From Phyllobates terribilis (lineage: Eukaryota): a stretch of 64,000 nt of DNA. The notes under the pieces were generated by a model. The model ran no database searches, had not been told where the DNA came from, and was given only the letters and a program-made list of their open reading frames with translations. The DNA lies in the NCBI RefSeq assembly GCF_046119375.1, contig NW_027362765.1, forward strand, positions 568,912,001 through 568,976,000, in the 5' to 3' direction. Shown here in pieces: positions 1 through 64,000 of this stretch; positions within the stretch are counted from its first letter, which is position 1, and each line of letters begins with the position of its first letter. Made by a program: the position numbers and the translations under genes.

Positions 1-174
1 AGAGGTCAGAAGACTTAGCAAAACTAACAGAGAATGGTAACAGAGCACCAAGCTAGCTCAAGAGTAGTAATACAATGAAGTCCAGCAAGGCCAGGAGGGC
101 GGAGCCGGATTAAATAGGCAAAAAAGGTCATGTGACCAGCAAACTAGAAAAAAACCAACAGGAGAGTTCTAACA
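1..174 (-). mobile_element. Probable 5' end of another LTR, truncated by the window edge
   Basis: The minus strand begins TGTTAGAACTCTCC at 174 (TG start). A TATTTAA-like box lies at ~111-117 on the minus strand. No partner LTR or TSD is visible. Confidence 0.4.
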
Positions 175-399
175 GTCTCCACTGCTTGGCTGCTGTAATG
201 CACAGGCCCGGACTGACTGGCGTGTGCGTGTTTAGTGGTTCCACTGTGCCATGAACCGGAGAGTGCCTGGAGGGGCGTAACTAAGTATCTGCTCGATCCG
301 ACCAAGGTCGCACGACGGCATACGATGCCAGTGCACCAGGGAGGAACCGAGCAGAGGGACCAGGGTCTACTCCAGATGCGGTAATCAAACAGAGTAAAG

Positions 400-1545
400 T
401 GAAACCGCAGGTGCGGTAGACAAGGCTGAGCAGAGCGAAACCGCAGACGCGGAAGAGAGGGCTGAGCAGATGCAAACCACAGACGCGGTGGACAAAGCTG
501 AGCAGAGCAAAACCTCAGACGCGGTAGACAAGGCTGAGCAGAGCGAAACCGCAGACGCGGTAGACAAGGCTGAGCAAAGCGAAACCGCAGATGCGGTAGA
601 CAAGGCTGAGCAGAGCGAAACCGCAGACGCGGTAGACAAGGCTGAGCAGAGCAAAACCGCAGACACGGTAGACAAGGCTGAACAAAGCAAAACCGCAGAC
701 GCGGTAGACAATGGTGAGCAGAGCAAAACCGCAGACGCGGTAGACAAGGCTGAGCAGAGCAAAACCACAGACGCGGAAGAGAGGGCTGAGCAGAGTGAAA
801 CCACAGACGCGGTGGACAAAGCTGAGCAGAGCGAAACCGCAGACGCGGTAGACAAGGCTGAGCACAGCGAAACCGCAGACTCGGAAGAGAGGGCTGAGCA
901 GAGTGAAACCACAGACGCGGTAGACAAGGCTGAGCAGAGCGAAACCGCAGACGCGGAAGAGAGGGCTGAGCAGAGTGAAACCACAGACGCGGTGGACAAA
1001 GCTGAGCAGAGCAAAACCGCAGATGCGGTAGACAAGGCTGAGCAGAGCGAAACCGCAGACGCGGTGGACAAGGCTGAGCAGAGCGAAACAGCAGACACGG
1101 TGGACAAGGCTGAGCAGAGCGAAACCACAGACGCGGTGGACAGGGCTGAGAAGAGCGAAATCGCAGACGCGGTCGACAGGGCTGAGCAGAGCGAAACCGC
1201 AGACGCGGTGGACAGGGCTGAGCAGAGTGAAACCGCAGATGCAGTGGACAAGGCTGAGCAGAGCGAAACCACAGACGCGGTAGACAAGGCTGAGCAGAGC
1301 GAAACCACAGACGTGGTAGACAAGGCTGAGCAGAGCGAAACAGCAGATGCGGTGGACAAGGCTGAGCAAAGCAAAACCGCAGACGCGGTGGACAAGGCTG
1401 AGCAGAGCAAAACCGCAGACGCGGTAGACAAGGCTGAGCAGAGCAAAACAGCAGACGCGGTGGACAAGTCTGAGCAAAGCGAAACCGCAGACGCGGTGGA
1501 CAGGGCTGAGCAAAGCGAAACCACAGACGCGGTGAACAGGGCTCC
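400..1545. repeat. 36-bp minisatellite inside the 3' LTR (~31 units)
   Basis: Unit GACAAGGCTGAGCAGAGCGAAACCGCAGACGCGGTA. It explains the 12-aa periodic ORFs in the track (DKAEQSETADAV etc.). Confidence 0.95.
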
Positions 1546-1717
1546 GATAAATCGCCGAAGAGGTAAGCAAAGACAAAGCAAAGGGGACAGAGCTCTGTTA
1601 ACATGGAACAGACTGGAAAAGAAAGGCTGAACCAGATACACACAAGGTACTTGCAAAGAAGTAGCGAAAGGACTCCAACTCACAAACGGAAGTACAATGA
1701 CAACGAGTAGAAGTTAG

Positions 1718-2090
1718 GTGCAGGTTCAGACTCTACAGAAAAAGGGAGCAAATGGACATAAAGACAAAACAGGCAAGAAGCTAGGAGACAGTTCAGACAA
1801 GAACAGTTACTGCAACAAAATGCAGGAATGAGCCTAGGTAAAGCCAAGTGCTGGTTCAGACACTGCAGAAAAAGGGAACAAACGGACATAAAGACAAAAC
1901 AGGTAAGAAGCTAGGAGACAGTTCAGACAAGAACAGTTACTGCAACAAAATGCAGGAACGAGCCTAGGTAAAGCCAAGTGCTGGTTCAGACACTGCAGAA
2001 AAAGGGAACAAACGGACATAAAGACAAAACAGGTAGGAAGCTAGGAGACAGTTCAGACAGGAACTGTACTGCAACAAAATACAGGAGCGA
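1718..2090. repeat. 130-bp unit, about 3 copies, inside the LTR (also at ~5557-5930)
   Basis: GAACAGTTACTGCAACAAAATGCAGG recurs at 1801 and 1931, and the same triplication is in the other LTR. Confidence 0.85.
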
Positions 2091-2555
2091 GTCTGGGTAT
2101 GCGGCCCCCAGAGGGCAAGACGAACAGGCTAGGAGCGTGTTCAGACAGGCCTGGAAATACAGCCTCCAGGAAGGCAGACAGACAGCTGGCTAGAGCACAC
2201 AGACAGGACACAGTTCAGACACGGGAACTGATACCGCAAGGCAGGAAACATAGACAGGACCTGGCACATCAGTGACAAGAAGCCAACTGACAGAACAAGA
2301 TGCTCTGGCCAGGATTCCAAGGAGGAGCTGGGTTAAATACCAGGTGACAGACAGCAATAGGCTGAGGACACATCAGGGGAGTGTCAGCAGCAGCTACAAG
2401 AAACAGGAAGTTCAGCGGGCGTCGCCCTAAACAGCAAGAGCAAAGCAAACCAGACTACATGGAAAGAAGCCAGAGTGGCAGTCTGGACTGGAGATCAAGT
2501 GCGCGCTCTTGCACAGTGGGAGATGGACCACTATGCAAGGACGCCGCCACGTATG

Positions 2556-4055
2556 TTACAGTACCCCCCCCTTACGCCCCCTCTTCTTCAGACCTGCCAG
2601 AATCTTCCGCAGGGAATTTGAGGACCAATCCTGCTCCTCAAGGAGATTACTTCTACTGTCCACAGGAAGAAACAAAACTGGTCTCATCTGTGTAGCTAGG
2701 ATATTACCTCCTGTCCAGCCATCTTCAGCACCAGACGAAACGGGTGGAGTATCAGGAACAGCACACAAGAAAGTCTCTCTCCACCTGTTATCAGGTAGCA
2801 CCCCAGAGGGTTCAGGAGACAACTGGAAGTCCTCCGCTGGGTTGGAGGGGTGCAGAGACTCGGAGGTAACCTCTGTTTCGGGGTACATCTTGTCAAGCTC
2901 ACAGGATGAAATGGGCGAGGTATCAGGTACAAGGTGTAGAAAAGTCACTCTCCCTTTGTTACCTGGTGGTACCCTCGAGGATTCAGGAAACAACTGGAGG
3001 TCCTCCGCCGGGTCGGAGGAATGCAGAGACTCAGGGATAACCTCTGCTTTGGAGTACACTAGATCGGACACACTGGACGAAGCGAGCGAGGTATTAGGTG
3101 CAGAGTATAGGAAAGTCTCTGTCCATTCGCTACCAGGTAGCACCCCGAAGGGTTCAGGAGACAACTGGAGGTCCTCCGCCTGGTCGGAGGGGTGTAGAGA
3201 CTCGGGGGAAACCTCTGCTTCGGAGTACACTAGGTCGGACTCACTGGACGAAGCGGGCAAGTTATTAGATACCGGGTGCAGGAAGTCCTCCTGTGTGGAT
3301 TCTGGGTGGGCAGCAGTCTCTTCGGGCAGGAGAACTGGTGCGCTACCCACGCACATTACCCGTCAGGGCTGCTCCGGGATACTGGGAAGTGAAGCTTCAG
3401 CAGGGACTTCAAGGTTGGGGTCAGGAGGTCGTTCGGAGGACAGACCCTGGCGTGACAGCTTGCCTCTACGCCTAGCACGTCTGGACTGCCTCTTGAGGTT
3501 GGGAGAAGTATTCCGGAGAGCGTAGTCATCCTGTGGGGATTCTGGGTGGGCAGTAGTCTCATCGGGCAGGAGTACTAGTGCACTACCCACACACATTACC
3601 CATCGGGGCTGCTCCGGGATATTGGGAAGTGAAGCTTCAGCAGGAGCCTCCGGGTTAGGGTCATCAAAGACCATTAGAAAGGCCACCAGGAAGGCCATTA
3701 TGTCCAGGACGATAGGATCCTGTGCATCCCATAGGGGGTGATCCACTTCAAGGCATCACCCGCTAGGTAAGACTTCATGAATCCCACCTTAACCCGATCG
3801 GTGGGAAAACAAAGAGGGTAGAACTTGAAGTGTAGCATGCATTGCTCCACAAATGCACGACTCAGTCTTGGATCCCCATAGTACCGTGGCGGATCCGTAG
3901 GAACGAGTGCAGAAAGCTCCATCTGGATGGGTGCGTAATTCGCCTGGAATTCAGCTTGCAGCAAAAAAAAATAAATAAATACATTTCTTCCAGATACAAG
4001 TATTCGCTGAAAAAGGTCTCAGAGGGCGAAGGCCGTGGGGCTCAACGGGAACCAT
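2556..4055 (-). pseudogene. Frameshifted retrotransposon Gag (PEG10/RTL/sushi-type capsid region) followed by degenerate 240-bp and 180-bp internal repeats
   Basis: PPRYYGDPRLSRAFVEQCMLHF..FPTDRVKVGFMKSYLAGDALKW, then in another frame PLWDAQDPIVLDI.AFL..F..VFDDP, matches the Gag motif pattern P..F.GDP..C..F..QC..HF..FP.DR.KV.F..S.L.G.AL.W. At least two frameshifts are present. Confidence 0.8.
2561..2575 (-). other. Polypurine tract
   Basis: The minus strand reads ...GTAAGGGGGGGGTAC immediately before the TGTAACA start of the 3' LTR. Confidence 0.85.
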
Positions 4056-4066
4056 GGCCTGAGCAT
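4055..4066 (-). other. Non-tRNA primer-binding site (self-priming type)
   Basis: Minus-strand ATGCTCAGGCCA lies 2 nt after the 5' LTR. It is complementary to TGGCCAGA(G/T)CAT, found 28 nt downstream of the LTR TATA box (11/12 in the 3' LTR copy, 10/12 in the 5' LTR copy). Confidence 0.7.
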
Positions 4067-4384
4067 GCTGTAATGCACACGCCCGGACTGACTGGCGTGT
4101 GCGTGTTTAGTGGTTCCACTGTGCCATGAACCGGAGAGTGCCTGGAGGGGCGTAACTAAGTATCTGCTCTATCCGACCAAGGTCGCATGACGGCATACGA
4201 TGCCAGTGCACCAGGGAGGAAACGAGCAGTGGGACCAGGGTCTACTCCAGGTCAGACTCCGGACACGACTGTTGACCCACACTGGGGAATACAGGAACAG
4301 GCAGGCTAGAGCGCAGGCTGGGTAGGGTCCATTACAGACTCAAAGACGAGTTCAGAGCCGCAGATGTGGTAATCAGAGTAAAGC

Positions 4385-5385
4385 GAATCCGCAGGTGCGG
4401 TAGACAAGGCTGAGCAGAGCAAAACCGCAGACGCGGTAGACAGGGCTGAGCAGAGCGAAACCGCAGACGCGGTAGACAGGGCTGAGCAGAGCGAAACCGC
4501 AGACGTGGTAGACAGGGCTGAGCAGAGCAAAACCGCAGATGCGGTAGACAAGGCTGAGCAGAGCAGAACCGCAGACGCGGTAGACAAGGCTGAGTAGAGC
4601 GAAACCGCAGACGCGGTAGACAAAGCAGAGCAGAGCAAAACCGCAGACGCGGTAGACAAGGCTGAGCAGAGCGAAACCGCAGACGCGGTGGACAAGGCTG
4701 AGCAGAGCGAAACCGCAGACTCGGTGGACAAGGCTGAGCAGAGCAAAACTGCAGACGCGGTAGACAAGGCTGAGCAGAGCAAAACCACAGACGCGGTGGA
4801 CAAGGCTGAACAAAGCGAAACCGCAGACGCGGTGGACAGGGCTGAGCAAAGCGAAACTGCAGACGCGGTGGACAGGCCTGAGCAAAGCGAAACAGCAGAC
4901 GCGGTGGACAGGGCTGAGCAAAACGAAACCGCAGACGCGGTGGACAAGGCTGAGCAGAGCGAATCCGCAGACGCGGTGGACAGGGCTGAACAGAGCGAAA
5001 CCACAGACGTGGTGGACAGCGCTGAGCAGAGCGAAACCGCAGACGCGGTGGACAGGGCTGAGCAGAGCGAAACAGCAGACGCGGTAGACAAGGCTGAGCA
5101 GAGCGAAACCCCAGACGCGGTGGACAAGGCTGAGCAAAGCAAAACCGCAGACGCGGTGGACAAGGCTGAGCAGAGCGAAACAGCAGACGCGGTAGACAAG
5201 GCTGAGCAGAGCGAAACCCCAGACGCGGTGGACAAGGCTGAGCAAAGCAAAACCGCAGACGCGGTGGACAAGGCTGAGCAGAGCAAAACCGCAGACGCGG
5301 TAGACCAGGCTGAGCAGAGCAAAAGCGCAGACGCGGTAGACAAGGCTGAGCAAAGCGAAACCGCAGACGCGTTGGACAGGGCTGC
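4385..5385. repeat. 36-bp minisatellite inside the 5' LTR (~28 units)
   Basis: Same unit as 400-1545 but with a different copy number and order of variants. Confidence 0.95.
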
Positions 5386-6171
5386 GATAAATCGCCGAAG
5401 AGGTAAGCAAAGACAAAGCAAAGGGGACAGAGCTCTGTTCACATGGAACAGACTGGAAAAGAAAGGCAGAACCAGATACACACAAGGTACTTGCAAAGAA
5501 GTAGCGAAAGGACTCCAACTCACAAACGGAAGTACAATGACAACGAGTAGAAGTTAAGTGCAGGTTCAGACTCTACAGAAAAAGGGAGCAAACGGACATA
5601 AAAACAAAACAGGTAAGAAGCTAGGAGACAGTTCAGACAAGAACAGTTACTGCAACAAAATGCAGGAACGAGCCTAGGTAAAGCCAAGTGCTGGTTCAGA
5701 CACTGCAGAAAAAGGGAACAAACGGACATAAAGACAAAACAAGTAAGAAGCTAGGAGACAGTTCAGACAAGAACAGTTACTGCAACAAAATGCAGGAACG
5801 AGCCTAGGTAAAGCCAAGTGCTGGTTCAGACACTGCAGAAAAAGGGAACAAACGGACATAAAGACAAAACAGGTAGGAAGCTAGGAGACAGTTCAGACAG
5901 GAACTGTACTGCACCAAATACAGAAGCGAGTCTGGGTATGCGGCCCCCAGAGGGCGAGACAAACAGGCTAGGAGCGTGTTCAGACAGGCCTGGAAATACA
6001 GCCTCCAGGAAGACAGACAGACAGCTGGCTAGAGTACACAGACAGGACACAGTTCAGACACGGGAACTGATACCGCAAGGCAGGAAACATAGGCAGGACC
6101 TGGCACATCAGTGACAAGAAGCCAACTGACAGAACAAGATGATCTGGCCAGGATTCCAAGGAGGAGCTGGG

Positions 6172-6178
6172 TTAAATA
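6172..6178 (-). promoter_or_regulatory. LTR TATA-like box (TATTTAA); equivalent at 2333-2339
   Basis: Same position in both LTRs, 28 nt upstream of the PBS-complementary 12-mer. Confidence 0.6.
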
Positions 6179-7621
6179 CCAGGTGACAGACAGCAATAGG
6201 CTGAAGACGCATCAGGGGAGTGTCAGCAGCAGCTACAAGAAACAGCAAGTTCAGCGGGCGTCGCCCTAAACAGCAAGAGCAAAGCAAAGCAGACAACATG
6301 GAAAGAAGCCAGAGTGGCAGTCTGGACTGGAGATCAAGTGCGCGCTCTTGCACAGTGGGAGATGGACCACTATGCAAGGACGCCACCAGGTATGTTACAG
6401 CTGCCATTAAAGGTCTAAATAATAAGAGAATAATTACATGGCCCTCATCTTTTTACTTGCACTGGTATCGCCATGGGCACTTTTTGCACTTTAGCACAAT
6501 TTTGTGAATTTGTTTCTTGATATTTTAACCCTCTATATGTGTTTACATATGCATGGGTGCTCTTTTTACTATCAGTCATTAAAAGTTATATTTTACTTTT
6601 ACCTTCTTTGCTGCATATATATTTTGATTGTTAGAGAGTTGTCTGGTTATGATTTGATTGTCACACCCAGATGACTTATAGTAATGACCCAAATAATAGA
6701 CGTGAGTGGATCAATCCATGGAAGATCAAATTAAAATCTGTGGTTCCATTCTCAAAAAATATGCCCGATGCAATTTCATATATGCTGCACATTCAGTGAG
6801 TGGGCTAATGGTGTCAGGCATTGCCACTCAGGCTTCACCATAATGCCCTTCAGCAATTCAGGTGTTATTACAGACAGTATAAAACATAAGAGCTGGCCAA
6901 CAAACACCATTTTATACTTGTACTGTGTAGGAATAGGTGCTCCAAGCACTCAGCATAGGGACAGAAAAAGGCCTAATGCAATTTTGGTATACTACTACAG
7001 TGCTGATGTAGAAGATTGAAAATGGGATTGATAGTCTCAGTCTGTGAATAGAATTACAAGAATCAAGTGATATACAAAGAACTGTTGAAGCAGTCTCAGT
7101 CATCATACATCAGTGATATACAGCAGCAGCACTTTAACGACTGTTTTTTTTCATACAGTGCAAAAAAGCAAGGGAAGTATTTAACCATTCATTAGAAATT
7201 TTTCAACTAAATCCAAATTCTGAATTTAAGGCTTGTTTCTGTTTGAAAGTAACGGTGTAATTCCTGTATTTTGAGGTTTTGGCAATTTTTTGAAGAGAAA
7301 TCTTCTTAATCTTGAAACTTAAATACAAGTGTTTACCTACCAAAGTGTGCAAAATATTTAAACCAATTTTTTGAGCCCTCTTCATTGCTCCAATAGTCTA
7401 TTTATTATTATTATTATTGACCTAAGTTTTCTAAAAAAGCGACAATAAGAAGTTGACTAGTTGCTCTTAGCAAATGTAAGTACCACGAACTAAGAGAAAA
7501 ACAAAATGAAAAAATACACTGTAATAAGTAAGTGATTAGTAATAGACAGCTCATGTAAATAAAATAGGATACTTAGTAGGGATTAGCGACCACGAACTGT
7601 AAAGTTCAGGGTCCATACGGG

Positions 7622-8797
7622 CAGGGCCGGCATCATCACCCCATGCACCCATGCAAGTGCCGAGGCCCTGAGCCAGTGAGGGGTCCACTTGCCTTCGGGG
7701 ACACTGGCACGCTATTGAGCCGTGAGTCGGGAGTGCGGTGCCAGCGCCTGCGAGTGGCCCCCCACTTGCTCAGGGCCCCTGCACTTGAAATACTTGTGAC
7801 GTCTCATGGCACAGGGTGTGATGACATCACTACAGCATGCCCTCTGCTGTGAGTGTCACAGGGCAGAGAGCGGGAAGATGGTGACACTGAGGAGTCCGGA
7901 GCTGCAGCCAGCAAGGAATAAGGAGAGGTAAGTAATTGATTTTTTTTCCTGTATGGAGAATTATATGGAGCACATATTGTAGGGAGCATTATATTGGGCC
8001 CATTATGTATGGAGCATTATATGGGACCCATTATGTAGGGTGCATTATATGGAGGCCATCATGTATGGAGCACTAAAAGGGGCCCATCATGTATGGAGCA
8101 TTATATGGGGCCTATTATGTATGGAGCAATATATGGGGTCCATTTTTCTATATAGAGCAATATATGGGGTCAATTATTCTGTATGGAGCATTATGTTGGG
8201 CCCATTATTCTGTATGGAGCATTATATGGGGTCCATTATTCTTTTGGGAGCATTATATGTGGAGCCCATTACTTTGTATGAAGCATTATCTGGGGTCCAT
8301 TATTCTGTATGGAGCATTATATGGGGGCTCATTATTCTGTATGGAGCATTGTATGGGACCCATTATATTGTACTGAGCATTATATGGGGGTCCATTATTC
8401 TATATGCAGCATTATATGCGGTCCATTATTCTGTATGGAGTATTATATGGGGGCTCATTATTCTGTATGGAGGACTATGTGGTGCCCATAATACTCAATA
8501 GAGAACAATGTGGTGCCCATAACCCTGTATGAAGGACTTTATTGTCCGGTCCAAAATGAAAACTTTAGAATCCCCCAGGACACGTACTGTGTACTGCGAG
8601 GATTCGCCGGTTTCTGAGCTATTGTAGAATTTAAAATAGATATCACTCATGTAATGTAGGAAGTAAGTGAAACCTTTGGCATTGTACTATACCTATAGTT
8701 CTCTGCCGTATCTGTGCATCATGAATCGTGGTATGTGTTAAAGGAGCCCACTGAGACTCTTTCGCCCGGGGCCCATGAAAACCTGGTGCCGGCCCTG
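7622..8797. mobile_element. Non-autonomous hAT-type element with an internal ~31-bp minisatellite (~7960-8525)
   Basis: TIRs CAGGGCCGGC / GCCGGCCCTG. 8-bp TSD CATACGGG (7614-7621) versus CATACCGG (8798-8805), 7/8 match. Unit ~GGGGCCCATTATTCTGTATGGAGCATTATAT. Confidence 0.85.
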
Positions 8798-9639
8798 CAT
8801 ACCGGACACCTAGTGTCTGATACCGAACCCCAACTTTAACAGGATGTTTGGTTTGCTGTTTTGGTTCAGATGCCTAATAAAGTTTTTTGAAAGGCTGCAG
8901 CACAGCGAATCAACAAGCTTTTAGGCTGTGGGCACTTCTGGAGCCATCACAGGCATGCCCAGCCGGCCTGTATAAATGCCGGATCACGAATGCCGCTGCC
9001 ATTGTGCTCTAATTAGTTTAGGGACAGGATGCAGCTGGAGTGAGGGACAGAATTAGACTGTGCACTCTGCATAAAAGCTGCTGTGTGTAGTCTTCACATG
9101 TCTCAGTGGGAGTACTGTGCCAAAAAGCTGCTGTGTGTACTCTGCACCCCGGTCTGTGAAAGTAATCTGCCTTTAAGCCTCTGTTTGTACTCTGCAACCC
9201 AGCTTGTGGAAGTACTGTGCCTTTAAGCCTCTGTGTGTAGTCTGCACCCCTGCTTGTGGGAGTACTATGCCTTTAAGCCTCTGTGTATACTCTGCTACCC
9301 TGCCTTTGGAAGTACTGTTCCAAAAGCCTCTGTGTACTCTGCAGCCATGTCTGTACGAGTAGTGTGCCCCAAATTTTTTTTCTACTTTGCAGCCATCGTT
9401 TTGTTAGTAGTATGCCTAAAAAAAATTCAAGTATGCAGCTGTCTCTTTCCCATGTGTGGACCGAAGAAGTTATTTTATTCTACCACTGTGTTTATATAAG
9501 TAGTGTTTCTAAAAGATTATTCTACTATGCAGCCGTCTCTTTCCCATTGTCCTCATTTGTGCCTTGCTAACCATCTCTTCCAAAGTGGTGCCAGTGCCCC
9601 ACCTGTGTTGGTGACTTCATCCTCCTCTGCCTTGTGCTT

Positions 9640-11118
9640 CTAATGAGCTCTCGCTGTCAGATGAGGACGCCATCAGTATTGCATCTACCAGCGTGTGCTT
9701 GTATTCCCGCATTTTCCGATCTCGCTCTAGTTATGGAAATAAGGATGGCACATTGTGCTTCTAGTGGGAATCAAGCATGGTGGGCACACAGTAATCAGGA
9801 CTTGTACCAATCTTGGAACGTCGGCAGTCGTTGCGCAGGCACAGCAGCATGTATTTCCCCCTGTGTGCCAGGCTGCCCGGAGGCAACAACAAGCTGTCTT
9901 TTGTGGGAGTTGTATCATCTGGGTCCTCTGTATCGTCTGTATCCTTTTCTATCCATCCAGCCACGCTTCAGTGATTGATGCCCGAGAGCTGCTTTGAATG
10001 GCACCCTGCTGTGAGCACGGTTGTTCCTCATCCTCCTCCTCCTCTTTATCCTCCAAAACTGTCCCCTGGTTGGATGTTTGTGTACCTGGCCGCTGTTGGT
10101 ACAGGAACCCATCCTCCAAGACATGTGTGGATGCCTGGCACGATAATGGAGTGAATGTTTCCTGCTCCTCCTACTCTTGCTCCTCTACTACCACATCATC
10201 CATCATTGCCTGAAGCTTTTTTCTTTCTAGGAGGCATAGAAGTGGGATAGTAACGCTGATCATCAGTGCTGCACATGTTCGTGGAGTACTCGAAACAGCG
10301 CAACACAGGACACACATCCAGTATGGAGTCCCACGCGTTGGTCGTGAAGTGGTGGTGTACAACTGAGTAACTCACCTGTGTGTGTTGAAGCTCAAACTCC
10401 AGTATTGCCTGGTGCTACTCACACAGTGTCTCCAGCATGTGCAAGGTGGAGTTCCACCTTGTTGGTCTATCACATATGGAAGGCAGAAGTGAAGCTGCAG
10501 CACAGACAGGCGAGCAGCAGCAGGGTGAGAATGCCGAAAGCACGCACAGACAGACTGCACTTTCAGCAGAAACTCTGACGTTTCTGTATAAATAGGGAAG
10601 CCCTGCACTTCCAAATTCAGCACATGCACTAGGCAAGGGATGTGTGTCCAGAGCTTCTATGAGATTTCGCCTGTTATCGCACACCACCAGGCCGGGCTTG
10701 AGGTTTATCGGCACTAAATCACACATCTGTCTGTTTGATCCCCCATCCACAGCTCCTGTGCGGTGTTCGATTTTTCCCACAAACAGATAAGTTTCAGAAC
10801 AATATGCTGTAGTTTACCCCGGGCTTTGCTGAAATTGGTGGTGCAGATGTAATGCTGATCGGATAAGGAGGCGTTGGAGGAAGCGGAAAAGGAGGAGGAG
10901 GCGGCAATATGGACAGAGAAACATTCAAAAAACATACAGTAATCCTCTGTGTTGGCAAGGACATGCATAAGGAGGCGTTAGAGGAAGCGGAAAAGGAGGA
11001 GGAGGCAATATGGACAGAGAAACATTCAAAAAACATTCAGTAATCCTCTGTGTTGGCAATGACATGCACCAAAATGCTCAGGCCCAGCTGCCGCAACATT
11101 TACCAGGCAGTTAGAGAG
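9640..11118 (-). pseudogene. Degraded hAT transposase, C-terminal part of the older element
   Basis: Fragmentary frames give LVVCDNRRNL, HVLNL.VQ.F, FRHSHPAAARL and PTRWNSTLHML, collinear with the 1233-aa transposase. Many stops and frameshifts. Confidence 0.85.
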
Positions 11119-11623
11119 TAGTGTTGAGCCACCCCCGTAGTGTTCGAGTTCGGTTCGGTTCGTCGAACACCCGTGTGTTCGCCGAACTGTTCGTCGAACT
11201 GTTCGTCGAACACCTTCGAACACCGTTAAAACCAATGGCAGGCAAACAAAAACACATAGAAACACATAGAAAACACCTTCAAAGGTGTCCAAAAGCTGAC
11301 AAACTGCTCAGAAGACACAACTAACACATGGAAAAGTGACAAGTACATATAGTCATGCGAAAAGAAAAGAGGTGGATGAGTAAAAGGAGGGGGAGACACA
11401 GATATAGGCATGTCATGCCCTTCTAAAATCCAAAAAGTGAGAAGCCGACACGGCCAGTCCGCTCCTGCCCGTGCCACCTCCGTGTCGCCAGGTTTGTGCC
11501 AGAGGCGCGGTGAACCCTGACGGCCAGCCCCCCTCTCTCAATACTGGTGCCTGTCCGCTGGTGGGTCGAGCGAGCCCCCCTGTGGTGGAGGCAGCTCTAA
11601 GCTTTTTAATTTAAATTGTCTCT

Positions 11624-11897
11624 CTAATTTGAATGAATACACTTTAAATCCATTTACAAGGATCTATTGGAGGGCAAGTCTCATGCCAGCAGCCGCGGTA
11701 ATTCCAGCTCCAGTAGCGTCCACTAAAGCTGCTGCAGTTAAAAAGCTTTTATAAGGATCGAGCTCAGCTGTCCACCGCAAGGCATCCTAGTGCCAGTCCC
11801 AGCCCCTATGCCTTGGGGTGCCTCCTGATGCTCTTCACTAAGTGTCCCATGGTCCCGAAGCATTTCCTTTGAAAAAATTAAGTGTCTAAACTACAGG
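11624..11897 (+). pseudogene. Degenerate 18S rRNA fragment inside the hAT element
   Basis: TTGGAGGGCAAGTCT..TGCCAGCAGCCGCGGTAATTCCAGCTCCA.TAGCG..TAAAG.TGCTGCAGTTAAAAAGCT and CCCGAAGC.TTT.CTTTGAAAAAATTA.AGTG match the conserved eukaryotic SSU core. Many substitutions, and no further rDNA unit around it. Confidence 0.92.
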
Positions 11898-12004
11898 TGG
11901 TGTAGCTTGCTTAACAGCCGGGATAATCCGCTGACTAGCAGACACTGCTACTAGGCACAAAGTATTTCCTGGGCTAGATGCAGTTAAAAATTTGTAATTA
12001 GATA

Positions 12005-13826
12005 CTCTCGTTGGATGCTGAGAAAGCATTCCATAGAGTCTCCTGGCACGCCATATATGATTCTCTTAAAAAGCTTGGGGTAGGGGTCTAGGGGACCCTT
12101 TTATAGCCAAAATCACGGCCCTGTATCGCAATACGTCACCTAGGCTGAAGATAAATGGAACTGTAGCACCCTGAGGGCTCGGTTGCTACAGACGTATTGC
12201 ACCTCACCCAGAGGTGTGATATCTCACTCTCAGGTAAGGATGGAGTGTGGATCAGGACCCGACACCTGCATGCATTACACCACATTGCCGTGGGGCAGGG
12301 CGACCAATATGCCCCTGAGATGGGCACGACAGTCCCTGTCCCTGGCTGGAGTGGGGGGAGGGAACACTGAGGAAGGGGAACCCTGTAGTGCAGGAGCAGG
12401 GAGGAAGCAGTTCCTGGGTGCATTGAGAAGGGAGTATAAAAGGTGGGCACCATCTTAGTTCAGTGCAGAGAAGTCTGAGCAGAAGTGGCAGGGAGCAGGG
12501 GCTCTGCATGAGCTCTGCTCCGGAGGCGGGCCTAGTAACAGAGGCCCAGGCCTGGAAGAGGGAGAAGGAAGGAAGAGGAGCGGAGAAGGCTCCAGGAATG
12601 AGGAATGAAGGGATCCCAGGGGTGCGGACGGGCGAGTCGCCACCGCACGCCCGAATCCACCTGCGTGGAGGGGTCAGGCCAAAGGGGGAGACCGGTCCCC
12701 GAACTAGTGGAGGCAGGAAACGACCCTCAGCTAGAAACCGGAGGCTCTGACATTTTATGCGGCGCAGCCCCTCACTACACCCGCTAGGAAGGCACCACAT
12801 AGGGTCAGGGAAACTGGCGCCAAGTTTACCAAGAGGAGGCCCGAGGCAGCCGGACAGAAGTGTTGGTAAGAAAGGCCAGACAAAGGACATACAAAGGGGG
12901 TCCTGTGAAGTGCTCCAAAGTTATCTGGGAGTTGTCTGAGCCCCTCACCTGGTGAGCACAGTACGACGTGGGCAGCCGTTACCTGCAGACGTGGTCTGGA
13001 TAATAAGAACTGTGAGTAAAGGCCCTGGACTGCATCACTGACTCCGTGTCGTTACTGCTGCTGCCCTGCACCATCACCCCCATCCTCCGCATACACTGCC
13101 CTGAGGCTATACTCCTCCCGTGGGGAGTTATGCTACGCTCTGCTGCACCCACAACACCAGCCTCAGCGGTCTGCCCTGTAGCGGCGGTTCACTCTGACCG
13201 CAATCCACGGGTGGCGTAGTCGGACATTTAAACATCAAAACCACATAAATAGTTCCGCCACTGGTTTGACCGCCCTGAGCCACGGAACCGGGTCGCCGCC
13301 ACGAAGACTACAACCACCAGCATCCACCAAAAAGGGTCCGGCTCCGGGTGTCCCAAGGCCCAGGGGGTGCGTCAGAACATTTTCATCACCTTTCACAATC
13401 ACCAATGGGACAAGGCAGGGATGTCCTCTGTCCCCTCTCTTATACATCCTAGTGACGGAGCACCTGCTCTCATCAATTCGCCATAACCCCAATATTAGGT
13501 GGATTGAGGTGGGGGGCACCGAGTACAAGTGCTCTCTATTTGCTGATGATGTCCTAGTATATATCACTCAATCACATATATCCATCCCTGCTGTTATGGC
13601 TGAAATAGATCACTTTGTTACATGGTAAAATTTTAAAATCAATGCAGCGAAGTCTGAGGCCCTCGATGTCTCCCTCCCCAAATCCATATAGGATTCCATC
13701 CAGTCCAACTTTCCCTTTGCCTGGCCCTCACAGGGTATCAAATACTTAGGAATTCCTATTCATAGAGACCTCTCCCATCTATGTTATCTTAATTTTGGGC
13801 CCTTTATTGAACAATTCCATACAGAC
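12005..13826 (+). pseudogene. L1/Tx1-clade LINE reverse transcriptase fragment, split by a solo LTR
   Basis: LSLDAEKAFHRVSW...KINGT | FSSPFTITNGTRQGCPLSPLLYIL...SLFADDVLVY...IKYLGI reads contiguously once the LTR and one TSD copy are removed. Both ends are truncated. Confidence 0.9.
12162..13374 (+). mobile_element. Solo LTR (1213 bp), Gypsy-type
   Basis: TGTAGC...GCGTCA termini. 4-bp TSD GAAC at 12158-12161 and 13375-13378. TATAAAA near 12436. The start resembles the LTR at 61399. Confidence 0.88.
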
Positions 13827-15392
13827 CACGGTTGGCAAGTTAGAACTGTAAGATTCACTACGTGAACCACTGGTGTTTTGTGGAAAAGCACATGTACACT
13901 GCGTTCCAAATTATTATGCAAAAAGTGTTTAGGAGTGATAAGGGAAGAATTTGTTTGTTTGTCAGTTAAACTCATTGATGGTGATGTGTGTCAGGGCTCT
14001 TTATATCACTGTAAGCAATTGCAGACACCTGTGCTAATTAGTTTGGCAGGTGTGTCCAATGAAAGGCAAGACTACTTAAGAAGGCTCTCTCACATTATTA
14101 AGCAGCCTACATTTTCTGCCAAAATGGGAAAGAAAAAGGATGTGTCGGCTGCTGGGAAGCAACAAATTGTGGAGTGTTTAGGTCAAGGCATGACTACAAT
14201 CAACATTGTGCGATGATCAGGATGAAGTGTCTTGGCAATCAAGAAGTATGTAGCTGATTCACAGTACACACGTGTGCGTGCTGATAAGGGCAAATTGAGG
14301 ACTCTTTCCTACAGGCAATTACGTCAGGTTAAAAGAGCAGCGGCAAGAAAGCCTTGTCATAGCAGCAGACAAGTTTTTGAAGCTGCTGGTGCCTCCAAAG
14401 TCCCCCGAACAACAAGATGCAGGGTCCTTCAGAGGTTTGCAGCTGTGCATACGCCATCCTGTCGACCTCCTCTATCCACTTCACACAAGCAGAAACGGCT
14501 CCAGTGGGCCAAACATTACATGAAGACTGATTTCAAAACTGTTTTGTTCACGGATGAGTGCCGTGCAGCGCTCGATGGTCCAGATGGATGGAGTGGAGGA
14601 TGGCTGGTTGATAGACACCCCACGCAAACACGGCTACAGCGCCAACGAGGAGGTGGAGTAATGTTTTGGGCTGGAATCATGGGGAGAGAGATTGTCGGCC
14701 CCTTTAGGATCCCTGAAGGCGCTAAAGATGAACTCCATAATGTATGTGGATTTTCTCAAACAGCACTTCCTGCCATGGTTCAAGAAGAAGAACCGTGTAT
14801 TTCACAGCAAGATCATTTTTCTGCATGATAATGCACCATCTCATGCTGCACATAAAACATCTGCATCTCTGGCTGATATGGGCATAAAAGGGGACAAACT
14901 TATGGTGTGACCCCCATGCTCCCCTGACCTCTACCCCATTCAGAACCTTTGGAGCATCATTAAAAGGAGTGTCTATGATGACGGGAGGCAGTTCACATCT
15001 AAGCAACAGCTCTGGGAGGGTATTCTGTCCTCATGCAAAACAATTGAAGCAGAAACCATCCAAAACCTGACAAATTCAATGGATGAGAGAGTTCAGAAGC
15101 TCCTTTCGAACAAGGGGTCCTATGTGAAAATGTAACATCACCTACAATAAAGTTTTGAGTTGAAAACTGTTTGATTTCAGTTTCTAACAACCTGCTAATG
15201 CTTATAATTTCAAAAATGACCATTTTTTTGGTCTTTATTAAAATGAAAAGGTTGATCGAAAAGTTTGGGGGATCTAAGAGTGTGGCAACCCAGTAGTCAT
15301 GATTACTTCGAATTCTGACAATATGAGGGTCATGCTGCAGATAGTGCAGCAAGAAGGCACTTATGTGTCTTGCGCATCTCGGAGCCCCAAAA
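13827..15392 (-). pseudogene. Second, paralogous fragment of the hAT transposase (13827-13896 and ~15262-15392), interrupted by TRT
   Basis: 13827-13896 matches ~16045-16115. 15262-15392 encodes LLHYLQHDPHIVRIRSNHDYWVATLLDP versus LLHYLQHDPRIVRIRNNPDYWVATLLDP in the intact ORF. Confidence 0.85.
13897..15255 (+). mobile_element. TRT-type (DD37E) Tc1/mariner transposon, decayed, right TIR lost
   Basis: TA then CACTGCGTTCCAAATTATTATGC. ORF from ATG 14124 (MGKKKDVSAA) to 15135 with stops and frameshifts. LFTDE...HDN-x37-[E->Q]NLW spacing counted as 37. Confidence 0.88.
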
Positions 15393-15592
15393 TTATTTTC
15401 CGGGCTAGATGCAGCTAAAAATTATTTTTAATTTTAAATCTGGTGGAGCTTATTATAGATGGCCTAATAGGATCAGTGCTGCACACTGCTACAAAGCCCA
15501 AATTATTTTCCAGTCAAGATACAGATAAATATGATTAGTAATTTGAAAGCTTAAAACGGTTGGTAGGGTGATTTTAACCAATCATCAAGCTT

Positions 15593-18500
15593 TTACTCTC
15601 CCCAGGATGACACAGGGGTAGAAAAGTCGTTTCGGATCCATGATTTGTTCATCTTTATGAACGTGAGTCTGTCTACATTATCAGTGGAGAGCCGCGTGCG
15701 CTTATCTGTCAGCACACCACCAGCAGCGCTGAACACACGTTCAGACAGAACGCTGGCTGCGGGGCATGACAAGATCTCCAAGGCGTAAGTGGCTATCTCC
15801 GGCCATTTATCCAGATTGGAAGCCCAAAAAGAGCAAGGGTCCAGTGACACAGTCGTGGCTTCAATGTTTACTTGGAGATACTCCTGTACCATCGTCTCTA
15901 GGCGTTGACTATGTGTCAGACTTCTTGTCTCCTGTGGCCTTGCAAAGGATGGGCTAAAAAAGTGGTGAAATGATTCCGCAAAATTGATGTTACCAGCAGA
16001 TACTGTGGTTCTGTTACGGTTTGAGTGCTGAACACTTGACGGTCCCACGGTTGGCAAGTTGGAACTGTGAGATTCACTACGTGCACCACTGGTATTTTGT
16101 GGAAAAGCACATGTAAGATTCTGCAACAGTCTCTGCTGATACTCCTGCATGCGTGCATCCCTTTCTATGGCAGGAATAATTTCTGCAAATTTACTTTTGT
16201 ACCGGGGATCTAACAGTGTGGCAACCCAGTAGTCAGGATTATTTCTAATTCTCACAATTCGAGGGTCATGTTGCAGGTAGTGCAGCAAGAAGGCACTCAT
16301 GTGTGTTGCGCATCCAGGAGCACCAAGTCCCTGTTGTGTTGGTGGCGAGGTAACAATCATGCTTCCTTCCTCTGTCCTCTCCCCCCAACCTCGCACAACA
16401 GAAATGTGATCAAGGTCTCCCTCATCTGATGAGTCTTCCATCAGTTCGTCCTCCACTTCTTCCTGGGCTCCTGCACCTTCCTCACTAGTTTGGCTGCTAC
16501 CATGCGCCCTGGTAAAACCATCTCCCCCACCCTCACATGCCTGCCGCCTTGGTGCTGCCGACCGTCTGGACCTTGCAGATGTTAGCCCTTCCGCATACAA
16601 CTCCTCCTCCTCTACTTCCTCCACCTCCTCTTGTGCCACCACCTGACTCCGAATTCTGTTTAACATGTGCTCCAGCATGTAAATCACCGGAATAGTCATG
16701 CTGATAATGGCATCGTCAGCACTAAACATCTTCGTCGCCATTTCAAAACTGTGCAGAAGGGTGCATAGGTCCCTGATCTGAGACCACTCCTCCAGCGTGA
16801 TTTGCCCCACCTCTGAATCTCGTTGGCCCAGGCTATACGTCAGAACGTATTGCACCAGGGCTTGTCGGTGCTGCCACAGTCGCTGCAACATGTGCAGAGT
16901 TGAATTCCACCGGGTAGGCACATCGCATTTTAGCCGGTGAAGTGGCAGGCCCAACGACTTCTGTAGAGATGTAAGTCGCTGAGCTGCGGGATGCGAACGG
17001 CGGAAGTGAGCACACAGAGACCGTGCCCTCTGCAGAAGGCCATCTAGTCTGGGATAGTGGGCTAAAAATTGCTGGACAACCAGGTTCAACACGTGAGCCA
17101 TACAAGGCACGTGTGTGACATTGCCCCGGCGAAGGGCCGCACCCAGGTTTGCAGCATTGTCGCACACGGCCTTCCCTGGTTTCAGGTCCAGTGGAGACAA
17201 CCATTCATGAAATTGGTTCTCCAGAGCTGACCACAACTCCTCAGCTGTGTGACTCACATTTCCCAGACATTTCAAAGTAAAAACCGCCTGATGACGTTGA
17301 GCCCTACTGCCAGCATAGTAAGGAGGTGTGCAGGATCCCTTCTGCGCAGTTAGAAAGCTTGTGGCATGACCAGACAGGCTTTGGGTGCAGGTGGAAGACC
17401 GAGAGGAGGTTGAGGAGGCAGAAGCAGTGGAGGAACTTTGACATAAAGAGGATTGACGCACAACTCGTGGGGACGGCAAGACTTGGACAGCAGCCCCTTG
17501 TCCTGCTGTCACCATAGTTACCCAGTGCCCAGTCAGTGACATGTAACGCCCCTGTCCATGCCTACTCGTCCAAGTGTCTGTGGTGAAATGCACCCTGTCA
17601 CACACAGAGTTTCTCAAAGAAGCGGTGATGTTGTGTGCGACATGCTGGTGGAGCGCAGGCACACCTTTCTTTGAGAAGTAGTGCCGACTGGGCATCTGGT
17701 ACTGGGGCACTGCGACGGACATAAGGTCTCGAAAATCCTCTGTGTCCACCAGGCGGAAAGGCAGCATTTCTGTAGCCAAGAGCTTGTAGATGGTGAAATT
17801 CAACCTCTTAGCTTTCTCATGGCTAGGAGGAAATGGTCTTTTACTTGTCCACATCTGAGGGACCGAGGGCTGGCTATTGTGCTTAGACGGGGTTGATAAG
17901 GGTGTCCCCGGCAAACTGCCGGTCTGTGAGGAAGATGCAGGCGGACATGTTAGGTTGCCTTGATCCAAAGGTGGTGCTATCGATGTCGGACAGCGCTCAA
18001 CACCAGCTGGTGTTACCACCTCCAAAGAAAATGATGACCTGCCAATTACGCTGGCTGTTGCGGGTAAAGAGGTGGCAGGTCTGCGCCCCAAAACAGGTGT
18101 GACTGCTGTCCCCCCAGTCACAGAGGATGAAGAGGCCGCGGATGCACAAGATATGGCAGACGGTGGTTGGCCCGGCCGGTTAGGCCGCATTGTAGCACAC
18201 TGAGCTTCCCACTGCAACTTACGCTTCATGTCCATGTGCCGGTTCATGCATGAAGTACTCAAACTATGTATTTTTTGGCCTCTACTTAGCTTTTGCTGAC
18301 AAATGTTACAGATAACACGAGTTGGGTCATCTTTATCGATCTGAAAAAATGCCCAGGCTATGCAAGGCTTAGCACCCATGCGACCTGAAGAGCCACCACG
18401 ACTTGTGGTGAGAGGCAGAGTTGTGTTTGAGGATGCAGTTGTTGACGTGCTTCCAGTACTACGTCTCTGTCCAGGAAGGCGCAACCTGACCTCGTCGTCA

Positions 18501-19294
18501 CTAGCATCTTCCTCCACCTCCTCTGCTGACCTCATCTCTTGGCTGACTGTGGGTTGACAGTAAGTGGGATCTCCAACCTCATCATCATCACCCTGTGTGT
18601 TATCACACCCGTCGTCCTCAGAGCCAACCTGTTCCTGCCCTGACAAAAAACTAAAGTTGTCGCTCCAATCAGGTATTTGAGTCTTATCATCGTCTTCCTC
18701 ATTGTCTCCACCAACAGGAGTTACAGTTTGGGAATGAGGGTCTACATTATGGTCAGAACCTTCTGCGTCTGGTCCTGGATCCGACTCATAAAGATTCTGG
18801 GCATCAGTGCAGATCATTTCCTCGTCTGGATTCACAGAAGCGCTGGAGTCGACCTCTGATTCCCAGGCTATAGTATGAGTAAACAGCTCTGCAGACTCAA
18901 CCATCTGTTCTACCTCATACTCAGACGGGCAGCTGGAGATTTGGGAGCTGTGAGGAAGCAAGTGCGATTTAGGTGACACCTTTGAGGACTGGAGTATTTG
19001 TGATGTTGAAGTTGATGTGGAGGAGAGCCCACTTAAAGGAGCACTTGATATCCGTTGAAGCACCTGCTGTTTTTGTGCCTCATCTGGAATTTGTAGCGAT
19101 TGGCGTGGCCGTAAGAAAGGGATTTTATCACATTGTCCGCTAAAAGAAGTAGACATTTTAGTTTGGCTGGAAGATGGTCTTTCTTCTGCAGATGTTACTG
19201 TTGCTTTAACACCTACCCCACGGACACAACCTTTTTTCCCCTTCCCAACACGACTATTCCCCTTTCCACCAGCAGCAGGCCTTTTTCCACTCAT
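15593..19294 (-). CDS. hAT transposase, 1233 aa (BED zinc finger, RNase H-fold DDE, C-terminal dimerization domain; ZBED/Ac-like)
   Basis: Uninterrupted ORF. BED motif WAFF..CNICQQ..RH; catalytic FTTDTW, VCDNAAN, CMAHVLNL, RWNST and SERVFSAAG; dimerization motif RTRLSTDNVDRLTFIKMN. Confidence 0.95.
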   Translation of the reverse strand: MSGKRPAAGGKGNSRVGKGKKGCVRGVGVKATVTSAEERPSSSQTKMSTSFSGQCDKIPFLRPRQSLQIPDEAQKQQVLQRISSAPLSGLSSTSTSTSQILQSSKVSPKSHLLPHSSQISSCPSEYEVEQMVESAELFTHTIAWESEVDSSASVNPDEEMICTDAQNLYESDPGPDAEGSDHNVDPHSQTVTPVGGDNEEDDDKTQIPDWSDNFSFLSGQEQVGSEDDGCDNTQGDDDEVGDPTYCQPTVSQEMRSAEEVEEDASDDEVRLRLPGQRRSTGSTSTTASSNTTLPLTTSRGGSSGRMGAKPCIAWAFFQIDKDDPTRVICNICQQKLSRGQKIHSLSTSCMNRHMDMKRKLQWEAQCATMRPNRPGQPPSAISCASAASSSSVTGGTAVTPVLGRRPATSLPATASVIGRSSFSLEVVTPAGVERCPTSIAPPLDQGNLTCPPASSSQTGSLPGTPLSTPSKHNSQPSVPQMWTSKRPFPPSHEKAKRLNFTIYKLLATEMLPFRLVDTEDFRDLMSVAVPQYQMPSRHYFSKKGVPALHQHVAHNITASLRNSVCDRVHFTTDTWTSRHGQGRYMSLTGHWVTMVTAGQGAAVQVLPSPRVVRQSSLCQSSSTASASSTSSRSSTCTQSLSGHATSFLTAQKGSCTPPYYAGSRAQRHQAVFTLKCLGNVSHTAEELWSALENQFHEWLSPLDLKPGKAVCDNAANLGAALRRGNVTHVPCMAHVLNLVVQQFLAHYPRLDGLLQRARSLCAHFRRSHPAAQRLTSLQKSLGLPLHRLKCDVPTRWNSTLHMLQRLWQHRQALVQYVLTYSLGQRDSEVGQITLEEWSQIRDLCTLLHSFEMATKMFSADDAIISMTIPVIYMLEHMLNRIRSQVVAQEEVEEVEEEELYAEGLTSARSRRSAAPRRQACEGGGDGFTRAHGSSQTSEEGAGAQEEVEDELMEDSSDEGDLDHISVVRGWGERTEEGSMIVTSPPTQQGLGAPGCATHMSAFLLHYLQHDPRIVRIRNNPDYWVATLLDPRYKSKFAEIIPAIERDARMQEYQQRLLQNLTCAFPQNTSGARSESHSSNLPTVGPSSVQHSNRNRTTVSAGNINFAESFHHFFSPSFARPQETRSLTHSQRLETMVQEYLQVNIEATTVSLDPCSFWASNLDKWPEIATYALEILSCPAASVLSERVFSAAGGVLTDKRTRLSTDNVDRLTFIKMNKSWIRNDFSTPVSSWGE

Positions 19295-19409
19295 TTTGGT
19301 GGTTAACTAATTCACAACTCTGGAGTTGTTTGCACAAAAAAACAATGGATGGTAACCGAGCAGAGCTGAGTGGCCAAACTGTGGTATTAGGCCACAACTA
19401 TTGGCTGGG

Positions 19410-21255
19410 TTAGATGCAGAAAAAAATTATATTCAATTTGCAACCTGATGGAGGTCAGTATAGATGGACTAATACAACAAGTCCCACACACAGCTAGAAG
19501 CCCAATATTTTTTCAGAGGTAGATGCAGAAAAAAATATATTCAGTTTGCAACCTGATGGAGGTCAGTATAGATGGACTAATACAACAAGTCCCACACACA
19601 GCTAGAAGCCCAAATATTTTTTCAGAGGTACTGTAGATGCAGATAAAAATTATTTTTAATTTGCAACCTGATGGAGGTCAGTATAGATGGACTAATAGAG
19701 AAAGTCCGACACACTGCTAGAAGGCCAAATATTTTTTCAGAGCTAGATGCAGAAAAAAATAAGAATCAGTTTGCAACCTGATGGAGGTCTGTATAGATGG
19801 ATTAATAGAACAAGACCCACACACAGCTAGAAGCCCAATATTTTTTCAGAGGTAGATGCAGAAAAAAATATATTCAGTTTGCAACCTGATGGAGGTCAGT
19901 ATAGATGGACTAATACAACAAGTCCCACACACAGCTAGAAGCCCAAATATTTTTTCAGAGGTACTGTAGATGCAGATAAAAATTATTTTGAATTTGCAAC
20001 CTGATGGAGGTCAGTATAGATGGACTAATAGAGAAAGTCCGACACACTGCTAGAAGGCCAAGTATTTTTTCAGAGGTACTGTAGATGCAGATAAAAATTA
20101 TTTTTAATTTGCAACCTGATGGAGGTCAGTATAGATGGACTAATAGAGAAAGTCCGACACACTACTAGAAGGCCAAATATTTTTTCAGAGCTAGATGCAG
20201 AAAAAAATTATATTCAGTTTGCAACCTGATGGAAGTCAGTATAGATGGACTAATACAACAAGTCCCACACACAGCTAGAAGCCCAATATTTTTTCAGAGG
20301 TAGATGCAGAAAAAAATATATTCAGTTTGCAACCTGATGGAGGTCAGTATAGATGGACTAATACAACAAGTCCCACACACAGCTAGAAGCCCAATATTTT
20401 TTCAGAGGTAGATGCAGAAAAAAATATATTCAGTTTGCAACCTGATGGAGGTCAGTATAGATGGACTAATACAACAAGTCCCACACACAGCTAGAAGCCC
20501 AAATATTTTTTCAGAGGTACTGTAGATGCAGATAAAAATTATTTTGAATTTGGAACCTGATGGAGGTCAGTATAGATGGAATAATAGAGAAAGTCCGACA
20601 CACTGCTAGAAGGCCAAATATTTTTTCAGAGGTACTGTAGATGCAGATAAAAATTATTTTTAATTTGCAACCTGATGGAGGTCAGTATAGATGGACTAAT
20701 AGAGAAAGTCTGACACACTACTAGAAGGCCAAATATTTTTTCAGAGCTAGATGCAGAAAAAAATTATATTCAGTTTGCAACCTGATGGAGGTCAGTATAG
20801 ATGGACTAATACAACAAGCCCCACACACAGCTAGAAGCCCAATATTTTTTCAGAGGTAGATGCAGAAAAAAATATATTCAGTTTGCAACCTGATGGAGGT
20901 CAGTATAGATGGACTAATACAACAAGTCCCACACACAGCTAGAAGCCCAATATTTTTTCAGAGGTAGATGCAGAAAAAAATATATTCAGTTTGCAACCTG
21001 ATGGAGGTCAGTATAGATGGACTAATACAACAAGTCCCACACACAGCTAGAAGCCCAAATATTTTTTCAGAGGTACTGTAGATGCAGATAAAAATTATTT
21101 TGAATTTGCAACCTGATGGAGGTCAGTATAGATGGACTAATAGAGAAAGTCCGACACACTGCTAGAAGGCCAAATATTTTTTCAGAGCTAGATGCAGAAA
21201 AAAATTAGATTCAGTTTGCAACCTGATGGAGGTCAGTATAGATGGACTAATAGAA
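19410..21255. repeat. ~110-bp tandem array (17 units, two variant types) upstream of the transposase ATG
   Basis: (G/T)(C/G)AACCTGATGGA(G/A)GTC occurs 17 times at 108-116 bp spacing. Variants ...ACAACAAGTCCCACACACAGC... and ...GAGAAAGTCCGACACACTGC... alternate irregularly. Confidence 0.93.
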
Positions 21256-21727
21256 TGATGCTATGCCCAAAAGATTTTACTTCACTAGGTGCAGTAAAAA
21301 AATTGGTATTCTATACACAGGTGGTATATCTTGCAACACAGATAGGCTACTCCACTGACTAACACACTCTGCAATAGGCCAAAAAGGATTAGCTTTGCTA
21401 GATTCAGCCAAATGCTGTGAAAAAAACTTGCACAGCACTGGCACAGACCTGCCTGGCAAAAACTGATAGGAACTGATGTAACCTAGTCCTGAAAAGGACT
21501 CCAATTACAATTAGTCTTTACTCCCACAACCTATCTATTTAAGAGCACAGACCTGCCTGATAAAAGTCGTAGGAAATGCTGTAACCTAGTCCTTAAAAGG
21601 ACTGCAATCACAACTATTCCCTACTCCCAAGCTATCTGTATATTTGTGTGAAAATTGGCTTGAAATTAACAAGGTATAGCGCACACAGCAACAGCGGTGC
21701 CGTCTAACACGCAGCTGCAGCAGTGAG

Positions 21728-21794
21728 AAAATGGTGGCGACGGGGAAAATGGCTTGGTCTTATAGGGCAAGGACATGTGACATAAGCTGCCAAT
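21728..21794 (-). promoter_or_regulatory. Putative hAT transposase promoter
   Basis: Minus-strand order ATTGG, GTCACATG, CTATAAG, GCCATTTT, CCATTTT. The same order occurs in the older element at 25134-25198. Confidence 0.5.
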
Positions 21795-22171
21795 GACACA
21801 TGCCCTTGCTTGTGTGAAAAAAAGCACTTCGCTCCGTGTGTGCGCTGCTGATAGGCTGACAGATTGCACCTCCCCACTGTAAATGCGGGAAAGAGAAAAA
21901 AAAATGGAGATCTTCATTGTTCCTGCAGAGATCCATCCCCTGCCCCTCCCCCCACCCCGCTGTACACTCAAACTGCGTATTAACATTAATTTTCATCATT
22001 ACTGAGAAAAAATCCAGTTATGATTTTGGTGCACGAACAGTTATCGAACATATCCTCGAACAGCCAAATTTTTCTCAAATTGTTCGTGTTCGCCGAACGG
22101 CTCGAACACCGCCCAAAACAGCTCGAATTTGAGATTGGCGAACAGTTCGAGTAGAACAACGCTCATCTCTA

Positions 22172-23717
22172 TTAGAGAGACATAATGTCTCTGCCAATGC
22201 TCACTGGTCCACGTATCGGTAGTTATGAGAACCTTTTAACTGATGGCATTGCGCAGTGCACCCCTCATTTTGATTGCAACATGTTCATGCAGAGCAGGGA
22301 TGGGGCGCCTGGAAAAGTATTGGCAGCTGGGAAAAACGTACTGAGGTTCTCATGATCACAACATATTGTTATCCCTTTAGAAATCACTTGTAAGGTCAGA
22401 TGTAGAAAATGATATCAAGGGTTTAGGGGATGTACAGCTGAACGCTTCTATGGGTTTGTGTGGAGATGCCTGGCAACAAAGATGGTGGTGGTGCTTTCAC
22501 ATCCTCTCTTTTAGGGGAGCTGGGTGGCCCTTTGGCTTGGGAGCGGCAAAAAGAAGCGGAGATCGCAGCAAAAGAGGGAACAGGAAAAGGCTCATTGCTT
22601 TCCTGATTTTTCAGATATGTACTCAATTGCAGCTTGTGCTTTGCATTCAGATGCTTCGTTATGATGGTAGTGCTCAGGTTAAGAACATTTATGTCTCGCT
22701 CCAGTTTCTGATGGCACAGCGTGCAAACCTCCCATGTATTGTCAGGGAGCTCCTTTTAGTTGGCTTTAGTCTGCTCAGTTCGTCACCACAGTGGCCAGTA
22801 GCAACCATAGTACTGGCTAGGGGCTGCTCACGGTGCTTTTTCACCCTGCTTCCTCATTTGCGGCGCAGCTGGAGTTGTGTGACCACCACTTCTTCCTCCA
22901 AACTGCCCAGATCACTCGGATGGCTTTGACTCTGTGTGGTCTAGGACCACATCATCCCCCCATTGCATTACTACACCTCTAACTCTGCTGCTCTACTAAT
23001 CCACTTCTGTCATCACTACTCCTCCGATTCTCCCCTCTGACAATCCCTTCATTGTCTCCCAATTTTGCAACGTATCCACTTCAAGCACTGACCTACAAAG
23101 TCACACATAATCTGTCTCCCCCATAAATCTCTGAACTAACTTAGATTAACCCCTGCACTTATTAGGGTCAGGAACCTGCTCGGATTCTACTCTGTTCTTC
23201 CCCGAATCCAAAGTAAAAAAATTTTGGGCATCGGTGCAGATGCTTTCCTCCTCTTCTTGACTCTGTGAATGTTTGGAGTACACTTCTGATGCCCATGGTA
23301 TAGAATGAGTGAAGAGTTCTACAGGCTCACCCATCTGTGGTTCGCTACAGTCAGTTGGGCTCTTGGGAAGTTGTGACACGGGGGGAAGCAAGGGTAATTG
23401 GGGTGCCACCTCTGTGGACTGTACTGTGTGTGATGTTGAGGTGGAGGAAGAAGAGGAGAGGCCACTTGAAGCAGCGCTTGCCATCCACTGGAGCACCTGC
23501 TCTTTCTGGCCCTTATCAACAAGGGTATCACTGTGCAGCTGCCAAAGAATGGGAGTGGAGTAGCTCGTCCAGAAACAGAAGTTATCAGTTGTCTTTGGAT
23601 AGGACATGACGGTGTTGGTTCACTAGTGCTTTCACTAACATTACCATCTACAAAACGTATTCCTTGAACACCAAGCCTATTCTACCTTCCACCACGACCT
23701 CTCTTTTTCCCACTCAT
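22172..23717 (-). pseudogene. Degraded hAT transposase, N-terminal part of the older element
   Basis: ATG at 23717 (MSGKKRGRGGR*) and KEQVLQWM...ELFTHSIPW..EV resemble the intact ORF. TDTWTSEHWQRHYVSL(T) runs across the TSD into 11118 and leftwards. Confidence 0.85.
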
Positions 23718-23869
23718 GTTGCTCAGATACTGTAGTAGGAGCAGACTATTAGCTGAACAAAATTAGATTTTTTCCTCGCCAACAGCTTTGCACACACCTG
23801 AATTTCAGCGGCACTAAATGACAAGGTAAGATATGGCTTGCTGTATATTGTTACTAACCAAACAAAATA

Positions 23870-24400
23870 TTTTTTTTACTGTGGATGACGCCTATATAAC
23901 ATAGGAGATTTTCTCCAAACTATTTCAAACTGAGACGTTCCTGCTGTATAGTGTTAGGAACCGAACAAAGTATTTTTTTTACTGGGGATGACGCCTGTAT
24001 AACATAGGAGATATTTTCCAAACTATTTCAAACTAAGATGTCCCTGTTGTATAATGTTAGGAACCGAACAAAGAATTTTTTACTGTGGATGACGCCTTTA
24101 TATAATAGGAGATATTCTCCAAACTATTTCAAACTGAGATGTCCCTGCTGTATAACATTAGAAACCAAACAAAGATTTTTTTTACTGTGGATGAGACCTG
24201 TATAACATAGGAGATATTTTCCAAACTATTTCATACTGAGATGTCCCTGCTGTATAACGTTAGGTACCGAACAAAGTTTTTTTTACTGTGGATGACGCCT
24301 GCATAACATAGGAGATATTCTCCAAACTATTTCAAACTCAGATCTTGACTGCTGTATAACGTTAGCAACAGCAAAAAATAGATTTTTGGACTCTGTACAA
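23870..24400. repeat. ~101-104-bp tandem array (~5 units) upstream of the older transposase ATG
   Basis: ACTG(T/G)GGATGA(C/G)..CT..ATA..ATAGGAGAT recurs at ~23878, 23982, 24082, 24183 and 24284. Confidence 0.85.
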
Positions 24401-25133
24401 GCTCTGAATACAGCTGAATTTCACTACCACTAAACGGACTAGGTGGATTTTAGCAGACTGTATCACGTTTGCCACACAAAAAAATATTTGGACTGTGGCT
24501 AGCAACAGAAAAAAACTGTCTTTTTACTCTGAAAACAGCTGAAGTTCACCGTCACTATCATAGTAGCTGATGTATAGCAGACTGTATGACGTTTGCCACA
24601 CAAAAAAAATCTTTGGTGGACTGTGGTTAGCAACAGAAAAAAAATCTATTTTTTTACTCTGAAAACAGCTGCATTTCACTCACCAAAAAATGACAAACAG
24701 GGCTAACACAGCTTGCACTATCACATTAGCAAATTAAAAAAATATTTTTTTGTGCTCTGCACTTAGAAGCTCTGCACTGACAAGCTCTGCAGTTAGCTGA
24801 ATTTCAAACCCACAAAATCAAAAAGTGGCCCACAAGGGCTTGCTTGCTTGATCACATTAGCAAGTGCAAAAATAGATTGAATGTCTGCATGGAGCACAGA
24901 TAGCACAACCGGTGCACAGCACTGTTCTATGTCATCGGTCCTGCTCTTTCTTTCAGAATCTGAGAAATTGCACAAAACCAAAAGGGGCTGCAAGGTCGAT
25001 TGAACAGGTACACAGCACAGGACTTATCTACACTATCTTACTTCCACAGACGTGCCCATCTATCTAGCTAATATCTCTCAATATACAGGACAGAACACAC
25101 TGAGCAGCGTCTTTCTCCTTCAGTGACATTCAT

Positions 25134-25580
25134 AAAATGGCGCTGAGGGAACATGGCCGTTTTTTATATGGAGAGGACATGTGATTTCAGCAGCCAATTG
25201 CAGAAGCCCTTGTGTCTAGGACACTGTGGATGCTTCCTGCACTCTTTTTTCCTGTAGGCGGTAACTTTAAGTCAAGAAAGCGCGGCTAGCCAATCAAAGA
25301 AAAACAGCGCGCCGCTAATCTGACCTGTTCTGAACTATCGCCAGTCCCCCCAACTCATCTGCCACGCCTCCTCGCTCATCATACACAAGCATTATGCCAG
25401 CAAAACTGTAAACAATTCTGTTGTTTCCGCACGTTACCGTAACGAAATTACGTAACCATGTATATTCGCCGAACGTTACCGATTTTCCAGAATTGAACAA
25501 ATTTTACTTGCCTTTCCGATCACGAATCTGAATGTGCACACGTTTGGAGATCGGATCTCGAACATATTCGCTCATCACTC
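25134..25580 (-). mobile_element. Promoter-like block and hAT terminus of the older element
   Basis: CCAAT/CACATG/TATA/CGCCATTT block at 25134-25198. Terminus ...CGAACATATTCGCTCATCACT at ~25560-25580. No TSD match was found. Confidence 0.55.
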
Positions 25581-25599
25581 ATCATCATCATTATCACTA

Positions 25600-26570
25600 T
25601 CATCAGAGATGGGCTACAATGGTCCACTGACCGTTTGCACTATCCCTCCCACATACACATTTTCAAACAGAACAAGTGGTTGGGCATCAGTGCATTTAAT
25701 CTCTTCCACTTCTGGGGCAAGGCCATATGGATGGCCCACAGAACCACAGCCAACAGAGTAATCAAAAAGCAGAGGTGACTTCTGCATGACTTGGGGCTCA
25801 GACTGCTTGCTTGATTTGCAAGGGGGTGAGTTGAAAAACATATGCACATGGGCCACAGGTGCAAAATCTGCATTTTTAGCAGGGAACCGGGTGGAAGGCA
25901 AAGCGAAGGAACTGAGCGCACTTTCAGCCAACCAATCCAAAACCACCTCTACTGGCCTCACCCTTCATCCAGCAGTACTCAGGCCTACGAAATTACACAG
26001 AACATCCTGTTGCACTACAGAAAGGTGTTTCATTTGGGTGCGTAACAAGCAGCTACACCACTGCAACCAGCAATACGACAATATCCTCCTCATTGTATTC
26101 ACCCCAAAAAATTGCAGAGTATTAAACGGCCTGTATACAGAGAGAGAGTGGCCAGCAGATTATTACACTGACTGTTTTCAGAGTACCCCCCTTAAAGATC
26201 AATAAAACAAAACACAAAAACAGTGTTGGCCACCCCTCTCCTCCTTCACCGCCACCTCCACTTCGACCTCTGTTTCCTGGTTCAAGAATACAATTTTTTC
26301 TCTTTTTTTCTGTTATTTTAAGTCATTTCCCTATCCACATTTGTTAGCAGGGCAATTGTCCTGCTCTTACACCCATTTAGCTTTCTTTTGCCGCCCCCCT
26401 AGCCCTTATTATGACCATTTTACAGCCCTTTTAAAGCACCAAAATTTGGGGTTGCCATTGACTCTTATTGGGTTCGGGTTCTGGGTCAAGTTGGGATTTT
26501 GAATCGAATTTTCAACTGTAGTTCTACCGAACCCGACGAACCCGAACATGCATGGGTCTGCTCATCCCTA
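25600..26570 (-). mobile_element. Further hAT remnant (transposase N-terminal-like piece plus terminus GCTCATCCCTA)
   Basis: EVVLDWL...EEIKCTDAQ resembles EEMICTDAQ in the intact ORF. The terminus at 26560-26570 is a 10/11 inverted match to 7577-7587, but the flanks match only 4/8. Confidence 0.55.
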
Positions 26571-28149
26571 GTGTTTAGTTAACACTATTTTGATCAAAAA
26601 GTATAAAAGTCATCCTACTAAGACAAGATATACCCAATCGGGTGCCACAGCAAAACTGCTGGTTGTTGCTACAAATTAACTTCCCTGCATGTATCTACTG
26701 AGTGAGCAATTTGTTTACTCAGGGTAAAGCTTTTTTGTGTCAAGGGTGGGAAAATTTGAAACCAAAAATTGGTTGTTTTCAAAGTTTATAAATTAAACAT
26801 TATACTTTATCCAAACTGTATGCTAAACCCAAAAGTGTCATGGATGATGGACAAGGCAGTGTGATAGAAAAGAAACTAATATTACAGATAAGAATTAATT
26901 GCTCTTGGCAATAGCGTGAACACCACCAGAAGTGCTGGCATCATCCATCACAACAGTAGTAGTACCAAATACAAGTCAGATTTGGCCTCCTTTCCCTCTG
27001 GCAAGTACACTAGCAGGGAGGAAACCGCGGGCGTAATGGAATTCATGTCCCATCACTCATGTCAATCATAGCAGGATGATGTAGCCTCCATGAGTGACAC
27101 CATTATTTTCAGTCATCTTTTTTCTAAGTCCACATCCTCCACCACTTTAACAATTATTGGTAATGTTGTATATAGTTGAATTTCCAATCGGACACATGTT
27201 TCTGTTGTGCCCCAAAAGTCACCAACACTTAGAATCTTGGGGCTAAGCAACATATTACACCAGAAAAACTTCTTCCAATTGATATTTTGGAAAACATGAG
27301 CAGTCAGCCTTTATTTTTGAAAGACATGGCACTGGAGTAGATGTAAGGTGAGGTGGTAGGGACACTATGGTAGTGGCACTCTGAGCCGGGGAAAACCTCA
27401 GGGTGAGAATCAGGAGTGGGGGTGGGGCAAATGCAGGCTCTTCAAGAGGAAAGTAAGTCATGGACATCTCAGCTCTTAGAGACTAAGAACAACGGTTCTC
27501 CATCAGTACATGAAGGGACTTCACCAGTCCATTTGGGAAAGTCAAGCCAATGAGCAATCAGAGCAAAACTCAAGTTGTCCTTCTCCCCCCTTCTTGCCCA
27601 ACTCATCTTTCTGTCAGTCAAGCCACACGCATAGGTAGTACCTATTTGGTTATCATGACGACCATTATCACTGTCATTGTCCCCTCCTGTTTTATAATCT
27701 GCGTACGCCTCATCCGTCATCAAAATAACAAATATACATTGTCGATTATTTAGTAAGGAAACAAACATACACTCCTGTTCATCCACTGGTATGCCAACTA
27801 AACTCACGTTATGTTGTTGGTGGTGCAATTGCTGCCTTATCACCTTGTGGATTCTGCTACCTTGCTCTTAGCCTTGCTGGAAGATACCAAGGTGCCATTA
27901 TTTCTCACATGAAAGGGTGAAAAAGTGCCTGCTCATGTACAGGAGAATATAGGCCGCTCTCTTGGCTTCTCTTTGGACTCCAAAGTAAACTGCACTATAG
28001 ATGCCTGAAGCAGCAATAATGGCAAGGGACGATACATGAGCTTCATATCTCATTAAATAAATGTTTTAATTGGAGAAACCTCATCGACCGGGAGCGATTA
28101 TCTGTCTCCTTCAACACTCCCTCTAGGTCCTATTTACTGATACAACCCC

Positions 28150-28520
28150 ATAACCAAGAGACATAGGGCACACTTAGTACTTGCTTTAAGTGCATGTAAG
28201 GCAAAGAGCTGCCAAACAGTTTTACAGATTGAAAGTCTGGGGAAAAAAGCCACATAGCAGAAGAGTTTCTGTTGTGCATCAAGCGGCAACTTGCTTGCTA
28301 ACTGACTCCTTGTAAACTGCAACTAGGCATTGTCGTGAGTGACAAAACCTATAACATTGTAGCTGTCTTACGATCAGGCAAAATAACACACACTCAATGC
28401 ATGGCCCACGTCCTGAATTTAATAGTGCAAGATTTCTTTCACAAATATAAAAGCTTGAAAAAGATGGTGGCTATAACCAGAAAAGTGTCACCCCATTCCA
28501 ATAGGTCATATGTGACAAAG
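28150..28520 (+). pseudogene. hAT transposase fragment
   Basis: LGIVVSDKTYNIVAVLRSGKITHTQCMAHVLNLIVQDFF contains the second catalytic D and the CxxH motif. Confidence 0.8.
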
Positions 28521-30268
28521 CACACAATCATGAACTGCCAAATCACCACCTCGTTTGAGACATCACAACCTTCTTGAATTTGACATTGAATATGTTGTAG
28601 TATTTGTATTAAGAGAAAGAAGAGGAGCTGCAATAGGTGAAATTTGAGGAAGACATAGACTTTGCTCAGGCAGGGAATGATATTTACAGACCGAAAATGA
28701 TGATGACTATGACACAGGCCTTGACAACCAAGTCTTGCAGTGAGGTTAAGACATTGAAACAACAGAGCTCCTTGGATAATTTTTGGAAGGCTTAATAAAA
28801 TACATTTGTATTTGCTTAAAAATTTTGTGATTCACAAAGCCAGTTGCAGACCGCTTAAAAGGGATTTTTTTTATTTCTGTTTAAGAAGCCAAAACTTATT
28901 CACATTTAATGACATTTGACCATGTTAGTAAGAAACCAACATGTAAAGAAGAATTGGCTTATTTGGTTGTGTGATATAGTAGATTATATTTCAGCTTTTA
29001 ATCTTATTTACAGTATTTGCCATAAAGCATAGAGTACCATTTTCATTAGAAGTGTTAAGGACTATGAAGATCTTTAACAATGGCATTTTTTGCCAATGGT
29101 CCTCTTATCTGTCCTTGCTCTCAGGTTGTCTAAATCTTTTTTTAATGGGATAGAAGAAGAAAATGTATTAAAGTAACTCTATATAACTATTACTCTTACC
29201 ACCACTCTAGAGGTCATTGTTGTTACAGTATTGCTGTCACATACATTTTTTTCATAGTAATACCTCATTTAATTGTGGCTTTTAGAGATGTCGCTTGCAT
29301 GCATGAGATGCAGGTGTTGAACAGATAATCAACTATTACTCTATTAATTAATCTCTTAATTATATTCTATTAGAAAAACATTTTTTAATTATTATTATGT
29401 ACAAATGTCAGATGTCTATTCCAAAGGCAGTTTTCATAAACTCTTAGAACCTTACCACATCTGTCCTTAGGTGAGCAATAAGAGTAAAAAGGGTGCCTTC
29501 AAAGAGACTAAACAAGGAGTAAAGGAACTTTCTCACATGGTAAATCCAAATTAAACTGTTGATAAGGTATCACCAAAGTTAGCAAAGCACTACCATAACA
29601 TCAAAGCTCATCCTCCTTTGCCATTAAGAGCAAGCTTTGCGCACATCTACGCTATTTTCTTGGCAGAATTATCAAAGATGAATACCCAAATTGTACCGGT
29701 TTAACCTAATTTTATTTGACCTACTTTGGTTCAAACCACACCATTGTGTTGTACTGCAATTTTGAAAAAAATCTTGTAAAAAACAACAAAGTGCAAATAG
29801 ACTAAGTACTAAAATAAAATAAAATCACTGAACAATAAGAGTTTCACACCACTATCCTTTAGATTATTTGAAAATGTATTGAATAAAGCCATCTAATGCA
29901 AAATTAATATCACTTATGCAATATATGAATAGCAGGTCCTATCATTCTAATCAGTATTTCTCAACTGAGAAATTATCATTCATATTGATAGGATTACAAA
30001 TGCATAATGGGGAAATGGAGATTGACTCACAACAGATAATACTTTCCTATAGCTCCTGCATAACAATTTTTCTAATAGTATGCACCCAGTACTTAATAGT
30101 TAATAAAGTTAATTGAAGGTTTAAATTGTAAAATGTGTAATCAAATTAACTTAGTCAGACTAACCTTTAGGCAAGTGTACAAGTGTAGAATTCCTAATTA
30201 ATGAGACATATCACATGCTAGATTATCAGACTGGATCGTCACAGTTTTGTAGATAACTGTATGGTAAA

Positions 30269-31151
30269 TAGAGATGAGTGGATCTTTTGAAATTCAAATT
30301 CCCTGACTTCGCCAAATTTTCCTCCAAAAAATTTGATTTGCCAAAAATAAATTTGTGCAAATCTCAGTTATTGTAAAGCTTGTAATTGCTAGGAAAATAC
30401 ACATGGGAGTAGAGGATAGAACCATACTGACCCCAAGAGCTTACACTATAGACAAGAAAGTGAGGAGTCTACTGGCCATAAGAGCTTACACTCAACATGA
30501 GAGAGCCCCTCTGATCATAAGAGCTTACTCTCAACAGTAGAGAAAAAGGACCCGGCTAATCTTAAAGGTGCTGTCCACTCCTAGGACAAACCCTCCTCGA
30601 TGTGAATGTTTAGCACCATAAAACAAAAAAGCTTATATTCACATCCAATGCTCTCGTGTGGTTGTTATGACACGGCGCCCAATCGCCACTGGCATCACTG
30701 ATCCTGCCTTCAAGCAAATTGAACATTAGGAGGAAATGAAAGCAGCCGCAGCCGTAACTTCCTCTTGATGTTTGATTTGTCCAAAGGAGGGGATATTGAC
30801 GCAAGTGGCGATTGGGTGCCGGGCTCACGTGTAATAACAGCTGCACAAGAGCCCTGGGAACGCGAGTGCCAATGCTGCTGGAACGGTGCCACCACGGGAG
30901 GTGAGTATAAACTTTTTTATTTTATCATGGCCAAATGTGGAGTATGAGAAGGAGTTGTCCAAGTAGTGGAAAACTTCTTTAAGAGCTTACACTACATGCA
31001 AGAGAGGGAGTGGAAGGATCCCTACATCATAAGAACTTACACTCTACATGCAAGAGTCAGAGACAGAAGACCCTGCTGATCATAAAAGCTTCTGAATTTC
31101 AGGAAACTGAAGTCAAACTCGATCCTTCATGGATTGTTATGCTCATCTCTA
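30269..31151. mobile_element. hAT-type MITE with a nested T2/Kolobok-type MITE (30566-30978)
   Basis: TAGAGATGAG...GCTCATCTCTA termini with flanks ATGGTAAA/ATTATAAA (6/8). The inner element is flanked by TTAA (30562-30565, 30979-30982) with AGGTGCTGTCCAC...GTGGAAAACTTCT ends. Confidence 0.7.
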
Positions 31152-31349
31152 ATTATAAAATTTACTGATATGGATTTACGGAAAAATAGCTCAAAATAAA
31201 ATATAATTATTAAACTACATACCTACTCGTGCTTTTCAGCATCATAAAAAGGTTTCATTGCTCAGAACCCCCTTATGATAAAAGCAACTTCTGTTCTAGT
31301 GAACTCAATTTGACCTGCAGGAAATTTCTTAAAAAGAATCTGACATCAT

Positions 31350-32067
31350 TAGAGTAGTGGATCGATCTGCATAGGATCAAGTTGGAGTAGAATATATTGA
31401 AACTCACGGTTTCATGCATAATTGAACATTTTGAGATTTGATTTGCGATAAAAAAAAACTTGGCACCAATGCTAACACTTCTGAAGTATCAGAGAGCGGG
31501 CTAATATTTTTTCATTGCTCCCTGAGCCTCCTCAATGCTCTGCAGCTATGACATATTACAGATTATCATACCTTTTATAGGGGAGGGAAAGGTCAGTACC
31601 TTGGCCATTACAGATCAGTGGTTCCCAGTGGAGCACAGTTTGTATGGCAAAGTTGTTTTCCTCCCTTCAGAGTCACTCTCCTGTAGAGTCTGAGCTCTTG
31701 TAGTTAACAGGGTCCTCGTTTTCTTTCTCCGGTAGAGTGTAAGCTCTTATGGTCAGCACTGTCCTTTATCTGTAGAGTATAAGCTTTTATGGTCAGCTGG
31801 CTCCCCTGTTTCTCACCTGTAATTTTTTATCTTTTATAGTTAGTGGGGTCCCCTCTTTCTCTATCTTTCTTACCTGTAAAGAGTAAGCTCTTATGATCAG
31901 TAGGGTTCCATTTCTCTTTCCACTCCCCCACGTTTATTTTCTGACCAATTGCAAGCTTTCTAGTATTGAGATTTGTGCACATTTATTCGCTATAAATTAC
32001 ATTATCATGGAAAATCCAGTAAATTCAAATTTAATCTGTAGTCATCACTTTCGTGCAGTTCTCTCTA
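31350..32067. mobile_element. Degenerate hAT-type MITE related to 30269-31151, in opposite orientation
   Basis: AGTGTAAGCTCTT repeats are the reverse complement of the AAGAGCTTACACT repeats at 30430-31050. Termini are degraded. Confidence 0.45.
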
Positions 32068-32244
32068 AAATGGTGAAATATTTGATGGTTTAAGTATTCT
32101 GTCTGTTAAAGATAAAGATAACTATACTACCCCTTAACAGATTGAAATTATGCACTTATTGTATGTCTTTCGCCTTCAAAGGGGTGGTATAATTATCTTT
32201 ATCTTTACAACTTGAACGTGTATTAATTACTCTTGATACATACA

Positions 32245-32513
32245 CAGGCTCGGACTGGCCCACAGGGGAACAGTAGAATCCTCCGGTAGGCTCCTGTGAA
32301 TGACTGCTAATAAGTAGTGCTATTACACTTGATTCACAATTTGCATAAAAATGCTTCTAATCATTCATTAAACAAGCTAGCCAAATTAATATTATATAGA
32401 AGCAAAAATAAATTGTGTACTATGGTCAGGTTACTTATTTTTGCAAGTAGTTGAACAGTGGGCCCCAAGAGTCAATGGTACTGGTGGGTCTTTGCCAATC
32501 CAGTCCAATGCTA
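32245..32513. mobile_element. Small hAT-type MITE
   Basis: CAGGCTCGGACTGG...CCAGTCCAATGCTA termini. 8-bp TSD TACATACA/TACATATA (7/8). Confidence 0.7.
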
Positions 32514-33737
32514 TACATATACCTTTGATTATCTACCCTATTTCTTTACCCTAATATTTTTTGCAATGGAGTTTAAAGCTAAGTAGTAGTATGTTATTAA
32601 TAATGGTTATATCTAGTTGATGCTCCTATCTACTACTATTGCTATAGACATTTTTCCTGCAATTCTATTCCACCTACTTCCTAATTTCACCAATTGTTTT
32701 TATGTAATCTGGAATAGTGAGAGGGCAATACCAAGGTGAGCTAGGGAAAGTCACTGTTGAGTGGGGGAGACACACATCTTGTATCTTAGGGTGCCAACCT
32801 CTGCAGATACGTAGTATCAGTATCAGACATTCAAAGAGGGCATTACAAGTATCTGGTAGTGTCTAATTTTGCATGTTTGTACCTCATAGATACACAGGTG
32901 TTTATTTTAAAATACACAGGTATTAGTGTTGTTTAATTCTTTATTAAAATTAGGTTTTTAAAGGATTATATGTTCACGCAATAATTTTTCTCCCTTCATA
33001 AGATCAGTACTTTTCAAACACTTCCTGGTAGTGAGAGAGAGAAGTGCCTTGACAAGTTCAAGTCCAGTTGGCTACTAGGGTCAGCATGTGTCTACCATTC
33101 GAGGCAGTGGGATGCCATACTGGAATCCGGAGCGTACTCCGTGGCGCCCATAGCTCAAGGTCTGACATAGGGGCTGCCAGGCACATCATGTCATTTTGCA
33201 TACAAGGGAAGATGGACAGGGGCCCACCAAGACGGATGGTAATGGATCCCGGGTGCACTGCCAAAGGGCAAGGGAGATTCCTGAAGCTAACGGCCAGTTG
33301 GCGAAGGGATGTTCAAGCAGGAGTGATTGGTAGGGCAGAAGATTTTTTTGTTAAGAAAGTAAGGAATATGAAGTGCTGTGCCTAATCCCATGTGTTACCA
33401 CTTGATGAACTTGAGCTGACTTTCAAATGTTTCTTGTTGCAATGAACTTGGTATCCCCTTTATTGTGTCCGGCGGCTTCTGAGGATAAAAATCTGAAGAC
33501 AGCAGAGGCCTGCGGCCTACAAGTGAGTGTGATGCACCCCACACCTGACAGCATACTGAGACTGTTTTCCTGTAAAGTGCCAGAGTGTAACCGGCAGCAG
33601 CACGGTCATGGGTTTCGTTTCCGCGTACTTTACAACTGCTGAGATAGGTATTTTGCTAAAAAAAATAGCATTAAATAATAGAATTAAAAATCACTTCTTA
33701 ACAATGGAAAGGATTTTTAATAATATGATAATTTTAA

Positions 33738-36700
33738 CCCCTTCCCGAAGTGCGCCGTACATGTACTGCTCTGCGGGAGTTGCATTCCCTCAAAGAGCAG
33801 TACATGTACGGGGTAGTGATTGGGCGGGCTCACGCTGAGCGCCGCCACGATCACGATCACATGCGGGTGTCAGCTTTGAGTGAGAGCTCACACCCTGCAG
33901 CAGTGCTCACGACTGGTGCTAGCACCAATTGCGGGCGTTTAACCCCCCTGAAACCGCTGTCAGTAGTGAGAGAGACATTGCAGGGCATCGCAGAGGGAGT
34001 GGGCTCTCTCTGTGATCCCATTAACACAACGCGATGTGATCGCCTTGTGTTGATGGTCTCCATGCTGACCCCTGGTCCCAAGATGGCCACGGGGTCCTTC
34101 AGGAAGGTGGCCTGTCAGCGCCTGCTCAGAGACCAGCAGCTGAGATTCCTCCTTCCTGCCTGTCAGATGCTGCTCTGATGCTCTGTAGTGCAAATGCATT
34201 GCAGAGCATCAGATCAGAGATCTGAAAGTTTGATAATGATGTCCCACCATGGGACAATGTAAAAAAGTAATAAAACATTTAATAAAAATTATAAAAATAT
34301 TTTTTTTAAAAATCACAAAATAAAGAAAAAAAAATATTAATCCAATAAATATATTTTTCTGTGTAAAAAAAACAGAAAAACCCCCAAAAAACAATAAAAG
34401 TACACATATTTGGTATCACCGCGTCCGGAACGACCCGACCTATAAAACTGTTCCACTAGTTAAACCATTCAGTGAACACTGTAAAAAAAATAGTAAAAAA
34501 CTATGCAAAAAATGATGCTTTATCATCATACCGCCAAACAAAAAGTGGAATAAAACGCGATCAAAAAGACACCTGTAAATAAATATGGTACCACTGAAAA
34601 CGTCATCTTGTTCCGCAAAAAACAAGCCACCATACAGCTCCGTCAGCAGAAAAATAAAAAAGCCACAGCTCTCAGAATAAAGCAATGCCAAAATAATTAT
34701 TTTTTCTATAAAATAGTTTTTATTGTGTAAAAGCGCCAAAACATAAAAAAAAATATAAATGTGGTACCGCTGTAATCGCACCAACCCGAAGAATAAATCT
34801 GCCTTATCAATTTTACCACACGTGGAACGGCATAAAAAAATCCCCAAAAACAATTCCTGAATTGCTGGATTTTGCTCATTCTGCCTCCCAAGCAACGGAA
34901 TAAAAAGCGATCAAAAAATGTCATGTGCCCAAAAATGGTACCAATAAATACATCAACTCGTCCTGCAAAAAACAAGCCCTTACATAACTCTGTCAGCCAA
35001 AATATAGAAAAATTATAGCTCTCAAAATATGGCGATGCAAAAACTTGTTTTTACAATAAAAAGCATCTTTTAGTGTGTGACAGCAGCCAATCATAAAAAC
35101 CCGATATAAATCTGGTATCGCTGTAATCGCTCCGACCCAAAGAATAAAGTCATCTAATCACTTATACCGCACGAGGAAAGGCGTAAAAAATATACTCCCA
35201 AAGAGTGCAGTAAGGCTCGGCTCACATTTATGCGGCGCTCTGCGCTGAGCGCTTATACCAGGGTTTCCGTGTAAATATCTGAAATATGTGATTCAGATGG
35301 GACACCCGGTGGAAGATTCCCTGTAATCAGACAGATGGAGGCACTGTGAACGCCATCTAGCTTATGATCCCACGGTGTCCATCTATTTATTAGATGTGCA
35401 TAAAAGTGCCGTCGGCCACAGTTCTGTGCACTTCTGAAAAGAAGGACAATGCTGAACAGAGGCCAGACGGATTCCAGACTAACTCTGCTGCCTCATTATA
35501 GTGAATGGATCCCTTGGGGATTTCATCTAAATCACACTTGATGGAAACCCCGATATAAGTGCTCAGGGTAGAGCTCAGGAAAAACGTGATCCAAAATGTT
35601 ATGTAAAATGTTCCCAATAAAAGCTTCAACTCCATTCACAAAAAAAGCCCTCACTCAGGTCCGTCATCTGTTAACAATAATATAGGGGCTTCCACATTAC
35701 TGGTAGCACAAAGGCTCTGGAAAAACAAAATGGCACCTCGCCCTCCAAAAGAAATCCCCCAAATTCTGCGCTCCCAAATCCAACTGTCCCCCTCCATTCT
35801 GCGCTCCAGTGTGTGTCTAAACCACAGTTAATGTCAACATGTTTGGCATTCCTGTAGCAATGAGAGCCTGCCTAAATAATGGTTGTATGTCTCCAGAAGA
35901 TTAAGCTGGGCATAATGTACTGGTCACTATAACATACTGGTCACTACAGCGTACTGGTCAATGGCAGTTTGCAATCTTCACTTAGCAACATCCACTGCTG
36001 CCTGTTTCTGGAAAACATCCATGGAGTCAAACTCATCACTACACCTGTAGATAAAATCACAAAGGGGTATAATTTCTAAAATGGGGTCACTTGAGAGAGA
36101 TTCTGCTCTTCTAGCATGTAGGGTCTCTGTATATGGAGTCCACAAACTATTCTAGGAAAATCTGCACTCCAGGAGGCAAAAAGCGCTCCGTCCCTCCTGA
36201 GACTTGGCGTGTTACTAAGCAGTACTGTACAGCCACATATGGGGTATTTCTACATTCAACAGAAAATGTGGGACAAATTTTGGTGCCATTTTTACCCATT
36301 TCCCATTGTAAAAATGTAAAACCTGGAGCTAAAGCAAAATTTTGGGGGAAAAATGTAATCATTTTTTCTTCACTGCCCAATGGTATAAAATAATGTGACA
36401 CACCTGTGGTGTCAATATGATCACTGCACCCCTGGATGAATTCATTGAGAGGTGTAGTTTGTAAAATGAGGTCACTTATGGGGGGTTCAGCTGATCTGGC
36501 ACCTCAGGGGCTCTACCAATGTGACATGGCACCCTCAGACTAGTCCAACTAAATCTGAACTCCAATATGGTGCTTCTTCCCTTTTGAGCTTTGCGCTATG
36601 CATACTCAATAGAAATTGCACAACAAATTTTGGGGTCCATTTTCTCCTGTTACCCTTGTGAAAATGCAAAATTTTGTGCTAAAAAACATTCTTGCGGGAA

Positions 36701-39189
36701 AAATTAGCTTTTTTTTATTTTCACGGCTGAATGTTGTAAACTTCTGTAAAGCAATTGGGGGTTAAAAGTGCTTATCACAAATCTAGATAAGTTCCCTGAG
36801 GTGTCTAGCTTCCAAAATGGAGTCACTTGTGGGGGCTTTCCACTGTTTAGGCACATCAGGGGCTCTCCAAACGCAACATAGCATCCACTAATTAGATCAG
36901 CAAATTTACATTTAAAAAGTCAAATGGCACTCCTTCCTTTCTGAGCCATGCCATGCGCCCAAACAGTGTTTTTTCCCCACATATGGGGTATCGGCTTACT
37001 CAAGAGAAATTGTACAACAAATGGTATGGGGGAATTTTTCCTGTTACTCTTATGAAAATGCAAAATTGGGGGCTGAAATACATTTTTGTGGTAAAAATGT
37101 GAACATTTTATTTTTACGGCTCAATGTTATAAATTTCTGTGAAGCATCTGGGGGTTCAAGGTGCTCACCACCCATCTAGATAAGTTCCCTGAGGGGTCTA
37201 GTTTCCAAAATGGTATCACTTTTGGGAGGTTTCCACTGTTTAGGCACATCAGGGGCACTCCAAACGCAACATAGCGTCCACTAATTATTCCAGCAAATTT
37301 TACATTCAAAAGGTCAAATGGAACTCCTTCCCTTCCGAGTCCTGCCATGCGCACAAACAGTGGTTTTCCCCCACATATGGGGTATTGGCTTACTCAGGAG
37401 AAATTGCATAACAAATTTTATGAGGCAATTTCTCCTGTTACTCCTATGAAAATGCAAAATTGGGGGCTGAAAAACATTTTTGTGGGAAAAATGTGAACAT
37501 TTTATTTTTACAGTTCAATGTTATAAACTTCTGTGAAGCACCTGGGGGTTTAAGGTGCTCACCACCCATCTAGATAAGTTCCCTGAGGGGTCTAGTTTCC
37601 AAAATGGTGTCACTTGTAGGGGCTTTCCACTGTTTAGGCACATCAGGGGCTCTCCAAATGCGACATGGCGTCCGCTAATTATTCCAGCAAATTTTACATT
37701 CAAAAAGTCAAATGGCGCTCCTTTAGATCCAAGTAGTGTTGAGCGAGTATGTTCTATTAACCCTTTCACCAAGTATGCTCGAGCCGAGCTCCGAGTATTT
37801 ATAGCTGCTCGATGATAAGGTTAAATCGCTCCCGTGTGCATGATTTGCGACTGTTTGACAGTTTTATTACATGTGAGGAATGTCTATTTCTTACACATTC
37901 CTCCCAAGTAATAAAGCTGTCAAACAGTTGCAAATAATGCACAAGGGAGCGATTTAACCTTATCACTGAGCAGCTATAAATACTCGGAGCTCGGCCCGAG
38001 CATACTCGGACAGAACATACTCGCTCAACCCTAGTTCCAAGCCCTTCTGTGCACCCAAAGAGTAGTTTTCCTCCACATATTGGGTATTCACGTACTCAGG
38101 AGAAATTTCAGAACAAATTGTATTGTGCAATTTTTCCTGTTACTCTTGTGAAAATGCAAAATTTGGTGTTGAAATAAACATTTTTTTGGAAAAATTTGAT
38201 TTCTTTATTTTTACGGATTAACGTTATAAACTTCTGTGAAGCACTTGGGGGTTAAAAGTGCTTACCACTCATCTAGATAAGGTCCCAGACGGGTCTAGTT
38301 TCCAAAACAGTGTCACTTGTGGGGGGTTTCCACTGTTTAGGCACATTAGCGGCCCTCCAAACATGACATGGCGTCGGTTAATTATGGCAGCAAATTTTAC
38401 ATTGAAAAAGTCAAATGGCGTTCATTCCCTTCTGAGCCCTGCCATATGCCGAAACAGTGGTTTTCCCCCACACATTGGGTATTGTTGTGCTCAAGAGAAA
38501 CTGCACAACAAATTTTGGGTCCATTTTATCCTGTTACTCTTGTGAAAGTAAAAAAAAAATTGGGTCTAAAGTAACATTTTTGTAAAAAAAAGTTAAATGT
38601 TTATTTTTTCCTTCCACATTCCAAAAATTCCTGTGAAGCACCTGAAGGGTTAATAAACTACTTGAATGTGGTTTTGAGCACCTTAGGTGTTCAGTTTTTA
38701 GAATGATGTCACTTTTGTGTATTTTCTGTCACATAGACGCCTCAAAGTCACTTCAAATGTGATGTGGTCCCTAAAAAAAATGGTTTTGTAAATTTTGTTG
38801 AAAAAATGAGAAATCGATGGTCAACTTTTAACCCTTATAACTTCCTAGCAAAAAAAATGTTGGTTCCAAAATTGTGCTGATGTAAAGTAGACATGTGGCA
38901 AATTTTATTTATTAACTGTTTTGTGTGACATATCTCTCTGATTTAAGGGCATAAAGATTAAACTTTCAAAATTTTTGCCAAATTTCCGATTTTTTCACAA
39001 ATAAACTCAAGTGATATCGAAGAAATTTTTAACACTACCATGAAGCAAAATATGCAATGAAAAAACATTCTCAGAATCACTGGGATCCGTTGAAGCGTTC
39101 CAGAGAAATTACCTCATAAAGTGACAGTGGTCAGAATTCAAAAAATTGGCCTGGTCAGGAAGGTGAAAACAGGCTTGGGGGTGAAGGGG
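33738..39189 (+). mobile_element. 5.45-kb non-autonomous piggyBac-like element with internal ~395-bp tandem repeats
   Basis: TTAA|CCCCTT...AAGGGG|TTAA termini. ATCTAGATAAG(T/G)T recurs at ~36781, 37173, 37567 and 38271. No transposase ORF. Confidence 0.85.
37734..38033. mobile_element. 300-bp palindromic hAT MITE
   Basis: TAGTGTTGAGCGAGTA...TACTCGCTCAACCCTA termini. TSD GATCCAAG/GTTCCAAG (7/8). The two halves are long inverted repeats. Confidence 0.88.
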
Positions 39190-40292
39190 TTAAAGTTGCT
39201 TGTTTTTCAAGTATTTGCCAATTTAACCATTTATGATTATGAGAAAACCTTGTCTAGGTTTTCCTAAACACTTGTAAAGACTAATTCTCAAAATTATTCA
39301 TCTCTAAATCTAAAGTATTTATCAGCCTTTACTCCAGTGAAAATACACAGCTTTAAAATTTTGTCTTTTGTACAACATTTTGATACTTCTATCCAATGAA
39401 AGGTTTTACTGTTACTTGTAGAATAATTCACTGACAAAAGGACATAAAGCAATAAAGACATCACTGAAAAACAAAAGAATAGCCATAATTGCAATACCAT
39501 GTCAAGACACAAATAGACAACAGAATGCAGCAGCCACCCCCCCACACCCCACCCGGGATAAAGGCAAGGCAGCACAAGTGCAAAGTACTAATGGAACAGC
39601 CACTTTCTAGCCCACCAAACATCTGTGGGTTGGATGCCTAGTATTCGAAATGCACACAGACTTGCATAGGTTGCCATTCACACCATTGCCTAAAATGCAC
39701 CTCTGTTGGTTTAACAGCCTATAACCAACACCACTATTATTGCTATTACTTGTAAATCATAAAGACCACCTCCTTTTGTATAATATTAGGCAACACAACT
39801 GCTTTGAAAGCAATCAGATGAGAAATTTCTTGGCTGTATCTCTCAACAGCTTTGATCATTTTAAAATGTTGAGAGAAGACCAAACCAGTTAAATAGTTGG
39901 AAATCTCTCAGAACATATAGAATAGCCTTAAAAGGGCATTAAAAATATGGTTGCTAATATGCTAATATAGAATAGCTGTAGCTTTAGCAGAATTGGATTA
40001 TCTACATGATCATTTGAATGGTCACTTTTCCCTTAAATAAGAAGTTTTCGAAGCTTGATCCATGGTATACTTCAGGCACATTTTTCATTTATTTCCATAT
40101 TATTAGTTAAAACAGATGTGAATTTCTCTTCTATCTAGCTGGGAACAGTTAATTTCAGATTAATTTCAATGAAAGGATACATAGGATGGGATTCATCAGT
40201 GGGATAGATTTGCACCATACGTAATGATCATTTTTGCCTACCTTTTATGTTCCTTTGATATGTGAACATAAACTTCAGAATAATGTTCTCAA

Positions 40293-40714
40293 AGGCCTCC
40301 TTCACATATCCGTGTCTCCAGGATGTGGGGTATCCATTTTTTTAACAGATACCACATGTACCTATTATAATCTATGGAGCTGTTCACATGTCCATGTTTT
40401 TTCATGGACCGCGCGTCCGTGCAAAACACAAGGAGACATGTCCATTTTTTTATGGCAGTACAGATGACAAGTGTCAATACAAGTCTATGGGTCCGTGAAA
40501 GACATGTACTGCATATGGATTGCACTTGTTTGCTCTATGTGTTTAACATTGCAAAGTATAGGAAAAGCTTTGTAATTTATTTCTTTATTTATCCATACTG
40601 GAAAAGCATTGATGACACTGATTGTAAAAATAAAGACACATATAACAAACTGATGATACACTGATGGAAAACACTGGTGACACCGTTTTTAATACAGACG
40701 TGTGAAGGAGGCCT
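40293..40714. mobile_element. MITE with AGGCCTCCTTCACA TIRs
   Basis: Perfect 14-bp inverted termini AGGCCTCCTTCACA / TGTGAAGGAGGCCT in A/T-rich flanks. Confidence 0.75.
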
Positions 40715-41102
40715 ATAAAAAGATATAGGACAAAAATACTAAATCTCTATGGAAAATAAATAATTGTTATATAGTTTGCAATAATTACCTAAACACAGTT
40801 ATTACTAAAGGCATAAGTGATTTATAGTTTACGGACAAAAGCCGTAATTTAGAAGATCATTAGTTATGTTTGGCAAAAGTACACCCACTTAGTCTATTTT
40901 TAAAGTGACATAAATAATACCCTCAATTCAATAAATTAATACATTTGGATAAAATCTTGCGTTAACAATCATCATATTGCAAAACAGTTATTAAAACCAG
41001 CAATTAGCTGTAAATAAAAACACTAACCTTTGTTATACGAGATCAGAAAGAATAGTTTTAGAGCTCTTACTTTATTGCCTTGACTTACTAACAAGTTTTA
41101 TC

Positions 41103-41163
41103 ATGTCAACCAAAGGTGGAAGTAACCAGTGCCCAAAGCCATCATGTGAAAAGTGCCCAGATC
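41103..41163 (+). CDS. Candidate host gene, coding exon 1 (MSTKGGSNQCPKPSCEKCPD, phase-1 end)
   Basis: ATG in TTATCATGT context, 20 open codons plus 1 nt, then donor C|GTAAGT. Confidence 0.7.
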
Positions 41164-42347
41164 GTAAGTATACAATTCTATTTCATTTTATTAAATATCA
41201 TTGCTTGCTTTGCTTGGAAAATTATTTTTTTTATTATTTTCTGTGCTTTATGGAAAATGTTAATTTTAATCTCATGGCATGAATTTATTGTCAGTCTCTT
41301 TCATATTTTTTGCCACAAATGGGATACTATGCAGTTTTCCCTATAGTACTCCTGGTATCAAGTTCTCTTTTAACTAAGCAATTAAAAAATTATCAAAGGG
41401 AATATGGACCACAAACGGCAGCATAACCCAATTTAGAATTTGGAAACATGTTTCATCTAGAAAAATTATGACAGGTTTCCATTGGCAATGCAATACTTCT
41501 TGTATTGCATTGTAAAAGCAGCTGAGATGTTACATACAACATGGGCATAGGTGCATCACTGTTTGAAAAGAAATACATAAATCTCCATGTTTAGGTAATC
41601 TTATAAAAGCCCTTTAACTGTAGGTTTTAGTTACACAAAATAGTGTCTCCACACTAAATACCCCTATAGAAACAGATTACATTAAGAGTCACCAGTTTGT
41701 TTCTATGTAATCTGAGAACACCCTAATGTAGGAGCAGAATATGATTCCCGCGATGTGTCCCTTACCAAAACAATGTGGCTTCCAAGCAAAAACTACCTGA
41801 AGAATGGTCAGATCCTGGAAAATACATCATGTGAATATATTTTTAGAATAATGAGGAGATTTACTAACAAAAGTACGGCTTAATTCTGTCTAAAACTGAG
41901 GCAGAATTGTGACGTACATGCCTTGTGTCACATTTATAGGTAAAATTTATCAACGATGTGTTCCAAATGTTTACATATTTTTTTTTGCTTCTAACGAGAT
42001 CTAAAAGTAAGCCAAATAATGCATTATGTACACATTCAAAAAATGCATCAAATATATTACCCTGCATTAGTCACTGATATATATTTGGTTTATTTTAAGA
42101 TTTGTCTGATTTTATGCAGTCTGACAATTACAAAAGATTTAAAAAGATGAGAAAATTTGCCATATTTTAGCAAACAATGTTCAAAATGTCCACCCAGAAG
42201 ATTACAGGAAAAATATATCTTTGTACCGTTGGAGTCAGTATTTAGAAAAATATTGAAAAATTAAGAGACCACGGTATCAACTACTGAGGACTCTCAGTTT
42301 TTTTTATATTTTTCCAGCCCAAACCTGTTGAGCATGTTTTATTTTAA

Positions 42348-42724
42348 GGGGGTTGTCCAGCCTTAGGCTACAAGTCTGCAGTCACTTTATGTGACTGCAG
42401 ACTTGTGAATCTTCACATTGTGGGCACAGCATGCTGTTAGGAAAATCCGATGCCGGCACCAGGCGCATGACCGCAAGTATGTGATTTGCATACATGCAGT
42501 CACATGCCGACTAGACATGTGCGGCCTTGATCAATGCAAGTGTATTGAGCGAGACCAGACAGGTCTAGTCAGAATGTGGCTGGAATTATGAAAATCTCAA
42601 ACTTGCGGTCTCATGACCGCCTGCTCCCAGCATGGTAGAATCCTAATAATGAGCAGTGAGGATTCACAAGTCTGTAGTTACATAGAGTGACTGCAGACTT
42701 GTAGCCTAAGGCCAGACAACCTCT
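42348..42724. mobile_element. T2/Kolobok-type MITE in intron 1
   Basis: TTAA flanks. Long TIR TTGTC..GCCTTAGGCTACAAGTCTGCAGTCAC / GTGACTGCAGACTTGTAGCCTAAGGC..GACAA. Confidence 0.85.
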
Positions 42725-44140
42725 TTAATTACAGATATATTGCTGCGGCAAAAGTGAAAACAGAAAGGACAGTCATATTGATTGTCACCTTTGAACTAGC
42801 ATCTCTAAATTGTAAGTTCGGAATTCATTTAAGCATATTATTTCTGAATAGCTCACTCAAAAGTTTCTAGTTGTATTTTTTTGCAAAAATAATCACCACA
42901 CTATAATATGAAAATAACAATATCTCTGATACATTAGATTTACACACATCAATTTTTAAAAAACTGCCACTGTAGCTTTTGATACATATTAATTTATTTG
43001 AGTCTAAACCAGGAGCAGGTTCTAGAGAAATGGGAAATATAACGGAAATATTTTGGGTGACATTAAAGGTGGAATAAATTCTCAAATAATTCTTCTTAGT
43101 ATGATTTATTTACATGACAATCTGGCATTTTAACAAGTGTGTTTTGACTTTTCATATCTACTGTTTATCAAAATCATCTTTGCATTATGGTTTGGCTTTT
43201 TTAAGCATTTGCTTCATACGTGTGATGGCAAACTATATTTTACAAGAATTTTATCCTTCTGGCTTGTGTGCCAAACTCGTATTTAAAACGATTTTCAGAT
43301 TAGTTAAAGAGTATATTAAATGGAGGACTCATTATGTATTTTTATTCAGTTCTGATGACCGAAAGGCATTTTGTTTTCCTGTTCTACCTTTACATAATGA
43401 CACATCATTAACACGTCATGTAGTTAAAATATTAGGTAAAATATTAATCACAAATGTGGTATTCATTTACATAATATTTCTGTACATTCTATAGTAATTC
43501 CTATTCTATTAATTCTTCCTAACTCTTGCAATTTAATTACTTATTTTTTCTGAGTGCTATATATACAAAATAGCTCTCTTGTGGAAGTTAGTAAAGTTCT
43601 AAAACTTCCTTGTGGAAGTTAGTAGTACTAGTTACTCTGTAAGCCAAAGTCCCAACCACTATACAACTGTAAGACACGACTATGGATAAACAAGTGGGGA
43701 AAATAAATCATAATTTAGACTATAGTCAAATAAAATGTGTTGTACACGTGCCAAATTCTTGGATCTAAAATTCTAGTATCATGCATGGTACAGCTAATGT
43801 AGTATGTGGCCAAGGTACTGGTTGTGTATTTGTGTGTCTGTGCGGAGGGATGGTAAGGAGTTACCAATATCATTATGTAAGCAAATGCTTTTTTATGTAG
43901 GGTTTCTCAGTTAACTTCTATTTAAGACTGTATTCACATGTGCCTTTTTTTAGGCTGCTTGTTGTGATGCATTTTATGAGCCATTGCAAGGAGTGAATCT
44001 AAAGAAAAGAAAAAAAGTATAATGGGAAGATTAATATATTTTCTTGCTTTGGCTTTGAAACCTGCATGTTTGATTTCTTCCTTAGTAAGACTATTGTAAA
44101 AAATGATGCAAGTAAGTATAAATTTTATTTTACCGTATAG

Positions 44141-44308
44141 CTTGTCAATACACTACACAGAAAGACTCCTGTGGAGGAAGTTCTGGATGTGGAGGAAGTT
44201 CTGGATGTGGAGGAAATTCTGGATGTGGGGGAAATAGCGGAAGTTGTGGAACTGGGGGAAATTGTGGAAGTGGTGGAAAGCAAACCCAATGCCAACATAC
44301 TACACATC
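44141..44308 (+). CDS. Candidate host gene, coding exon 2 (168 nt, phase 1-1; Gly/Ser/Cys repeats)
   Basis: Acceptor TTTTATTTTACCGTATAG| and donor C|GTAAGT. Encodes (P)CQYTTQKDSCGGSSGCGGSSGCGGNSGCGGNSGSCGTGGNCGSGGKQTQCQHTTH. Confidence 0.8.
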
Positions 44309-44538
44309 GTAAGTGAATTCCCTATACTCTGTATAATACGCAAATAAAATGAAGCTGTAGGTCTTGACTATTTGAGGACATCTGTTGAAGTTCACAGTCT
44401 TTCTGAAGCAGAGATTGCTAACCATAATTGTGGTTTTTGGCTACTGACATGCATACCCAGCCTTAAGTAAATCCAGTGCTAAGTATAATCAATAAAATGG
44501 AATCAAATTCTGGGTTATTAAGCATCCATGCAAATGTA

Positions 44539-46171
44539 CAGTACAGACCAAAAGTTTGGACACACCTTCTCATTTAAAGATTTTTTTGTATTTTCATGAC
44601 TTTGAAAATTGTACATTCACACTGAAGGCATCAAAACTATGAATTAACACATGTGGAATTATATACTTAACAAAAAACTGTGAAACAACTGAAAATATGT
44701 CTTATATTATAGGTTCTTCAAAGTAGCCACCTTTTGCTTTGATGACTGCTTTGCACACTCTTGGCATTCTCTTGATGAGCTTCAAGAGGTTGTCACCGGA
44801 AATGGTTTTCACTTCACAGGTGTGCCCTGTCAGGTTTAATAAGTGGGATTTCTTGCCTTATGAATGGCGTTGGGACAATCAGTTGTGTTGTGCAGAAGTC
44901 AGGTGGATACACAGATGAGAGTCCTACTGAATAGACTGTTAGAATTTGTATTATGGCAAGAAAAAAGCAGTTAAGTAAAGAAAAACGAGTGGCCATCATT
45001 ACTTTAAGAAATGAAGGTCAGTCAGTCTAAAAAATTGGGTAAACTTTGAATGTGTCCCCAAGTGCAGTTGTAAAAACCATCAAGCACTACAAAGAAACTG
45101 GCTCACATGAGGACCGCCCCAGAAAAGTAAGACCAAGAGTCACCTCTGCTTCTGAGGATAAGTTTATCCGAGTCACCAGCCTCAGAAATCGCAGGTTAAC
45201 AGCAGCTCAAATTAAAGACCAGGTCAATGCCACACAGAGTTCTAGCAGCAGACACATCTCTTCAACAACTGTTAAGAGGAGACTTTGTGCAGCCGGTCTT
45301 CATGATAAAATAGCTGCTAGAAAACCACTGCTAAGGACAGGCAACAAGCAGAATAGACTTATTTGGGCTAAAGAACACAAGGAATGGACATTAGACCAGT
45401 GGAAATCTGTGCTTTGGTCTGATGAGTCCAAATTTGAGATCTTTGGTTCCAAACACCGTGTCTTTGTGCGATGCACAAAAGGTGAACGGATGGACTCTAC
45501 GTGCCTGGTTCCCACCGTGAAGCATGGAGGAGGAGGTGTGATGGTGTGGGGGTGCTTTGCTGGTGACACTGTTGGGGATTTATTCAAAATTGAAGGCATA
45601 CTGAACCAGCATGGCTACCACAGCATCTTGCAGCTGCATGCTATTCCATCATCCGGTTTGCGTTTAGTTGGACCATCATTTATTTTTCAACAGGACAATG
45701 ACCCCAAACACACCTCCAGGCTGTGTAAGGGCTATTTGACCAAGAAGGAGAGTGATGGGGTGCTACGCCAGATGACCTGGCCTCCACAGTCACCAGACCT
45801 GAACCCAATCGACATGGTTTGGGGTGAGCTGGACCGCAGAGTGAAGGGAAAAGGGCCAACAAGTGCTAAGCATCTCTGGGAACTCCTTCAAGATTGTTGG
45901 AAGACCATTTCCGGTGACTACCTCTTGAAGCTCATGAAGAGAATGCCAAGAGTGTGCAAAGCAGTCATCAAAGCAAAAGGTGGCTACTTTGAAGAACCTA
46001 GAATATAAGACATATTTTCAGTTGTTTCACTCTTTTTTGTTAAGTATATAATTCCACATGTGTTAATTCATAGTTTTGATGCCTTCAGTGTGAATGTACA
46101 ATTTTCAAAGTCATGAAAATACAGAAAAATCTTTAAATGAGAAGGTGTGTCCAAACTTTTGGTCTGTACTG
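44539..46171 (+). mobile_element. Intruder-type (DD38E) Tc1 transposon, full length (1633 bp), in intron 2
   Basis: TA TSD at 44537-44538 and 46172-46173. TIRs of ~200 bp, CAGTACAGACCAAAAGTTTGGACACACC... at both ends. Confidence 0.95.
44953..46008 (+). pseudogene. DD38E transposase pseudogene
   Basis: MARKKQLSKEKRVAIITLRNEGQSV*KIG*TLNVS has two early stops. LWSDE...QDN-x38-[E->D]MVW spacing counted as 38. Confidence 0.9.
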
Positions 46172-46318
46172 TATATAAAACCAGCTCCAAATTAGAAAAT
46201 TAACAAATAATATTCTAATTTATTGATCATTAGATCATCGTAAAACATTTATGTTATTCTAATGCAAATTTTCCAAATTAAAGTACTGATATTCTTTGTT
46301 TTCTCTTTCAATTTTTAG

Positions 46319-46338
46319 ATCATTGCCATAAGAAATGA
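46319..46338 (+). CDS. Candidate host gene, terminal coding exon ((H)HCHKK-stop)
   Basis: Strong acceptor TTCTTTGTTTTCTCTTTCAATTTTTAG|. The phase-1 join gives HHCHKK then TGA. Confidence 0.65.
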
Positions 46339-46364
46339 GAGGAAAAAAAACAATGGGAGAGCTG

Positions 46365-46370
46365 AATAAA
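46365..46370 (+). terminator. Candidate polyadenylation signal AATAAA
   Basis: It lies 27 nt after the proposed stop. Another AATAAA is at ~46447. Confidence 0.45.
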
Positions 46371-47222
46371 GCTTTTAAGCAATTAATTTACTTAATTAAG
46401 ACTGCATACCTCCAATACTAACCATTATCATCAAGCCAAGCTATTAAATAAATCTAATGTGTTATTCATCCTATATAATGCTCAATTTATTTTATACTAC
46501 TTTTTAAGATGGAAGATGAAGTAATGAAATAGAGTCAAACCCACCATAACTGATGCTACAGGAAAATTAGGTGCTGAAAAAGAACCCCATAAAATGCATG
46601 TAAATCATGGATGATTCAGGTCTATTACAAGAGAAAACTTTATTGTACCTAATTGATTCTTACTTAAAACGAGGAACTTCCTTTTTTCATATTTTTCGTC
46701 TAACATGGTGTATAAATAATACCCTTTACTACTCAGATAGGTGATTTTTCATGTGGCAGATTTGTTTCAGACTTTTCTCCATGTGTCTCCTACATTTGAT
46801 TGGGACTTTTCAAATTTAATATGCTTACTGCAAATACAACCCCATTCAAATGTGTGGACTGATATTTCTGCAATTATTTTGCCATTTGTAAAATTACTCT
46901 TAAACGGTCACTGATGTCTACAAAGACTGCATAAATCAATTGCACGTGCAAGTGAAAGAAACTTTACATCAAATCTTATCAGACAAATATGCTTATTGTT
47001 CTAGCTATCAGCCACTTTGAATTCCCAGCTACACTGCCCAATATCCTGCATACTGTCCTCCATGCTTCTACTTCTAAACATGTACTACATAGAAACAGAA
47101 GAGCAAAAATCTCTTGTCACTATGCAATGTATGAGAGACACTGTAGCAACTAAAGTCTACCTCCTAGCTCAGAGACAACTGAAAAATAAAGGTAGAGCCA
47201 GTAAACGACTAGTATGCTTTAA

Positions 47223-50200
47223 CCCCTTCACAATATTTGACGTACATTTACATCAATGTTCATGACCCTGCCTTTGATGTCGGCTTGCACGCCGAGCCCA
47301 CATCTTTCCCAGCACATCATAGCTGTTAACCTGTTAAATCTCACAGTTAATCTGACAGTGGGATTTAACACGCGACAGCTGGAAACGCTTTATTCATCCT
47401 GCAAATCGATGCGCTCGTCATTTGATCATGGGGCGCCAGTGGGTTGTCATGACAGCTGGGGGTCAACTGATGAACCCAATGCCTGTCATTAGGATCGTCC
47501 TGTGCATGCCGGTAAATGTCTGGCGCTCATAGAAGATTGTGATTTCTGCTATATATATAGCAGTATTGATGCACTTCTATGTATAGTAAAAGCGATCAGA
47601 CGATCGCAGCATCAAGTCCCCTATGAGGACTATTCAATACAGTAAAAAGTGAGGAAAAAAGTTGTTAGCAATATGAAAAAAATAAAATCCCCACAAAAGT
47701 TCAAATCACCTTCATTTCGCCACATTAGAAATTAAACAATTAAAAAAATACATATATTTGGTATTGCTGTGTTCGTAAAAGTCTGATCTATCAAAATATA
47801 AAATAAATTAATGTGAACAGTAAACACTGTAATGAGAAAAAAAATCTAAATATCATATTTATGTTTTTTTTGGTCACCACAACATTGCAATAAAATGCAA
47901 TTAGAGGCGATCAAAACATTGTATATACCCAAAATTGGCATAAATGACAATATCAGCTCAGGGTGCAAAAAAAAGCCCCCACACAGCCCCATGCCCTGAA
48001 AAATGTAAACATTATGGGTCTTGGAAAATGGAGACATAAGCCAAATTTTTTTTTCGTACACATTTCCAAATTTTTTTTAACTACTAAAATAAAAAAAAAA
48101 GAACTTAATATGTTTTGTCCCACTCATAGTCATACTGACCAGAAGAATCATATTGCCAGGACAGTTTTACCATTTTGTGAACATGCTAAATAAAAAAAAT
48201 ATATATTGTTGAATTTTTTTGCAATTTCAATGTACTTGGAATTTTTTCCCACTTTCCAATGTATTACATGATAAAATGAATGGTGTCATTTAACCACTTC
48301 GCGCCAGAGCCTGTTTTTGCCTTCGTGACCAGGCCAATTTTTTCAATTCTGACCACTGTCACTTTATGAAGTAATTACTCTGGAATGCTTTAAGGGATTC
48401 CCCTGATTCTGAGAATGTTTTTTCGTGACATATTGTACTTCATGATAGTGGTAAAATTTCTTCGATATCACTTGTGTTTATTTGTGAAAAAATCGGAAAT
48501 TTGGCAAAATTTTTGAAAATGTTGCAATTTTCAAACTTTGAATTGTCATGCCCTTAAATCAGAGAGATATGTCACACAAAATAGTTAATAAATAACATTT
48601 CCCACATGTCTACTTTACATCAGCACAATTTTGGAACCCAAATTTTTTTTGTTAGGAAGCTATAAGGGTTAAAAGTTGACCAGCGATTTCTCATTTTTCC
48701 AGCAAAATTTACAAAAACATTTTTATAGGGACCACATCTTATTTGAAATGACTTTGAGGGGCCTTTATGACAGAAAATACCCAAAAGTGTCACCATTTAA
48801 AAAACTGCACCCCTCAAGGTGCTGAAAACCACATTCAAGAAGTTTATTAACCTTTCAGTTGTTTCACGGGAATTTTTGAAATGTGGAAGAAAACAATGAA
48901 CATTTAACTTTTTTTCACAAAAATGTTACTTTAGACCCAATTTTTTTATTTTTACAAGGATAATAGGAAAAAATGGAATACACAATTTGTAGTGCAATTT
49001 CTCATTAGCGCACTGATACCCCATATGTGAGGGAAAAACACTGTTTAGGCTCACTGCAGGGTTCGGAAGGGAAGGAGCGCCATTAGACTTTTTGATTGTA
49101 AAATGTGTTTGAATAATTAGCAGACGCCATGTTGCGCTTGGAGAGCTCCTGATGTGCCTAAACAGTTGAAACCCCCAGCAAGTGACACCATTTTGGAAAA
49201 TAAACCCCTTAGGGAACTTATCTAGATGTGTGGTGAGCACCTTGAACCCCAAGGTGCTTCACAGAAGTTTATAATATTGAGCTGTAAAAATAAAATGTTC
49301 ACATTTTTCACACAAAAAATGTTTTTCATCCCCTAATTTTGCATTATCATAAGGGTAACAGGAGAAATTGCACCATGAAATTTGATGTGCAATTTCTCCT
49401 GAGTATGCCGATACCCCATATGTGGGGGAAAATTACTATTTGGATACACTGTAGGGTTCGGAAAGGAAGGAGCGCCATTTGACTTTTTGAATGTAAAATT
49501 TGTTTGAATAATTAGCGGACGCCATGTCGCATGTGGGGGGACCCTAATGTGCCTAAACAGTGGAAACCAGCCACAAGTGACACCATTTTGGAAACTAGAC
49601 CCCTTAGGGAACTTATCTAGATGTGTGGTGAGCACCTTGCACCCGCAGGTGCTTCACAGAAGTTTATAATTTTGAGCCGTAAAAATAAAATTTTCACATT
49701 TTCCCACAAAAAATGTTTTTCATCCCCTAATTTTGCATTATCATAAGGATAACAGGAGAAATTGCACCATGAAATTTGTTTTGCAATTTCTTCTGAGTAC
49801 GCCGATACCCCATATGTGGGGGAAAACCACTGCTTTGGTGTACGGCAGGGTTCGGAAGAGAAAGGAGCGCTATGTTGGCTGGGCTAGGTTGCGTACACCT
49901 TATCACATTTGAAGAGTCGCTGACATGCCGAAACAGCAGAAACTCCCACAAGTGACCCCATTTTGTAAACTACACCTCTCAAGGAATTCATCTAGGGAAG
50001 TAGTGAGTATTTTTTAATTTTTAAATTTATACCATTGGGCAGTGAAGAAAACATAATTGTATTTTTACCATAAAAAAATGTTTTACCCTCAGATTTTACA
50101 TTTTCACACAGGGCTATAGGTAAAAATGGTGCTGAAATGTGTCACACAATTTCTTCTAAAAGTGGCAATACCCCATATGTGGCTGTATCGTACCGCTTAG

Positions 50201-52410
50201 CCATATGGCGAGATCTGGGAGGGACGGAGCGCTATTTGACAATTTGTAGATCAAATTATTGTAGAATAGGCATACGGATTTGGGAGCACAAAATTTTCTG
50301 AATTTCTTTTTGGGGGCAAGGACCATTTCGCTTTTCCAGAGCCTTTCTGCTACAAGTAACTTGGAAGTCCCTTATATTTTTAGCAGATGACGGACCTGAG
50401 TGGGGACTAGCTCTTTTTGAGGACTGAGTTGAAGCTTTTATTGGGAACATTTTACGTAACATTTATCCGGCGCTCTAGGCTGAGCACTTACATTGGGGTT
50501 TCCATCTAAATTTCAAATGTGATTCAGATGAAACCCCCCCGTCTGGCTTTTGTTTAGCGGTGTCCTTTTTTTCAGAAGTGCACAAAACTGTGGCCAACTG
50601 CACTTTTATGCACGCCTAAAAAAACTGACACTGTGGGATCACAGGCCAGATGGCATCCACAGTGGCCTATATCTGCCTCATTACAGGGAATCTTCCAACA
50701 TGGGTTCCGTCTGAATCACATATTTCAAAGATTTACACGGAAACTCTGGTGTAAGTGCTCAGCGCAGAGAGCAGGATAAATGTGAGCAGAGCCTTACTGC
50801 GAGCTTTGGGAGAAATAATAAAGAAATCAGTGGCAGGTGAAGAATTGGTTTATTTTTTTTTTACGCCATTCCTCGTGCGGTATAACTGATGAGATTAGTT
50901 TATTCTTTGGGTCGGTGCGATTACAGAGATAACAGATTTATATAGGGTTTTTATGACTGACAGCTCTCACACACTAAGAGACGCTTTTTTTTGCAAAATC
51001 TAGTTTTTGCATCGCCATATTTTGAGAGATATAATTTTTCCATATTTCGGCCGACAGAGTCATGTGACAACTTGTTTTTTGCGGGACGAGTTGACATTTT
51101 TATTGGTACCATTTTTGGGTACGTGACATTTTTTAATCACTTTCTATTCCGTTTTTTGGGAGGTAAAATTAACAAAAGCCAACTATTCAGGAATTGTTTT
51201 TTGAGGTTTTTTTTTATGCCGTTCTGCTTGTGGTAAAAGTGATAAGGCAGTGTTATTCTTCAGGTCAGTACGTTTACAGCGATACTACACTTACTGTATA
51301 TTTTTTTATGATTTGGCGCTTTTACACAATAAAACAATTTTATAGAAAAAATATTTTTTTTGCATCGCTTTATTCTGAGAGCTATAACTTTTTTATTTTT
51401 TGGCTGATGGAGCTGTATGGTGGCTTTTTTTTGCAGAACAAGATGACGTTTTCAGCGGTACCATTTTTATTTTAATTTTGCTTTTTGATCGCATTTTTTC
51501 CACTTTTTGTTTGGCGATATTATGAAAAAGCATAGTTTTTTGCTCCGTTTTTTATTTTTTATTACAGTGTGCACAGAAGGAGTTAATTAGTGTGACAGTT
51601 TTATAGATCGGGTTGTTTCGGACACGGTGATACCAAATATGTGTACTTTTTTTGTTTTTGCATAAATATACGGATTTATTGGTTTAATATTTTATTTATT
51701 TATTTTTATTTATTTTGTGTTTTTTTAACACTTTAAAAACATGTTTTAGACTTTTTTTTACATTTTTACTTAGTCCTGTATGGGACATTAATTTGTATTT
51801 ATCTAATCACTGCTCTCATGCAATGCAATAGACATTGCATGAGAACTTTGCTGACAGTTTCACACTGTCTGTCTCCTGCTGGACTCAGCTGCAGGCTGAG
51901 CTCAGAAGGACACCATATATGGCAGATCTTGAGGCGGTCATGTGACCTCCAGCTGCCATAACAACAGCAGGTCCTGGGAGACATCAAGGGGTCTTCGGAA
52001 AGGTGAGTGGATGACCCCCTCTCCTCTCACTATCCTCTATATGCCGCGATCACTATAGATCGCGGCATATAGAAGATAGCAAAGGGTTACCATCATTGGG
52101 ACCTGATCCAATCAGGTCACGATGATGTCCCCTGTCAGAGCTGTCGCTCTGAACCTCAACCGCAGCACTTGCAGGACCCTGGGGGTCCTGAGGGCTGCAG
52201 GACCACCGACCGTTCATAAACATCGGTGCTGCACAGAGCCCAGGCAGTGCCGACGTTTATGTACAGTGGGCGGTCGGGAAGCGGTTAAAAGTACAACTCA
52301 TCCCAAAAAAAACAAGCCCTCATATGGCTATGGGGATGGAAATATAAAAAGTTATCGCTCTTGGAAAAATGGAAGGAAAAAAGCAAAAGCACAAAAATGG
52401 AAAAGCAACT
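47223..52410 (+). mobile_element. TTAA-started piggyBac-like non-autonomous element, host to a nested copy
   Basis: TTAA|CCCCTTCAC start. Its sequence (…AATGGTGTCATT / AAAGTACAACTC…) resumes after 52288. The right terminus is degraded. Confidence 0.65.
48294..52284 (-). mobile_element. Nested piggyBac-like element related to 33738-39189, in reverse orientation
   Basis: TTAA flanks at 48290-48293 and 52285-52288. The start is the reverse complement of the 39100-39189 end. The ~395-bp repeat period is seen at 49214 and 49609. Confidence 0.85.
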
Positions 52411-52617
52411 TTTAATATTTGAATTTCAATAATAAGCAGACTTATTCTTTGTTTCCATTGCACTTTTTCCAAGCATGTGACACATTATGTGGGAAAAGCT
52501 CTGAAGGATGCAGTTTAACAAGTGAAAATATTATGCATGAGTCACAATTGCATCTGTTGTTAGGTATCCAGTTCATGCATTTATCATTCATAGGCCTTTT
52601 CACTGATATTTCATTAA

Positions 52618-53030
52618 AGGAGTTGTCCACTACTTTTATATTGATGACTTATCATTAGGATAGGTCATCAATGTCTGATCCGCAAGGGTCTGACACCCGG
52701 CATCCCCTGCCGATCAGCTGTTATCGGTGCCTGCGGTGTTGGCCGCCAGCCGGAAGTAATCACTTGCAGAGCTCTCCATCTTCTGATAGTGGCCGCCGTG
52801 GGATACTAGACATCCACCTTCTATTGATGTGAATAGGAGGCGGATGTGTAGCACCAAGCCCCAGCCACTACCAGAACATGGAGCAGCTTAGCAAGTGAGT
52901 ACTTCTGGCCAGCGGCCGGCAACACCGATGACTGCTGATCGGCAGGGGTAACGGGTGTTGGACCCCAGCCGGTCAGACATTGATGACCTATCCTAAGTAT
53001 ACATCAATGTAAAAGTAGCGGACAACCTCC
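52618..53030. mobile_element. T2/Kolobok-type MITE
   Basis: TTAA|AGGAGTTGTCCACTACTTTTA ... AAAAGTAGCGGACAACCTCC|TTAA, with long inverted arms. Confidence 0.85.
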
Positions 53031-53138
53031 TTAAAATGTTATTAAAAAAGTTCAAGATGTACTCATTAATGACACTCAAAGACTAGTAGTCATTCCGTGC
53101 ATATACTTTTTTTTCTTCAGGTTTATTTATATGATAAA

Positions 53139-53400
53139 TAGTGATGAGCAAGCACTAAAATGCTTGGGTTCTCGTTACTAAAATCGAAGCACATCGGACT
53201 ACTTGGGTGCTCAACTTGAGTAACGAGGATAATAGAAGTCAAAGGGAAACTCGAGCATTTTTCCAGCAGACCCTCCCAGGAGGTCTGTGGGGCATTAAAA
53301 TTGCTGAAATGGATGGAAAAAGTGGTTATATGGAATGAGAACAGCATGGGGAAGATGTCTGGACGAATTTCTGACTCGCAAGTCGCTTTTGGGAACAATG
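53139..53400 (+). mobile_element. hAT-MITE left-end fragment
   Basis: Begins TAGTGATGAGC. No matching right end was found. Confidence 0.45.
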
Positions 53401-53687
53401 GTGTCAGAGTAATACGCCACTTTTACGTACTGACAATAAAACATAGACCGAAGATAAATAGATATTTCAGGAAAAAAGTTTAAAACCATTCTTTCCAGTA
53501 TAATGACTTTTATATAAGGCAAATAAAGAAACCAGAGATAAAAAAAACAACCTCCTCCACACATAGACTATGTTCATATATAGCATTTTTGATGCGTTTT
53601 TGCACTTTCTCATTGATTTCAATCATGAAAAAAATTGCAAAAAACTCTGAAAGAATTTAGATGATCCATTCAAAAATTCAGCAGTAC

Positions 53688-54663
53688 ATAGGTTACGTTT
53701 TTGAGATCTTGGGAATGCGCCGAAAGCCTTCCAGGGTCTCGATCCATTCTAGCACCCCGGGGGAGATACATAGAACAGCTAGTAGAAGCCAGATAGCAAA
53801 GTTGCGTTTGGTCTCCAAGTATAAAGGGGGCCCGGCTGGATCCAATGGCATCAAAACCGCAGCCCTATGACATTCCAAGGAGAAGTTATGATCCATCATA
53901 GGTTTTGGAGCTTCAGCACCCAAGAGTATAGAGCCATCCCAGAGACAGGAAAGGGAGTGACCGACCAAGGGGTTAAGTGCTCATGTTTCTATGAGGGAGG
54001 TCATGCCATGAATTGTGTTGGAAGGAATCTTAAACAGCTTGCGACCACAGTTCCCAAGTGGCTGCCAGCACCAAGGCCAAACCTCAAGCTGGGAACTGAC
54101 ATGTTTCATCTGCTTATACCTTTTGTACTACAACCTGTATTTGCATAACTTACCTTTGTATATGTATAACCATTGTGTATATAATGTTTTGTCTAGTGTG
54201 CCCTTAAGGCGATTAAATATCCAATTTAATCTTGGGCTTCTCTTTTTATATAGATCCACGAATTCACATGTCCGTGTTCTTGATATAACTTCACATGATA
54301 CCGGGGCTGGATTATGGCCCGATATAATTCTTTTAATGGACCGGGCTTTTATCTAGTGAGGAACTGGTGGCAGTCCTACTGGGTTGGCAAGGCTTTTTTT
54401 CACATGTGCTAGTGAAAAGGGTCTCTCAGCCTGTCAGGGCTGAGAGCGAGTGTTGTGCCATTCCAGTGGCTGAGCCACATTCTCTCATTCCCTGTGCCTC
54501 CCTTGGACTGTGTGGCTAGGGGGTGTATGTGTAAAACTGTGTCAAGCTGACTGATATTACATATCAACAGTGGGTGCGGAACGTTCAGTTGGTGCAAGTG
54601 GGGAGACCAGACCGCGTGATGTAATAGTAATGTCAGGGGGGCAGCGAGGTGCGGTTTATCACA
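53688..54663 (+). mobile_element. Probable solo LTR (Gypsy-type), left end atypical
   Basis: Ends in ...TTATCACA with GTAC on both sides (53684-53687, 54664-54667). It contains ATTAAA and a TGGTGGCAG motif, but no TG at the left end. Confidence 0.45.
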
Positions 54664-55065
54664 GTACTTTTCAAACACCAACCTCACAATGAAGGATAGT
54701 TGAAATTCAGTGTCAATCGAAAGTTTAAAAGTACCTCATTGAATTTCACAAGCACCTTCAAGTCTCTGACTTCTAGCAAAGTTAAACTTTTTGGAGGTAA
54801 AGGTTCATCTTTCATGTGATGTAATTTGGATACTTTAATTTGAATTAAACGCTCCAAAGCCTTCCACCCTCGTATTGCTCTTGAGTGATTGTACTTGTAT
54901 CTATTGGATTAGCTAGTGGCCTTATGCAGAACAGAAACAATTTGAATCTAACATCAAAGCAGAACACCTTCATAGTTATTATGTTTTCTATGGGTCATAT
55001 TTGTTTTGATAGTAAAACCTACTCAATGCTAGGCATGTGGCTTTATTGTTATATTTATTCTTTAA

Positions 55066-57590
55066 CCATTTTACCCACCAAACCTGTTTTCACCTTCATG
55101 ATCAAGCTATATTTTACAATTCTGACCAGTGTCAATTTATGTAGAAACCACTCTGGAACTCTTCAACAGATCCCACTGATTCTGAGAATGTTTTCTCATG
55201 ACATATTGTGCTTCATGATAGCGGGAAAATTAGTTTGATATGACTTACTGTTGACTGCAGCAGGTGGCTCCTGTCTCCTGTGCCCCACTCCTCCACCGCT
55301 GATGCTCCCCCCATCCACAGCCACAGCAACACCATTCGGACTATAAGACACTCCCCACTTTCCTCCAAAATTTTGGAGGAAAAAAGTACGTCTTATAGTC
55401 CGAAAAATACAGCAACTTTTTTCACAAAAATTAGACCCAAATTTTTCTATTTTCACAAGGGTAACAGGAGAAAATGGACACCAAAATTTTTTGCGCAATT
55501 TCTCCTCGGCACTCTTTTTATGCACGGCATGGCTCGGAAGGGAAGGAGCACCATTTGACTTTTTGAATGCAAATTTGCTGGATAATTAGCGGGCGCCATG
55601 TCATGTTTGGCAAGCCCATGATGTGCCTAAACAGTAAAAATCCCCCACAAAACCCCACACAAGTGACCCCATTTTGGAAACTAGACCCCTCAGGGAACTT
55701 ATCTAGATGTGTGGTGAGCACCTTGAACCCCCAGGTACTTCACAGAAGTTTATAACATTGAGGAGTGAATAGAAAGAAAATTAGATTTTTCCCACAAAAA
55801 ATTTTTTTTAGCCTTAAATTTTGCATTTTCACAAGGGTAACAGGAGAAATTGCACCATTCAATGTGTTGTGCAATTTCTCCAGATTATACCGATACCCAA
55901 TATGTGAATGAAAGCTATTGTTTGGGCACAAGGCAGGACTCGGAAGGGAAGGAGAGCCATTTCACTTTTTGGATGCAAAATTTATCATTAGCGGATGCCA
56001 TGTCATGTTTGGAGAGCCCTTGATGTGCCTAAACAGTGAAAAACCCCACAAGTGAACCAATTTTGAAAATTATACCCCTTTGGGAATTTATATACATGTG
56101 TAATAACAATTTTAATTTTATGGGTGTTTTCCAGAAACAAGCAGCTCATGCTTCTAGAGACATGCACCCGTAAATTAGGCGGGCTCTCATTGCCGCAGAA
56201 ATGCAAACATGTGGACACTAAATGTGGTTTAGGCGCACTGGGGTCAGAAGGGAGGAGTTAGCTTGGATTTAGGAGTGCAGAATTTGCTGACTTTCTTTTG
56301 AGTGGCGAGGAGCCATTGCAATTTTCCAGAGCTTTTGTGCTACCAGTAATGTAGTAGCTCCCTATATTTCCATTAACAGATGACCATTTTCATTAACAGA
56401 TGACCGACCTGAGTGGAGACTCGCTTTTTTGTATATTGAGTTGAAGCTTTTATTGAGAACATTTTACATAAAGTTTGGGATCGCATTTATCCTGCGCTCT
56501 ATGCTGATCATTTACTTTAGGGTTTCCGTCTAAATTTCCAAGAGATGTGATTCATGTGAAACCCCTGAGGGATAACTTAACCATAATGAGGCAGCAGAGT
56601 TACTCTGGACCCTGTCTGGCCTTTGTTCAGTGCTGTTGCTTTTTTCAGAGGTGCACAAAACTGTGGCAGACCGTGCTTTTATGCTCGCCTAAAAAACAGA
56701 CACTGCCAAACCATAGGCCAGACAGCGTCCAAAGTGACTCCATCTGCTTCATTATAGGGAATCTTCTGTCGGGAGTTCTGTCTGAATCATGTATTCCAGA
56801 AATTTACATGGAAACCTTGGTGTAAGCTCTAAGCACAGAGAACAGGATAAATGTGCCTTACTGCGATCTTTAGGGAGCAGAATGAAAAAAAATCAACGGC
56901 AGATAAAGAATTGGATTTTTTCACTTTTTACGCCGTTTCTCATGCAGTATAAGGGATTAGACGACTTTATTCTTTGAGTCGGTGCGATTACAGTGATGCC
57001 ATATTTATATCAGGTATTTTTATTTGGCTGCTGTGACATACTAAAAGATGCTTTTTATTCAAGAAACAAGTTTTTGCATCCCCACATTTTGAGAGCTATA
57101 ATATTTTCATATTTCGGCAAACAGAGTTGTATGAGGGCTTGTTTTTTACGGGACAAGTTGACATTTTTATTGGTATCATTTTTGGGCACATGACAGTTTT
57201 TAATCACTATTTCAATTTTTGGGAGGCCGAATGAACAAAAAACAGCAAATTCTGGATTTTTTTTATACTGTTCAGCGTGTGATAAAATTGATAAGGCAGC
57301 TTTATTCTTTGGATCAGTACAATTACTGAGATACCAGAGATATTTTTTATGTTTTAACGCTTTTTCCCAATAAAAATTATTTTATAGAAAAAAAGTAATT
57401 ATTTTTGCATCCCTTTATTTTGAGAGCTATAACTTTTATTTTTCTGCTGATGGAGCTGTATGGCAGCTGTTTTATTGCGGGACAAAATGACGGTTTCAGT
57501 GATAGCATTTTTATTCACATTCGCCATTTTGATCACATTTTAATCCACTTTGTTTGGTGGTATGATGATAAATTCACACAGAAAAAATAA
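55066..57590 (-). mobile_element. Third, truncated copy of the piggyBac-like family
   Basis: TTAA|CCATTTTACCCACCAAACCTGTTTTCACCTTC parallels 48294 onwards, with the same ~395-bp repeats and internal modules. Confidence 0.75.
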
Positions 57591-57899
57591 GTAATAATCC
57601 CCTCCATGAACTGGTAGGTTGTGAGTGGTTGTCTCATCAGTATTTTTCACTTGTTTTGCTGCCATCTTTATTACATGGATTTGCTACATCCTGAAAATGT
57701 ATTAGTTCTGAGACCTGGGCAGGTAAATACTGCTGCTCTGTTATTGCTGTGTGAATTTTTTAATTTTTGGGGGTAATTCTAATTCCTCTTATTGTGGCAT
57801 GGCTTTTATTGTAGTGTTGGTACTCGCAAACATGAGGATTCTTGACACGGGTTGCAAGCTTACATATCATGGCCAAAATATCGACCAATACCTCATATA

Positions 57900-58820
57900 C
57901 ACTACCGTCCAAAAGTTTGGGGTCATTTAGAAATTTCATTATTTTTGAAAGAAAAGCACATTTTTTTTCAATGAAGCTAACATTAAATGAATCAGAAATA
58001 CACTCTATACATTGTTAATGTGTTAAATGACAGTTCTAGCTGCAAACGTCTTGTTTATATTGCAATATGTACATAGGTGTATAGAGGCCCATTTCCAACA
58101 ACCACCACTCCAGTGTTTTAATGGTACATTGTGTTTGCTAACTGTGTAAGAAGGCTAATGAATGTTTACAAAACTCTAGAAAACCCTTGCACAAGTATGT
58201 TAGCCCAGCTGAAAACGGTTTGGCTGATTTGAGAAGCTATAAAATTGACCTTCCTTTAAGCTAGTTGAGAATCTGGAGCATTACATTTATTTGTTCTATG
58301 AAACTCTCAAAATGGCCAGAAAAAGAGAACTTTCTTGTTCTTAGAAATTATGGCTATTCCATGCGAGAAATTGCCAAGAAACTGAAGATTTCCTACAACA
58401 GTGTGTACTACTCCCTTCAGAGGAGAGCACAAACAGGCTTTAACCAGAGTAGAAAGAGAATTAGGAGGCCCCGCTGCACAACTGAGCAACAAGAAAAGTA
58501 CATTAGAGTCTCTAGTTTGAGAAATCAACACCTCACAGCTCCTCAACTGGCAGCTTCATTAAATAGTACACGCAAAACGCCAGTGTCAAGTGACGTGGCG
58601 ACAGTGAAGAGGTGACTCCAAGATGCTGGCCTTCAGGGCAAAGTGGCAAAGAAAAAGCCACATCTGAGACTGGCTAATAAAAGGAAAAGATTAATATGGG
58701 CAAAAGAACACAGACATTGGACAGTGGAAGACTGGAAAAAAGTTTTATGGACAGACGAATCAAAGTTTGAGGTGTTTGGATCACACAGAAGAACATTTGT
58801 GAGATGCAGATCAGCTGAAA
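57900..58820 (+). mobile_element. Tc1-superfamily transposon, 5' half only
   Basis: TA|CACTACCGTCCAAAAGTTTGGGGTCA. MARKRE...YSMREIAKKLKIS...WAKEHRHWTVEDWKKVLWTDESKFE is truncated before the second D. Confidence 0.88.
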
Positions 58821-60260
58821 AACTCAGCTCACCTCATGCACGTCACCGACAGGGTGGGAAAAGTCTCCTGCGCTTGCGGTGAGCGTGAGAGAATTCTCCT
58901 GTGCTCACAGCAAGTGCAGGAGAATTTTCCCACGCTGTCAGTGACGTGCATGAGGTGAGCTGAGTTAATTGGACATGAACTTGGCTTATCTGGATGTCGT
59001 CACAGCGAGACACTGTGGAGCGCAAGCATGCCTGCGCTTCTCAGTGTCTGCGGCATGGCAAGCTGGATGGCAGCTTTCTGCTGCGATCTAGCCTGTCATG
59101 TCAATGTAGCAGAGGTGAAGCTGTCCTGGGAACCATGGAAAGGTAAGGATGAGGTTGGTTTGTTATTTTACTTTTATTGCAGGAGATCGTTGGCTTCAGC
59201 TGGAATGGGCGTGACGGTAAGTATGGTTTAATTTAGAACATTAAAGAATTGTGTGTTTATTTCAATTAAAGGACTTTATTCTGGGTGTTTGTGTTTTTTT
59301 TAACTTTGACTATGGGGTTAGTAATGGAGGTGTCTTATAGACGCCTCTCCATTACTAACCTGGGCTTGATGTCAGCTGGCATTATAAGCTGACATCAACC
59401 CCAGCCCTATTACCCACTGCCACGGCTACAGGGCAGTGGTAAGAGCGAGGCTAAGGGCCAGAATTTGCGCATCCTATGGATGCGCCATTTCTGGGGCGGC
59501 TGACGGCTGGTGTTTCTAGCCTGGGAGGGGGCCAATATTCATGGCACCCTTCCTGGGCTATTAATATCAGCCCCCAGCTGTCTGCCTAACCTTTGCTAGC
59601 TATTAAAATAGGGGGGACCCCAGGTCATTTTTTGGGGGGTCCCCCATTTTAATAGCTAGTAATGGCTAGGTATTCAGCTGGGGGCTGATATTTGTAGCCT
59701 GGGAAGCTCCATGGGTATTACCTCCTTCCCAGGCTTCAAACATCTGCCCCAGCCGTCTGCTTAACCTCCGCTAGAGACTAAAATTACGGGGAACCCCATG
59801 CCATTTTTTTTTAATAAATCCTTTATTTTAACACTAAATGACAAGTACAGTAATCAACACTATCACTGTACTTATTATATATGTGACTGACATGTTTCTA
59901 TCTATCTAATCTATGTGTGTTGTTCTATTCTTTCTGCTCTAAATTGTCGGGTACCGGTGTATGCCGCTGCTGAATTGCCCACTTTTCATGTTTCACTGTG
60001 AGCACTGTTCTCATCGATTTGGGCAACCACTGTAATGCCACAACCACCATGGCTGTGGCATTACAGTGAGTGGCAGACAATCCCTGCATGATGTGAAAAA
60101 ATCCAGTTACGCTTTTGGTGCATGAACAGTTATCGAACATAACCTCGAACGGACAAATTTTTTGCAAATCGTTCGTGTTCGTCGAACGACTCGAACACAG
60201 TCCAAAACAGCTCGAATTTGAGATTGGTGAACAGTTCTAGTCGAACACCGCTCATCTCTA
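58820..60260. mobile_element. Non-autonomous hAT derivative sharing the right end of the 11-kb hAT
   Basis: 60085-60260 is closely similar to ~22000-22171 and ends GCTCATCTCTA. The interior is non-coding and the left end was not found. Confidence 0.75.
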
Positions 60261-60642
60261 CTGGCAATGTCAGGTGTCAGCTGTCATATCAGCTGAACAC
60301 CCCGCAGCGATCACGCGCAGAGCTCCTGTGAGTGCAATATCGCCAGGACACATCTATTTGTCTAAAGTCGATAAGTACTTACCGACCTGGATGTATAGAT
60401 ACGTCTAAGGTCATGAAATAGTTAATATGACTACAAGTTGAAATTCTATTTTAGATCACTGCAGAAAATGTATTTCTAATATCAGATGTCATATTTTTCA
60501 GAAAGACTAAAGCTAAAATTATCTCTCTTTCCCCATTAATCGCTCTCTGGTGTAGGCTGTACAGTTTCTTCCTGTGGTGGGTATGGATGTATGAAGCAAG
60601 TGCTGTATCGTAGCCCTCTCCAAACATAGCAGATGCAGGCTA

Positions 60643-60978
60643 CAATACCGTACATATAAAAGTATGCGCACCTCTGATTAAAATTACTGTTATTGTGAAC
60701 AGTTAAGCAAGTTGAAGATGAAATGATCTCTAAAAGGCCTAAAGTTAAAGATGACACATTTTCTTGCTATTTTAGACAAAAAACAATGTATACATATTTT
60801 CATCTTTTACATTTTAAAAATTACTTAAAGGAAAATGTTCCGATGCAAAAATTTGGGCACCTTGCTATGGTTAGTACCTAGTAGTACCCCCTTTTGCAAG
60901 TATCACACCTTGTAAATGCTTTTCGTAGCCAGCCAAGAGTCTTTCAATTCTTATTTGAGGGATTTTCATCCATTCTGA
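60643..60978. mobile_element. Tc1-like terminal fragment (IR/DR type)
   Basis: AAAAGTATGCGCACCTCTG and AAAAATTTGGGCACCTTG are repeated terminal-type motifs. No ORF. Confidence 0.5.
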
Positions 60979-61398
60979 ACGACCCAAACCCGAACAGTCA
61001 TGGGTTCGCCCATGACTATTGGTTCAAAACTTATTTCACCCTCCGTATTATGACATCATGATGTGTGTCGGCCCACATGACTGTGTTGTGTGACATATCA
61101 TGTTATAATGTTAGAATGTGCATCAATAGTTATCCCTATATCAAGTAACAGGTGAGGACTGAAGATAAGCCTGCTTCCAGTACCTTACATTACTAGTAGA
61201 GTAAATAGTGGCAGAGGCAGGTGAGGGCTGAGGTGATTATGATATTTTATTGCTCTTTAACCCCTGGCTGGCCATAATTTTTCTGAATTAAATTAAAATA
61301 GAGAAACCCCAGAGCATAACAAGGGACATTCATTTTGAGGAAAATATCTTCACTGCAAATTTAATTTCCTGGGAAAATGATAGCAAATAGAAGAATTT

Positions 61399-62736
61399 TG
61401 TGGTGCCCCTGAGGGTTCAACCGCCACAGGAATGCTGCACTTCTCTAATGGAGTATGGTGTTCCTCCTCCGAGGTAAGGCCAGTGTGATAGCCGTGACCC
61501 AGCCTTGCATCCAACACCACACTTCTCCACCAGAGGGAGCTAGTAGGCACTAGGTGCTGCTCCCCTGGTTACAGGGAGACTGGGAAACACAAAGTGGTAG
61601 GAACCAGTTAGTGGGTGAGGGTGGAGGACTTACTAGTTAGTTACACTTCAAATTTCATATTTAATAGTATGCCATCTTTGATTTTGGTCCTTCCATCCTA
61701 AGTCGACAGTTCTAGTGGTTGTACTGTGCTGTCAAACTACTGTGTGTTAATGTGACTTCCCTCCGGGAGCACAGATCCTGTGTGGGCCTGCACCAGCAAG
61801 GGACACAGCCCTCGTACCCTGGCCTTGGGACGAGAGGTAGGTTGTAGACAAGGAATGTCTCAATCCGGCCAAGGACCAGGATCAAGAAGGCCCAGGAGCT
61901 CTAGAGTGTGGCTCCCCAGCAAATAGGTCCCGGGGAGGATGCAGACGGAGCGGAGCACGCCACCTGTCCTCGCCTTCCTGATCTTTTCAGAGGGATTCCG
62001 GCTGCAAGAGGGGTACCGGCCCCCTACACCCGACCTTGTGCTCCATGTCCTGAATGGGAAAGCCCGGTTAGGCCCTGAGGATCCCACCGGGCATCGGATG
62101 GAGAGGAATTGCCACCCGTGCCCTAGTCCTGAGAGGAGCTCAGAGGGAGACCCGGCCTATCCACACACGCACAGACGGGAAAGGGTGAAGTCTGTAGTGC
62201 AGGAACACTCTGGTGTAGGGTCGCTACCGAACACTGGACTTTCTCGGAGGTAGTCGGACCCCCGTCCTTGGTGGCTGCAGGACTCCACGGGGAGCAGGGA
62301 GTGACCTTCCCGCTATCATCTCTAAGTGAGTAAAGCCTTGGAAGTTCACCCCTATGGCCTCTAGACTGTTCATTATGCGCCATACCATGCGATGCGGTGC
62401 ATGTACTCCCTGCACTACTACCCCCCTCCATCCTGTTTGCCTGCCCTGAGGCCACGCTCCGCCTGTGGGGAGCAGTAATAATTTTGGCCGCCATGACACC
62501 AGGCCTCAGCGGACTGTAGCGGCGCTGGTGACCCTTCACCAGGCACCACAGGTGGCGTAGTCATTAAAATAAGCACTCAACCTGGACAAGCCCACACCAT
62601 CTCTTTCTAATGTGACGGCCCTGAGACGGGTCGGGCCCGGGCCACGGCTGCATCCCACCTCTCCATCACAGGGCCCGACACCGAGTCCCCCAACACCCAG
62701 GGTAAAACACGGGCTTCTCTGAGTAGAAGTGTCACA
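61399..62736 (+). mobile_element. 5' LTR (~1338 bp) of a Gypsy-type retrotransposon that runs off the window
   Basis: TGTGGTGCCCCTGAGGG start (compare TGTAGCACCCTGAGGG at 12162) and ...GTGTCACA end, followed 3 nt later by a PBS. Confidence 0.8.
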
Positions 62737-62739
62737 ACC

Positions 62740-62758
62740 TGGTGTAGTCGACAGGATC
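62740..62758 (+). other. Primer-binding site complementary to the tRNA-Ser(AGA/TGA) 3' end
   Basis: TGGTGTAGTCGACAGGATC versus the expected TGGCGTAGTCGGCAGGATT (16/19), taken from the recalled vertebrate tRNA-Ser end ...AATCCTGCCGACTACGCCA. Confidence 0.75.
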
Positions 62759-63009
62759 GCGTGCCCGCAGCAAAGGAAGAAGTGCCCATTGCTACCGGGT
62801 ACTGTGTGCCTTACACCTTGAACTGTTGTTTTACACTTAAAATGGCGCCCGCCCAAGAAGAACAGACGCCATAAAGCTGTAAAAAGACTGTCTTTAAACG
62901 CCTCCCATCGTGGGCTGGGCTCCCTTTTGGCGCCAAAAATGTGGACTGCCCCTTCCATCAGAGACTGTCCGCAGGGTAAAGCCCGTCAAACTGGATGGGC
63001 TGAACGAAG

Positions 63010-64000
63010 GTGGGCCTGTCAGCATTCCGCCCAGGAACCGCCCCAAAAGAGGAGGAAAATGAAAAGCAACAAGGTGCGGCCATTGCATTCGGAGCTTGGC
63101 AGTCAATGGAGGCAGACATGGATGCCTCTGGGGAGCAAGTCCACGCATCTACTGAACCCGGTTCAGGCCCTTCACCCGGCAGAGAGCAAGGCGGCAGCGT
63201 GTTGACCCCGGGAGAGATTGCATTTCTCCAGCAGGAAGCTCCGGAGCTCCTAAGAAGGCAGAGAGAGGCCCAGGAGGCTGCGACGGCTGCGTGGCGGGAG
63301 GAGATGCTGCTGCGTATCCGGGACCGCCGCCAAGAAGTTGAGGGCCCAGGACAAATCGACTCGGTGACAGAGGTCGAGGGCGGCCCAGCGGCGGGTGAGT
63401 GTGCAACCCCTGCCCTGGCTGCAGAGCCTACCGTGACTATCCTGGACCTCATGACGGAGTACCTGATTCCCCACGCGGTCACCTGGGAGCAAGCGTTGGC
63501 TCCAGAGCTGCAATCGGCAGCTGTAGGTGGGGACCTGCGATGCCGCACAAACCCTGACACGGAGGTGCCTGAAGCTGCGGAGGAAACTACCGGCTCCAAC
63601 CTGGACTGGTCCGCGCCTACAGAGGACTCGCAGCAACCCGTTCTTACCACACTACCCGCACCAGCGGTAACCTGGCCCGAGGCTGAGGAGTGGGCCTGGG
63701 AAAACCAGGGGGGGCGAACTAATGGGCTTCCCCCGGGAGACCCGGGCTGAAGCGCGGAGGAGGAGCCAGTGGTGCAGCCACCAGATATTCCAGCTCACAT
63801 GAGAGCAACGTCGGCGGGAGCAGCGCTGCGAGCGCCTCGAGGCCCGGACCATACCTGCAAAAACTCGGGTGCGTCAGGAGGAGGCCACCCATCCCAGTCC
63901 CCGGTACAAAGGCCAAGTCATCCGTTTTCATCATGAGGCGGGGTGGGGGTTCATCCGGTGTCCCCAGTTCCAGGACGATGTGTTCGTCAGCCGGCGGGAC
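63010..64000 (+). pseudogene. First ORF of the LTR element, disrupted (frameshift near 63710, TGA at 63800), ending in a cold-shock-domain-like sequence
   Basis: A 246-aa acidic ORF continues in the +1 frame as MGFPRETR...*EQRRREQRCERLEAR...PRYKGQVIRFHHEAGWGFIRCPQFQDDVFVSRRD up to the window end. Confidence 0.65.

What the first reader, a model, noticed from the sequence alone, without database searches (positions are those of the whole stretch)
41103..46370. Hidden three-exon gene for an 82-aa Gly/Ser/Cys-rich, cornified-envelope-like protein
Seen: three exons join through GT-AG introns, both in phase 1 with the same ATC|GTAAGT donor. The product is MSTKGGSNQCPKPSCEKCPDPCQYTTQKDSCGGSSGCGGSSGCGGNSGCGGNSGSCGTGGNCGSGGKQTQCQHTTHHHCHKK*, with 20 Gly, 12 Ser and 12 Cys, Gln/Lys-rich ends, no signal peptide, and AATAAA 27 nt after the stop. 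Within the repeat, GGA->GGG and TCT->AGC are synonymous in this frame, which suggests selection on it. The ORF track misses the gene. Known: MS..Q-C-P-K heads, CGGSSG cores and K-rich tails characterise loricrin, LCE and SPRR transglutaminase substrates. Those amniote simple-EDC genes have a single coding exon and are generally considered amniote-specific. Inference: this may be an amphibian skin structural protein that arose convergently or is an unrecognised EDC relative, with a modular symmetric-exon design.
Basis: partly seen in the sequence, partly recalled or inferred. Interest (0 to 1): 0.82.

Follow-up and report, generated by a model that had tools for sequence, protein, structure and literature searches.

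The report
Frog skin cornification gene (AEDC-type)

Summary
The exons are 41103-41163, 44141-44308 and 46319-46338. Both donors read ATC|GTAAGT and both introns are phase 1. The product is 82 aa (20 Gly, 12 Ser, 12 Cys), and AATAAA lies at 46365-46370.

The exons have 47% G+C against 31-35% in the introns and flanks. ATCGTAAGT occurs only twice in the window, at exactly these two donors. Four of the five base differences between the 18-nt repeat units are synonymous in the proposed frame. No simulated gene model reached the real cysteine content.

The architecture matches the AEDC family of Sachslehner et al. (Mol Biol Evol, Aug 2026, PMC13487633). That family has three exons spliced in phase 1 like ADIRF, products mostly under 100 aa that are Cys/Gln/Lys/Pro-rich or Gly-rich, internal repeats, and expression in skin, claws, nuptial pads and tadpole mouthparts.

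It does not fit single-coding-exon EDC genes such as loricrin, LCE and SPRR.

Three things remain untested: synteny (sncg to glud1), sequence homology to named AEDC proteins, and expression. No database search found a relative. Exon 3 is the least secure part.

Transposon matches point to an anuran genome; the species is undetermined.

The parts
41011..41020 (+). TATA-like element (TAAATAAAAA) about 85-90 nt upstream of the ATG; putative core promoter
   Evidence: Read from the sequence. Inferred only; the transcription start was not determined.
41103..41163 (+). Coding part of exon 1 (61 nt, 20 codons plus 1 base): a hydrophilic Cys/Pro/Lys-rich head with no signal peptide. The ATG has A at -3. 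The donor is ATC|GTAAGT, phase 1.
   Evidence: G+C is 47.5% against 33% in intron 1.
41164..44140 (+). Intron 1 (2977 nt, phase 1, GT-AG)
   Evidence: G+C is 33%.
44141..44308 (+). Exon 2 (168 nt, symmetric phase 1-1). It encodes the Gly/Ser/Cys repeat core flanked by Gln/Thr/Cys/His-rich unique sequence. The donor is ATC|GTAAGT.
   Evidence: The open frame (44122-44313) is tightly bracketed by the acceptor and the donor. It is the only strongly Cys/Gly-rich open frame in the window.
44170..44279 (+). Internal tandem repeat within exon 2. Four 18-nt units (44170-44241) encode CGGSSG/CGGNSG, followed by degenerate units.
   Evidence: TRF found period 18, 3.6 copies, 95% matches.
44309..46318 (+). 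Intron 2 (2010 nt, phase 1, GT-AG)
   Evidence: Without the transposon it would be about 370 nt.
44534..46176 (+). Tc1/mariner-type transposon wholly inside intron 2. It has 277-nt inverted arms (97% complementary) and a 320-aa transposase ORF at 45046-46008 that lacks an ATG. It is a passenger, not part of the gene's function.
   Evidence: Inverted repeats. Pfam HTH_Tnp_Tc3_2 and DDE_3.
46319..46338 (+). Coding part of exon 3 (20 nt): it completes a His codon, then His-Cys-His-Lys-Lys and TGA (46336-46338). This is the least certain exon.
   Evidence: Of the five candidate acceptors (46234-47729), 46319 has by far the best polypyrimidine tract, 0.86 against 0.55-0.68.
46365..46370 (+). AATAAA polyadenylation signal, 26 nt after the stop
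   Evidence: Read from the sequence.

Best explanation

Shown: it has three coding exons joined by two phase-1 GT-AG introns. The product is an 82-aa, signal-peptide-free, low-complexity protein.

Inferred from the family description: the gene is transcribed in keratinocytes that are undergoing cornification (epidermis, or hard structures such as tadpole mouthparts, nuptial pads, tubercles or claws).

Inferred from composition: the disordered protein is built into the cornified material. Its 12 cysteines, one every six residues in the CGGSSG repeats, would form disulfide cross-links with keratins and other matrix proteins. The Gln- and Lys-rich ends could serve as transglutaminase substrates. 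The Gly/Ser loops would give flexibility. The His-rich tail may add metal- or pH-dependent contacts.

Shown for the repeat, inferred as an evolutionary route: the repeat core grew by intragenic 18-nt duplication. The symmetric phase-1 exon 2 is the module that the family is known to amplify.
For: - The gene anatomy is exact.
- Exon G+C is 47% against 31-35% in introns and flanks.
- Both donors share CA[CG]ATC|GTAAGT, and ATCGTAAGT occurs nowhere else in 128 kb of both strands.
- The exon-2 open frame is bracketed within 19 nt and 5 nt by the acceptor and donor.
- Cysteine enrichment extends into the non-repeat parts of all three exons. No simulated model reached the overall cysteine fraction.
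- Four of the five repeat-unit differences are silent in this frame only.
- The transposon sits cleanly inside intron 2.
- The published family definition matches point by point. It has three exons all in phase 1 as in ADIRF, most proteins under 100 aa, Cys/Gln/Lys/Pro-rich and Gly-rich subgroups, intragenic repeats of 6-37 residues, and no S100 domain. It is expressed in skin and skin appendages, and members were detected in stratum corneum and claws (PMC13487633).
- The preprint 10.64898/2026.09.30.755311 reports Gly-enriched (16-44%) and Cys-enriched (>15%) AEDCs that are upregulated in cornifying tadpole mouthparts. This protein has 24% Gly and 14.6% Cys.
- The host is an anuran: the hAT transposase ORF in the window has its best matches in Ranitomeya and Phyllobates.
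Against: - No sequence relative was found:
  - exon 2 against 5.8 billion proteins
  - exon 2 by full HMMER against 1.84 billion representatives
  - the exon-1 ORF
  - Pfam
  - a metagenome scan
  - a literature motif search
- No second AEDC-like gene and no sncg or glud1 motif was found in the 64 kb, so cluster membership and synteny are unshown.
- No RNA evidence could be obtained.
- The gene structure alone arises by chance in 5-24% of simulated windows.
- The repeat is open in two frames.
- Exon 3 is only 20 coding bases and has rival acceptors.
Confidence: 0.7

Rival explanations
1. There is no gene. An 18-nt minisatellite happens to be open in this frame, and chance splice-like sites, an ATG and an AATAAA complete a plausible but unreal model.
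For: The repeat is open in two frames and nearly in the third. Phase-compatible three-exon models appear in 24% of simulated windows with GTRAGT donors and in 5% with GTAAGT donors. Exon 3 is very short and has four rival acceptors. No homologue and no transcript-derived protein was found in any database.
Against: Cysteine and Gln/Lys/His enrichment continues outside the repeat in all three exons, and 0 of 801 simulated pairs matched the Cys content. The repeat differences are silent only in this frame. The exon/intron G+C contrast is 47% against 31-35%, and the ATCGTAAGT 9-mer occurs only at the two donors. The architecture coincides exactly with a published gene family.
Confidence: 0.1
2. 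It is a real AEDC-derived locus but not the functional gene as modelled. It could be a silenced or decaying copy, or a gene with a different last exon (for example acceptor 46234) or further exons.
For: The AEDC paper reports pseudogenised members with premature stops. A 1.6-kb transposon has inserted in intron 2. Alternative acceptors would give different C-termini. A degenerate copy of the donor context (ATCATCGTAAAAC) lies at 46234-46246.
Against: The frame is intact from ATG to stop, and both donors are consensus. The 46319 acceptor has the best pyrimidine tract (0.86). It yields a Cys/His/Lys tail in keeping with the rest of the protein, followed closely by AATAAA.
Confidence: 0.1
3. It is a real skin structural gene that does not belong to the AEDC. 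It would be either a diverged relative of the EDC (loricrin/LCE/SPRR-type SEDC genes) or an independently arisen orphan elsewhere in the genome.
For: Synteny with sncg and glud1 is unshown, and no paralogue lies within 64 kb.
Against: SEDC genes have one coding exon, whereas this gene has three with phase-1 introns. Loricrin and SPRPs have no orthologue in frogs (PMC13487633). Only caecilians among amphibians are known to have SEDC genes. The phase-1 three-exon plan is the ADIRF/AEDC plan. In large anuran genomes packed with transposons, as this window is, a 64-kb stretch can easily hold a single cluster member.
Confidence: 0.1

Closest known systems
AEDC (amphibian epidermal differentiation cluster) genes, aedc1-aedc25; Sachslehner et al., Mol Biol Evol 2026 (PMC13487633)
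   Same: Three exons with both introns in phase 1. A short (<100 aa) low-complexity product without an S100 domain or signal peptide. Enrichment in Cys, Gln and Lys plus Gly. Intragenic repeats. An amphibian host.
   Different: Position between sncg and glud1 is not shown, and no neighbouring paralogue lies in this window. No sequence match to a named Aedc protein could be made, because their sequences are in a supplement that is not held. This protein mixes the two published classes (24% Gly with 14.6% Cys) and ends in a His-rich tail. Histidine is not mentioned anywhere in the paper's main text.
ADIRF (adipogenesis regulatory factor), the proposed ancestor of the AEDC
   Same: Three-exon, all-phase-1 gene structure and a small disordered product, according to PMC13487633. 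From my recollection only, ADIRF also starts Met-Ala-Ser-Lys-Gly, close to the Met-Ser-Thr-Lys-Gly here. This was not tested.
   Different: ADIRF is broadly expressed and, as far as I recall, neither Cys-rich nor Gly-rich and without a tandem repeat core. No alignment was run.
[quoted passage not shown]
   Same: Works alike (inferred): Gly/Ser/Cys loops with Gln/Lys-rich ends suited to disulfide and transglutaminase cross-linking in cornified cells.
   Different: SEDC genes keep the whole coding sequence in one exon after a non-coding exon 1, and they lie among S100/SFTP genes. None is known in frogs. The structure feature was tested here and is not met.
Mammalian keratin-associated proteins (high-sulfur and high-Gly KRTAPs, e.g. 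KRTAP5)
   Same: Small, Cys- and Gly/Ser-rich repeat proteins that act as a matrix between keratin filaments. GenBank's pipeline labelled a toad AEDC gene 'KRTAP5-5' for this reason.
   Different: KRTAPs are a mammalian family (origin in mammals; no KRTAPs exist in amphibians) and, as I recall, intronless. The resemblance is compositional.

Membership tests
AEDC | Three exons, all spliced in phase 1 (the ADIRF-type structure) | tested here: met
   61 + 168 + 20 coding nt. Both introns fall after the first base of a codon and both are GT-AG. The family feature is stated in PMC13487633.
AEDC | Short low-complexity protein, mostly <100 aa, rich in Cys/Gln/Lys/Pro or in Gly, with no S100 domain | tested here: met
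   82 aa. Gly is 24%, Cys 14.6%, and Cys+Gln+Lys 30.5%. There is no Pfam domain.
AEDC | Amino-acid repeats produced by duplication inside exons | tested here: met
   An 18-nt unit in 3.6 copies at 95% identity lies inside exon 2, with degenerate copies after it.
AEDC | Lies in a tandem cluster of paralogues between sncg and glud1 | tested here: inconclusive
   No paralogue was found by tblastn/blastn or by composition scans. No synuclein or glutamate-dehydrogenase motif was found in the six frames. The window is only 64 kb and is full of transposons, and the rest of the genome is not available.
AEDC | Host is an amphibian | tested here: met
   The 1233-aa hAT ORF has its best matches (75-83% identity over parts of it) in Ranitomeya imitator and Phyllobates terribilis. 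This is indirect, and the species was not identified.
AEDC | Detectable sequence similarity to other AEDC or ADIRF proteins | tested here: inconclusive
   No hits. The named Aedc sequences are in a supplement that is not held. The authors state that the Gly-rich members cannot be reliably aligned even with each other.
AEDC | Expression restricted to skin epithelium or cornifying appendages | not testable with these tools
   No RNA data were available. No transcript-derived copy of the protein exists in the protein collections.
SEDC (loricrin/LCE/SPRR type EDC genes) | Entire coding sequence in a single exon | tested here: not met
   The coding sequence is split over three exons.
SEDC (loricrin/LCE/SPRR type EDC genes) | Location in the EDC among S100 and S100-fused-type genes | not tested
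   Only 13 open frames were scanned against Pfam, and none showed an S100 or EF-hand domain. Short S100 exons were not searched for systematically.

The most novel reading that the evidence does not exclude
The gene lies outside the sncg-glud1 cluster and is unrelated to ADIRF. It would then be a further, independent origin of a loricrin/KRTAP-like cornification protein in frogs, one that converged on the phase-1 three-exon plan as well as on composition.
Probability: 0.08. Interest if true: 0.6.

Novelty: new member of a known kind. Interest (0 to 1): 0.3.

Why it matters
If confirmed, this adds a member to a gene family that is only months old, probably from a frog lineage outside the eight species surveyed. 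Its composition bridges the Gly-rich and Cys-rich subgroups, and it has a His-rich tail. The authors of the family paper explicitly call for wider taxon sampling.

It also shows that these genes escape ORF-based and homology-based annotation. Every database search here came back empty. AEDC repertoires in amphibian genomes are therefore probably under-counted and need splice-aware, composition-aware searches. It does not open a new question.

Tried and rejected
Searches that found nothing:
- Exon 2 (55 aa) against 5.8 billion clustered proteins gave no hit at E<=0.01.
- Exon 2 by exhaustive HMMER against 1.84 billion representatives gave 0 hits.
- The exon-1 read-through ORF, scored on residues 1-40, had no candidate sharing words.
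- Pfam on the exon pieces gave nothing meaningful.
- Exact look-ups of ten window ORFs, including the VEEVLD-frame ORF and the exon-1 ORF, were all absent from the collection.
- The exact look-up of the hAT ORF was absent.
- A metagenome scan matched 600 pattern stretches, but none was a relative.
- A full-text search for four peptide motifs returned 0 papers.
- The supplement of PMC13487633, which lists the Aedc sequences and coordinates, is not held.
Full report
**The observation**

- The ATG is at 41103 and the coding part of exon 1 runs to 41163.
- Exon 2 is 44141-44308.
- Exon 3 begins at 46319.
- Both donors read ATC|GTAAGT and both introns are GT-AG and phase 1.
- The product is the stated 82-aa peptide, with 20 Gly, 12 Ser and 12 Cys.
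- The only correction is that the stop codon is 46336-46338, so the CDS is 249 nt.
- AATAAA follows at 46365-46370.
- The head is hydrophilic and has no signal peptide.
- The ATG has A at -3. A TATA-like TAAATAAAAA lies about 85-90 nt upstream. That it is a promoter is inference.
- The mechanical ORF list does miss the gene. Exon 1 sits in a 59-aa read-through ORF, and the exon-2 frame has no start codon.

**Is it more than chance?**

The structure alone is not compelling.
- I enumerated ATG exon / symmetric phase-1 exon / terminal exon models in Markov-simulated windows.
- At least one model appeared in 24% of windows with GTRAGT donors, and in 5% with GTAAGT at both donors.
- The repeat is open in two frames.

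Several independent features point the other way.
- None of 801 simulated exon1-exon2 pairs in 1000 windows reached the real cysteine fraction of 0.145. The Cys enrichment is not confined to the repeat: about 7 of the 47 non-repeat residues are Cys. The simulations lack tandem repeats, so this contrast is somewhat generous.
- Exons 1 and 2 have 47% G+C, against 31-35% in the introns and the 2-kb flanks.
- ATCGTAAGT, and the 12-mer CA[CG]ATCGTAAGT, occur only twice on either strand of the window, at exactly the two donors.
- The four 18-nt units differ at five bases. In the proposed frame four of these are silent (GGA>GGG, and the three-base Ser-to-Ser change TCT>AGC) and one is Ser>Asn. The other frames take several replacements or a stop.
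- The exon-2 open frame is bracketed within a few codons by its acceptor and donor.
- Exon 2 is the only strongly Cys/Gly-rich open frame in 64 kb. It has no other copy in the window, so it is not part of a dispersed repeat.

**The weakest part**

Exon 3 has only 20 coding bases. Five acceptors downstream of exon 2 would close the frame and are followed by an AATAAA.
- The 46319 acceptor has by far the best polypyrimidine tract, 0.86 against 0.55-0.68 for the others.
- It gives a His/Cys/Lys tail in keeping with the rest of the protein.

Intron 2 carries a Tc1/mariner element.
- It lies wholly within the intron, 226 nt after exon 2 and 143 nt before exon 3.
- Before the insertion the intron was about 370 nt.

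**What it is**

[quoted passage not shown] According to that paper:
- Most AEDC genes have the structure of ADIRF, with three exons all spliced in phase 1.
- The proteins range from 57 to 751 aa, but most are under 100 aa.
- They fall into a Cys/Gln/Lys/Pro-rich group and a Gly-rich group.
- Repeats of 6-37 residues arose by duplication within exons and by amplification of exon 2.
- The genes lie between sncg and glud1.
- They are expressed in skin, clawed toes, nuptial pads and the tadpole mouth.
- Aedc proteins were detected in stratum corneum and clawed toes.
- GenBank's pipeline had labelled members 'loricrin', 'SPRR2B' and 'KRTAP5-5' because of compositional resemblance. The authors interpret this resemblance as possible convergence.

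A preprint (10.64898/2026.09.30.755311) adds further detail.
- In Bombina, Cys-enriched (>15%) and Gly-enriched (16-44%) AEDCs are upregulated during formation of the cornified mouthparts.
- aedc15 is expressed in cells just beneath the terminal darkened corneocytes.

The gene here matches each structural and compositional criterion. It has three phase-1-joined exons, 82 aa, 24% Gly, 14.6% Cys, 30.5% Cys+Gln+Lys and an intragenic repeat.

**Host**

The window is dense with transposons.
- There is an intact 1233-aa hAT/zf-BED transposase ORF. Its best protein matches are in the dendrobatid frogs Ranitomeya imitator and Phyllobates terribilis, at 75-83% identity over parts of it. This supports an anuran origin.
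- The species was not identified. None of ten window ORFs, nor the hAT ORF, is in the protein collection.

**What could not be shown**
- Sequence homology. Exon 2 found nothing in 5.8 billion proteins or in an exhaustive HMMER pass over 1.84 billion representatives. The exon-1 ORF shared no words with anything. Pfam, a metagenome scan and a literature motif search were empty. The named Aedc sequences are in a supplement that is not held. The authors say that the Gly-rich members cannot be aligned reliably.
- Synteny. There is no second AEDC-like gene and no synuclein or glutamate-dehydrogenase motif in the window. In a transposon-rich genome a 64-kb window may hold only one cluster member, so this result is uninformative and is not evidence against membership.
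- Expression. There are no RNA data.

**How it most likely works**

Shown: a small, signal-less, low-complexity protein with Cys at six-residue spacing in a Gly/Ser core, Gln/Lys-rich ends and a His-rich tail.

Inferred by analogy with the family and with loricrin and KRTAPs:
- It is expressed in differentiating keratinocytes.
- It remains disordered.
- It is locked into the cornified matrix by disulfide bonds, and possibly by transglutaminase isopeptide bonds through its terminal Gln and Lys residues.

The symmetric exon 2 and the internal 18-nt repeat are the modules by which such genes lengthen.

**Rivals**

I give about 0.1 to each of three rivals:
- A chance model on a minisatellite.
- An AEDC-derived but silent or differently terminated copy.
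- A real gene outside the AEDC. Within this rival, the EDC-relative version is the least likely, because the single-coding-exon criterion fails and frogs lack SEDC genes.

**Verdict**

However, the kind of gene has been published since August 2026, so this is a probable new member of a known family. Its interest is modest. It is also a useful reminder that such genes are invisible to ORF-based and homology-based annotation.

Noticed in passing
window 401-1533 and 4382-5384 (larger duplicated segment 191-2200 vs 4066-6039): Two arrays of a 36-nt tandem repeat (about 31 and 28 copies, 88-90% matches) are open in several frames on both strands; one frame gives 12-aa units of the type TADAVDKAEQSE. 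Each array is followed by 130-nt repeats. The whole 2-kb segment is duplicated at 89.5% identity. There is only a weak Pfam DUF6366 match. Whether it is a satellite or a repetitive exon is unresolved.
   Followed up: partly
window 15593-19294 (-): An uninterrupted 1233-aa hAT-family transposase ORF with zf-BED and the hAT dimerisation domain, possibly from a recently active element. Its best matches are partial, in dendrobatid frog proteins. Fragments of related hAT and Tc1 elements are visible elsewhere, for example near 10.4, 14.2-14.9, 28.3 and 58.3-58.9 kb (by eye).
   Followed up: partly
window 36256-38482 (+) and 49015-50129, 55522-56115 (-): Copies of one repeat family of about 395 nt lie upstream of the gene in one orientation and downstream in the opposite orientation, so the gene sits between inverted blocks of the same repeat.
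   Followed up: partly
window 11566-11930 (+): Rfam match to eukaryotic small-subunit rRNA (77 bits, E 9.5e-19). The 365-nt match is spread over model positions 4-1116, so it is a fragmentary rRNA-derived piece and not a gene.
   Followed up: no
window 19411-21252: A satellite with a 115-nt unit and a 448-nt higher-order period (about 16 copies, 90-93% matches).
   Followed up: no
window 62000-64000: A G+C-rich end of the window (60% G+C, CpG observed/expected 0.62) with long open frames on both strands and no Pfam match for the two frames tested. My exon scan flagged a symmetric phase-1 open exon candidate at 63035-63394. It could be a CpG island or first exon of a neighbouring gene, or a G+C-rich repeat.
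   Followed up: no
window 46234-46246: Right after a weak acceptor, ATCATCGTAAAAC resembles the shared donor context CA[CG]ATCGTAAGT of exons 1 and 2. Both candidate acceptors (46234 and 46319) are followed by ATCAT. This may be a decayed remnant of an exon or donor duplication.
   Followed up: no
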